Shown here: positions 1 to 64,000 of the stretch, piece after piece | How positions within the stretch are numbered: position 1 is the first letter of the stretch | How the letters are laid out: the number at the start of each line of letters is the position of its first letter | Source of the DNA: Macrostomum lignano | Lineage: Eukaryota | Assembly: GCA_002269645.1 (NCBI GenBank) | Contig: NIVC01000225.1 | Location: 62,001-126,000 of the forward strand | Length of the DNA: 64,000 nt | Direction of reading: 5' to 3' | Translations under genes and position numbers: made by a program | The notes under the pieces: generated by a model | What the model saw: the letters and a program-made list of their open reading frames with translations, nothing else | The model's database searches: none | Told to the model about the DNA's origin: nothing

Positions 1-275
1 CCCTCCCCCGGTCTCACTTTTTAATGGATTGCGGACTCTGGCTGCAGTCCGTTTGCTCACAGCGCAATTATAGCAATAGCAGTTTTTTGATTTCTTGAGA
101 TCAAAATTTACCACCTGAGTCAGTTCTAATTAAATTGCTTGCTCGATTGCTTCTGGTCTCTGCTTCCTACTGCTCATTGCGCTGGAAATGTTTGCCGGTC
201 TACTATGAGTAATATGAGTAGTATATATGTTTGTGCGTTTTGCTGGGCCAGTGTAGAAGAGACATGATGACGCTG

Positions 276-1420
276 CAGAACAGCCTAAGATACTGTAGAA
301 AAGCCTGTAGATAATACAGAGAGCCAGTAGATAATGTAGAGAAGCCTGTAGATAATGCAGAAAAGCCTGTAGATAATACAGAGAGCCAGTGGATAATGTA
401 GAAAAGCCTGTAGATGATGCAAAAGAGCCTGTAGATAATGTAGAAAAGCCTGTAGATGATGCAGAAGAGCCTGTAGATAATGTAGAGAAGCCTGTAGATA
501 ATGCAGAAAAGCCTGTAGATAATACAGAGAGCCAGTGGATAATGTAGAAAAGCCTGTAGATGATGCAAAAGAGCCTGTAGATAATGTAGAAAAGCCTGTA
601 GATGATGCAGAAGAGCCTGTAGATAATGCAAAAGTCTGTAGATAATGCAGAAAAGCCTGTAGTAGGTAGATAATGTAGAAAAGTCTAGATAATGCAGAAA
701 AGCCTGTAGATAATTAAGAAAAGCCTGTAGATAATGTAGAAAAGCCTGTAGATAATGCAAAAGTCTGTAGATAATACAGAGAGCCAGTGGATAATGTAGA
801 AAAGCCTGTAGATGATGCAAAAGAGCCTGTAGATAATGTAGAAAAGCCTGTAGATGATGCAGAAGAGCCTGTAGATAATGCAGAAAAGCCTGTAGATAAT
901 ACAGAGAGCCAGTAGATAATGCAGAAAAGCCTGTAGTAGGCAGATAATGTAGAAAAGTCTAGATAATGCAGAAAAGCCTGTAGATATTTAAGAAAAGCCT
1001 GTAGATAATGTAGAAAAGCCTGTAGATGATGCAGAAAAGCCTGTAGATAATGCAGAAAAGCCTGTAGATAATACAGAGAGCCAGTAGATAATGTAGAAAA
1101 GCCTGTAGATAATACAGAGAGCCAGTAGATAATGTAGAAAAGCCTGTAGATGATGCAAAAGAGCCTGTAGATAATGTAGAAAAGCCTGTAGATGATGCAG
1201 AAGAGCCTGTAGATAATGCAGAAAAACCTGTCGATAATGCAGAAAAGCCTGTAGGTAATACAGAGAGCCAGTAGATAATGTAGAAAAGCCTGTAGATAAT
1301 GCAGAAAAACCTGTCGATAATGCAGAAAAGCCTGTAGGTAATACAGAGAGCCAGTAGATAATGTAGAAAAGCCTGTCGATAATGCAGAACAGCCTGTGGA
1401 TGATGCGGAAAAGCCTGTGC
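276..1420. repeat. Intronic minisatellite, ~21-bp unit (GTAGATAATGCAGAAAAGCCT and variants)
   Basis: Direct tandem repetition. It lies upstream of the acceptor at 1499-1501, so probably inside a DOCK intron. It explains the spurious minus-strand ORFs in 203-1466. Confidence 0.95.
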
Positions 1421-1501
1421 ATAAATTTTGAAAATCCTGTACATGACTATAATACTTTGCTGTCAAAAATCTGTAACAGAGGCTGTAAATCTGTCGCGCA
1501 G

Positions 1502-3362
1502 GTTGACGACACCAAGCTGGAGTCGGGCCGGGCCTACGTGCAGATCACCTACGTGCAGGCCGAGACCAGCGAGGCGGACGGCAGCTCGCGCCACTTCGTG
1601 CTGGAGACGCCGTTCACCCGCAGCGGGGAGCGACACGGCTCGGTGGAGGATCAGTGGCGCCGGCGCACCCGCCTGACCGCCGAGGCCGCCTTCCCCACCG
1701 TGGTGAAGCGGCTGCGCGTCATCCGGTCGGAGCACGAGGATCTCAGCCCGTTGGCTGTGGCGGTGCTGGAGCTGCGGGCCGCCGCCGCGAAGATTCGATC
1801 GGCCGCCGAGGCGGAGCCGCCGGACATGAAGCGGCTGCAGATGGTCCTGCAGGGCTGTCTGGCCACTCAGGTGCGCGGCTGGCTTTGGAGCTGTTTTGGA
1901 ATTCATGCTCGCATCCTGGATTGATAGCGGCTTTTGGCTCAAGGCTTGAAGGCAGTAACGGACACCAGTCACATTCACACAGGCACCAGTCATATTCACA
2001 CAGGCACCAAGCCCCAGTCACAGGCACCAGTCACACAGGCTCCAGCCCCAGTCACACAGACACCAGAACCAATCACACATGCACCAGCCCCAGTCACACA
2101 GGCGCCAGTCACACAGGCATCAGTCACACAGGCGCCAGTCACACAGGCATCAGTCACACAGGCGCCAGTCACACAGGCGCCAGTCACACAGGCTCACCCC
2201 AGTCACAAGGCACCAGCCCCAGTCACACAGGCGCCAGTCACACAGGCACCTGTCACACAGGCTCATCCCAGTCACACAGGTATCAATCACACGGGCACCA
2301 GCCCCAGTCACACAGGCGCCAGTCACACAGGCATCAGTCACACATGCGCCAGTCACACAGGCATCAGTCACACAGGCGCCAGTCACACAGGCTCACCCCA
2401 GTCACACAGGCACCAGCGCCAGTCACAGAGGCACCAGTCACACAGGCACCAGCCCCAGTCACACAGGCGCCAGTCACACAGGCACCTGTCACACAGGCTC
2501 ATCCCAGTCACACAGGAATCAGTCACAGAGGCACCAGTCACACAGGCACCAGCCCCAGTCACACAGGCGCCAGTCACACAGGCGCCAGTCACACAGGCTC
2601 ACCCCAGTCACACAGGCACCAGCGCCAGTCACAGAGGCACCAGTCACACAGGCACCAGCCCCAGTCACACAGGCGCCAGTTACACAGGCACCTGTCACAC
2701 AGGCTCATCCCAGTCACACAGGAATCAGTCACAGAGGCACCAGTCACACAGGCACCAGCCCCAGTCACACAGGCGCCAGTCACACAGGCACCTGTCACAC
2801 AGGCTCATCCCAGTCACACAGGAATCAGTCACAGAGGCACCAGTCACACAGGCACCAGCCCCAGTCACACAGGCGCCAGTCACACAGGCACCTGTCACAC
2901 AGGCTCATCCCAGTCACACAGGAATCAGTCACAGAGGCACCAGTCACACAGGCACCAGCCCCAGTCACACAGGCGCCAGTCACAGAGACACCTATCACAC
3001 AGGCTCACCCCAGTCACACAGGCATCAGTCACAGAGGCACCAGTCACACAGGCTCACCCCGATCCCCGCAGGTGCACGCCGGCCCCATGGCCTACGCGCA
3101 CGCCTTCCTGGCGCCGAATCGCCGCATCGCCTACACTGGCGACCGCCGGCTGCAAGAGCTCGAGGAGGAGTTCGCCGAGCTGCTGCGGGCCTGCAAGCTG
3201 GGGCTCCGGGTGAACAAGGCGCTGGTCCGCTCAGACCAGATGGAGTACCACCAGTGCCTGGTCAGCGGCTTCGAGAAACTGCGCGACCAGCTGCTGCTGC
3301 AGGACGGCGACGACTGCCTGTCGCTGAGCAGCCAGTTCAGCCAGCTGGACTCGCACGCCTGA
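1502..3362 (+). CDS. DOCK9/10/11: DOCK-D/zizimin family Cdc42 GEF, C-terminal DHR-2 exons 1502-1870 and 3072-3362; the 5' part lies outside the window
   Basis: Translation gives AYVQITYV..FVLETPFT..G..HG.VEDQWRRRT.LT...FP.V.KR..LQMVLQG..TQ|VHAGPMAYAHAFL..VNKALVRSDQMEYH, which is the DHR-2 lobe B/C signature. The AGP.AYA.AFL motif fits the DOCK9-11 subgroup. Splice sites are CAG (1499-1501), GT at 1871 and CAG (3069-3071), in phase 0. Stop TGA at 3360-3362. Confidence 0.9.
1961..3060. repeat. Intronic CA-rich minisatellite (CAGTCACACAGG core with higher-order units) filling the last DOCK intron
   Basis: Direct tandem repetition between the donor at 1871 and the acceptor at 3071. Confidence 0.95.
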
Positions 3363-4159
3363 GCCGCTGGTTTGATGTTTTTAGCCTTCAAACTGGTTTT
3401 TAACCTTCTTTTCCCTCGCTTTCTTACCATTGTATTTCAACAGGGTTATCTTCAAGCCTACTAAGTCTTTATTAAGGCCACAAAAAAGTGTATTGCCTAA
3501 GCAGTCCCCTGAAATCCCGGCTCTCTTTGGGGTGCCGAACTTCTGTCTATGGCCAAAACCGGAAAACCGCGGCAGTGTGCTCAATACTGATGAGGCCGCC
3601 GCTTTCAGTTCTCATGAAATCCCAGTCTCACGCCTCCGTGTCTGGTGTTCCACTATTTAACCAGGAAATCGTTTATTTTATTACTCTTTTAACCAAGAAT
3701 TGTTTTCGAATTTTTCAATAGAATATTGTTTAACTGACAATATTAATTGCTTGCGGATTTGGCTGGCTTTGTAAGCCCCCCCCCAGCCTCTCTGCTCAGT
3801 ATTCCCGGCTAGGCGCCCAGTGTTAATCAGCTGTTTCTGTGGCGAAGTTTTAGTTCAGTACAATCAGCTTTTGTTAAGCGTATTTCTATGCACGTGAAGC
3901 ATCCGTGATTTTGCTCAGATATTTGTCGGCACTCCTGTACCCAATATTATTATATTTGAGCATTATATATTTACTAAATTGTAACAACACGCTAACCCCA
4001 GGCTGTGCGAATCATTGTGCACTTGCGTCCTTGACTGTGCCACTAGTAGAGCTGCTAGGTCTGATGTTCACTGACTTCCCGCGCTTAGCAGTGGCTACAA
4101 GCGATTTGTACTTTTGGTTTGTTAGAAGACACAACTGTATGGTTTGCACTTTTGGGATC

Positions 4160-4875
4160 GTAGGCTACAGAAACTGTACTTTTAGGGTTGTAGGCTATAG
4201 AAACTGTACTTTTAGGGTTGTAGGCTATAGAAACTGTACTTTTAGGGTTGTAGGCTATAGAAACTGTACTTTTAGGGTTGTAGGCTATAGAAACTGTACT
4301 TTTAGGGTTAGCTACAGAAACTGTACTTTTAGGGTTGTAGGCTATAGAAACTGTACTTTTAGGGTTAGCTACAGAAACTGTACTTTTAGGGTTGTAGGCT
4401 ATAGAAACTGTACTTTTAGGGTTAGCTACAGAAACTGTACTTTTAGGGTTGTAGGCTATAGAAACTGTACTTTTAGGGTTGTAGGCTACAGAAACTGTAC
4501 TTTTAGGGTTAGCTACAGAAACTGTACATTTAGGGTAGTTAGCTATAGAAACTGTACTTTTAGGGTAGTTAGCTATAGAAACTGTGTACTTTAAGGGTAG
4601 TAAGCTACAGAAACTGTGTACTTTCAGGGTAGCTAGCTATAAAAACTGTACTTTTTGGGTAGTAAGCTATAAACTGTACGTTTAGGGCAGTAAACGCAGC
4701 GACTGTACTTTTAGGGTAGTTAGCTATAGAAACTGTGTACTTTAAGGGTAGTAAGCTACAGAAACTGTGTACTTTTAGGGTAGTTAGCTATAGAAACTGT
4801 GTACTTTAAGGGTAGTAAGCTACAGAAACTGTGTACTTTTAGGGTAGTTAGCTATAGAAACTGTGTACTTTTAAT
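4160..4875. repeat. Minisatellite with 27-32-bp units (GAAACTGTACTTTTAGGGTTGTAGGCTATA)
   Basis: Direct tandem repetition; the unit drifts in sequence from left to right. Confidence 0.95.
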
Positions 4876-5367
4876 GTACTATTCTGCGAAGACTGTCAAT
4901 TTTATCTAATAATCTACAGCCCGTACTTTTATAGTAGGAAGCTACGAAGACTTTGCTCTTGTATTCTAAGGCAGAGATCCGATTCCAAGTCACTTCGCTA
5001 TCCATCCAGTTTTTTCCTGAGCTTGCTCGCGCCCCGTGAGTCGGCGCCATATTTTTCTTCCATTTATTTCCATAGAGCGCTTCGCCGAGCTGGAGATCAT
5101 CTATTTTTGCTTGCTTCCGCCCCCTGTGATTTCTGTTTGCCCCTGCGCCCCCGCCCGAGCGTGCGGCAGGGACTTCCCAGCCGAATTCGCTTGCCCCAGA
5201 CTGACCGGCTCTGGCCGACTTTGGTGCTCCTTCACTATCGTAATGCTAAGCATGCATAAATATAAATACATATTTCTATATTAGCAAGGCGTTCTTGAAC
5301 TTAATTCATTTCTTAAACCTCAATAACCCTTCTGTGTTATTGCGACGGAAGAAATTCTTTTGAATTC

Positions 5368-5763
5368 GACTGACTGACTGACTGACTGACTGACTGACTG
5401 ACTGACTGACTGACTGACTGACTGACTGACTGACTGACTGACTGACTGACTGACTGACTGACTGACTGACTGACTGACTGACTGACTGACTGACTGACTG
5501 ACTGACTGACTGACTGACTGACTGACTGACTGACTGACTGACTGACTGACTGACTGACTGACTGACTGACTGACTGACTGACTGACTGACTGACTGACTG
5601 ACTGACTGACTGACTGACTGACTGACTGACTGACTGACTGACTGACTGACTGACGTCTGACTGACTGACTGACTGACTGACGTCTGACTGACTGACTGAC
5701 TGACTGACTGACTGACTGACTGACTGACTGACTGACTGACTGACTGACTGACTGACTGACTGA
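5368..5763. repeat. (GACT)n microsatellite, ~99 units, with two GACGTCT interruptions
   Basis: Seen directly. Confidence 0.99.
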
Positions 5764-6156
5764 ATTATCACTCTGGGCAGGAGATTGGGATTAGATCATG
5801 GCTGGGGATATTCCCCAGCGCATCCGGCTTGAGATCAGCTTCCTTGATCGGGCTTTCAATTTTTCTCCTAATCCTATCGAGCTCTGCCGGTCCGGCTCAG
5901 GAGCGGCACTGAGCTGAGAGATGCTCCCGCATGAATCTCATTAGACTGGCCGTCCGGTTAAAGGATGCCCACGAGCTCGGCCGCCCCGGCTGGCTGCACC
6001 TGTAATTTCCCGTCCTTTGTCCGCCAGCGACCCCATTGGACGGTTTTGGCATTCGTCCGGCCGCTGCCGCCCTCTTCCAATATTTAGAAGGGTAGCCGGC
6101 TCTGCTCCCGCCGGAGATCTGCTTCTGCTGCTCTCTGCTGACCGCCGTATCAGAAG

Positions 6157-6876
6157 ATGAACTTCTTCAGCCTGCGGCTGCTGCTCGCCTGCTGCCTCAT
6201 GGCCGCCTTGGTTGACTGCAGGGCCCCGTTTGTGCCAAAGTTGCTCCAAGATCCGGACCGCTTGCTTTCTATGACCAGATACGGTGAGTGCTATGACTGA
6301 GGGTGAGCTGTGTATGACCAGACACTGACAGCTATGACTGAGTGGTGAACTGTGTATGACCACAGACACACTGACAGCTACAACTGAGGGCTGAGTCATG
6401 TATGACCAGACACTGACAGCTACAACTGAGGGCTGAGTCATGTATGACCAGACACTGACAGCTACAACTGAGGGCTGAATCCTGTATGACCAGACACTGA
6501 CAGCTACAACTGAGGGCTGAATCCTGTATGACCAGACACTGACAGCTATGACTGAGTGGTGAGCTGTGTATGACCACAGACACTGACAGCTATGACTGAG
6601 TGGTGAGCTGTGTATGACCGGTCAGATCCTGAGAGCTTTCGTGGCAGCCTTTTAAATTGACCTAAAACTTGAAGCGCTCATGGATTCCGAGCCCGCAGTC
6701 ATCCTAGCAACAAAATCCTCATTTTCCCAGAGGCCATGATAGCGATCATGAGTGAGGTGTGCGAGGACTCGTGCCGCTATTCGCACCCCGGCGTACCCGA
6801 GTGCTCGGGCTACTACACGGGCAACTGGCACATGTACAACGACTGCGTGTGCACCTCCTGCAGCTTTTTTGGTTGA
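6157..6876 (+). CDS. Small secreted Cys-rich (defensin-like, CS-alpha/beta type) peptide precursor, 90 aa; exons 6157-6283 and 6731-6876
   Basis: ATG at 6157, donor G|GTGAGT at 6284, acceptor TTTTCCCAG at 6730 (phase 1 on both sides) and TGA at 6874-6876. The spliced protein is MNFFSLRLLLACCLMAALVDCRAPFVPKLLQDPDRLLSMTRYEAMIAIMSEVCEDSCRYSHPGVPECSGYYTGNWHMYNDCVCTSCSFFG. It has a hydrophobic signal peptide, CxxxC and CxC motifs, and GC3-rich codons like the neighbouring genes. Confidence 0.75.
6289..6620. repeat. Intronic minisatellite, 42-bp unit
   Basis: TATGACC recurs at 6401, 6443, 6485 and 6527. Confidence 0.9.
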
Positions 6877-7084
6877 CGCGGGGCTGCGCGCGCTGAATCC
6901 GGAGGAGACTGCATGCTCGGGCCGGGGAGGGGCCGCCCCATTTGGCTAAATACACGCGAACTGTCCGGTCGGTTCAGGCTGGCCGAGACACCTGCAGCTG
7001 CTTGGCTTGAATATCTTTAAATATTTGATAATCTGATCTTTAACTTATCGACAAAAGATTCCAACTGACTGACAGTATTTTGAT

Positions 7085-7130
7085 CAGGGGTGGGCAACTG
7101 CGACCAGCGGGCCACATGCGCCCTCTGAGT
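7085..7130 (+). mobile_element. Possible solo left end of a hAT/Charlie-type DNA transposon
   Basis: CAGGGGTGGGCAAC..GCGGGCCACATGCG resembles common hAT terminal sequences. No matching right end was found. Confidence 0.35.
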
Positions 7131-7177
7131 CCTTTGAAACTTCACAATGGCAAATCGGTCCGCTTAAGGTTTGCCTC

Positions 7178-7410
7178 TTCTCAGCTCTCTTCTCCCTCTC
7201 ATCTCCTTCTCTCCTCTCCTCTCCCTTCTCTCCTCTCCTTCCTTCTCTCCTCTCCTCTCCTCTCTCTTCTCTCTCCTCTTCTCTCCATTCTCTCCCTTCT
7301 CTCCGTTCCCTTCTCTCCTCTCGTCTTCTCTCTTCTTTGTTCCCTCACTTCTTTCTCCTATCTCTTTTTGCTCTTCTCTATTCCTTCTCCTCTCTCTCCC
7401 TTCCTCTGAC
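7178..7410. repeat. CT-rich low-complexity polypyrimidine tract
   Basis: Almost pure C/T on the plus strand. Confidence 0.9.
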
Positions 7411-8187
7411 GCAGTCATTCGTAGGTTCTCTATCTGGCCCTTCAGCTACTAAGAGTAGACTAATGAGCAAATTATAACGAATTTCTGATTGTTCACTGGA
7501 TCGATCAGCTCGTGATCTGGGGCGATAAGACGGTCCCTGAGAGTGGAGCTCTTTGTGGTCGATGCTGGCTCGCAGGCATCCCTAGAGTGCCGCCCCCCAC
7601 ACCGGCACATCTGTCTGCAGCAGTTCCTGAGCTTTGAATAATTCACCCACTCGGATGAGGAGCTCCTGGGGCAGCTGCCGTGCCCGATATACAATCTTCA
7701 TTACGGCAGGACTCGCTATTCTCAACTGCGAGTTGCTATGGGCATTTTTTGCACGAGTAGGAATTAATTTGTAAGCAATTTATTTTTTTGACACTGACAA
7801 TGCTGTAATTATACTATTTTAGACAGCAATATAACTTCAAGGAACAGTCCGATCAGTGGTTGCGCGCACACTAAAATTGATAATAAAGGAACCAACTCTG
7901 TCGGGGAAAAACTTTGGGCTTCTAAGATTTCCTGTGTGTTCGAGTTCGCAAGCTGTGCTGCTCAGCTGGGTGCTTGCTGAGTGAGTCTGCTTGGCTGCGT
8001 AGGCCAGAATCGATGATTGACTGAACCAGCATCCTATAGACTGCAGGGGCTCATTTAATTTGTGCGGATAATGAGTCACCACTAATGCAGCTGAGCAGCG
8101 TTCGGATTAAAAATGTCCATCACAATTTAACAAACAACCATGGACAGGAAAACAACGGGTCACGGAAAGAGGAAACTTACAGACAAC

Positions 8188-8810
8188 ACCTATCTCACTT
8201 TCACCCACCTCACTCTCATCCCATCTCACTAACCCATCTCACTCTCTGTCAATCTCACTCTCATCAATATCACTCTCACCCACCTCATTCTCACCAATCT
8301 CACTCTCGCCCATCTCACTCCCACCCATCTCACTCTCTGGCCATCTCACACTCACCTATTTCACTCTCATCAATCTCACTCTCACGAATTTCACTCTCAC
8401 CCATCTCTCTCTCATCCCATCTCACTCTCTGTTCATCTCACTCTCATCAATCTCACTCTCACCCATCTTACTCTCACCCCATCCTACTCTCACCCATCTC
8501 ACTCTCATCAATCTCACATCCCACCCATCTCACTCTCCCCATCTCACTCTCATCAATCTCACTCTCACAAATTTTACTCTTACCCATCTCAATCTCACCT
8601 ATCTCACTCTCACTCATCTCTTATCAAACTCAATCTCACTCATCTCACTCTAACCCATCTCACTCTAATCATTTCACTCTCATCAATCTCACTCTCACAA
8701 ATTCACTCTTACCCATCTCAATCTCAGCAATCTCACTCTCAATCATCTCACTCTCATCAAACTCAATCTCACCCAACTCACTCTCATCCATCTCACTCAC
8801 CCCATGTCAT
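8188..8810. repeat. Minisatellite, ~15-bp unit (CTCACTCTCATCAAT / CTCACTCTCACCCAT)
   Basis: Degenerate tandem repetition just downstream of the globin stop codon. Confidence 0.9.
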
Positions 8811-8892
8811 GTCATGCGTATCTCATGTTCTCATTTTATGCCATCTCAAGTCATAAACTCATCTGTCCTTCATCAAGCAGCCCAGTCAGTTG

Positions 8893-11800
8893 CTAGCCCA
8901 GCTGCTGCTGCTGCGATGGCCCGTTGGCGCTGCTGCCTCGGCCAGCAGCCTCGGCCCGGAGCCTGATGCCGACCTCCATCTTGCCGGTGATGTAGCGGAA
9001 CACAGCCAGCCAAGCTCGGCTCACTGCTCTGCTGTAGCTGGGGCCCAGCTTCTCTTGCAGGGCAAAGCTGACGGCGGGCCACAGCCTCTGCATAGGAATC
9101 GGGGCAGCGGCTCGAATTGAAAAGCTGCAGGTGAACTCAAGCTCAGCATACTAATTGCCACTTGCTCAAGGTGGAGAGCAGACCAGCTCAGCCGTTGGCG
9201 CATTCTGACTCTTGAGCCAAACTACCCTGGGGTTCGAATCCGTGTGCCGATCACCCTGCCTTGCAGCAGTGCCCAAAACCTTAGTGCAAACTCACTGCAT
9301 CCCATCTCACCCATCTAATTCTCAAGGTGACTCTGAGGTTCAAGCACATGTGGGTGCATTCGTGGGGCTGTAAATGGGGTTGTAGCCTTCAGATGCGCCG
9401 CGCAATAACTGCGGCTGAGTAAGCTGTCGGTTGCACATCTGGCCCAATTGGCCAGATACGAGCGTCATAGTAATAATTATTATTATTATTAATACTGTTA
9501 TTATTGTTACTATCATTATCATGATTATGATTATAATTATTGCTACTGTTATTCATGGGCAGCTAAAAGCAGAACGCTGCACTCTCACATTCAAGCAAAT
9601 TTTGACATGAAATCCCCATTTTATCCCCATTATCCCCTGGAATCCCAAGAAAGAGACTGCATGGGATGACAGCTGTCTCGGCGTTTCTCTAGTCAGCTGG
9701 TCCGACCAGTTTTTGCTTCCAGTCAGACTGATGGAAGGAGAATGCTTCCATTATCTTTTAAGCATTGTTGAGATAAGTTGAGCTACAACTGAATTTCTTT
9801 AGATTTAAATTTGGGGTGAGTTTAGAATAACTTACAAGAATTTTTCGGACCTTTAGGGATCAACACAACGGGAATTCATCTCTCCATCTTTTTACAAAAC
9901 TTTTTTTCGTATATTCTGGCTGTTTTCTGATAGAATTCGCTGATAAGCTGCAGTTCGGCATGGAGCTGAAGTGCTCCATGCTAATCCTGCAGATCTCTGC
10001 GGATCTATACCAGTTGAACTCAGTACTTCAGGCTTCACAAATCTGTTGGAATTGCCACGCGTGAAGGCTTGTTCCCCGCAATTTCTTCAGCTCATAAATA
10101 TTTACAGCTTTGGCGGACTGTCGACAAAATCGCAGTTTATGAGCGCAAAGGGGCGATGCAGATCGCACTAGAAGATTTTATTGCTGCTCAAAGGAAGCGC
10201 CACTGAAAGTTCCAATCGGCTGCCAAAATGGAAATTTCTCTGCGCTTCCGGTCTGATCTCAGACCTGAGATAGATTTTTTTGTCTAAGGAGTCAGAAGCC
10301 AGAATATAAATTCAACTGTGGATAAAGGCATTACTGGGGTTGGACAAAATATTCTGCAGACAAAGGATGGGTCTTCGATTGAAAATTCTAACTCCCAAAA
10401 GCTCTTCCCCTATTGTACCCACATTGAATAACGTGCAATAAACTAGCTGGCTAACTCTCCTGCCCGAAGCTCTACCCCAAATGTACATTGACTGGCGTGC
10501 AATAAACTGTCTGGCTAACTCCCCTGCCCGAAGCTCTACCCCCAATTTACATCGACTAACGCAATAAACTGGCTGGCTAACTCCCCTGCCCGAAGCTCTA
10601 CCCCCAATGTACATCGACTAACGCAATAAACTGGCTGGCTAACTTCCCTGCCCGAAGCTCTACCCCCAATGTACATTGACTGGCGTGCAATAAACTGGCT
10701 GGCTAACTCTCCTGCCCGAAGCTCTACCCCCAATGTACATTGACTGGCGTGCAATAAACTGGCTGGCTAACTCCCCTGCCCGAAGCTCTACCCCCAATGT
10801 ACATTGACTGGCGTGCAATAAACTCGCCAACTGTACTGTTCAAAGCTTTTTTCTGCATTGTAATTTTTTCATTACCTCTGGTTTGGCTCTGCCCCCCCCC
10901 CCCCGCGGCCAAAGAGAAGCGAGTTTACTAACCATGAGGTGCTCCGGCCTTACTTGGAAGGCCCAGTGTGCCTGGCCCAGAGCCAGCAGCACTGAATTGA
11001 GCATCAGCGCGTCCTCCAGGCAGTCCACGGCGGCTCCCAGCGCCTGCATCACCGCCAGGCCGTGCCGCTCCAATTTGCGCAAGTCAAATCGCTGCTGACA
11101 GCGACCGTCTGGAGCGACGCCGACGCCGCCGCCACCTCCGCTGTGCTCGGGAAGGCCGTCGCCTTCAAAATGTTCTTCCTGAGTGCCGTCGGGACACATC
11201 AGCCTGCAGAACAGGCCGCGGAGGTCGGCGTCGGTCTCGAATAGCCTGACGATGACAGTGAGAGGAAATCAAACTGGATGAAATTTTCCTTATTTTGCCC
11301 GCCCCAATTCAATTATTTTTCTGTTCTAATCTGCTCAATCAGCGGCTAATTTACTAATGAATCGGTAAGCTGGAGGCCACTGGAAGGTTGATTCTAATAT
11401 AATTTCGACTTGAGAAAAAATATGCCGAGAGCTATACTGCTTTGCTCCGAGGATGTCCGGGTTGCTCAGCCTACTTTTGGGCCTGCTTGAAGCAAAAGCG
11501 CTCAAGTTAGATAAGGTGCAGTTAGAGGTGAGTAGAGGTGCCGGGGAGGGAGTGCAATTGTACATTGAGGTGGGTGCAGATGGCAAGGGAGTGCAAGTGT
11601 ACATTGAGGTGGGTGCAGATGGCAAGGGAGTGCAAGTGTACATTGAGGTGGGTGCAGATGGCAAGGGAGTGCAATTGTGTGCATTGTGGTGGATGCAGAT
11701 GGCAAGGGAGTGCAAGTGTGCATTGTGGTGGATGCAGATGGCAAGGGAGTGCAAGTGTGCATTGTGGTGGATGCAGATGGCAAGGGAGTGCAAGTGTGCA

Positions 11801-12361
11801 TTGTGGTGGATGCAGATGGCAAGGGAGTGCAAGTGTGCATTGTGGTGGATGCAGATGGCAAGGGAGTGCAAGTGTGCATTGTGGTGGATGCAGATGGCAA
11901 GGGAGTGCAAGTGTGCATTGTGGTGGATGCAGATGGGAAGGGAGTGCAAGTGTACATTGAGGTGGGTGCAGATGGCAAGGGAGTGCAAGTGTGCATTGTG
12001 GTGGATGCAGATGGCAAGGGAGTGCAAGTGTGCATTGTGGTGGATGCAGATGGGAAGGAATTTCACGCTGAGACATGGTTATATGATTATATGAATAAAT
12101 GGAATTTGTTACAGTTGTGCGCGTAGAGTTCAACGCTGCGAGCGCGTGTTTGCGGCTGTAGAATTAATGAAGCAATTAGCAGCCTCCAGACCTGATGAAG
12201 ATTGCTATGCCTGTCCCGGCCAAGTCCAGACTCAGTAGCCGCCATGTGTCGCGCACCAGCGCCACCTGAACCGGGGTCAGGTGATTTCCAATCTGATCGT
12301 TCAGACATTGCTCGACCGACCGCAGCTGGTGGGGCCTGGTCTTGGAGCAGCCACAGCCCAT
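8893..12361 (-). CDS. Globin, globin-X/neuroglobin-like, with predicted N-terminal acylation, 225 aa; exons 12361-12192, 11245-10933 and 9087-8893
   Basis: N-terminus MGCGCSK; A/B helices LTPVQVALVRDTW..GIAIFIR|LF; distal His in LERHG; proximal His in LGQAH; G/H helices LWPAVSFAL..AW..VFRYIT. Both introns are GT-AG and lie at the conserved globin positions B12.2 and G7.0. Exon lengths 170+313+195 sum to 678 nt, in frame. Confidence 0.9.
9170..9545 (+). mobile_element. tRNA-derived SINE-like element in globin intron 2, antisense to the gene
   Basis: A-box-like CCAGCTCAGCCGTTGG, B-box GGTTCGAATCC at 9231-9241, a ~230-bp body and an (ATT)n-type tail at 9471-9545. Confidence 0.65.
10420..10825. 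repeat. Intronic minisatellite, 62/64-bp unit, ~6 copies
   Basis: CAATAAACT recurs at 10436, 10500, 10562, 10624, 10688, 10752 and 10816. Confidence 0.95.
11546..12057. repeat. Intronic minisatellite, 39-bp unit, ~13 copies
   Basis: GAGTGCAAGTGTGCATTGTGGTGGATGCAGATGGCAAGG repeated inside globin intron 1. Confidence 0.95.
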
Positions 12362-13273
12362 GCTTTCAAAGGCAGCGAGACAGCATAGTCCAAACTCGCA
12401 CCGAGACTTATCGCATCAAGGCTGAATGCACGGCCACAGCTAGCGCTGATCTGATTGGCCAAAGAAGCCAGCCAATAAGAGAAGACGACCGTCTTCCAGT
12501 TCCAGAGGGCACGGATGATCAGCTCTCTCCTGTGTCTTTCCAAGTGATCAAAGTTCGTCTGTGAATATGGGATTATGGGCATTACTAGATCGTTAAGCCT
12601 TCGGGGTCCCAAGCGCCATTCTTGATTGGTTGAAGAATATTGGCTAGAGTTCAGTCATCCAACTTATTTTCCCTTGGAGGTGAAAATTCAGCCAGAATAC
12701 CTTGAGAGACGGATGAAAACAGAATGCCTAAGGAAACCGTGTCCTTTTTCTTTTTCCGGTTTCTTCAAGTAAAAAATGAAAAACGCTAAGCCTAGACTGC
12801 AGTGTTGCATACTGCTAGAAAACAAGATTAGTCCAAGCAGCTGGCATTTATGAATTAATTAAATACGCCATGGCAAGAATATTCATAGTTTCGATTCGAG
12901 CTGGTTAAAGTAAGCCTTTACTTAATTCACAGAGAGAGCCGCAATTCAGTAGTCAACTTTCAACGCACTTTTGACAACGGACCGGCTAGTCACGTGACTT
13001 AGCGCAATAAAAACCGGGCCACTTCAGTAGTGGAAAAATGCTTTGAAAACAAAATTCGACAGCCAGTTTGGGGAGGGAGCAGCCCGGCTGCAGAAAACAA
13101 AATTCGTTGGCAGTGGCGGCAGTGGCGGCGAGGCGGAAAAAAGCGGCAGACTTCCCCTGAAAGCAGATAGAAATACCAATTAAATGATTTTTATGGTTTT
13201 ATGGAGAAAGTTAAATTAATGACGAGTAGAGTCTGTGGCCTGGACCTCGCGACAGACTGAGGACTCGTGGTCC

Positions 13274-15421
13274 TCAATCTCCAAGGACGTTGGCGAAGAG
13301 CGGCTCGCTTTCCACCTTCCTTGACTTGAGCATCTGAGCCCTGGCCATGTCCTTCGCCTTGCTCATCACAACCGCTTGCTCGGCAGCCTCCGCCCACTTG
13401 ATGGAGTGGTCCAGGGCGCTGGTGTAGGTGCCGCCGCGCTCAGGGTACACGTGAGACATCACCGTCTGCGGGATGAGCGAGTTCGATTTAAAGGTGCTTA
13501 ATTTTCAGAGAGCCGTTATAGCTGAAAAGCGAAGAGCTCACCTCCATGCGGTCATTCTTGGGCTCCAGGGTGCCCCACTGCTGGCGCTTCTGCACCGCCT
13601 TCCACGGCGTGGTCTCCACCGGGCGGGTCTTGGTCTTGCGGAACGGCGCCCGCAGCGGAATCTCGCCGTACATCCGCTGGCTGGGGCCGGTGCGCTGGAA
13701 GTTGAAGTACAAATCCGTGTTGTCTGGCGTGGTCTCCTTGAGGAACATGGACACCATGGCCGGGGCGCCGTACGGCTTGCGGTTTTTGTAGGGCGGGAAC
13801 AGCATGCTCATCATCTTGTCGCACTGGTCGATGGCGGAGTAGCTCGGCCCGCGAATGTCCACGATGAGATACTTTAGCCAGCGGTAGCGGCCCATCCGAC
13901 GGTTCAGGATGCGGCGAGTCACCTGGTTATTTGATGATTTGAAACAGTTTTTACATGAAAACTGCAGGTAACAGCGTAGAATTTTGTTATATGAAGTTTT
14001 CCCACCTCGATTTCGCACTTGGTCCGGTTTGCAACGGACCTGAAGCGGCCGGGATCGACTAAGAATGCCTGAATCATCTCGTCCGACAGGAACACGATGT
14101 ACTCCTTGAGGTGCACGTCGGCGAACACGCTCATGCAGCCGATAACCACGCCCTCCTTCTCCAGATGCCCGACTGGTAGCTTTCTACGCGTCTCCCTGGC
14201 TTCGTCATCTTTTCCTGGTCCGCGCAGAACCTCCACCTTCTCGCCATCCAGGTAGCGCTGAAAGTGTCGCTGGGCGTCGTCCATGTCGCCTTCCTCGCCT
14301 TCGCCGCCTTCTTCTTCGTCGTCATCTTCGTCGTCCTCGTCGTCGTCCGCTTCAGCGCGGCGTGGCGAGGCGGCGCCAGGCGGCAGCGATGTTGGCGTTT
14401 CTTCTTCGCTAGGCGAGGCGACCGGGGCAGAGATGGGGGAGGTGGGCTGCGGCGAGGCAGCCCTGGCACCGGCGGACGACGACGGCTGAGCTGCCTCCGA
14501 TGAGGCGGACTGAGCATTCTGTTCGGAGCTGCGGCCAAGGCTGCCTGGGCTGGCGCCGATTCCTTGGCTGGGATCGGACAGTGGATCGCCGCCGCGACTG
14601 CCTCTAACACCGCCAGCATCATCGCCAAGTCCGACCGCTCCACCGCTGGCATCGTCGCTGGGGCCGCCGCCGCCAGCGCTGCCGCCGCTCGCCGGGTCTC
14701 TGCCTCCAGTGGTGTCGCTGAGGCTGCTGGGGCCGGCGCTGCCACCAGCACTGCCGGCTGAGGCATCCGGCGCAGAATCGGGGGCGGCCAAGGCCGCAAT
14801 GCCATCAATGCCACCAGAGGGCGCGCCGATGTCTTCAGAGGCGCCGCTCTGATCTAGAGACTCATACTCAATCGACGCCTGGCCACCCAGTCTGCGAGGC
14901 GGCGAATTAAAAATAGCTTTCATTTTCTCAACTTAACCAGTGACAAACGGCAGAAACAAAGCGTTGTCTTACGCGTTAGACAAGTTGGAGTCGCTGTCCA
15001 TGATGATGTTGATGTTGAGGTCGGCGGTGGCTCCAGTTGGCTGCAGCTCCGTCTCCACCCGAGTATGCTGACCGGTCAGCGACCTGTGCACTTGAACATC
15101 CCGAATCCCCGGCACCGTGTTGCTGTTGTTTCCCGCTCTGATCACCCGCAGCATCTGCTCGTACACCCCGCCGGCCCGCTTGGGCTCATAGCGGTACAGG
15201 CCATGGCTGCAGGACAGGCAGGTGCTCGGGTCGGCGCTGCTTTTGCAGCTGCTGTCGCTGCTGCTGCAGCGGGAGTCGTTGCTGCTGCTTCTCTGGCTGT
15301 CTTTCGATTGCATGTTTTGTCTGGGCAGCAATTGTTGGAAGTCTGTCGGAACTGGCGCTTGCAGTGTAGCTGCGTGAGTGACGAGCTCAATCTGTCTGAG
15401 TGGATTCTGGCTTTCAGCCAT
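13274..15421 (-). CDS. Hypothetical protein, 635 aa, with a Ser/Gly/acidic low-complexity middle and a globular C-terminal region that may be a degenerate KH-like domain; exons 15421-14973, 14891-14006, 13922-13542 and 13465-13274
   Basis: Three short GT-AG introns (81, 83 and 76 nt) with compatible phases (2, 0, 0) join four ORF-track segments into 1908 nt. Codons are GC3-rich. Confidence 0.75.
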
Positions 15422-17348
15422 AGACAAAACTACGAAAAGAGCTTGCCTACCTGCCTTAGCAGGGCTATCAAATGCACCCACTTACATGTCAATCAAATAT
15501 GTTATAGTTTTTTACCACGGCTTAGTGACCTAATTAAGAGTTCTGGCTCTGAGAGATTTTCTCAGGCCGGTTTATTTTATTGAAAAATTTGGCAATAATA
15601 AGGTTACTGGTGATGGGAAGCTTGAAATTGGCAAATGGATAATTAGATACACTACTTGTGAGTAGAGTGTTATGGAATAAGCCAAAAGTCATGTTAGATG
15701 CAAGCTACGAAAACTCTTAGACCCAGGCACTGGGTAGACAAGCCGATAAATATTGTCCAGAACTCTAATGTACATAGAAGGGGTGTGAGCAGTGTACTTC
15801 AACACGAAACTACGAGAGTCAATATAATAGTGCACACTCACACACAACAAGTAGCATACATGTATATGCTGGGCTAATGATGTGTTCTTTGCAAGAACAG
15901 CTGGATTGAAACAAAGTAATTGAAGTAGAGTTTAGTAATTTAGTATATTTACCAAAGCTATATAACATTTACGAAAATTTTAATTAGATTTAATATACCG
16001 TACATAAGCAAAAAATACTACAGGTAATTTTAGTAGTCCTTGCATTTAAGTACATGTATCGACACTCATATGAGTTCTCGGTGCAAGTTTAGAATTGCGC
16101 GCCATCCTCAATTTACGAGTAACGTCGACTTGAAAAAAAGTCACGTGATAACTTGATTTTTCTGACACAAATTGTTGTCACATTAAGCTTTGAGCTTGTG
16201 AATTGTCAATCCGCAACAAACACTGACAGCCAGAGGCAAAAAGGTTACTACTGGAGGGCTGAACTAATGGACTACACACGCTATAACGTTCTTTAACTAT
16301 ATGTGCGTATTTGCTCAGTAGTAGATCGGCATGATTGATCGGAGTCTATATTTCTATAAAATGTAGTGAGAGTAATATATAATGATCAAATTACAACTAA
16401 ATGTAATTTTCCTTTTTCCTTTACAAAGCGCTCACGGCGCCCCCATGGGGTTTGGTCGGTCTTTTTCCGACCTGCATCAACCAGAGGAAGTGGCAGACCG
16501 TTTCTCGGTGGAGAGATATGCGAGGACAGCCATGCAATCAGCAGGTTGAATTGTTTGCCGCAGCCCAGATACAACGCGACGAGTCGTCTAATCATTCAAA
16601 CCGATGCAGTGGCGTGTACATGGCCGCGCTGACGCACCGCTACTGCCTCAGCTGTTAGCAGTTTATCAGGGTGCGGCGCCATGGGGCGAATTGTGATCGC
16701 AGAGAATTATGGGTGCCTGGCTCTACGGTCTACTAAGTTGTCTCTGCTGTGGCTCAACTGTTATCATTTTGGACGATCGAATAATTCAATATGTCTGAAT
16801 TTATGACCTAATTAAGAATAATCATAACTTTGTTCCTAAAAGTAAATCATAGAATACTTTTTGTTTAAGCTCCTATGCATAAATTTTCTTTTAAGGCGGC
16901 GCGATCAAACCCACGTGCAGCACGACTGGCATAAGGCATAGTCTATACTAATCTGCACAGATTACGTGCATGATATTGATAGCTTATTTAAGCTAATAAG
17001 TCGTAAGGCTTAGTATAATATGTAACATTCTGTAGTGAAGTGCTCTATGTCATTCTAACGTTGATTTATCTATTATCAAAATAATAGTACTTCACTGTAA
17101 TTTTATTTATATCCCTTTTATTTTGTTATCAGATTCAGATTTATGTTTTTTATTTCATCAGACATCAGTTGAGTATATAATGGGCCTATATACTAGTCCT
17201 AGTAGCACACAGTTTGCTATATATCTAGCTTTTGGCCTATTTCTTAATTATTTCTTCTTCAATCAAACCACTATTATTATTAAATGCTTAAACAAAGAAA
17301 AAATTTGATATTATAATGCCAATTACTATTTAATACTAGGCGTACAAT

Positions 17349-18557
17349 GGGAGTACGAGATCTGCTAGCAGGAAATCTGCTAGCCAAAGTTTGCTAGCGA
17401 GAAATTTGCTTGCAAGGATTTTGCTAGCCAAAATCTGCTAGCAGGAATTTTGCTAGCAAGGATTTTGCTAGCTGCCTTGTTCTCGTAGCTGTTGCATGTT
17501 ATTTGCTATGTTTTGATTCCGATTTGAGCTGCTTTGATTCGTACGAGTAAATATATAACTTATATACCATATACTGCCACTACCAGCCATTAAGACTGAA
17601 AGTTGTGTGTATAGATAAGTTTAAATTTAACTACCTGAACTACAGCTGCCTGAGCTACCCAAACTACGGCCTTACAGCTGATAATGCTAAAACATTATCA
17701 AATGTCTACGAGTAAAATAGGACAAAAAATATAAATAATTTTGATGATTTCCAAGTGCAGTTTTAGCATATACAGTACTTTAGCATACAGTAACACACAT
17801 GTTGGTGTACAGTATCTATAGCTAGATACATGTATGTCCAAGGTACAATTTACTATAGCTATATGTATTGTTAATGTATAGATATTTTCCATCGCTTATG
17901 GCACTGTGTACAAACAAAAACTCTATGCAGGTGTGGCCCACAAGCTCTTACCCTGTGATCATGGATGTAATATATTTTCTTTATTCAATAGCTTGTATAT
18001 GAACTTTTCAATCCACCTATGTTAAAACCTAAATCTTATTTTCTTTTTGTCTATGACGTCATCTACTGATTGCGTTTTAACACGTACATGTACAAGAACC
18101 CACGGCGAAGGCTAGGCGGCAGATTAAGTTGTCCAGATTGGACAATAAAAAATGTCTCTAGCAAATTACAATTTCATAAATTGCTGTTCGCCGGTTTTGG
18201 TTAGATTATCGCTAGCAGATTTTGGCTAGCAAAATCCTTGCTAGCAAAATTCCTGCTAGCAAACTTTGGCTAGCAGATTTCGGCTAGCAGATTTTGGCTA
18301 GCGGATTTTGGCTAGCAAACTTTGGCTAGCAGATTTCATCTAGCAGATTTCGGCTAGCAGATTTCGGCTAGCAAACTTTGGCTAGCAGATTTCAGCTAGC
18401 ACATTTTGGCTAGCACATTTCAGCTAGCAAACTTCGGCTAGCAGATTTTGGCTAGCACATTTCGGCTAGCAAACTTCGGCTAGAAGATTTTGGCATGCAA
18501 ATTTCTCGCTAGCAAACTTCGGCTAGCAGATTTCCTGCTAGCAAATTTCATAGACCC
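17349..18557. mobile_element. Foldback/MITE-like non-autonomous element (~1.2 kb) with inverted arms built from 14-15-bp GCTAGC-containing repeats
   Basis: Left end GGGAGTACGAGATCTGCTAGCAGGAAATCTGCTAGCCAAAGTTTGCTAGCGAGAAATTTGC. The reverse complement of the right end is GGGTCTATGAAATTTGCTAGCAGGAAATCTGCTAGCCGAAGTTTGCTAGCGAGAAATTTGC. Both flanks carry GCGTAC in 9-bp register, a partial TSD. Confidence 0.75.
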
Positions 18558-18993
18558 GCGTACGGCGTACAAAATATTTATGTTGATGAATTTTAATAAG
18601 CAATATAATCATGTTACTTTTAAGATTGACTTTTGACTATATTAGATATATAAATTGCTTATATTTGTTTCATAGGTTTGAATTCCTTGCTTTGCTTTTA
18701 TTCTTATTATAGTTATTCAAACAAGGCATATAGCAATTTATTTTATAATTTACTTTATTTTTATAATAAGCAATCATTCAAAAAATTGATTTGTTATTTA
18801 TGATAAAGCCATCAAATAATGTATGTTATCCAAATAAATTTAAGCCAAGGTTTAAAATGCATTACTTTTTCTTGCTAGGTTTTTAAAATATTTTGATAAT
18901 GTTAATACTATTTAGTTGATTTTTTAGTGGCAACTGAATATATTAAAAGACATTATTTAATTCATTTTCTTTGCAGGCATTCAAGATTACAAA

Positions 18994-19940
18994 ATGGCTC
19001 ATTCAACATTACTCCAAATTAAACAAAAATTGATTGCTAAAAAAGACACTGAGATCATCAGCCTAGCTTCTATCTCTCAGAGGGCCACTGGGCTAACAAA
19101 TTCAGACTTCAGTCATTACAATAAGCTTGACCAGCCTATTAGCATGCTTAAATTCCTTGGAATTTGTCCATACACTGGCAGCAGTGACAGTCAATGGGAT
19201 GACAGTGACTTAGATCATGATGATAATGCAGAACCACCTTTGAAAAGGCTCTGTCAGCCTGGCTGCATTCAGCTGCCCAATCTAGTCATTGCACCCGTTG
19301 AACCTGAGTGCAGTCTGCCGAACTTGTTGTACTGGCCTCGGTACTATTTCGATAAGGATTTGTCACTGCAGGCTCCATCTGGAGGACTTTCTCAAGCCAA
19401 GACTCGGCCTGAAGAGCAGCCTAGTACGTCATTCTTGCGGTCAGAAGGACCGTCGTTCAAATCCCGATCAGCGGGTCCTTCTCCTTCGAAGCTGCGCTCA
19501 GACAGACTTTCTCCTTCGAAGCCTCGCTCTGCGGGAGCTTCTCCTTCCAAGCCCCAATCAACTGGACTTTGCCAGTTGAATTCCCAAACAGGAGAACTCC
19601 TGTCTGCACGACCAGATCACAGGAATGCTGAAAATATGTGGGGCGCGCTTCAAGACGACAGCAGAGTGATTTAGTAAGTCACGACACGCTTGTTAGCGCG
19701 GATTTCTGTATTGTGCATGTCACCCCCGTTGCCCTTCACGTGTCATCTTTCAGCGCGGCGGACATGGACGAATCGGATGGACCCAGCTTTTTTGCCCGGG
19801 TCGCACGGGAGTCGGGAGCTGTGATGCTCAGGTGTCAGAATCAGGAAGTGGATGACGGGGTCATTCGGCAAGAAGAGTCTGAAGATGATGGAGACCACCT
19901 GGACACTGATGAGGAACTTAGCCAGGACACTGTGAAGTAA
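18994..19940 (+). CDS. Hypothetical protein, ~288 aa, with SPSK repeats and an acidic tail; exons 18994-19673 and 19754-19940 (may extend 5')
   Basis: The 226-codon ORF ends at a perfect GTAAGT donor (19674). The 80-nt intron ends at TTTCAG (19753), and phase 2 joins it to the 19638-19940 ORF frame. An upstream acceptor TTGCAG lies at 18976. Confidence 0.6.
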
Positions 19941-22056
19941 CTAAATAATAGTTTTGTGATATACTCATAGCTCGATTGTGCCACCCATCGACTTTAATTT
20001 AACTTTTATGTGATGCCCCTGCCTTTTATCCTGCGGCACGTCTGTGTGCTTTTAACGTGTAAATTTACAGATCATAAGTATTCTGCATTTAGTGCCCATT
20101 AAGTTTTAATGAAATACACACTTTGTAAGACATGGCATTGCTGTGAGACGCCTTTGTCTGTATCTGTATAAATTAAAATTCTAATTAATTTCAAAATCAG
20201 CAAGGACTATTGATCAGGCTGGGGGTTGTAAGGGGTTGTTGTTAAGCCTAGTTGTTACGAGCGTCGGACTCACGACTGAAAGATGTCTTCTGCTTTAAGC
20301 TGAGCAGTTCCCAGCTTTTTTTAACCCAATCCTTATGAAGCATTAAGTTTCATAAATTAAATGAACATTAATTATTATGGTTCGAAACTTCAGCATTCAA
20401 TCTTCACCGTGAATGCAGCATCAAGCAATTTTGTTGATTAAATTTTGCAGTCTGTTTGATTATGAGTTGCAAGCATGCATGCAGTCCAGGCAAGGCTTCA
20501 CAATTTGTTTTTTGCCATGCAGTTATTGCTTGCGTGCTTTTGGGGTCTGGGGTTGCTCTATACTAAACCAACCACGACACGGCGTATTGTCAAACCAGTG
20601 ATTCCATTAGTATGAGTGCTCTCCACGCCTGGCTTGCTGCTCTCTGGGATTGTGTAGGGAAACTATTGTGTAGTAAAAGCTGCTCTTCCCCTTGGTGGAT
20701 GAGAAAGCCTGGGAGATCTGCTCCACCCACGTTGCCACCCACAAGCAGGCGCTGTGTATATATAGCTACATGCATGGAGGCGGAACCCAGGCCGAACAGT
20801 GAAGTGCCAATTGGTCGAATGGGACTTTGATTGACTTTCAGCAGCTCCTGAATTGTCGCACGCCTATATGCTGTTAATGAAGCGTCGCATAAGGACTATA
20901 GGTATATGCAGCTAGACTGCGAAGTTAAAACACCGTCTTGTACAGGGTTCTGGATCTCAACTCCATTATTTAGTTTAGAGATCTGCATATTCGATATATA
21001 TACATACCAGTAGCTACGAGTATGTTATATAATACAGCACGTGTAGTGCGCCTGAAGAAGACTATATACATGTACACTAATTGGACGTAAAAAATTACGA
21101 AAACCATTTTCTGTGCTATACAAAATCACCTTCACTTGTGCAGAATTGTGGTACTGGAGTCGAAGTCTTACGTGCAATATTAAACAATGCTGTGATTAAA
21201 CGTGTCTATTAGCTCGTACACGGTATTAGGAATGGAAAAATCAAAGCACACATCTCCCTTTTCACCTATCGATATTGATTATTGATACGCTCGGGTCAAA
21301 TTATACTTGTAAGAATAAACGCGGTTGACTTCAAAGTTTGATCGTCTCGCTCACCCACCATACTGAAGGTAAGCAGAGAATACTGAGTGACAGCTGAGAA
21401 TACTCTGACTTGCTGTTCGAACAGCACCGCTGAATTGCGTACATGTACATGTATGGCCCATAAAAGCTATATATAGAGCTATTTTTCAATTCCTGCTTTC
21501 ATTTTACGAAGTGTCATTAGATTACTCATGCAGTGTATGTAATTATTTCAGTAGATATTTGTTAAATTAGCCATTGCATGGTTGCAGCTGTTCTTCCCAA
21601 GATGGCACCTTGCACTAAATTTACTCAGTTTCGGCGAGTGTTTGACTAACCAAGTGGTACATATGTACATTGTACACCCATCCTGATCCCCAAATCGTCA
21701 TTGACACTTGATAGGCACATGCCGCTCGCAGTGCATTTGACAGCACTGCAGTCACCAAATAACATCCGAAATGTCTCACCACCAAAATTAGCTGGTCAGT
21801 TTTGCTCAGGTCAAAATGAGAGTGATCTTAACATATCGGTATATCGATATGATTGATTTAGCGGAATTAATGAATTCATTTTTGAGACATTTTATTGTGC
21901 AGAGAAGAGTGAAGGGAAAGCGTTTTACAAAGCGTTAAGCCATTTCTTTCTGAAAGTAAATAAGTATTCACTCCGAGGTGATATAACGCTGAGGCGCGTA
22001 GCGCCGAGGAGTGTCAGCTCGTTTCTGCCCGATGCGGCCCTGCATCCATATTATAG

Positions 22057-23290
22057 TGTTATAGTTAACGGGCGTGAAACCGCGTAGTGAAACCGCTGAG
22101 ACTGTCTATGGTAAAATCCCATTTGCTTCAATGTATTCAGTCGGTTTCACGGCCCGCTGAGACTGTCTATGGTAAAATCCCATTTACTCCAATGTATTCA
22201 GTCGGTTTCACGGCCCGCTGAGACTGTCTATGGTAAAATCCCATTTACTCTAATGAATTCAGTCGGTTTCACGGCCCGCTGAGACTGTCTATGGTAAAAT
22301 CCCATTTACTCTAATGAATTCAGTCGGTTTCACGGCCCGCTGAGACTGTCTATGGTAAAATCCCATTTACTCCAATGCATTCAGTCGGTTTCACGGCCCG
22401 CTGAGACTGTCTATGGTAAAATCCCATTTACTCCAATGTATTCAGTCGGTTTCACGGCCCGCTGAGACTGTCTATGGTAAAATCCCATTTACTCTAATGA
22501 ATTCAGTCGGTTTCACGGCCCGCTGAGACTGTCTATGGTAAAATCCCATTTACTCTAATGAATTCAGTCGGTTTCACGGCCCGCTGAGACTGTCTATGGT
22601 AAAATCCCATTTACTCCAATGTATTCAGTCGGTTTCACGGCCCGCTGAGACTGTCTATGGTAAAATCCCATTTACTCTAATGAATTCAGTCGGTTTCACG
22701 GCCCGCTGAGACTGTCTATGGTAAAATCCCATTTACTCCAATGTATTCAGTCGGTTTCACGGCCCGCTGAGACTGTCTATGGTAAAATCCCATTTACTCT
22801 AATGAATTCAGTCGGTTTCACGGCCCGCTGAGACTGTCTATGGTAAAATCCCATTTACTCCAATGTATTCAGTCGGTTTCACGGCCCACTGAAAATATCT
22901 ATGGCAAAGTCAGAAGAAAGCGGGGTCAAAGGGAGCGCTGAGCCTCCTTGCGGGGGTGTGGCCGGGCGGAGCCCCCACATTTGCACACCAGCACTCCAGA
23001 GAAAGAAAGAATGAAACCTAAAAAATTGTCTATGGCCAAAACTCCTTATTTTGCGAATTGAAAAATATTAAGTGATACTAAGCACTATAAGCAGCACTAA
23101 GCTTTACTTTCAAAATATACAATTCGTAGAAACTTAGTATTAACTAGATACTTCTATGCATACGAGTTTTTTACTTATTGAAGTCGGTCATAGATTATTG
23201 CCGCGGGCGGGATGCAAGGACGTTATTGCGGTCCTTGGCGGGATGCCGTGCGTTTCACCCCGTTTCAACACGTCTAGGCTAACTATAACA
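22057..23290. mobile_element. Non-autonomous DNA element (MITE/HINE-like) carrying an internal tandem array
   Basis: Terminal TGTTATAGTTA ... TAACTATAACA, followed by imperfect inverted GTGAAAC motifs. An internal hairpin CAAGGAC/GTCCTTG lies at 23215-23237. No TSD was seen. Confidence 0.4.
22096..22888. repeat. Tandem array of 13 x 61-bp units in two sequence variants
   Basis: CTGAGACTGTCTATGG starts every 61 bp from 22096 to 22828. The variants are CTCCAATGTATTC and CTCTAATGAATTC. Confidence 0.97.
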
Positions 23291-23700
23291 AGAAGCTAAA
23301 GTCTGCAAAGCGAACAGGAATGAGAATGCGACAAAGAACAAGCACAGTGCTGACATGGGGACAGCTTACCCTGCTCAGTGCCTGCTACACACGGACACTG
23401 TTCTATGCTCTTACGACAATAATAATCAGGACTACGCTCGTAAGTCATCTTGCTTTAAAGACTGCACAAAGTTAAAAAAATAAAGTTAATGAAATTTCAC
23501 ACCAGGGCTATAGATTTCTTTACTTAAATTGAATACACTTGCTTCTACTCGTACACAGTCCAATTTTCTTGAATGTAGAGATGGGAACTGCATGAGTAGG
23601 GAATGAGCGATTGGTGCGCGTTGTTCGATATAGGATGCGAAGTAGAAAATCAGTAAGAAAAGTTTTGGTTCTAGGATGATGACAGATTACCAAACGCCCG

Positions 23701-25779
23701 TTAGCCATTCACGGCTCTCCTGCAGCCGAGGAGGCGGCCTTCGGGGAGGCTGCGCGATCGCTGCCGTCCGACGCCATCGATGTTGCGGGCTGCAACCGGA
23801 ACCCCCCTGACCGGCTGCGCGTGCAGGTGGCAGCGACAGCCGCACCCGCCGTTGGCAACCACCGGGCTGGCGTCTCTCAGAACAGCGTCAGCGCGCTCGG
23901 AGGTGGAGTTGTTGAGTTTGCTGGGGTGCAGCTCCCTGGCTGCGCCCCGCTTGGCGGCTGCAGCCCCGGCGGCTGCCAGGCAGGCTTGGCAGCGGACCCG
24001 GCCTGCGCGGGGGTGCCTACCAGCGCAGGCTGCCGCAGCCAGACGCCGGGCGAGGCTCCAGCCTCGTTGAAGAATGCCTCGTCGCAGTAGGATATACAGC
24101 CAGGGGTCCAGCACCTGGTTGATGCTGGCCGCGTACACCGCTCGGAGGTCTTCCGTGCAGTCCGGCTTTCCTCCCAGTGCGTTCCATAGGACTCGCACCT
24201 GCGGCGAGGGAATTTTTAATTGAACTTATCCACTGATTTCCAGGATATTAACTGGCATATTACGTTCTAACAGTGCTGGCCAAAATGCATGTAAGAGAGT
24301 CGAAAAAGCTGTCGTGCTAGCTCAGTAATTAATTAATAAGCACAGTTTTATGAGTAGCTATATGAGAATGAATTAACCCGCGGTGCATTTAAGCGCTGAC
24401 AGACAGACAGGGCCCATCCAGGGGTCACATGGGGTGATAAATTTTTGTTTAGTAGCAGTTAGCAGGCCGCAGGGACGGACGGAAACCGGTGATGAGAAGT
24501 GATAGCGCTTGCATTTCCCCAGCGGTTCCCGCTCCCTTTGTGCCTTTCTGGCTGATTGAGGGGCGGCTAAATGAGCAGCCGTCGCGAAATTCGTGTTCGC
24601 CTCTCGAGCTGGCCCGCCGCTCTCCTTCCCCATTGATCATTCGAGGACAGTAGGGAATTGGGGAGCGCGAGAGAAGACAGATTGATGATGCACTTGCCGA
24701 AGAGGAATATCGACTTTCCAATCTCCGCCGCGGAATAGCGGGCGATCAAATTTCCTTTAAGAGGTTTCCTAGAATTAGAATCAAGCTACTTCCAGTATTT
24801 TTCCAAAATTCGAACCCTACCATTAGAGGACTCCAGCACAACGCGAACGTGATTGTGATGGCCACCAGTAGCAGAACCAGCTGCAGCTCCATGTGCCGCA
24901 TCATTTGGTGGCCGCCGCCCCCACTGGCGTTGCTCCCCCGGTGCTGCCTAGCGGCTGGTTGACCCGGCAGGCAACGGACGCGCTGGTGCTGCAGCCCGAT
25001 CGCGACTCCCTCAGCACCATCCTGCGCAGCCTGCGGACGGCCAGCAGCGAGTGAATGACCACAATGTTGCACACGGCTATCAGGCCAATTAGGACGAGGT
25101 TCCAGACGCCGAACCAGGCGGCGTAGACGCGGTGCGCCATCTCCGTTGAGTGCGAGCGCACAAAGCACCAGGTGCCAGGGAACTGCAGGCTGTAGGCGCC
25201 GGCACCGAGCAGAGGCAGGCCGGCCAGAAGGAAGGCGAGGCCGAACACAGCCAGCAGGCAGAGCCGCGCCTTTCTGTGCTGCTGCTCGTGCGAGTAGTTC
25301 TGCCACAGCTTCAGGCACAGCACCCGCTCCACTGACATGCACAAAACCAGCAGCGGCGTGCTGAGTGCCATGGCGGTCATGACGAACGCATGCGCCTGGC
25401 AGGCTGGGTAGCCGCCCAGCCAAGCGAGACGGAGCCGCTGGACGCTAGCGTTGAACGTGGCTGTCCCGTAGACAATCAGAGGCGCAGATGAGGTCAGCAC
25501 CTGCCCGAGCATGTCATTAAGAATGAGCGCGGTCAGCAGCGTGTAGAACAGGGTTCGACTCTTGCTCGGCGTCCTCCGTTGCAGCACCAACAGTGCCAGA
25601 AGGTTGCCCGCCACGCCCACGGCAAAGAGGCTCAGCGTCTTGGCCACATTCACGCCGCTTCGACTGGGAATATCGCAGCTCCAGTCTACCTGCGGCTGCT
25701 GGCAGCTGAGCAGCCGGGAGCAGCAGCTGGAGTAGTTAACCATCGGGTCTGATTGGTTTCGAAATCCGGTTTGCTGCAT
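23701..25779 (-). CDS. Prostanoid receptor-like class A GPCR (EP2/EP4-like); exons ~25779-24821 (apparent 1-nt frameshift near 24918-24939) and 24198-23701
   Basis: GVAGNLLAL (TM1), L...D..G (TM2), MSVER (TM3), QFPGTWCF (ECL2 motif of prostanoid receptors), MELQLVLLL..CWSPLM|VR (TM6, with the intron at the end of TM6 as in prostanoid receptor genes) and DLRAVYAASINQVLDPWLYILLRR (TM7). The start codon is uncertain (ATG at 25779 or 25743). Confidence 0.85.
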
Positions 25780-27816
25780 TATTCTTGTGTCTGGTTTCAG
25801 CAGGGTATCTCCTGCTTTAACTAGCCAGCGCTGCTTCAGTATTAATGAACCACCAGGCAGTTCCTGATTCGACGAGGCGGAGCTAGCCAATGGGCTGCCG
25901 CACTGAGGCTTGCTCGCGCTTCTCCTTCATCCTGCCCATTGCAATTGGCAATTCTCCGTGTGCAGATCAAATTTCAGCAGCGCCGCGACTCAATGCGAAG
26001 GGACGTGTCAGGGCCGGTCGGGCCTCTGGGGAATGCAGCGAGGGACTGATGATTCCAGAGCGCCGCAATAAAGCGTCTCTCTCAGGAACCAGCCCTCTGT
26101 TCCGTTGAAAATCAACTTAGCTGGTGGCCGAAAGCCTAAAAGCCACCAGATCCGAACTCAGACAGCATACAGCCATGTACATCTAGTGTAGTAACAAAAT
26201 CAAACATTTTAAACAAAAAAACATCAAACAAAGAAAATGTCTAAATTTCATGTGAAGTCGTAAAAACCAATTCCTCAAACTAAAATGCCAAGCATTGAAT
26301 TTTATCAAATAATTTATAGCTTTATCAGAGCCTAACGCTATAAAAATGTTAGCGAAAGAACGCCTAGAAGTTTCTGTTTTCCTTCACATTCAATTCGGTA
26401 CAAAGTCAAGATGTAGCGGCTGCCCAAAGACGTCAGGCGCTGGGGATTTGATGCGTCAGAAATGGGGCTTTCAAGCACGGAAAAGGGAAGGCAAGCCGGG
26501 CAGCGGATTCGGCAGACTGTGAGGCCAAGGCGGAGTCGCTTCCGATCCGCGCCGTCTTGCCGGCATCCGCTATGCCTGGGCCATAATTAGAGGCGGGGAC
26601 AGCCACGGCTTTCAGAATCCTGTAAAAGCCGAGCCGCCTGGACCGGCTCCCCGTCCGGTTTCCTTGCTGCACTTTGAGCGATGGCGCGCAGCACTTTTTA
26701 AACGCTTGAATGCAGCCAGCCAGATGGTCGCTGAGGAGGCGCCGACCGCCGTGCCAGCCTGAATGGCATTGCATGTGCAGGTGCATTAGGCCCAGGCTTC
26801 CTCCGCGCGCGCCGTCTTCTGAGTGGCTCGAATCAACCTGCATTGAGTTTTGTTTGCCGTGGTCGCCAACTCCCGTATTTGCTTGGATAATAATTATCGC
26901 TGTGAAGTCCGCTGCGGCTGTATATTATTGCCTCAGTTGCGAATAAAGAGCCTCGATCTCGGCACGCTGGGCAGGCTTCTGTGTTTGCATTCGACCTGTG
27001 CATTATCTTCTCTCTTATTCAAGAAGATTGTTGCAATATTTCTTAGGCTAAGCCTAAAATTTCCGTGCTGCTCCCAAGGCAGTTGGCCAAATAGCAACTT
27101 TTCGAATGCAAGTCCTCTGTGCCTTAATCCCCCTGATGCTCAGGGCTCCTGATCCCACAGGCGGTCAGCTCAGAAAAAGATGTTTGTGCAATAAAAAGCG
27201 CTACTAGAGCTCCAAAACGCCAAACCATGCAGCTTTTCAAGGATCATCTTTGGTCTCAATATATTACTCAAAATCAATAATTCATAAGGCTGCGCGCATG
27301 GCTATGTCAGAGGCCAACACGGATGCCTCATACCCATCTTTCCCTCGCGCGGATTCTACATGCGATTGATAGCTCTCGGATCGCGCATTCGATCGCTGCT
27401 TGGTTCTGATAAGCGTGGGCGGAGAAATTGATGCAACTGCATGGGAAGTGACTAACTTCCTGCTCAGGAAGCAAGAGAAGCGAAAGGCTTGGGATTTTTA
27501 TCCAAGGGGCAAGAGCCTGTATTGGATACCAACCGGAGCCGTTCGTCACTGTCAAATGCTGGAGCCGAGAGGAATTCGTTAATTCGCTAAGTACGGCAGC
27601 GCTTTGGCTGCTTCTAATTTGCATGCCTAACTGGCTTTGCGATCGGAACCACAGCTATTCAAGCCAGGAATCAGCACGATGCAGCATCGCAGATATAGAA
27701 AAGCAGCATTGCAGAGCATTATTGCATGCAGTACCAGAAGTACCACGAGCCGAGGACTGCTTTTCGTTCAGTGAAGGCGATCCTGCTGTCCATGGCCCTA
27801 CCTGACAGACAGAGGG

Positions 27817-28262
27817 CAACAACAACAAACAAAAAAAATACGCTGTCAGGATGGCAAAAGTCAGCGTCACAGGGCGCGCTTCATGGCTTGGGCGCGAACA
27901 AAGGCCGCGCCACCGGCAGTGTCCGGGGCGCCGGCGTCAGCCAGCAGACAGTCGACATAACGCCGAGTTCGCGCTTGACCTCGCCGGTAGGGTGCCTGCA
28001 GCGTGAGCAGCAGCACCTCCTGCACCGGCTGTGGGCAGTACGACTCGGCGCGGATGAGATGGCCTGCGAGCTGGAGTCGCCGACGGCGCAGTAGATCGCT
28101 TGGACGTGGCAGGCCAGCGCGGCGATAGAGTGCCGCGTTGTTGACTCGCTCGACGCCGATGTTGAAGGCGGCGCGCAGCAGGCCAGCGTGCGCCGCATCG
28201 ACTTGCTGTTCGAGTGAGTCCGTCAGCGTCCAGGTCTCGGCGTTCAGCCAGGCGGTGATGGT
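27817..28262 (-). mobile_element. 5'-truncated non-LTR retrotransposon (RTE-like), C-terminal RT region plus 3' tail
   Basis: Open frame 28244-27867 reads NAETWTLTDSLEQQVDAAHAGLLRAAFNI..VNNAALYRRAGL..SDLLRRRRLQLAGHLIR, which is typical of RTE/CR1-like ORF2 C-termini. It is followed by a short UTR and a T/TTG microsatellite tail. Confidence 0.8.
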
Positions 28263-28273
28263 GACCCGACCCG

Positions 28274-28362
28274 ACCATCGTGGCGTGCTTTACAACGCCG
28301 AGACCTGCATGGACGCTGTCGGATTTTCTCGAACAGCAAGTTGACGCGGCTTGCTGCTCGCC
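28274..28362 (+). mobile_element. Inverted, diverged second fragment of the same LINE segment
   Basis: GTGCTTTACAACGCCGAGACCTG..GACGCTGTCGGATTTTCTCGAACAGCAAGTTGACGCGGC encodes LYNAET..TLSDFLEQQVDAA with a 4-nt insertion. Confidence 0.7.
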
Positions 28363-30451
28363 GCCCCGGGTTCGGTCGGTGGCGTGGAATATGAGAGGCG
28401 CCAATGTGACGCCGCGATTAATACGTTTTAAAAGACCTTAACTGAGTCTATACTTGGAACTGAAGCAAGGCGAACAGCGAATACGGTCTTAGTCCCAACA
28501 GGTACACTGTAGAAATATGGAACAGGCTAAAGTGGCTTAAACTTCACAAAAGTTTCTGGTGTCTGCAGGTTTACGTTCTTCAAACACATAAATGTATTAA
28601 TGAGAACATGGGATGCGAGAAACCCAGTCTCAATCGACTGCTGCTATTAGGAAGGCATTGACAAACATAAAAAAGAATTGTATTCCTGTTTTGTGAGGTA
28701 CGGCTCTCGAATGACTTGCTAAATAGGTACCAAAGAAGTTCCAATACCATAAAGTACTTCTGAACGCGCAGAGATGGAGCGAGTTTTGCCATGCTGCATA
28801 GTTAGTAAAGAAAGTAAATTCTCAGAACCGATCAATTCCATGGCCTCCGCGTTTCATCATAGCACTGCGATGTGGGAGAATTCCGCATGTGTTCCGTTGC
28901 GCATCCACTCCAGTGTGCAGCAACTCTTGCAGGCAACTCGACTCTTCTCCCAACCCCACACAGCTTCCAAGTATGGAGAATGAGCGACTGGATGGATCAG
29001 CGATTAAATTTCCTAGCCGCAAGGGAGTTCAGTGAAATCTCTGTTGCGGAGCGCACAATGCTAACCAGAGAAGATGGACGGACTGGCTGTGGAAAGTAAT
29101 TGTGGGCTAGAGAAATGACTAGCATAAGGGCCAAGCAATCAGCTGTTGTGTTGAAAAACTCGAGCGCGTCACGTGAAACGCGACGAGTTCGAGAGTGCAG
29201 GCGGAGTCCGACCTCGAACCTAGTACCACGGCTGGCTACTTATTATGCTTATCTTCAGCTGGGGCAGCAAGCAAGGGAGAAGACAGGGAGAAACAGAGAG
29301 CTGCTGCCTGTTTATGCACAATTGCACTTTTGCAGATATCGGGCAAGAAAGGGGATCAGCGATGCAGGCTCAAGACAGCTTTGTTGCTGCTTTAATTGAA
29401 GAAATATCTGTTGAACAGTGGATGAAGCCTCGCAGATAATCCATTGTAATCAGGAAAAGTAATTAATATAGGAATTCTGGGATGGACGCCAGCTAATCCG
29501 CCTATGCTGGCGCTAATAGGCCCACCTACATTGGCCATGAATGACCCTGCCTTTATAGAACTGTGCAGTCCATTGTCTCATGACGAAGCTTCATCCCAGA
29601 ATTGCTACTCAGGCGACGATAGTTAATTAATCGGGAGACTACAGACAGCATCCGCGGCATGTGATCCCCTTTGATGAACGGCAAGTATATTATGAGTGCA
29701 GATCGCCAAGCGAAATCAATTCATCTGATAGGCTATTGCCATCGCTGAATGCTAATTAATCGAGGTAAAAATACTCGCTTTGCTCACTCGAGTGTAATGC
29801 GAGGCTCGATTCTAAGCCAATTCTTTTGAGGAGCATTGTGAAGCATTCTAAGATTGCTGTGAGCACTCAAAGACCGGCCTGCGCCACTGAGCTGCACGCA
29901 ACACGCTTGAACTCTTAAAGAATTCTTTATTCAAATTCTCGCAAAGCTGGCCCTCACTTCCGCTGCTTCCGGCAGCTGTAATGGAGAAACGCGGTGCAGG
30001 TCTGTTGTTCTGCAGTCCCAGTCCATGCTGCACTTCATAACGATCAGGAGTCGATAGGGCAAGCAGACTTTTCATTCTCAAGAGGCCTGACTGAATCCCG
30101 CCCTACTCACTGCCGCCCAACCAGGCAGCAGGGCACCGACAGTAAAGGTCGAATTAGTAATTACAATAGTTAGCTTATAAAGAACAAATACCAAAAACTA
30201 GCAATGAATTACAAACACGCAAGCTGTGCTTACAGTAGAGTCACAAAGGAACAGCGGAGTGGCACAGCGGTATATTTCGCACTGAGTGACTCGACAGTCA
30301 ATGTAGAAGCGCAGGTCTAGGATTAACTTAGCCAGCAGGCACGGCAGGCTGAGCTGCAAATTATTGCCTAATCTGCTGATTCATTGTGGCGACAGATGGC
30401 CTGGCAGCAAATTTGCGGCACCAAAATAATAAGCTATTTTGGTCTCATCGG

Positions 30452-31021
30452 CTACAGCAGCTTGAGGTGCCCGGTGACCTGGTCAATGACGGGCGAAGGC
30501 CCGGGCCCGATGCCCAGCACGGTGGCCGAGCCGGCAGCGATCTGGGTCCGGCCGGCGTCGTGGATGACCACAGCCACAAGGCCTAGCGAGTGCGCGATCG
30601 CCTGCAGTTCGTACAGCCGGTTCTCGTCGCCGTCGGCCCGCAGCGCCACCTTCTGCTGGCCGGTGCGGAGCCACTTGGCCAGCGAGGCCGGGTCCGCCCG
30701 CTGCGCCCGCCGGTAGCAGCCGACGGCGGCGTGGGCGCACTGGGCGGCCGACTTGCCGCGGGACATGCCCAGATCTGTGCGGGTCACTAGCGTCATCTTC
30801 CACTCCGTGTAGCCGCTGAAGTCGCCGCCGCCGCCACCATCGTTGCTGTCTTCTCCGGCGCTGTCGCTGTCCCAGGAGTCCGACGCGGCCGGCGCCCCGG
30901 ACTCGGCCGCTGCTGGAGGCGCATCGCCGTCGCCAGCGGTGCCGCCAAACCGAGACCGGGCGAGCCAGCCGGCCAGCACTCCGGCCAGCAGGGCGGACAG
31001 CGAGGCCAGCCAGGGGGTCAT
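30452..31021 (-). CDS. PTRH2: Peptidyl-tRNA hydrolase 2 (Bit1), 189 aa, intronless CDS
   Basis: An N-terminal hydrophobic anchor, then KMTLVTRTDLGMSRGKSAAQCAHAAV..GQQKVAL..IHDAGRTQIAAGSATVLGIGPGP..IDQVTGHLKLL, the PTH2 signature. ATG at 31021 is preceded by TTTGCAG-CCGCC. Confidence 0.95.
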   Translation of the reverse strand: MTPWLASLSALLAGVLAGWLARSRFGGTAGDGDAPPAAAESGAPAASDSWDSDSAGEDSNDGGGGGDFSGYTEWKMTLVTRTDLGMSRGKSAAQCAHAAVGCYRRAQRADPASLAKWLRTGQQKVALRADGDENRLYELQAIAHSLGLVAVVIHDAGRTQIAAGSATVLGIGPGPSPVIDQVTGHLKLL

Positions 31022-31169
31022 GGCGGCTGCAAAATCAGTGCAAATACGGCTGCAGAGCGCGTGTCCATGAGCCTCAGGATTGCTTGGGTGGGTCACAAAT
31101 AATAGGCCTGACCAGATGGGATTTGGGAACTTCGAGATTAGGGATTTTAGACTGAACCCGAGGATCTGA

Positions 31170-31700
31170 AGTGGAGGCTGAATATAAGGACCCGGATGGA
31201 GACTGAACCTGAAGACCTGGGGGATCCGGGGTAGAGGCTGAACCTGAGGACCCGGGGGATCCGGGATGGAGGCCGAACCTGAGGACCCGGGATGGAGGCT
31301 GAATCGGAGGACCCAGGATGGAGGCTGAATCTGAGGACACGGGATGGGAGCCGAACCTGAGGACACGGGGTGGAGGCCGAACCTGAGGACACGGGATGGA
31401 GGCCGAACCTGAGGACACGGGGTGGAGGCCGAACCTGAGGACACGGGATGGAGGCTGAACCTGAGGACACGGGATGGGAGCCGAACCTGAGGACACGGGG
31501 TGGAGGCCGAACCTGAGGACACGGGATGGAGGCCGAACCTGAGGACACGGGGTGGAGGCCGAACCTGAGGACACGGGATGGAGGCCGAACCTGAGGACAC
31601 GGGGTGGAGGCCGAACCTGAGGACACGGGGTGGAGGCCGAACCTGAGGACACGGGGTGGAGGCCGAACCTGAGGACACGGGGTGGAGGCCGAACCTGAGG
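31170..31700. repeat. Minisatellite, 26-bp unit (GAACCTGAGGACACGGGGTGGAGGCC)
   Basis: Direct tandem repetition upstream of PTRH2. It produces the artefactual N-terminal extension in the ORF track. Confidence 0.95.
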
Positions 31701-32629
31701 GCCCGGGATTTTGGCCACTGAGCGAATTCCGAGTCCCTTTTACAGACTGCCAAACTGCATTCCCACAGAGTCCAAGCAGCCGACGGGTGCGCCAGAGGTT
31801 TTTAGTCATAAGAAGCTCTTTAAACGACAGACAGCGTGTACAAATAAAAGGGTTTTAAAACGCTACCAGCGAATAAAGCAACGATGACATAAAGTGCGCG
31901 AGTGACAAAAGGCCCATGTATTTACATAGAAAATGTGCAGCACATTGGGAGACTTAAAAATATGAGTGCTCGGTCGAGTCAGAAGTCGAGACAGACACAG
32001 GGAATTTTTAAATCAGAGAATTCGGTCGGAAGCCGGTGTCTGGGAAAATTGTATTGAAAAAATAGCCTTACTGAATTACAGGCTCGCATCAGACTACTGC
32101 TACTGCTTGGTGAGTAGTAAACATAAGCAACCATTCGCTTTATTATAGCGGGAAAAACTCGAAACGCAACAAATTCGGCTTAATTTTAATGCGCAGGTAA
32201 AACACACGGGGATTTGCTGAGATCGGGACCGGCTATGGGCGGCGGACAGCCGGCACTGGGACTGCAAAAAAAGGAAATATAAACTATAAACAGTAAACTG
32301 CACAGGAATACGAGTAATAAACAGATAAATAACACGCGGGGCGATGCACTGCAGTACCTACTATTATCAGCACGCAAGTGTAAAATAGCTGCACATACAA
32401 GCTTCACAATGCACAGTACGGAGGCGGGGCTGGGCAGGCCAGGAGAGGCGGTCGATGGGGGGGACAAAAGTCGAGAAGTGTGAATTGAAAAGCGCGCGCA
32501 CTACTGCAGTTAGTAGCATGCGCAGCGCTTAAACTCAATGAGAAAGTGACTATCAGTTTGGTACGCAGAAAAACTAGCATGAGCCTCCCCCATCTCAGAG
32601 CCCCCGGGAAAGCGGCGGCAGCCCTCGCC

Positions 32630-34290
32630 TCAGTCGTCGCCACCATCCTCGCCTTCGTGCTTCCGCTTGGTGCCGCGTCGACTCGACGAAGCCTCGTCAT
32701 TGACATCACCGGCTGCGGCGGAGACGTCAGCGGCCCCCACTTTGCCGCCCTTCGACTTGGAGCCCGAGGCAGCTGAGCTGTTGGCGCCCTCCTCTTCCTC
32801 ATCCTCTTCGTCGATGTCATCATCGTCGTCCTCGCCGCCGTCTGCCTCGGGGTCGAACTCGTCGTCCTCTTCCTCGTCGTTGACGTCGTCGCGCTGCAGG
32901 TAGGCCAGATCGACCTCTTCCTCCTCGTCTTCCTCTTCGTCCTCCTCATCGTCTTCCTCTTCGCCGTATTCGCCGTTGGCGTAGTGCTCCTCGCCTTCGC
33001 CGCCGGCCTCTCCGTCGTCTTCGTCGTCGTCCTCCTCGCACTCCTGGCCCTCGGCGTCTAGGCCGTCGAGGAATTCGACATGCGGTAGCAGGCCAAACAC
33101 GGAGTCCCTGGCGGGCGGGTGATCACAGATTCGCGTACAACTCGCATCGGCTTCTTGACGCCTTATTTAAAGGTGACGGGATAAACCCCTTGTGGTGCCA
33201 TCTCCTTAATGCCTGGTCCAAGGTCCTGGGATGAAGGAATCCCTGGTCCTTGAGTGCAGCTATCCCCTGGTCCTTGAGTGCAGCTATCCCCTGGTCCTTG
33301 AGTGCAAACAGCAGCTATCTGCCTGATTCTGAGTGCAAACAGCAGCTATCTGCCTGATTCTGAGTGCAAACAGCAGCTATCTGCCTGATTCTGAGTGCAA
33401 ACAGCAGCTATCTGCCTGATTCTGAGTGCAAACAGCAGCTATCTGCCTGATTCTGAGTGCAAACAGCTATCTGCCTGATTCTGAGTGCAAACAGCAGCTA
33501 TCTGCCTGATTCTGAGTGCAAACAGCAGCTATCTGCCTGATTCTGAGTGCAAACAGCAGCTATCTGCCTGATTCTGAGTGCAAACAGCAGCTATCTGCCT
33601 GATTCTGAGTGCAAACAGCAGCTATCTGCCTGATTCTGAGTGCAAACAGCAGCTATCTGCCTGATTCTGAGTGCAAACAGCAGCTATCTGCCTGATTCTG
33701 AGTGCAAACAGCAGCTATCTGCCTGATTCTGAGTGCAAACAGCAGCTATCTGCCTGATTCTGAGTGCAAACAGCAGCTATCCCCTGGTCCTGAGTTCAGA
33801 CAGCTGCTATTCGCCCCGGCCAGTCCTTAAGTGCAGCTATCCACCCGGTCTCTCAGCGCAGGTAGGCAGGTATGTAAATCTATATTTGAAAGCTTGAATA
33901 CCTGTAGCCCTCAGCTTCAGTGACGGCGCAGCCGTACAAGTCGAGAGTCCGAAGCTTTTTAAGGCTGGCCAGCGGCTTCAGGGCGTCCAGATCGCGAATG
34001 CGGTTGCCGCTGAGGTTCAGCTGGGCGAGGGCCGGACATCCGGCCAGGTGTTGCAGGCCGTCCAGCAGCCGATTATCTGACAGCTCGAGGCGGTGCAGCT
34101 TGGGCAGGGCGGGGAAGCCGGCCAGGCTCTGCAGGCCGACATTGATGAGGCTGAGGGTTTCCAGATTCACATACTCGTCTGTAAGGCCCTCCAGCGCGCT
34201 AGCCTTGCAGTTGTCCAAATTCAACTCAGTGATGTTGGCCGGTTCTTTGTTCCGGCGCTCCAGCTCGAGCCGCTGCTGCATGGACATCAT
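32630..34290 (-). CDS. ANP32: Acidic leucine-rich nuclear phosphoprotein 32 (ANP32/Mapmodulin), ~288 aa; exons 34290-33902 and 33107-32630
   Basis: MQQRLELERRNKEPANITELNLDNC..LRRs..LELSDNR..LNLSGNRIRD..YR|DSVFGLLPHVEFLDG, a D/E-rich tail and a C-terminal KRKH NLS. The phase-2 GT-AG intron is consistent on both sides. Confidence 0.95.
33235..33830. repeat. Intronic minisatellite, 31-bp unit (GAGTGCAAACAGCAGCTATCTGCCTGATTCT) with shorter flanking variants
   Basis: Direct tandem repetition in the ANP32 intron. Confidence 0.95.
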
Positions 34291-35475
34291 CTGCGATATG
34301 GTGGACGGGAGCAATGAGCAAATGAGGGGGACAGGAGTTTAGGCTGGGTACCTAAAACGCCCTAAACAATAGCTATATCTATATCCGACTTCTATTTAAA
34401 TTAGATATTAAAACCAGTTGCCTAGTGATGTGATAAATTAGACAATATGCAATCAAGCATAAACTTTGCATAAACTTGAGTTAAGCTGAAGAAGTTAGTA
34501 GTTACTATTATCATTAATCCTCGTAAATCCTCGTAAATAAGGATTAAATATCTCAACATATATAAGCATTTGAAATACATCACTATAAACTCTATAGAAT
34601 TATTATCAGCATATATTTTAAACAAAAATACTAAAAATTCTTCTAAAAAAAATTTTCAATTAAAAGTAGCTCATAATCTTTTATCCTAAAGTAGAAATGG
34701 CTGATTTGATTTGATTTGAAATAAATTTGATTGAATAAATAATACAAGAAGTATATTCAAGTCACTAAGCCTAGTCAATCAAACACAAATAGTTTATCAT
34801 CAATTAAAAGTACATAAAAAAGTACAATAAGCTTAATTACCATACAAAAATTAAAAATGAAATGGTAATTATATTTAAAAAATTTTATTCTAAAAAAGCT
34901 AATTTTGAAGATTATTCTATAAACTTACTTGAAAAAAAATTAGTTGAAAAAATACATTTTTGGAATTTGCAAGGGGGATAAAGGATTGCCATTATTTTTG
35001 GATCTGGGAAAACTCATCAACTTTTTATTTGTCAACTATGTTGACAAGTTTACCATAGTTTGCATATGTGCATAACTGATATACAGTATAATGAAATGTA
35101 TAGAAGTAAGAGATAGAAACAGATGGAAGCAGAAGCTTAAGTAGTAAGGTTTGAATTTATAAGTGCATAAAAAGTTAATTAAGTAATACTTTTGTTAAAT
35201 TACATTTATTAAAACTGATTGATTAATTGACTGATCGAAAATTGATTATAGGATTAGTTTAGTTATTGAAATGAAAGATTATTGTTTCCATTTTTTAAAT
35301 TTTATTGTACCTTATATTTTTATATTGTTTTATACTTAATTTATGTTTAATTATTTTTTATTTTGTATTGTACATGATAGACTGCTGGGTGCTACAGTGT
35401 GCTGCTATCCTTTACCTAGTCAATCTAGCAAAAAGACAGTCTGCAGCAATAGACAATCTGCCAATCTAGCAACAT

Positions 35476-36067
35476 CCCTATAGGAAAAAGTTGTAAAACC
35501 GCGGACGGTGTCCGGCGCACTTTTGAAATTTTTCTAAAGCGCAGCGCGCGCACAGGCGCAGCGCCTGCGCGCGCTGCCCTTTCTTACTGGCTGCTGCTCT
35601 AGCAAATACATATACATGGAAATGGGTATAATACCTCTGTTGAAGGGGCTTATACACTCGTAATTTATTAAGCTTAGAGATGTTCCGAAAATTCAATTTC
35701 AATTTTCCAAAATTTGAAATTTTTTAGAGCGAATTTCAATTTCGAAATAAAATTTAGAAGTGAAAATTTTGGTAGTGTCTAAAAAGTCGCTAAAAATAAA
35801 CTACTTTCTACTACATATACATGTATTACTTTTTGCTTAAGCAGTAAATTGAAAGTAAAAAAGTGAGTGTTGATCATACTAAACTTTGTTTTTCTGAGTT
35901 ATGATTTCAGGAAATTTCAATTTTGATTTTGGAAAGTTAGCGAATTTTGATTTCGACGAAACTGCAGATCTTTCGGAACATCTCTAATAATCCTAAAGTG
36001 CGGTAAAATAGTTTGACTCTTTTCTAAAGCGCGCGTCCGCGGGTTTTTAACATTTATTCCAATAGGG
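35476..36067. mobile_element. 592-bp MITE with ~32-bp imperfect TIRs and a perfect 8-bp TSD (AGCAACAT)
   Basis: Left end CCCTATAGGAAAAAGTTGTAAAACCGCGGAC; right end GTCCGCGGGTTTTTAACATTTATTCCAATAGGG. AGCAACAT lies at 35468-35475 and 36068-36075. Confidence 0.8.
35674..35987. mobile_element. Nested hAT-like MITE with a 17-bp perfect inverted repeat TTAGAGATGTTCCGAAA
   Basis: The IR lies at 35674-35690 and 35971-35987. TAGAGATG termini resemble hAT ends. The TSD is only 5/8 matched. Confidence 0.6.
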
Positions 36068-36302
36068 AGCAACATTAAAGGCAGGCATTGTCATGATTGA
36101 CAATTTTTATGTCTTATGCTTAAAAACAAGCGTTACAATGACATGGTTTAGCTTTTTTTAAATCTATTTTATCTATGCACTGAGCCAATTACACATACTG
36201 TATTATGCTAAGGAATTTACCTGTTGATGAACAGGGGCATAGCCAAGACAGGGGGATACACCAAGGTGAATTTTCTACAGGGGGGATACACTAAGGTAAA
36301 AG

Positions 36303-36486
36303 GGCAATTTCTTAGTTTTGCATGTAATACCATTTAAAAAACAAACTATTGACATTATAAACTTTTATTGATGTTTAGGCCTAACTACCAGTTCTTAACT
36401 TGTTCTGTTGCCCATATGTTTTTGCACCATGTAAATATGCAATTTCAAATAGAAAATAATTAAACATGCAAAACTAGGAAATTGCC
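36303..36486. mobile_element. 184-bp MITE with 23-bp TIRs (22/23 match) and an 8-bp TSD (GGTAAAAG/AGTAAAAG); GG-starting TIR compatible with Merlin-type elements
   Basis: GGCAATTTCTTAGTTTTGCATGT at 36303-36325 and ACATGCAAAACTAGGAAATTGCC at 36464-36486. Confidence 0.65.
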
Positions 36487-39400
36487 AGTAAAAGTGCTAC
36501 GACAGAGTCACATGGTAGCATATATAGCAACAAAGGGCAACAAAGTTTTGGTCAGGCTCTTTGCTCTATGCCCCTTTTTATGAATTCACCATACAGCTAG
36601 GCCAGTTGACAAAAAAAAGTTGACAAGTTTAGCAGCATCCTTATTTTTTTGTAAAGTAATTAAATATGAAAAACTAGAGGATTGCACAAACAAAAACCAA
36701 AATGTTGGCAGGCAACCATGCTAAACATTAGGTCTACTATAATTTGTTAGGTCTATATAATTATGATAAGACCAGGCACTGCTAGTGCTATTTATTATAC
36801 AAATCAATTTTAGTCTTGAAACAATAAAAGTTTAAATAGTTAATTTAGGCCAATTAAGGATACTGAGACACTAACCTTTCAGATAGTTTTGTATTTTGAA
36901 GGCTGCAGAAAACTATATGGAATTAAGAATTGGTAGACCAGACCAGACCGTCACAACTAAAAAACTGCGAATCTAACTTAACAACAAAGATGCGTTGTCG
37001 CTGACGCTGTGTACTATATTATAGACTATAGATTAGAATATTAAACAATAAACAGCGGACACAGCGGAAATATTACGGGTTGCCTGGCTAAAGTTTACTA
37101 GTACTTCAAACACTAAAATGACCGAGCATTTATCCTTGATGACCTAAGCGCTAAGCATGCTAGGTCAGTAACAGTAGGCTAGGCTGCGAGTCAAGATTGT
37201 TTAAAATTTGAGTAAGCACGCACGTTTTAGAAAAAAACAATTAGTCTGACATTTTTAAATACGGAGAAATATTATTTAAAACAAGATTTTCTAAATTAAA
37301 GTATTATTTCAAAAGGTTACAAGCAAGATAAAAATTAGTCAAAAAAGCATGTAAAAACAGGATGTTAAAAGGCTCATTCTTACTTAAGACACAAGTTCGC
37401 AATCGAATACCCTACCAAATATTATCTACCTACATGTATATCGAATATCTGAATACCTAAACTCAATTTGGATTACGAGATAATTGTTGATAGCGAATAT
37501 GATGCATATATATTTTTGATACTAATATGTACATGTACAATGTAATTACTAAGGCCGATCATAAATTTTGGGTGCAGCAGCATGAACATCATGAAAGGCT
37601 ATAGCTGGTAACATTTTTTGTAATGCATGGTACTGATCGATAGTGTACATTTTCGTTCATTTTCACTTCGATCGATAGTAACCAACTATATATATACTGC
37701 AGGTCCTTGGTTTAAAGCATGTATCTTACATGTTGGTAGGATATGGACTCGATCTATACTATCGAATTCAAAACAACTCAAAATTTGAAATGATTCCCAT
37801 AACATGTATGCATGTAATTGTGTTAGACTATACGCCGCTCATTCTAAAGTATTTAAATTTTTACATGTAGATGATTCTTTTTCGTTACCATATCCAGAGC
37901 CTGACGTACAACTGTGCATAGACGGGAATGTTTTAGTGTTCAGGGGTCATAAACTACCCCCTAGATGACAATCTGTTCACACCCGCGTAGCAGATCTGTT
38001 TTTAACTTTCATTTCTTAACAGATCTTAGAATCTGCTATGTCTTGTAATATCTTACCAGATGCGGCTAGTATCTGCTCACGCTAAGTGCATAAATTTCTT
38101 ATCCAAATGAGTGTGGAGTATCAGGAATGTATAGAAAGAAATAATATGACAGTAACAAACATAAAAACACGCTTTAGTTAAGCTTAAAGTGTCATTAATT
38201 GCGTCAGTCATATCTGCTTTTTCATGCAAGATATGGAACAAAATATGCTGCTTCGTGTCAGATCTTACTTCACAAGGTTTGAAATCAAACATACATATGT
38301 TTAAATATATGTTGCCGAAACAAATTACTCACTTTTTATACATTCGATTTTCCTTTCAATAAATAAAAGGGAATAACGGTTAAAGACTTCATCGCAATGA
38401 AGAATTTTTTGTTATACCTTAGCTAGTAAAATAGGTATGAACAAAGTAATGAAAAACGTGCCTCTCCTTATCTGCAATTATTGACTTGTTGTCCATCTAA
38501 AAATAGGATCAGTTGAATCTTTCGCATATATACCATAATGTGCTTTAGACTTAATCTTAAATCGGTAAGGATCATTAGGAATTAGGTAGAATACCTTTAA
38601 AGTTTAGAGGTCAGGTCTAACTATCTCTCATATATTCCATCATTCTTAGGCTAATGCAATAATAATGGCAATGTCAAAATGATGGAAAAGCCATGACAAC
38701 TGACAAATTATATCAGACAACATGTCCATAGGTATAATGTTATTGTTTGAATGAAAAAATAATGCCTTTCAACTTATAAATTATATATAATATCCAGCTT
38801 TTTAGCTATTTACCTATTATTTATTAACTTCTCTACTAACCAAGGGACAGCCGGACAGGTAGGCCATAGGGTACCCATACATAACCTATTCCCCCTTCCT
38901 ATGACTCATGGGTCATGGCCATGGGTAGGCCTACCCTATTCTATAATCAGACACTGGTACTATACACCCTATAACTGATATTGTCTGTTAGGCCTATTGA
39001 GCTATGAATATATAGGCCCCTCCCTTACTTAGACTCTAGTTTATTCTATTTTATAAAAGGCCATACCAAGTGCAGATCTAGAAAACTTTTAAGAAAGGGG
39101 CCAAGCTATACCAAACACTACAACCCAATATTGGAAAATAGGCCTACTTAATAGACCTGGCATAGTTATAGTTGTAGACCAAAAAAAGGCTCATGACCAA
39201 GACTGCTATACACCAATACTGCTACAGCTCTAACTGGCTAATGGAATTGACACTGAGTGGGAGCTATTATCTTCCTGCATTGCTATTGCCATATTGGTTG
39301 TGATGGGTTATAGAGTTAGATAAGAGGAAATGTCCTAAGATTGGTTACTAATAAGGCAAATAAGTGGCCCAAAATGGTTGCAAGTCAACCAAGGCAATTT

Positions 39401-42400
39401 TAACAATATGCTTAGGCCTATCTTATAGTTCCTTTACAATTCAAATTGAATGAAAAAAATGAGGAGCCTGGCTTATTTACCCACTTGGCCCATATACTAG
39501 TTCCTTTCTTGTAGCCTTGTCTTATTGGCTCTCTCCATCTCACCCTTTCTCAGCATCATCCAATAACATGGCAAGCCAAATTCCTCCCCCTAGCTCCCCC
39601 AAGTATGGCAGTCTTTGTGTGGCAGTCTTGGTCCTACGGGCTATACCCCAAAAAGTAAAAAAAATTTTTTTTGGTTGCGGCTTTATATTTGCCACTAGGC
39701 CTGTGGGCCATACTCTGAAAAGTGGGTGTTTCTAACTTTAAACTACATGGTTCATTGATAATTATATTATGTTTGATTTTGTATGCTGTTATTATTAGTA
39801 ATACACTATTTAGACAATGCTATATATAGACTATGTATATAGTATAGATAGTATACTGGTCTAATCCATAAGCTAGCTAAGTAAGATCATGGATTATAAA
39901 GATTATCCAGAGATCATGAGGTTATGATTTAAATAGAAAATGCATGATTATAAGCATATTAGCCTTAGTCCTTGAGCTTATAAAATATGCATAATAGTAG
40001 TCATGATTATAAGTATCTTTATAAAATATTCTTCAAACTCAGTAATAATTTTTTTGATCACAATTATATTTTAATCTGAAGTCTAAACTTAAATTTCCAG
40101 GTGCAAATTTTTTATCTAATTTAGAAAGAATATGGAAACTGGTGATCATTCAAGCCAAAGTCCAAGGGCTAAAAGGCAACGCAGACCAGCAAGCCAGAAT
40201 TACTTTGGCTTGGAAAGGCAAAGGCAGCAAAATGTGTTCGTTTTGTTATGGTATAACAAAACCAATTCCTATAGCAAGGCCTTGTCTTTCAATAATGTTA
40301 TGTTTTCCAAGGTAAGTTATGCAAATATTTTTAATAGGTTGTTAAAATGGTTATATATATGCATTCGTCTTTGGTCTGGTCCTTAAGTTTTTAAATATAA
40401 TGGTAGCTTATAATGTAGGGCTAGGTTGTTTACTTAAATCACTTTAGACTTTGTATTCATTATTAATGTATATTTATTATGATAGTGTACTTTGGAAAAT
40501 ATTTTTATAGTGTTTTTGGTAATGACTTTGTGGTCAACAACATAATAATAAACACCTTGTTATTTTGCTAACAAAGGCTTGCTATGCTAGCCTTTGTCCC
40601 TTTTCTACTATTATCTTTCCATATTTGCAATAATGGACAAGTTAGCCGGAAAAGAGCTATTTTTTGAAAATTTGGAGTTTTTTGTTATCAAGAAAGTTAG
40701 TTTCTTGAGTTTAAGTTTAAATGTTTAATGTTTTTTATTTTAAAAAAATTATCTTTTTAAGATAACTTTTATTAACTAGTCATTGCCTATCACTGCTCAG
40801 GCTGCTGTATTGAATTATAAATCACATCTCCAATGCTTAATTCTTTAACAATCAAGTTAAGGATTATACTAAAAGTGGTAGAATATAAGTATATCCCAAA
40901 AGTAATAGCTTACTTACTATAACTGGCAATCCAATATAATTCCATTTTAGTTCTCTGTGTCCAAGAAAGCTGCCTGGCAAAAGGTAAGCATTAGTTTTGT
41001 CTGTTAGTCACTCATTGGAATCAATAATAAAAGTGTGGTGAAGAGCCATTTTTGTATATCATTTTTAGTATTTGGAAGAAACAATGAAAATAGGTTGAGC
41101 CTTTTGGGAGATAACCAAAGCAGTACGAAGACAGTTTTGGATGCGACGACTTTCCTGTTCCAATTGGTTTGGATTTCCTAAAGTGCTTGCTGGTGGCCGA
41201 TGATAACCAGGTCTACCTTGTGCCGATTCTGAGCTGCTGCGAACACAATTAGGTAGCCCATTTATTTGCGCGTGTTTTTTACTTCTGTGTAAAACCAAAG
41301 TATATTTTTCGTAATTAGTACATTAACACTATCTTGAATTTGATCCATTCGGTCTGTAATAACTTTAGATGTCATATAAGAATCTACAGAACTTACAACC
41401 AATATTAAACCCAATATCTACAGAACTTCATACCCAACTTTGCGTCCCCCTTGGCAGGTGCACACAGTATGCATGAGCACTGCGGCGACACGGCAGCCCC
41501 AGCAGTATGAGCAACCCTAGCAGGTAAGCAGGCAGCGCGCCTACACATTCGTGTCGTTTTTTCGTTCTCTGATGTATGGTACATTTTTATTTTGCTTACT
41601 AGATTAAAATTTGTCTATCTTCAGCCGCTCTGGGTATTACTAGTACAAGCTACAAGTGCAAAATAATATGTAGTTTAAAAACCTAATATATTGCTTACTA
41701 AGCTCTAAAATCCGAATTTCGAAGTAGAAAGTGAATAATATTAGTCTTGTCAGTGTCACAAATATCTTCATTTCCCTGCCAGATGCCCTGCGTTGCCTAC
41801 TGTGCATTGGTGCTCAGCCTTCGGTGCCCAGCTGCCTTCGGTGCCCAGCTGCCTTCGGTGCCCAGCTGCACTCTGTCATTATGCGTAGCCGCCTTTGGTG
41901 AACAGATTTGCAAAACTTAATACTTTACAAAACTTTTATAGTTTACTTTTCAAAAGAGAGTTTTGTAAACAGTTTTTAATGCAGCTATATCAGAATGGGG
42001 GATTTTTTTAACTAACTGGCATCAAATTAACAGAAAGAAACGGTTGGTAATGCAATATGGCAAAACGGAAATTTCGACGAGCAAAAGTTACTATAGTTAC
42101 TCTGATTTTAGAGAAATTTGTTCAACACTTATTCTTGCAGAAGCAATTTGCTCTTAAGATGTGCCGTTCCCTCCCCTCCAAGACACCCGGATTGGGATGA
42201 AATTAGAAATATTGCCATGAAATTTATATAATTGCCGTAATTGTAATTTTATTTCCACAAAAATTAATTAAATTGCAATTTGCTGTGCAATTCACTTGCA
42301 ATTATTGCAATTTTACTCAAATGTTATACTTTCTACTTACAGTAGAATACTTTAAATATTAAATTGGACGAATTGCAATTTGATTGTGAATTTTTACTTT

Positions 42401-44099
42401 CTAAATTTTGTGTTAGCTATAAAGGAAATGAGCCAATAACTATATATGTATGATAGCCTAATTTTGTAAAGATTTGTTTTAGCAACATTTTTAAGGAAAA
42501 TGTTTATAATTTAGTTTATATCGCATGCTTGTCGAGATTGCAATTTAATTATAATTTGCTATAATTTTTGCAATGGAATTTTATTGTATTTTGCTGTGTT
42601 TGCTACTTCATTACGCCTTTATGTTTTTGTGTTCATGCTTTTGTAAATACTATATGCTCTCTGTATGTAAATTATAAATAAAAATTAAATAGTAAAAATG
42701 TTTAAATAGAGAATTGCCCAATAGTGCCACAATAATTCACCCAATAATAAAATGCAGAGAAAAATTTTCTTTTGTTTATATTACTTTTTTCTTCAGGTAA
42801 CTTCCCGAGTTCCCGAGTCTTAAAATTTTGATTATGTATGCACCATAGAGGTACTGCACGCGCATTGCATGCTATAGACATTCATCTTCTATGCCTTATC
42901 AGATCTTGACTAATCTTGTATCTTCTTGGAAGATATGGCCTCAAGAACTTGCATGATCCTGTGTCATCTTAGCAGATCTGGCCCGAAGATCTTGCATGAT
43001 CTGTTCAGAAGATCTGGTAAGAATTGACTATGTATTTCAATGGCGAAGATCTGCTGAGCTCTTGCAAGAACTTAGGGCGCAGTTCAAGTCAGATCTTGTA
43101 AGAAACCCCAAGCCAATGTCATCTAGGGCCTATACATATGTAGCTCATGCCTTTCCTTGACTCTTCGCTATCTTAATAGGGTCAACTTTAAATCGCTTTG
43201 AATCCGGCATTCATCATGCTCAAGCCCCGATTTGCTTGGACGACTATATTTTCAATACTATTGCACTCGACCGAGCAGCGCTCGATCCTTCGAACTTTTT
43301 TTAATTGGATCCAATGGTCTAATAGACCCTTTAGAGTCTACTAGCTACACACCCTATATGATAAATTTAAACCATGCAACAAGGACTAATTACTACTCAA
43401 GCAGGGCGAGAAAGTAAATTCCTTGGAAAAATATATTAGCGATGCAGGTTTTACCGAAAAATGCACTGGGCAGATAGCTTAACTTACATATGATGTATTT
43501 TTTTTCTTACATCTCTATTGATAATAATTCGTATTCGTACGGTAGAGATTTTCGCCTATATAGCCAGGATTCTTTGTTAATTTTATATGCTACGTACAAC
43601 CGTACTCGAATTTTTCAAGAAACGTGTAACATATGTAGTTTCCCGTCCTTCTATTTAAGTAGCATTTGCATGGGTAACTGCATGTTTGCTCGCGTTTATG
43701 CATTCACAGTGTACGCGGTGATGCCGAACTGGATGAACTGGATTAAACATTGTGGTATGGCATAACAGTAAGCAGAACTGCTACTCCCACAAAACTGGCA
43801 GAAGTCAGAATACACTGTCTGCTATGCCCCCGCCCGGCTCAGTAGTCTGAATCATGATTGGAATAGCGCAGCTGAAAATGCAGCCGTGCCCATGCAGATC
43901 AGGAAGAAAGCCAGAGAGCGCGCCGACAATGAGAGCGAGTGCAGGCGTTCAACTGAGACCGAACCCCCCATGCATGAATGCACTAAATTCAAATGAAAAA
44001 CGCGTTAGTCAAGAGGAAAGGTGCTCGTATAATGCTTCCAAGCGTTATCTGATAATCAGAACAGAGAAAAAGTAAACAGAAACTAATATTGGCTGTGTC

Positions 44100-44850
44100 C
44101 TATAATCCCATGAACTGTGTACCAGCTGAGTACACTGTACGCTGGTACAAGTTCCCCGCTGCTCTTTGACTTACTTGACTCAGCTGCAGGAGGCTGTCCC
44201 GGAGGGGACACAGTGGGAAGGCGCGGACGCCTATTCCGCTGATCCCTGAACGGCCGACGCGTCGCTAGGAACGAAGGGTTGGTGCCATCCAGGGAGCTAG
44301 GCCCCAGTGTCGCCAGCATTGGTCCTTTTTTATCCATTGTCGGCTCGAAGGCCATGATTAAGGTCGGTAGGCTTCCCTCGAAGGGGCGCGGTACCCACCC
44401 GGCCGCTTCACCTGACCGTGCAGTAGGCCAAAAAAACCCTCAAGGCTGATCCGACACCAGGAGGGAGACCGCTAGCGACCGGACTACTCCCCAGTCTTCC
44501 AGACCATCGGCACGGTCGAACACCTAGGCGTTAAGGGTACGAATTGAGCGGTTCCACGGCCTGCGGACTGGCGAGCCAAACCAGAATACTGAAGCTCAGC
44601 AAAAGCCACTGGAGCCTACGGCTGCCAGAGGCAAACAGAGGGTGCAGACCTCCCACCAGCCTTTACTGCTGAAGATAGGGGCAGGCGTGAAGCATGGGCG
44701 GGCCTGGTCTGTCTCATGCTTCACTGACATACTAAATAGGTCATTGCGAGCCCCATCTCGACACAGGCTGTCGAACAATTTATTGGCAAACGATATGTTT
44801 GGATTTCCAAGTTTTCCACCATGCCACCCTTAGTTCGTTTAGAACTCTTC
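44100..44850. mobile_element. Degenerate, rearranged Ty3/Gypsy integrase remnants
   Basis: Plus-strand fragments translate as VFQTI..HLGVKGT..ERFH (~44490-44570) and PISTQAVEQFIGKRYVW (~44750-44805), resembling the integrase zinc-binding region. Stops and frameshifts are present. Confidence 0.45.
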
Positions 44851-45450
44851 GCAAATAGCTCGGATGAATTCATATGCACCTGGGTATTGAGACACAATGG
44901 CGAGGCTTCAAGTCTCAGCGAACTCTACTCAATTTTTGGGGTGCTGCAAAATTCTAGCTTAATGCCGAATCCATGTAAAGAAGCGACTTCTTTTCTAAGA
45001 TAAAATGTGACTGGCAGAAACAGCGCACGCCAGCTTCTGAAGGAGACACACCTCCACAGCAAACTTTAGACCCACAAGCGGTCCGCTCAAAGAAAATGGT
45101 TAGGAAGGCAAAAATCCAGCTCAGCATTTTCAAAACTCTCCAAGGCGGCCGACCCCCCTGCCCGCCTCAAGTGAAGTGGGGGCTTCGCTGGGCCAGTTGG
45201 CAGTTCATTTAACGCTGCATTGAATATTCACAACAGCAAAGTCACTCGGCATTCGGGCCAGACAGTGACAGAGAGTTATGTGAGGCTAGACAATAGCTCA
45301 ACTGCTACTCATTCTTGTGACAAATGAATCCTCCACCAGCCACACCCATTTAGTCTCGGCATTTAAAGCACGAAGCCATTCTTCCTCTGCAACAACTCAC
45401 TCAACTTGCCCCCTCGCCGCACCAGCAACACAACTCTAAAAACAGCAGGC

Positions 45451-47198
45451 ATGCCTGGACGTCTAAACGTAGCGAAGGCGGACCACAAGTTTGCCGCGTC
45501 GAACCAGAGCCGTCGAATTCAATTCATTGTAGTCGCCGGCGTGCTGCAGCTCGCCTTTCTCATCATTTTTGGTATCTTCGTCCGCTACGACAGCGCTGCT
45601 GACGCAAAGTACATCGGCGACCCTGATGTGGTTGCCAAGAAGCGAGGAGTCAGCGGTTCCAGTACACTGGGCCCGCCGGTAAAGGATGATCTGGCTTCAT
45701 ACTATTCAATGTTTCAGGACATCCATGTCATGATGTTTGTCGGCTTTGGATTCCTCATGACTTTCCTCAAGAGATACGGATTCAGCAGTGTGGGCATCAA
45801 CATGTTCCTGGCATGTATTGTCATTCAGTGGTCCACGATCGTGCGTGGCTGTTTCCACCTACACGATGGCAAGATCACCTTTGGCGTAGTGGATCTGCTG
45901 TATAGTGACTTCTCGTGCGTTGGCATTCTGATTTCGTACGGCTGCGTTTTGGGAAAGCTCACTCCCGTGCAAATGATGATCATGGCCATGATTCAGGTTC
46001 CCATCTTTGTTGGCAACGAGTATTTGGGTCTCGAGATTTTCATGGTTAAAGACGTCGGAGGTTCGATCTTTCTACATATCTTTGGAGCTTATTTCGGCCT
46101 GTTTGTGTCCCTGGTGACATTCGACAGGAACGTTGCCGGGCACCGCAGTGATTCAACCATCTATCACTCCGAGATCTTCAGCATGATCGGTACCCTGTTC
46201 TTGTGGATGTTTTGGCCGAGCTTCAACTCCGCCGTCGCGCTTCAAGACAGCAGATTGCGAGGCGTCATCAATACCTACATCACCTTGAGCTCCTGCACGG
46301 TTGTTGCTTTTCTATTGAGCGCTGCATTGACGGAAGACCGAAAGTTTCTGATGATGCACATTCAGAACAGCACCATAGCTGGTGAGTTACTTTAATAAAT
46401 GCTACGAGCGTATGTCCGAGAGTAGCTCGTATCTTCTTGAAAATATGAACAGGAAGGCTTGCGCTGCTTTGCTCAGCAGTTCCAGAAATCTTTTTTTTAA
46501 CTATTGATGCGACAAACTATACAATACAATATTACGCTCTTTCAGGTGGAGTAGCAGTCGGATCCGTGGCAGACATGCAGCTGCAGCCTTGGGGCGCCAT
46601 GCTCATTGGAGTCGTAGCCGCCATCGTATCCGTGACTGGCTATCGCTTCCTCACACCCAAGCTGGAGAAAATCCGGTTTCACGACACGTGCGGCGTCAAC
46701 AATCTGCACGGCATGCCGGGCCTAATCAGCGGCATCGCCAGCGCCATTGCCTGCGCTGTTGCCTCGCGCGAAATGTACGGCGATTCTCTCTTCGTAGTCT
46801 TTCCAGCCATGGCGCCGGCCAACACCACGGTGACGGTGTCGCTGCTGAACGGTGATCACGAAATCAAGACAGGCCTCGGCAGGACGCCCGGCACCCAGGG
46901 ACTCTACCAGCTGGCCGCCATTGGTTGCACCCTGGCCGTGGCCATCGTTGGTGGCACCCTGACTGGTCTGATACTGCGTCTGCCGTTTTTCGACTCATAC
47001 GACAGGGTCACCTACTACTCTGACGAGCCGCACTGGCACAGGCCGGAGGACGGCTTTCCGGACCGGTTTACACAGCTGATTTACCACAAGGGCGAGACCC
47101 AAGTGGTGCCGGAGCACCGCGTTGACGACGTAACTTTGCGCGGCGCCACCTACGAGGTGAAGGTCAACCAGGCCTACGAGCTGCAAGAGGCCAACTGA
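45451..47198 (+). CDS. Rh50: Rh-family (Rh50-type) ammonium transporter, 527 aa; exons 45451-46381 and 46546-47198
   Basis: YSMFQDIHVMMFVGFGFLMTFLKRYGFSSVG, DVGGSIFLHIFGAYFGL, FSMIGTLFLWMFWPSFNSA, HIQNSTIAG|GVAVG and HDTCGVNNLHGMPG, including both pore histidines. The phase-1 GTGAGT/TTTCAG intron is consistent. Confidence 0.95.
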
Positions 47199-50140
47199 CA
47201 GATCGTCGGAGCCCAAATAGACAGCTGAAATTTTCAGTGACGCAAGTAAATTCTCTAATTTTTAGGGATGCCAAATTCATAAACGATTGATGAGGGATTA
47301 GATAAGGTTCATTTTTATCATTTTATCAATAGATATTAGATTAGCGCTGTTCTTTTTCAACTTTTGAATTCACTGAAGTTTTTAAAAGACATATTCAATA
47401 TTCAACAGCTTTTCATTTTAAAGAAATTAACACGCGACTCACTTACTCTTTCACAAAATGTATAATTAAATAATACATTAATATGCTTCGAAGAACATAT
47501 AAAACTACAGTTCGTCTTTAATAGTAACAGGTTTGTATAATTCTTACTTTAAGACCATCTCGACATCGATAATCTTTTGTCGAATTTTTATTTTTAATTT
47601 TTCTCTATTTTTTATGTTTGCTTTCGCGCGCTTGTCTACTTGATAATTTTACCTGTTTAACCAATAACCTCTAACCTGTTTATAAACTCAAAATTTATGA
47701 AATTGGACCCTACGTGTGTTCAGGATTGGTTAATTTTTATTAGCCTACAGTTTGAGGACAAAAAGTCTGCCAAGACGAGCGATCTTCAGTAGATATAATA
47801 GCCATACCTCGTCCGACTGCGTATCTGGTGCATGTAATTTTCGATTTCGGTTCAACTTGAGGCCACTACATGCATGGCCCTATATTAGCTGGTATTTTCT
47901 GTCCATGTTTTAACAATTCTCGATGGCTGTGACTAGGTTATCCTTTCTCCGATATCTCGACGGTTTTTTGAGGGCCCTTTTCCAAAGATCATGACAATTT
48001 TGTGCGTTTTTATTGGGAACACGCGAATATCCCACATATCTTCTTATAGCTTGCATAATTAAAATCATTATCGACTCAAAACTACTATAAACAATAGCTT
48101 GTATACCGCATGTAAAATTAATCTGCCATGAATTGCAGTTGTAGGTGGAGTTTCACCTAGTATAGATATGTTGATGGAGCTATGGACCGCTCCAGTATAT
48201 TGTTGTGTTGAGCCACGAAATACTAAAGACTGTGGTTACAGTAGGACCCATGTTTTTAACAGCTAAATATGTACATATAGAATTGTAAGCATACATGTGG
48301 ATGTGGCGCGGTATAACGCGGGGACGAGACACCGCAACAAGAAGGTATTAGCTAGCTGTACATGTAGGCTTTTACAGCGAACCCAAACATATAGAGCAAT
48401 TATTTTCGTTTTCATGGAGCTGAGCATGCAAAACTCACAAACCAATTACTACCATAACAGCAATTTTGCAAACCCTCGGTGGAGTCCACAATCTTCATAT
48501 CCTCGATCAACTCTTAGAGACATGATGTACATGTATGTCACGGATATGGTACTATTCAAATGGAATTGAATGGGGCTTATTTGCTTCAAAAATTAACAAT
48601 AGAGACTGTACAAGGTCAAAGCCTACATGCAGTATATTTAAAAATAGTTTCTTTCTTTGTTGCCTCAGCCAACTGGCGGTGCATATTCCTAGTTTATTAC
48701 TGAGTAGTAGCGGCTAGAACACATAAAAAAGTATCTACTCATCAGTTTTTAGGAGGCTGAGTTCTAAGACCAATCGGATTGAAGTTTATTTTAAATTTTC
48801 AATAAATAATTCTGCAAAGTTAATGTTTATCTTGTTCATATGATAGGGGCTTAAGGATTTTGTTTTAATTATTATCATCGGAATCAAAAAATTAGAACGA
48901 ACGTGACGTGCGTTAAATTAAGTGCCCGCCCATGTGATATGACGCAGGAGGCAGCATTACACTTACACTTAAGGTGCATGTAACTTCACGATCAAATTCT
49001 ATTTCGTAATCTGAATTTTTTAGTTTAGATTATTGAATCGGATGTGTAAAACATTTTTCAAGGAATCAATCATGTTTTTTTAGATTTATCGAAATTCCAA
49101 AATGAAGCCTAAGGCTAAGCAAGGATGGATTATTAGATAACTGCCTGCAAAAGACTGCCGGATCCCTAGCCATTAGAAAACAGGTTCTGGTGCCGTAACT
49201 CTAGCCATTACCACAAGGATGGTGCCCAGGCCTATGCTATTGAGTATTGCTATATAATAAGTTAGATTTAGGTGTATATAGTGATAAAGTTTTTTAACAT
49301 TGCTTAGCAATTCTATATGCTAAACAAATGTATTGTATCTTTTTTGACCAGCATTAGCCATGAGACATCTTAATTCTATATTTTTTTGGTCATCAAATGT
49401 ATAGCCATGGCCATTATATATTATGTAGGGCCTAGGGGGCCTATTATAGGAATAATTTGTAGGCTGTTTTTGAGGCTATAAATATAGATGCAAGTGACAT
49501 TAGAAAGTCTTAAGTTTATATACAAGATTTGATTCCATTTGCTTTTGAAATGGCTAAGTACAAGCCATAGTTTGGATCATGCTAAATATATACCAACCAA
49601 TAATATACAAGTATATATACTCAGTATATATTCATCATTGTACACTAATACTAAGTAAATGCAGTCCAATACCAATTGTAGGTGCAACAATAAAGGACTT
49701 TTTTGCAGTTGCAATAATAAAGCCAAGGACATTTTCAGTGGCTTTCATTTTTACAACATAACTTTTTATTAAAACTAAAGTCTAAACTAATGTCAATGAT
49801 ACAGCCTATATCTATATGCTACATATGTTCTTACTAACAAACTTAATAATGTTGATACCTTTTCAATTAGATACATTTCTCTTAGTTAATGCTTATAGAA
49901 ATATCACTGTTCTTTTTTAGTCTTTAAATATAAAAACTTTCTATGGCAAATAACTTTAATGATTATCCATTATAAGCCCTACATTGATGCGCATAATATA
50001 CATTGCATGCCAATTGTGCACACTAATAACTATACTTTCTTTGTTGCATCACATATATATTGATATTTTAAAATGCATACTATATAGAAAATTATGTTAC
50101 ACACTATATCTTCTATAGATAGGAATATAAGGAGATTTTT

Positions 50141-51030
50141 AGAAAGATCGTTGAAAAACTTTATGTAGATAAGAAGCTAGTATCAATTGCAAGACAGCTT
50201 GGTATCTCAAGAATGCAAGTCTATTGAACCAAAAAGCTCCTTAATAAAGATTGGGAATACAAAAGCTTAGTATAAAATTAGGTGCTATTGCATATCTTGC
50301 ATTGTTACTATAATTCAAGCTATAAAACAATGGATTCATCAAAATCCCAAGAGGAATATCTAGCAGCTAGCATATGACTTTAGCATAGCTGACTCCACAG
50401 TGAGGAAACTCATCAAAGATGACCTAAGCATGCATAGCAAGGCTATTGTTGCCTGATATAGTATGTTTGCCAACTGGAAATGTTGTCGTACAGAGAAGGC
50501 TAGAGGTCTGCTAAACTAACTAATAAAGTCCCATGGTAGATTCATGCACATCTTTTTAGACAAGAAGTTGTTCACCATTGATGTCATCAACAGGCAAATT
50601 ATTGCTATATTGTCTCTAGGCTAATGTCTAAGATCCTAAGCAATGTTTGGATGATTCAACACTGTTAGCACCTTGGCTTAGTAATGGTTCTAGGCATTAT
50701 CATGTTTGATAGCCAAAGTGCCTATCAATCTTCATTGAGGCTGGTGTGAAAATCAACTTGGCAACATACTAGGAGCTTTTAAAGATGTGAGTCATGCCTT
50801 GGTTTCAACAGAGATACCTAGGAGGTGACTACGAGTATGTGTGTTAGCAAGATAGCACTCTAGCTCATACTGTGAGGACAATGCAGTTTTTTTTTGGTGG
50901 CCAACTTCAGCAATTTCTAGGTAAGGACATCTGGCCTCTTTCATTGCCCATTGAACCCTTTAGACTTCTATTTCTAGGTGCATGTGGAGAAGGCCTGCCA
51001 ACTTCAATACAGGAGCATAGTGGATCTTAA
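50141..51030 (+). pseudogene. Dead Tc1/mariner transposase of the DD37D (maT) type, heavily C>T/G>A mutated
   Basis: HTH IARQLGISRMQVY; NPKRNI*QLA..STVRKLIKDDL; F(S)D(E)KLFTID; VMVLGI; IFIEAGVKIN; Q-D..AHT; WP.S.P.LNPLDF. There are 37 residues between the second and third Asp after correcting frameshifts. Many stop codons. Confidence 0.85.
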
Positions 51031-52489
51031 AGTATAACATTTCAGTGCATGTACCCAGTATATAACCCCAATATGCTTAATAGCATTAAGACTATCATTA
51101 TGTATCACATTATTATAACTTTTGGAAACATTTCAACTTAACTCCTAAGTACAAAATTATATATATTTGTCTTGCTTGCTAAATAAATATTAGTTTCTAT
51201 ATCTAGAACAAGTCTTATTGTTATTGTTTCCTTTTGATTTTAAATTTACATAGCATTATTTATTTTTTCTAAGCAATTATAGAAGTATTATATGTGTATT
51301 TTTGTATATTTATTATTAAGCAGTCTGGGAATCCATAGCAAAGTAATTTTTAAACATACAGAGTTTTCATTTTTATAGATATTGTAACAAGGTTTAACTT
51401 AAATCCTAAGATCTAATACCAAGTTGTCCTAGGGGTTGCTTTTGTCTTTTTGAAATATTCTATTTTTTGAACTAATCTCACTGCTATGACCAATGTTGTC
51501 CTAGGGCTATCCTACCTCTTAAATAATTTTATTGTTGTTACCAAGTTGTAACGTAGTCCTCTGCAATGTAATATTTTGATATACTTTTAATACTATACTA
51601 TTTCCTAGTAGTGTATCATGTAAAATTAGTAGAATATTATATATTATTTGCCTAAGTAGTCTTTTGGCACTATACTTTATCCTATCTTATGATTCTCTCC
51701 TATTGAGAATTTCTCTTAGTCTGTGCATTACTGGGATCAGAAGGTCACAGCTTACATTAGTAGATTTGGTAGACTCCTTGATTCTACATCTTAATCTAAT
51801 TGTCCTTACCGTTTGGTAGATGTTCTGCCCTTAAAGTGATTTCTTAGATTCTAAATCTAAAGGTCTTATTCTGAAAGGTTTATTCTCCTATTCTATGGGG
51901 TATGTTACTATCTATTACTCAAAATAAGTAACATGAAAGTAAGCACTAGCTTTAAGGCTGATTATCAATTTTATCTCCAAATTATAATAGTTGGAGATAT
52001 CAGAAGCTGATCAATCTAGAAAGAGTTTGAGTTATAAAAACAAGTTTAAGATCAAATTCAAGTTTATTTTATTTTTGCTGCCATTTTTATTTATAGTAAA
52101 ACTTTCCTTGTTGAAAGACAATAAACCAGTAAATACCACAAAAATGCAATAGCAAATCAATAATTTTTTCTATGGTATCTTATTGTTGCAATATTGTACC
52201 TAATAAGATGTGTGCCATATGTGACACACTAAAGAAAACAATTTTTGTTTAAAAAATAATATTCACAATATTTTCAATATTGTGTACATTAAAACAAAAT
52301 TGTACAATTTTAAATATAACATTTTCTAAGAGATAAATAGGCCTATTGAAGTATATAATATATATGGGAATATATGTCTCCCATTGAGTTAGTTGCCAGC
52401 TATCTAGAAGGGGATATGCATTAAATCTAGCAAGCTGGTCCACTCAGCTTTAGATATAAGAGATATACCCATTGGATTTTGAGCTTCTA

Positions 52490-53610
52490 AAGTAGGCATG
52501 AAAGGTGAAGAGTTTTGCACCTTCTGCCTGACTTTCGCCTCTCTTATGCCTATTTTGTGCCACTTGTGCACCTTTTGTTCACCTGAGTGCCTCTGCAGGG
52601 TCAGAAGGTGAATTTAAGGCACGAACTAGGCGGTAGGGGCACAGGTGTCGTAGGGGATTTAGGTGCATTAAAGGTGCACAGTGTGCATTGGAGGCACAAA
52701 AGGTGAACAAAGTAGGAATTGGGGGCATTGGTGGAGTGAAAGGTGAAAAAAGGTGCGCTGCGGTAGAGGTGCATAAAAAGTGTACAGTGTGCACTGGAGG
52801 CACAAAAGGTGAATAAAAGGTGCACAGTGGGCACTTTAAGTGTAGAGGCAATGCAAGGGGCATTTAAGTTTCAACTGGCAAAGTTCTTTGCTACCTTTTC
52901 TCACTATTCGAAATTTTTCCTCACTAATGCAAACCTTTTCATCAGTTTTCGGAACTTTTGCTGAGCATTTGAAAGTCATTAAAACTTATTAGTATAGGGA
53001 ATGTTTAGTTTCGTGGTTTGTCAGGATCAGGAAGGGGATAGCAGCGATTAGTAAAGGTGTAAATAAATCTATGTTCAATCTGTGAGTGCAGTGTACGAGT
53101 ATGTAACTCTCAGTTAATTTTTTGTTACGAATTATTAATGCGTTAATTTGTGCATAGGCATAAAAGGTGAGCGAGGTGCTCAGAAAAGGCACTTTAGGGG
53201 TCTATTTCAAGCATGTTTTGGAAATGCACCTGTATACATATTTACGCTGCAACATGTACACCTTATACACCTCTTATTCACCTTTCGTGCACTTTCTGCG
53301 CCCTTTCAGCACCTTACCTGCACCTGCTGTGGCTCACTTGTGAGCCTGCTGTTCACCTTTTGTGCACCTCCAGTGCCCCTTCAGCACCTTTACTGCCCCT
53401 ACCGCCACAACCAATCCAAATTGAGAATTCACCTACTGCCTGACCACTTCACCGATTTTACACCTTTCATGCCTCTTTTCAAAAATATTGGTGACATTTA
53501 GGCATAAAAGGTGCACTCAGGTGCATTTCCAAAACATGCACGAAATAGGCCACCAAAGTGCCTCTTTTGTGCACCTCGCTCACCTTTTATGCCTCTGCAG
53601 GTGCACAACT
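52490..53610. mobile_element. Complex foldback-like element built from AAAAGGTG/CACCTTTT motifs, with a ~75-bp inverted repeat pair
   Basis: GGCATAAAAGGTGAGCGAGGTG..CATGTTTTGGAAATGCACCTG (53157-53231) is inverted at 53518-53593. Segment 52600-52820 is inverted relative to 53340-53440. Confidence 0.6.
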
Positions 53611-54844
53611 TTTCCAACGGGATATTTTATACTTAATATAATCAAAACTCATTGAATTTAGTGATGTTCAATATAATTTTATATTTAAAAATCACTAATA
53701 ACTATGAGGCTTAATGCTTAGCAGTATGTTTCTAACCCATTAAAAATCCTAAACTATTACAAAAACAGAAAAGTTGAGAATCAATATAAAAGAAGCATAA
53801 AATAATTCTATTTATATGACTTTAGTTTACTTTTTTCTAAAATAATTAGCCTTATAGATATGAGATATAAATTATACTGGCCAAACAGGCTTTTTGCCTG
53901 AGCCAAACTTACTACTGTTAGTATATTAGTATGAGTAGAAGTAGATAAACTCTAAACTTTTACATAAATTTAGTTCTTTTACATAAAGTTTAAATCTGCA
54001 TGTTTAGAGCTAAAATTTTGGCAACTATAAACTATATTTGCTTTTCAAATTCCCTCATTTTTCTTTGAAAGAAACCAAAAAACTGTAAAAGTACCTTTAA
54101 AAGTTTAATTCAATTTTTAGCAATCGCTTTAAGCAAATTTACTGAAAATTGCTGCTTCTATCCTACCACCCTGCCTAATCTGAACAACAATGTCTGGCGA
54201 TATGAACAAATCAGGTGAGCATTTCGCTTTTATGGCTACTTATAGTAACAAAATTGAGGAACCCACATAATTGAGCACTAAGCACTCTTGGCGTCCCAGT
54301 CTCTTCTGTCCCCCTCCTTTGTCGGTCCCGCAGCCTGGCCCCATTTCCTGTCTCCCCCCTCCCGTATCAATTTTATTCTGGGCGCGCCGTCCCGCAGCCC
54401 TGCTCAGCTGGCCGCAAAGTCTTTGTAGATTTCTTTCTCTGATGATGCTTGTCAAAATGCTCCACCATTGCTTCTGCTGTCTGCTTTTTCTGCTATCACT
54501 TTCTGTCGATATTTGAAAACATGAGCTCGCCCTGCTCAATGCGCCGCAAACCCGGCCGAGATTGGACTGCCAGGAATTCCCCTCAGGGCACTTGTCAGCC
54601 GGCCTGCCATGCGGGTCTCAGGATGCTGGGAGGCAGCTGATGAAGCTGAGCGCCCCGTGAGCAATGCTGCTGAAGCCAAAGTATCTCAAATCATATTCAT
54701 TGATTGGAGAAAGGTGACACTTGACGTGAATTCGGTTTGGGTTTCAATATTTTCCTGTATTTTTGTTGAGACGGACAGCGAGTTCTATGCTTCTTGTGTT
54801 GTGCTCAAACAGAACAGGCTGTGTTAGTGAAATCAGTTGGGTAA

Positions 54845-55610
54845 ATACTCGTAGTTTATTGATCGTAGTTGATAAATACTATACTCGTAGTTGATTGATA
54901 CTCGTAGTTTATTGATACTCGTAGTTTATTGATACTCGTAGTTTATTGATACTCGTAGTTTATTGATACTCGTAGTTGATTGATACTCGCAGATGATTGA
55001 TACTCGTAGTTGATTGATACTCGTAGTTGATTGATACTCGCAGATGATTGATACTCGCAGATGATTGATACTCGTAGTTGATTGATACTCGTAGTTGATT
55101 GATACTCGTAGTTGATTGATACTCGCAGATGATTGATACTCGTAGTTGATTGATACTCGTAGTTGATTGATACTCGCAGATGATTGATACTCGTAGATGA
55201 TTGATACTCGTAGTTGATTGATACTCGCAGATGATTGATACTCGTAGTTGATTGATACTCGTAGATGATTGATACTCGTAGTTGATTGATACTCGCAGAT
55301 GATTGATACTCGTAGTTGATTGATACTCGCAGATGATTGATACTCGTAGTTGATTGATACTCGCAGATGATTGATACTCGTAGTTGATTAATAATCGTAG
55401 TTGATTGATACTCGCAGATGATTGATACTCGTAGTTGATTGATACTCGCAGATGATTGATACTCAGTTGATAGTTACTCGTAGTTGATTGATACTCGTAG
55501 TTGATTGATGCTCTTAGTTGATAGATAATCGTAGTTGATAGATAATCGTAGTTGATAGATAATCGTAGTTGATTAGTTGATAGATAATCGTAGTTGAGTT
55601 ACTCGCAGCT
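54845..55610. repeat. Minisatellite, 17-bp unit (TAGTTGATTGATACTCG / CAGATGATTGATACTCG)
   Basis: Direct tandem repetition with two alternating variants. Confidence 0.97.
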
Positions 55611-56484
55611 GGTGCACAACTTGCATGGCTGACGTCTTGGTCGGTCTATTGACCGGTTCCTGGCATTCGCCAGTGACTGAATCTCTGCGGCTGCCTGGAG
55701 TTTCTGTACTCAGGCATTCTCAGATCCCGTCTACGTTCTCAGAGCTGTTGTTCCCCCCCCCCCTGGTTGCCCCCACAAAACACTCCGTTTCTCCCCCCTC
55801 ATCTGCTTTCATGCGGCTCTCTGTCCTCGTAAGGGGAGTTTTCTAAGAAACACCGCGGCCCCAGCGACCCAGAACCGGCCTTCCTCCTCTCCGTTCCCTA
55901 TTGAAATCTGCTCACGCAGTCCCGGCTATTGAAACTGCCCCGCTAGACCAGCGATGGCGCGTTTCCTCGCAAATCTGGACTACAAGAGCCCAGCTTCCGG
56001 CGCGGAAATTGCTAATAAATGTCAGCATGCAAATTAGGGGGCTCAGCGCTGGGGCCTGAGCTTGAGTCCGCCCGCCCGCACGCTCAGACACGCACGACTC
56101 AATAAGCTCCGGTCCGGGGGAGACGCCGGGGAGCGCCGGTGAGGATTAAGATAAATGGGACAGGCCCGGCGCTGGAGGTGGCTCTTTGTCACCCGGCCTC
56201 CCCAAGATGGATTGTTTGGTGAAGGAAACTCGCGTGTAAATCACCGCCTCGCTAGCAGCAACAACGGCCGATTAAGGCCCGATGGCGTGCGCGCAACAAA
56301 CCTCAGGGCGCCGGGCTCCTTCCATTTCCTGACCCCTGCGCCCAGCCTCCCTTGCCTGGCTGCTCTTCATCTTCTCCGGCTTCCTCGCAGATGTGGGTCC
56401 TGAGTGTTTTTTGCTCTCAGTTTCCGGGGCTCTGAATTTGAATTGGTATATTGAATATATTCGTGTATAAATTTTCCTGTTTTC

Positions 56485-56945
56485 TTGAAATTGTCTTAGG
56501 TGAGATTCTCTTGAGATTGTCTAAGGTGAGATTCTCTTGAGATTGTCTAAGATGAGATTCTCTTGAGATTGTCTTGGGTGAGATTCTCTTGAGATTGTCT
56601 TGGGTGAGTTTCTCTTGAGATTGTCTTGGGTGAGATTCTTTTGAGATTGTCTTGAAAAGATTCTCTTGAGATTTTCTTAGGTGAGATTGTCTTGGGTGAG
56701 ATTCTCTTTAGCTTGTCTTATGTGAGATTGTCTTGGGTGAGATTCTCTTGAGCTTGTCTTATGTGAGATTGTCTTGGGTGAGATTCTCTTGAGCTTGTCT
56801 TATGTGAGATTGTCTTGGGTGAGATTCTCTTGAGCTTGTCTTATGTGAGATTGTCTTGGGTGAGATTCTCTTGAGCTTGTCTTGGGTGAGATTCTCTTGA
56901 GCTTGTCTTGGGTGAGATTCTCTTGAGCTTGTCTTATGTGAGATT
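56485..56945. repeat. Minisatellite, ~26-bp unit with 15-bp subunits (GTGAGATTCTCTTGAGATTGTCTTGG)
   Basis: Direct tandem repetition. Confidence 0.95.
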
Positions 56946-59782
56946 ATTGTGAAACTATCATATGAATATTTTTGAGCTTATCCTATCTAAGATTCTGCAA
57001 ATTATGATTGTCAAATGCATGTTAATGACGCGATTAATGAGCAGGTAGACAAGTATATTGCCATCTAGTATAGCCTATATAAACTTACGCTTTGTAGTCA
57101 GTCAGCGTTGATTTGAAAGCCTGTGACGTGCGGCTTCCTGGCTGAAATCTTGGCCTGACTGCCTTGAACTTTGGCATTCATTTTTTCAATCTTTTTTCAT
57201 TCGTTCCGCCTCGCGCGTCACAGCCGGTGATGCAGGGGGCGACTTGTTTTTCTTTTTTTTCTGCTTTGTTATTCATTTCGCATCCAGCCGGAGGGGCTGA
57301 CAAGTCAAACTGAGCAAACAGCCCGAAGGTAGGCGTTTTTGTTGAACTCTAAATTTGAAATGGTACGAGCTAGTATTAGAATTGTGAGACCTTCGAGTCG
57401 GCCTTGCTCGGCTTGACTCGGCTCAGCTCGGGTCGGTTGGCTATGAGAAAATTAAAAGCAACTCCAGTTCGGGAAGCGGGGGATGAGGATTGGAATTGAG
57501 CCGTCCTGACGCAAGCTGGCGGGCGGGGCCGACTGTTACGTCATAAGCCGGGCTGTTTGTCTGTCGCAGATTGAATTTTTGACGCTTATTATGAGCTCGA
57601 GAAGCTGACTGGGGGCTGGGATTGGGATGAGCTTGAGCAGCCCTTTCGGTGTTGAGTTTGGGCTGAGTCGGGACTGCTGGTTACTGGGCCATTACCAACG
57701 AGCGGGGGTTGACAGGGAGACAGCTAGCGGGCCGGCTCATCAGACTGGAGCTGCAATGCTTGGGCGCATTTAAAGGCACTTAATTACCATGGGGCTGCTG
57801 CAGCCGGCCGGTCTCTCAAGGAGGCCCCCCTCCCGTGGCAGCGAAGTTTCACTGAGCGGAAATCATTTAGACAGAGGCGTAATGAGAAGTGAATTGTCTC
57901 CTTCCGCCAGCCAGCGCCTCCCAAGCGGCCCCCTGTAGCTGGCCGGCTCTCTTTGATCTGATCGGCTACAAATCGCTTCTTAATACTTGGCCGGGCCGTG
58001 GCCATGATGAAATATTCAACGCGCCTTCGGGACCGGCCGTGACTCACCCCGACTCTCGCCTGCTGTGCGATCAACTTTGGCCAAGCCGTTCTGTTCTGTC
58101 ATTAAAGAGGCGGGCGATTATAAAGTTTAGAAACTTTCTTTGAGTCAATCACGGACTAGGCGGTGCGACTATTTTGATGCAGCATCAGCTTCCACAAGCT
58201 CCTAATGCTCTCTACGTTGCAGCCCGATTCTGCCCGAACCCTAACCCAGCTTTTGAACTTCGTAGCATATCCATATCTTATATAGCCTTTTTACTCACAA
58301 TCCCCTTCTAATCAGGCCTGAAACTCACAAGCTTAACACCCGTTCCCAGTTTTCCAACTCCAAAAATTACAAACTTTCTAAATCCCAAATTAGAAAGCAC
58401 CAGAACTTTCCAAAGCTAAAAAAATCATGACTGAATCAACCTCCAAGACTTGAATCAGAAGCTTCCTAAATCCCATTTTTCGTGATTCGTGAACTCCAAT
58501 GTGGCGGTGTCTGGTGCATGAAGACAGATATTCACAGGCTTTACTATTCATTCCTGTCTGCAGAGAGCTGTCCGATGAGCTCAGTCTGCATACACTTGGC
58601 GGCATTAATTGGTCCTGGACTCCTGGCTCAGCCACAAAAATCCGTCTTTCTTGCTTGTGGCTCATTTTGAACTGTTTGCTTAATGCGATCGCCCCATTCT
58701 CTGTTGTCAATTACTAGAAGGAGTTGCCATGCCGCAGTTGTGACAGGCCGGTGGTTGAGACGCCGACTCAATCAAGTTGAGAATGTTGAGCCTTTAAATA
58801 GCAACTTTTAATAGGCCTATCCATAGTTCTGTTTCATATGGAACCTGCGGGCTATGCGGCTGCGATGTTTATCTACTGCGGGGCGGAGGTCGCAGACGGC
58901 CGCCTCAGCAGGCCAACGCAGATCTGGCGTGTCGATATTGCGAGTTTGCCCTTGATTTATCGCCTTGTTTTCCCTTGCCAACTGCCGCCCCGCACCATTC
59001 CAAAACACTGCAGGGCCATTCTATATTGCCGTCCCCGCCTCAACTTGCAAGACGTTGATAAAGCGATTGAGGCCATTATTTAGCGAGGATGTTTTTAAGC
59101 GGCAGTGGAAGGTGGAGAAAATTGTGCAGCCAACTTAACTATGAGCGCAAAGAAATCCTGGGATTAAAATCCCAACTAATCTTAAGGAAATGCGAGCAAT
59201 AAAATAGCGAATTTTGAGTTTCTGATGGCTGCCGGCTGGCTATCGGCTGTCAGGCCGGCAGTTCTGTGCGTGTATTTTGTGTTTAAGACTGTCCCTCTGC
59301 TTCTGCTATGCTTTGAAATTGCTTTTTTATATGCGCTTTCGGAATGGGGGGGGTCCGAGCTCGCTGATGGGGCGGCAAGAGCAGATTAGGAATAGGGAAG
59401 AGTTTTAGGGTCAAGCAGAAATCGAGATAAGACTGCACAGTCTCACGGCTATCTTTTTATACATGTGTGGGATTTCCGTGTTTGACGAATAAAAGCAGAA
59501 TTTACAGAAAAAAGACAACAGTTCGCAAATTCGGACCGAGCTTGGCCTAGTGCCGACCTCAGTCCGTATGCAAGCAATATGGCCTAAGCATTGTATAATA
59601 GATTTATGCATGAAACCTGTATAGTCAACACGATTAGATATATATGATATGGTAATAATACGGTGGGCATTGCATGCGCTACCTACGGCCCTGCGGCCTT
59701 TTGCTATGTTCTTGGGAAAGTCCCAACTGTGTTCTGCAAAGTGAGTCAATTGTTTAGGTATGTAATTATCAGCTTAAAAATG

Positions 59783-61062
59783 TCACGTGTCGGGCGAGTC
59801 GGCGGCAGCAACGGCAGCCGGAGTTTCTGCCGTCGGGCTCGTCGGCGATGTTGCCGTGGTCGCTGGTGTGGGCGGCTTGGGACTGGGGAAGAGGCCGCTT
59901 GGCGGGATCAGCGGCAGCTGCGGCCGCGATAGCGGGAATGTTGGCGGCGGCTGAGGCTGTGACGGTGGCGACTGCTGGGCGGTTGTGCATCTGGGCGGCG
60001 GTGGCAGAGCGCCGAGAGGCGGCGGTGCAGCGGAGGCGACAGCGGCAGCAGCACTGGCGCGGCAGATCATGTCCATGTTGGCGATGACCTGATGCGCGCC
60101 CGGGTGGAAGGCCCAGTAGGGATTGGTCTGCAGGATGCGCTGCACCGCGGCAAAGTTGCCGGCCTCGGCCAGAAGTTCCAGGCCGACCGCTGTCTGCCGT
60201 TTCCACTTCGTCCTGGGCGGTGGGGTTTAGAAAATCATTTTTGCTTTTGTTTGCTTTGTAGCTTGAGAAATGGGCCCTTAACTAATAAAGGTGCTGATAT
60301 TAATGACAGTCTCACCTGCGATTCTGGTACCAGGTCTTGACTTGAGTATCGGTTAGATTCAGCCTCGCCGCCAGCTCCATCCGGTCCTGCACGCTGAGGT
60401 ACTTCTGCCTTTCAAACGCCCGCTCTAGCTCGTTCAGCTGGTTGTCCGAGAAGGCGGTGCGCGCCTTGCGCGGCTTCTTTGCTTTCTGATCCCGGTGGTG
60501 CATTCCTGTATTGGAAAGATCGAAGTCAATAAATTAGATATAACTACACCAGTTTAGCTCAATCTTGGGAATTTTATCCACCCGAAAGCCCGCACTCACT
60601 GGCTTCGTGTCCGCCGCTTCTGTCGCCAGCGTGCCCTGCAAACTTTTCACCAGCGCCGCCTCCGCCAGCCGCCCCGGAACCGCGCGACCACTTCGCCTCC
60701 AGCAGATCGTCGTCTTCTTCGTCGTCCATCTCGTCGTCGTCTTCATCATCCTCGATGACGGCGTCTTCGGGCTCGCCAATCGAGCGTCTGCGCTCGTCCC
60801 CGCTGCCACCATCGCCAGCGCTGTTATTGTTTGAGTCGCCGCCCAGGATGTCAGTGATCATGAAACCGGTTGTCCGCCTGCGGACCTGTACGGAGGGCCG
60901 TGTTACCATTACTGCCGCAGCCGCTGCAGCGGCCGCCGACACTATAGCTTCGGCCTTTTCTGTGGCTTGCTCCACTGCGTCCTCGGTAGCAGCTTCGGTT
61001 GTCTCTGCATTGTCGCGATATTCCGCTGAAATTGTGGCTGTAAGGCGTCTCACTGCCGGCAT
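59783..61062 (-). CDS. BARHL: BarH-like homeobox transcription factor, ~360 aa; exons 61062-60600, 60505-60316 and 60212-59783
   Basis: eh1 motif FMITDILG. Homeodomain [55 protein letters not shown]|TKWKRQ with the Bar-specific WYQN, followed by [17 protein letters not shown] introns are in phases 1 and 2. The first in-frame ATG is at 61062. Confidence 0.93.
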
Positions 61063-61538
61063 GCTGCTGTCTGCTGAGCTGCTTCGCTGGCTTCGGCTAG
61101 AGGGAATATCAGTTGCGATTTCTACCAGCAACAACGATTTTGGTGCGATGAGTAGCGAGCTCTTGAGGCCACTTTTTATGTTCGGGAGGAAGGGGTCGTT
61201 TGAGAAGGGGGTTGGGCGGCGCTGGGGATGGGGTTGCTGGCTTGGGGTGGGAGGCCCGCGTTGATGGGAAATATTTCCGCTCGGCTTGTCTGATTTGCTC
61301 GGCCGCAAATGGGCTCGGGGATGAGGCGGTGCGGAGCTGCTGGCGGATGAGGTGACGAAGATAGGACACTTTTCCTGGCCGCTTGTACAATTCCGTCAGT
61401 CAGTGAAGGGAAAGCTTTTATCGCCGACTCTGAGACCTCTTGATAAAGCGGCGGGGGCCACACTCCTCACTTAATCAGGGGAAGAGAGCTGGGTGGGGCG
61501 CGGAATGGGAACTGGATGGGACGCCCCCGTGTGGTCGC

Positions 61539-61584
61539 CCAATCAGAACTAATTGCTATTGGCTGCAAGCCGGCGCTATCCAAT
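61539..61584. promoter_or_regulatory. Cluster of three CCAAT boxes upstream of the BarH-like gene
   Basis: CCAAT at 61539, ATTGG at 61558 and CCAAT at 61580, about 20 bp apart and ~480 bp upstream of the ATG. Confidence 0.35.
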
Positions 61585-64000
61585 CATGGGCAGATTAAGT
61601 GAGCTTTGATCAGCTTTTACTGCTGTCGATTATCGGCTGTGGAGAGTCGACACTGATGGGGAAGCCGAGGGGCCGCCTGTCAGCTGTGATTTGCAAACGG
61701 TCTCTCCCTCCCGGAGACTGGCTCAGAAGTGTCTCTCGTTTCTAAGCCCCTCTCTTTCTTTTCCTGTCTCTTCACACACAATTCTCAGCGTCTTTTAAGT
61801 GGGCAAAGGAATTAGGGGAAGAGTTGCTGCCCCCGCCTGGGTCCTCTTTCTATTCCCCTTTCCCTCATCCGCGTCCCCCAGCGGATTTCCTCGCTGCCAC
61901 TTCCAGCTATTCCTATTTTCTATCCCAGAAGTGGCCAGTCCCCCTTCGGAGACTCATTCGCTCCTGGCGGGTCGGGGTTGGCGTGGCCGCTCGACCATGC
62001 GAAATTGTCACGGCCGCTCTGTCTGGCTTGCCACTTTCCCCGGCTGTATCGCTTGAAGGCTTGTAAAAATGAGGCAGGGTCGAATTTGTGCAAAGCAATA
62101 GCACAGAGTCCGGTCCGCATAGGACGATCGTAGCGACGATCGCATAGGAAAAGCTCCCCTATTTTTGTTTAGCAAGTCTCCGTGTTACCGTGTACCACGT
62201 GAAAGTCACAGCAGTTTGCTGCGGTAATTAGCTGTCGGCCCCGATCTGCAATTGTCGATATTGACCCTTGGGGTTCTCGCGAGTGACGCCCGCGTCAAGG
62301 ATGCCTGTCTGAGATTTTGAGCTGGCGAGTGCAGTACAAACTAGCGGATCAACTGGCTGCTGCGAGACCCCATAGCTAATCGAATGCAGCCTCCGGGGGG
62401 CCGAGCTCTCTACCCCTGCCATGTCCCTTTTTGTGTTCGCCAAATAAATGAAATATTTAGCAATTTAATTAGCAAAAAGTCAGTCTCTCGGGAGCCTTCT
62501 GATTATGCTAATTAGCTGCTTGAATCCAGCCATCGGAGCTGTTCAATTTTCGCTTTTCACGATAGGGGCTTTGCACGCCTGAGTTGGCGTGAGTGCCGCC
62601 AATGCAAACTGACTGCTGCCGCATCCCCGGGGCTCTCGGGCGCTGCCGCGGCTCCTCACTTGTCATGCACGGCGCGGGTTGGGAGGGGCTTATCAGGCCA
62701 TCAGGCCTGTCTACACTCTGTAGCCCTGGGGCGGCGGCGGCCCGTCGGAGTCTGCGGCATGGCTAGGATTGATGCCGGACCTGGCATCAAGTGTCTGCGA
62801 CTCACCAGCTTCGGGGCGATTCGCCGCAGTGAGACAGAAAGAAATGTATAAAGGTGACACGGACATATCTTTGCTGGGATATTTCTCCCTTGCATCTTTA
62901 TCTGGCCAGGGCGCAGTGTCGCGCCTGGTAGCCATGCTATTATCTCTGCGTGTGTTGCTAGTCTCCCTAATCTCCCGCTGATCCCCCGACCTTGTTTCTC
63001 GCTTCCCTGTCAACTCGCCTCTTCGTCTGTGTACATTTCTCTGTCCAGAAATGTCATGCAATTTACTGCACAGCGTGACTGAAAACAAGTTTTGTGCTCT
63101 TTCGCCTCTGAAACTTTAAATAACTTGTTGCCATGCCTAGTTGCAAGCTATAAGGTGCTAATTGATTTGGGAACTCCACTCGTGTAAACAACAAAGTGTG
63201 AGCAAATAAGAAACCTGCCTCTTTAATCTCCCAAATTGCTTTGTTTGCCTGCGTGTTTTACACTGTCTACTTTGGCTGCAAATTTAATTGCGACTTCATC
63301 GGAGATGCCATCTTGTCTTTTTGTGTGCGCCCGTCTTCGCATGCACAGCTCATCTCGGCCAAAGTGTCCCACGGGGAATATCTCAATCTGCCGAAATCAT
63401 CGCTTTTCACTCCGTTTTCCTTGAGTTCTCCTGCTATCAGTTTCTCTCTCTCTCTCGGCCTGAATTGAGCCTAAATTGAGTTGAGTGTGTGACGCATTGG
63501 ACAATGTTATATTGCTGGCGCCGTGATCTTGCTTGGCCCTGGGATGTCTTTCTGTCTGCGACTCTCGACTCCGCTAAGAGGCCGATCATTATCAAGCAAA
63601 ATTGTGTTTTTTGTGTTCTACCCCCTCCCCCTTATTCTACCCACTTCCCCTTGCTCCATTGATAGCTCGAGTGACTCATAACTGCATGAATATGGCTATG
63701 AAATGAAAATGTCTCAATTTCGTTATTTCGCTGGAGTCCCGCCCGCCTGCCACCTGTCCAAGTCCCCTACTCCCCTGTCCAATGCCCTGTCTGTCCCCTG
63801 ATGGGGAGAATTTCCCCGGAGTTCTCTCAATTCGCCATTATCCCCCTTCCGACGTTTCGCATTTATTGCAGAGCCACTTAGAAGTGATGAGGCCGGGCTG
63901 TTGTAAGATTTTTTTAGTTGTTGTTCCCCGTCCCGCTCGCTTCCCCTGATCATTTATTAACCATGCTGGATTGTCTGCGCACGCTTCATTTCACAGCTTA

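What the first reader, a model, noticed from the sequence alone, without database searches (positions are those of the whole stretch)
6157..6876. Unannotated anionic defensin-like peptide apparently lacking one whole disulfide pair relative to mussel MGD-1
Seen: a two-exon 90-aa precursor, absent from the ORF track, with a signal peptide and the C-terminal domain C-EDS-C..PE-C-SGYY-TGNWHMYND-C-V-C-TS-C-SFFG. Known (recalled, should be verified): mussel defensin MGD-1 reads [30 protein letters not shown], with bridges C4-C25, C10-C33, C14-C35 and C21-C38. The peptide aligns with this, but the equivalents of C4 and C25 are both absent, i.e. exactly one bridge. That leaves the CS-alpha/beta core plus the C-terminal bridge. 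The domain is acidic (6 D/E versus 1 R) and ends in Gly, a possible amidation signal. It may therefore be a non-classical antimicrobial, toxin, inhibitor or signalling peptide.
Basis: partly seen in the sequence, partly recalled or inferred. Interest (0 to 1): 0.7.

Follow-up and report, generated by a model that had tools for sequence, protein, structure and literature searches.

The report
Orphan secreted six-cysteine flatworm peptide
This is a real two-exon gene of the flatworm Macrostomum lignano, already in GenBank as a hypothetical protein, that encodes a small acidic secreted peptide whose six cysteines are spaced like those of a mussel defensin missing one bridge, but neither sequence nor structure searches could prove that it is a defensin.

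Summary
Exon 1 (6157-6283) and exon 2 (6731-6876) join through GT/AG sites into a 90-aa precursor. It has a signal peptide, a 31-residue spacer and a C-terminal six-cysteine acidic domain that ends in Gly.

The gene is not unannotated. It is 100% identical to M. lignano BOX15_Mlig002908g1/g2 (PAA49515.1, PAA87550.1; UniProt A0A1I8G296 "Secreted protein"), from a transcript-based annotation, so a spliced transcript is implied.

Coding is supported. GC3 is 0.83 against 0.46 at codon positions 1 and 2. A second genomic copy shows 2 synonymous and 0 non-synonymous differences.

The peptide is an orphan. No true relative appeared among 1.84 billion representative proteins, the PDB, Pfam or metagenome contigs.

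The recalled MGD-1 sequence was verified. The cysteine array C-x3-C…C…C-x-C-x2-C does equal the mussel/nematode eight-cysteine CSαβ array minus one bonded pair. Non-cysteine similarity to MGD-1 beats cysteine-fixed shuffles (p=0.002, a single post-hoc comparison).

Membership is unproven:
- There is no Defensin_2 hit.
- hhalign probability is 0.9%.
- Foldseek finds nothing.
- AlphaFold gives helix plus hairpin only at low confidence.

Verdict: a plausible divergent CSαβ-like peptide (about 45%). It would be notable because flatworms are reported to lack this family.

The parts
6077..6089 (+). CCAAT (6077-6081) and TATA-like ATATTTAG (6080-6087), about 70-80 nt upstream of the ATG; putative core promoter
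   Evidence: Read directly from the sequence. Identical in the second genomic copy. Function not tested.
6120..6153 (+). Pyrimidine-rich tract followed by CAG, 3 nt before the ATG; possible spliced-leader trans-splice acceptor
   Evidence: Read from the sequence. 38.8% of M. lignano genes are trans-spliced (PMC5730564). Inference only.
6157..6283 (+). Coding exon 1: residues 1-42 plus the first base of codon 43. It covers the signal peptide (residues 1-21, 6157-6219) and the spacer RAPFVPKLLQDPDRLLSMTRY.
   Evidence: Product identical to PAA49515.1. GC3 0.81.
6284..6730 (+). Phase-1 GT-AG intron of 447 nt, holding a 42-bp minisatellite (6296-6619, 7.6 copies)
   Evidence: In the second copy the intron is 256 bp shorter through repeat copy number.
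6731..6876 (+). Coding exon 2: residues 43-90 (EAMIAIMSEV-C-EDS-C-RYSHPGVPE-C-SGYYTGNWHMYND-C-V-C-TS-C-SFFG) plus the stop codon at 6874-6876
   Evidence: GC3 0.83. No difference from copy B across the exon.
6760..6861 (+). Six-cysteine core, C53 to C86, with array C-x3-C-x9-C-x13-C-x-C-x2-C. Proposed bridges C53-C81, C57-C83 and C67-C86 (inferred).
   Evidence: Cysteines at residues 53, 57, 67, 81, 83, 86. Cysteine-anchored alignment to MGD-1. AlphaFold secondary structure H41-60, E68-71, E81-84 at low confidence.

Best explanation
A real, transcribed, lineage-restricted gene of Macrostomum lignano (Mlig002908.g1; the window is NIVC01000225.1, about 62001-126000) encodes a small secreted peptide.

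Shown:
- The two-exon coding structure.
- Identity to a deposited transcript-based gene model.
- A strong coding signature.
- A signal-peptide-type N-terminus.
- Six cysteines in an acidic C-terminal domain that ends in Gly.
- No detectable relatives anywhere.

Inferred:
- Signal peptidase cuts near residue 21.
- The roughly 69-residue product, or a shorter form cut after a single Arg, folds into a cysteine-stabilised helix plus β-hairpin (CSαβ-like). The CxxxC of the helix (C53, C57) would be bridged to the CxC of the last strand (C81, C83). A third bridge C67-C86 would tie the C-terminus to the post-helix loop, as in the fourth bridge of mussel MGD-1, myticins and nematode ABFs.
- The canonical N-terminal bridge (Tarr C2-C6) is missing. 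A long hydrophobic N-terminal extension of the helix (AMIAIM) may take its place.
- The terminal Gly may be converted to a Phe-amide.
- With net charge -3 to -5, and with the basic residues of the MGD-1 hairpin loop replaced by M/Y/N/D, it is unlikely to act as a cationic membrane-disrupting defensin. I think it most likely acts outside the cell by binding a specific target, either as a defence effector against a defined microbial molecule or as a ligand or inhibitor.
For: Gene reality:
- The splice sites and reading frame hold.
- The product is 100% identical to PAA49515.1 / PAA87550.1 / A0A1I8G296 'Secreted protein'.
- The annotation was built from StringTie/TACO transcripts plus TransDecoder (PMC5730564).
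- GC3 is 0.83, in the top 0.23% of windows. Neighbouring bona fide coding ORFs have GC3 of 0.64-0.77.
- The second copy, on NIVC01003856.1, carries 2 synonymous and 0 non-synonymous changes in 273 nt. Non-coding sequence shows about 14 substitutions in about 867 nt, plus indels.

Secretion:
- The n/h/c regions are present, with a -3/-1 site after C21 that leaves exactly six cysteines.

CSαβ-like scaffold:
- The array matches Tarr reference positions C3, C4, C5, C8, C9 and C10. That is the mollusc/nematode eight-cysteine array minus the bonded pair C2-C6.
- Random placement of six cysteines in 48 residues gives this exact array in 0.07% of trials, and any CxxxC…CxC order in 4.9%.
- The alignment to MGD-1 scores 54, against 28.9 ± 5.8 for cysteine-fixed shuffles (p=0.002). 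Shared non-cysteine residues are S, P, G, G, Y, G, W, H. BLASTP gives 9/24 identities.
- The AlphaFold full-length model places a helix over CxxxC (41-60) and a hairpin (68-71, 81-84) with CxC in the last strand.
- Anionic CSαβ defensins have precedents.
Against: No sequence method reaches significance:
- Pfam gives no hit for the precursor.
- For the domain alone, the only Pfam matches are noise-level: Myticin-prepro E=1.6 and a zinc finger E=1.4.
- One of ten cysteine-fixed shuffles scored better against a defensin-like model (PF24552, E=0.0024). Such sub-threshold hits therefore reflect the cysteine array alone.
- phmmer against the PDB gives none at E<=10. hhalign gives a probability of 0.9%.
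- Similarity to two other defensins (BmKDfsin3, plectasin) is not above shuffles. MGD-1 was picked post hoc.

Structure is weak:
- Full-length mean pLDDT is 63.6, and only 53-68 over the hairpin region.
- The domain-only model has pLDDT 48 and no strands.
- Foldseek gives no CSαβ match.

Other points against:
- The conserved GxC motif and the third canonical bridge are absent, and the loops are longer than in MGD-1.
- No orthologue or paralogue exists to test whether the cysteines are conserved.
- No expression or activity data were found.
- A published HMM and BLAST survey that included this very assembly reported no CSαβ peptides in flatworms.
Confidence: 0.45

Rival explanations
1. It is an orphan secreted cysteine-rich peptide with a fold unrelated to CSαβ, such as a helical or irregular disulfide-rich fold. 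The match of its cysteine spacing and a few residues to MGD-1 is coincidence. Small cysteine-rich peptides are numerous, and CxC and CxxxC spacings are common.
For: - All database-level tests are negative.
- A cysteine-fixed shuffle reaches a better defensin-model score than the real sequence.
- The domain-only AlphaFold model shows a single helix and no strands.
- The canonical third bridge and the GxC motif are missing.
- A published survey found no CSαβ peptides in flatworms.
Against: - The exact array is rare under random placement (0.07%).
- Non-cysteine similarity to MGD-1 exceeds cysteine-fixed shuffles (p=0.002).
- The secondary-structure elements of the full-length model fall where the CSαβ alignment predicts them.
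Confidence: 0.38
2. It is a precursor of a processed, C-terminally amidated signalling peptide (neuro-endocrine, pheromone or reproductive). Cleavage after a single Arg (R35 or R41) would release a disulfide-rich peptide of about 49-55 residues ending in Phe-amide, which would act on a receptor. This concerns function and is compatible with either fold.
For: - The C-terminal Gly sits directly before the stop codon.
- The acidic, non-membrane-active character argues against a lytic role.
- The spacer carries single Arg residues.
- The gene is lineage-restricted, and reproduction-related genes are reported to evolve rapidly in Macrostomum (abstract of PMC7336406).
Against: - There is no dibasic processing site.
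- The gene is absent from the reproduction-related and germline supplementary tables that could be searched.
- No similarity to any neuropeptide family was found.
- A terminal Gly is a weak signal on its own.
Confidence: 0.12
3. It is not a functional protein-coding gene. The ORF would be a TransDecoder call on a low-level or non-coding transcript in a repeat-rich intergenic region.
For: - It has no homologues.
- It sits among minisatellites.
- The two copies are so similar (about 98-99%) that the 0 non-synonymous differences are only weak evidence of constraint.
Against: - Strong third-position GC periodicity in both exons, in the spliced frame.
- Clean splice sites that preserve the frame.
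- A signal peptide followed by an even number of cysteines.
- The gene is annotated in both copies of the assembly and also has a UniProt entry.
Confidence: 0.05

Closest known systems
Mussel defensin MGD-1 (PDB 1FJN; Pfam PF01097 Defensin_2) and mollusc eight-cysteine defensins
   Same: - The order and near-spacing of six cysteines: CxxxC in the helix, one post-helix Cys, and CxCxxC at the C-terminus.
- Shared S-x-P-G after the helix, G-Y in strand 1, and G-x-W-H in the hairpin loop.
- Both are secreted peptides made from a precursor with a signal peptide.
   Different: - It lacks the C4-C25 bridge and the GxC motif.
- Its loops are 4 and 3 residues longer.
- It is acidic (net -5) instead of strongly basic.
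- It has a 31-residue N-terminal spacer and a long hydrophobic helix extension.
- It has no Defensin_2 HMM match, whereas MGD-1 scores E=2.6e-10.
Myticins (PF10690) and nematode ASABF-type antibacterial factors, including the six-cysteine ASABF-6Cys-α
   Same: - They share the eight-cysteine array C2-C6, C8, C9, C10 with C-terminal CxCxxC.
- ASABF-6Cys-α shows that six-cysteine derivatives of this array exist.
   Different: - ASABF-6Cys-α keeps C3-C6, C8 and C9, so its missing cysteines are not a bonded pair. The flatworm peptide keeps C3, C4, C5, C8, C9 and C10, so it is missing one bonded pair.
- The Myticin HMM match is far below threshold (9.4 bits against a cut-off of 28.5) and is no better than shuffles achieve on other models.
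AdDLP-type bacterial defensin-like peptides that have only the cysteine-stabilised helix motif (four cysteines)
   Same: They show that the CxxxC/CxC double bridge can exist without the canonical third bridge (Table 1 of PMC5116183).
   Different: They are bacterial, have four cysteines and no C-terminal extra bridge. No sequence similarity was tested here.
Anionic insect CSαβ defensins (Bombyx, Plutella, Spodoptera)
   Same: They are negatively charged CSαβ peptides, some with reported activity. Charge alone therefore does not exclude the family.
   Different: They keep the canonical insect six-cysteine array (C2-C4, C6, C8, C9) and match Defensin_2-type profiles. This peptide does neither.

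Membership tests
CSαβ (cis-defensin / scorpion-toxin-like) superfamily | Cysteine-stabilised helix motif: CxxxC followed later by CxC | tested here: met
   C53-EDS-C57 and C81-V-C83 are read from the sequence. By chance this order occurs in 4.9% of random six-cysteine placements.
CSαβ (cis-defensin / scorpion-toxin-like) superfamily | Third canonical disulfide linking the N-terminal segment to β-strand 1 (Tarr C2-C6; MGD-1 C4-C25) | tested here: not met
   There is no Cys between the signal peptide and C53. Tyr71/Thr72 stand at the C25 position. A different third pair, C67 and C86 (Tarr C5-C10), is available.
CSαβ (cis-defensin / scorpion-toxin-like) superfamily | α-helix packed on a two- or three-stranded antiparallel β-sheet | tested here: inconclusive
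   The single-sequence AlphaFold full-length model gives H41-60, E68-71 and E81-84, but mean pLDDT is 63.6 and only 53-68 over the hairpin region. The domain-only model has pLDDT 48.3 and a helix only. Foldseek against the PDB gives no CSαβ hit.
CSαβ (cis-defensin / scorpion-toxin-like) superfamily | Actual disulfide connectivity Ci-Cj, Ci+4-Cj+2 | not testable with these tools
   Needs mass-spectrometric mapping or NMR of the folded peptide.
Defensin_2 (PF01097; arthropod and mollusc defensins, including MGD-1) | Match to the family HMM above the gathering score | tested here: not met
   There is no match at E<=10 for either the precursor or the domain. The positive control MGD-1 scores 40.5 bits, E=2.6e-10.
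Defensin_2 (PF01097; arthropod and mollusc defensins, including MGD-1) | Conserved GxC motif at β-strand 1 | tested here: not met
   GGYC is invariant in the three defensins aligned. The peptide has SGYY/T at that place.
Defensin_2 (PF01097; arthropod and mollusc defensins, including MGD-1) | Significant pairwise or profile similarity to members | tested here: inconclusive
   The cysteine-fixed shuffle test gives p=0.002 against MGD-1, but p=0.20 and 0.52 against two other members. BLASTP gives 18.5 bits. hhalign probability is 0.9%. phmmer against the PDB finds none.
Myticin (PF10690) | Match to the family HMM above the gathering score | tested here: not met
   9.4 bits, E=1.6, against a cut-off of 28.5. 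None of ten shuffles hit this model, but one shuffle hit another defensin-like model at E=0.0024, so this level of score is noise.
Classical cationic antimicrobial peptide | Net positive charge | tested here: not met
   Net charge at pH 7 is -5.0 for residues 43-90 and -3.1 for residues 22-90. pI is 4.35-5.04.
Classical cationic antimicrobial peptide | Antimicrobial activity, or induction by microbes | not testable with these tools
   No expression or activity data were found for Mlig002908 in the searchable literature and supplements.
Secreted protein (classical ER signal peptide) | n/h/c regions with a -3/-1 cleavage site | tested here: met
   The n-region is MNFFSLR. The h-region is LLLACCLMAALV (mean Kyte-Doolittle 2.96). 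The site is VDC|RA. The UniProt name is 'Secreted protein'. SignalP itself was not available.

The most novel reading that the evidence does not exclude
This would be the first CSαβ (cis-defensin-type) peptide of a flatworm. That phylum was explicitly reported to lack the family, in a survey that included this same assembly (PMC10414684). The peptide would carry a six-cysteine array not in Tarr's catalogue (positions C3, C4, C5, C8, C9, C10). It would keep the 'extra' mollusc/nematode C-terminal bridge, would have lost the canonical N-terminal one, and would have turned acidic. That would imply that the spiralian eight-cysteine defensin scaffold survived in basal flatworms in a form invisible to HMM searches, probably with a changed, non-lytic mode of action.
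Probability: 0.3. Interest if true: 0.6.

Novelty: new variant of a known kind. Interest (0 to 1): 0.4.

Why it matters
Homology-based surveys concluded that Platyhelminthes have none of the major lophotrochozoan antimicrobial peptide groups, and called the absence of CSαβ peptides surprising (PMC10414684).

A divergent CSαβ-like peptide in Macrostomum, an early-branching and experimentally tractable flatworm, would have three consequences:
- It would show that the absence is at least partly a detection problem.
- It would add a new disulfide variant to the scaffold.
- It would give a testable case of a defensin-type fold with an acidic surface.

If the resemblance is coincidental, this is simply one more orphan secreted cysteine-rich peptide, of local interest only.

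The gene model itself adds nothing new, because it is already deposited.

Tried and rejected
**Homology and fold searches that gave nothing usable**
- The word-indexed homology search of 5.8 billion proteins returned only the protein itself.
- The exhaustive phmmer of 1.84 billion representatives returned self plus five long repetitive proteins. Their scores come from summing 6-13 weak repeat matches such as GYYTGNYG, with no conserved cysteines. I rejected them as artefacts.
- tblastn of the peptide against the window found no paralogue.
- The metagenome-contig scan found no relative.
- Pfam gave nothing for the precursor, and phmmer against the PDB gave nothing for the domain.
- I tried to gather a mollusc defensin family for a proper profile. 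A 40-mer returned only the PDB chain itself. Only a three-sequence profile could be built, and hhalign against it gave a probability of 0.9%.
- Foldseek of both AlphaFold models against the PDB gave only E>5 hits to lysyl-tRNA synthetase, or nothing. Foldseek is weak on peptides this small and on low-confidence models, so this is not a strong negative.
- The sub-threshold Myticin-prepro hit was tested against ten cysteine-fixed shuffles and dismissed as noise.

**Literature and data searches**
- A search for 'Mlig002908' found nothing in full texts.
- It also found nothing in the supplements of five M. lignano or helminth papers. Some of those supplement files are truncated.
- 'cis-defensin' together with 'flatworm' returned no paper.

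**Families rejected on cysteine pattern (from my own knowledge, not tested with tools)**
EGF, Kazal, Kunitz, ShKT, knottin/ICK, β-defensin and big defensin, insulin-like peptides, hepcidin.

Full report
**1. What is in the sequence**

Exon 1 is 6157-6283, with donor ACG|GTGAGT. A phase-1 intron of 447 nt follows. Exon 2 is 6731-6876, with acceptor TTTTCCCAG|AG. The joined CDS is 273 nt and gives a 90-aa product that ends ...CVCTSCSFFG*.

The mechanical ORF list shows only the two halves, of 47 and 46 aa. Cysteines lie at residues 12, 13 and 21 (signal region) and at 53, 57, 67, 81, 83 and 86.

The exon-2 part has 6 D/E, 1 R and 2 H, giving pI 4.35 and net charge -5. The whole post-signal product has net charge about -3.

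The N-terminus has the n/h/c layout of a signal peptide. The h-region has mean Kyte-Doolittle 2.96, and the only sensible -3/-1 site is VDC|RA after residue 21. Cleavage there leaves exactly six cysteines.

**2. Is it a gene?**

The 90-aa product is 100% identical to a deposited protein of the flatworm Macrostomum lignano. The accessions are PAA49515.1 and PAA87550.1 (BOX15_Mlig002908g1 and g2) and UniProt A0A1I8G296, 'Secreted protein'. The window therefore comes from NIVC01000225.1 of assembly GCA_002269645.1.

The gene is not unannotated in public records. That annotation was built only from RNA evidence: StringTie/TACO transcripts, a de novo transcriptome and TransDecoder ORFs (PMC5730564). 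A transcript with this splice junction is therefore implied, although I could not inspect reads.

Two further points support coding:
- GC at codon positions 1/2/3 is 0.46/0.46/0.83, in both exons. The position-3 excess is in the top 0.23% of all 273-nt windows of the 64-kb window. Neighbouring ORFs with firm Pfam domains have GC3 of 0.64-0.77.
- A second copy lies on NIVC01003856.1. Both copies lie downstream of a DOCK9-like gene.

Between the two copies, the CDS differs at two synonymous sites and at no non-synonymous site. The aligned non-coding sequence shows about 14 substitutions in about 867 nt, several indels, and a 256-bp difference in the copy number of the intron's 42-bp minisatellite. 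With divergence this low, that is only weak evidence of constraint.

**3. Relatives**

None were found:
- The indexed search of 5.8 billion proteins returned only the protein itself.
- The exhaustive phmmer of 1.84 billion cluster representatives returned self plus five long repeat proteins. Their scores are sums of many weak repeat matches, without conserved cysteines.
- Pfam, PDB sequences, the window itself and JGI metagenome contigs gave nothing.

At the sequence level the peptide is an orphan. I could not search the rest of the M. lignano genome or other Macrostomum transcriptomes.

**4. The defensin comparison**

The 39-mer is in the protein collection with Pfam PF01097.

In Tarr's reference array for the CSαβ superfamily, mollusc defensins, myticins and nematode ABFs use positions C2-C6, C8, C9 and C10. 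Typical insect defensins use C2-C4, C6, C8 and C9. ASABF-6Cys-α uses C3-C6, C8 and C9 (PMC5116183). The flatworm peptide fits C3, C4, C5, C8, C9 and C10, which is the eight-cysteine array minus C2 and C6. I recall that list as correct but could not verify it with a tool.

A local alignment puts all six cysteines in register with MGD-1. It adds identities at S, P, G, G, Y, G, W and H, and scores 54. Shuffles that keep the cysteines fixed score 28.9 ± 5.8 (p=0.002). The same test against two other defensin fragments is not significant, with p=0.20 and 0.52.

Random placement of six cysteines in 48 residues gives the exact array in 0.07% of trials, and any CxxxC…CxC order in 4.9%. These numbers are suggestive. 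However, the comparator was chosen post hoc, and real cysteine-rich peptides are not random.

Every database-level test fails:
- Defensin_2 detects MGD-1 at E=2.6e-10 but does not detect this peptide.
- BLASTP gives 18.5 bits.
- hhalign against a three-defensin profile gives a probability of 0.9%.
- The only domain-wide Pfam match is Myticin-prepro at E=1.6. In a control, one of ten cysteine-fixed shuffles hit a defensin-like model at E=0.0024. Such hits reflect the array and nothing more.

**5. Structure**

Single-sequence AlphaFold of the precursor gives mean pLDDT 63.6 and pTM 0.51. It places a helix at 41-60, which covers C53 and C57 and ends at S60. It places strands at 68-71 (SGYY) and 81-84 (CVCT).

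From memory, the MGD-1 NMR structure has its helix over residues 7-16 and strands over 20-25 and 33-37. The predicted elements therefore fall where the cysteine-anchored alignment would put them.

Confidence over the hairpin region is low, with 10-residue block means of 68, 56 and 53 for residues 61-90. The isolated 47-residue domain gave pLDDT 48 with only a helix. Foldseek against the PDB found no CSαβ match for either model.

**6. Most likely mechanism**

Shown: a signal-peptide-bearing precursor with an acidic six-cysteine domain.

Inferred: after secretion the domain forms three disulfides. Two would clamp the helix to the last strand (C53-C81, C57-C83). One would tie the C-terminus to the post-helix loop (C67-C86).

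The hydrophobic helix extension AMIAIM may substitute for the missing N-terminal bridge. The terminal Gly may be amidated.

The basic residues of the MGD-1 hairpin loop (WHRLR) are replaced here by WHMYND, and the net charge is negative. A cationic membrane attack is therefore unlikely. Binding of a specific target fits better, whether the peptide serves defence or signalling.

Anionic CSαβ defensins are known but infrequent (PMC5506212).

I give the CSαβ-like reading about 45% and an unrelated fold about 38%. A primarily signalling, amidated-peptide role gets about 12% and is compatible with either fold. A non-coding artefact gets about 5%.

**7. Novelty and interest**

The gene model is already public. 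The defensin-like reading appears to be new. A survey that used HMM, BLASTP and TBLASTN searches of 33 flatworm species, including Mlig_3_7, concluded that flatworms encode no CSαβ peptides and called this surprising (PMC10414684).

If the fold is confirmed, this would be a new disulfide and charge variant of a known scaffold in a phylum thought to lack it. On present evidence it remains a hypothesis resting on one sequence, so I score interest at 0.4.

Noticed in passing
window 6296-6619 (intron); L002 about 10137-10200: The intron holds a 42-bp minisatellite with 7.6 copies here and about 1.6 copies in the second genomic copy. This gives a 256-bp length difference, while the flanking intron sequence is about 98% identical.
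   Followed up: partly
window 5368-5763: A (GACT/CTGA)n microsatellite of about 99 copies lies 400 bp upstream of the gene. It is also present upstream of the second copy. It creates a spurious 144-aa 'SVSQ' ORF on the minus strand.
   Followed up: no
window 274-1441, 1963-3053, 4148-4873, 8187-8809, 10421-10824, 11547-12000: There is a dense series of minisatellites with periods of 15-64 bp. Several of them generate long artefactual ORFs, for example 1654-3213 with an 'SHTGASHTG' repeat. One repeat ORF (3905-4594) even passes the Pfam gathering score for Pentapeptide_4 (42.9 bits against a cut-off of 38), which is a low-complexity artefact.
   Followed up: partly
window 6077-6089 and 6120-6153: CCAAT and a TATA-like box lie about 75 nt upstream of the ATG. 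A pyrimidine tract plus CAG ends 3 nt before the ATG and could be a spliced-leader trans-splice acceptor. Both features are identical in the second copy.
   Followed up: no
window 7174-7336 and beyond: A CT-rich low-complexity tract lies about 300 bp downstream of the stop codon and is also present, with differences, in the second copy. No canonical AATAAA occurs before 7882, so the 3' end of the mRNA is unclear.
   Followed up: no
window 24901-25890 (-), 30452-31753 (-), 45406-46395 and 46566-47198 (+): Neighbouring coding ORFs have firm Pfam domains: a rhodopsin-family GPCR (7tm_1), peptidyl-tRNA hydrolase PTH2, and two exons of an ammonium transporter. None has an obvious functional link to the peptide.
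   Followed up: partly
L001 1-1532 and L002 1-6985 (upstream of the window start): The DOCK9-like gene upstream of the peptide gene is modelled as 1673 aa in this copy, ending about 8.5 kb upstream. In the other copy it is 2088 aa and ends about 3 kb upstream. The two copies therefore differ in gene model, in intergenic repeat content, or in both.
   Followed up: no
window 13274-15421 (-): An annotated 635-aa gene has no Pfam family on record. Its largest ORFs (13919-14923 and 14969-15481) also gave no Pfam hit.
   Followed up: partly
method note: Two false-positive traps appeared. phmmer whole-sequence E-values as low as 5e-15 came from long repeat proteins that sum many weak matches. A cysteine-fixed shuffle of the domain reached E=0.0024 on Pfam PF24552 'Defensin-like'.
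   Followed up: yes
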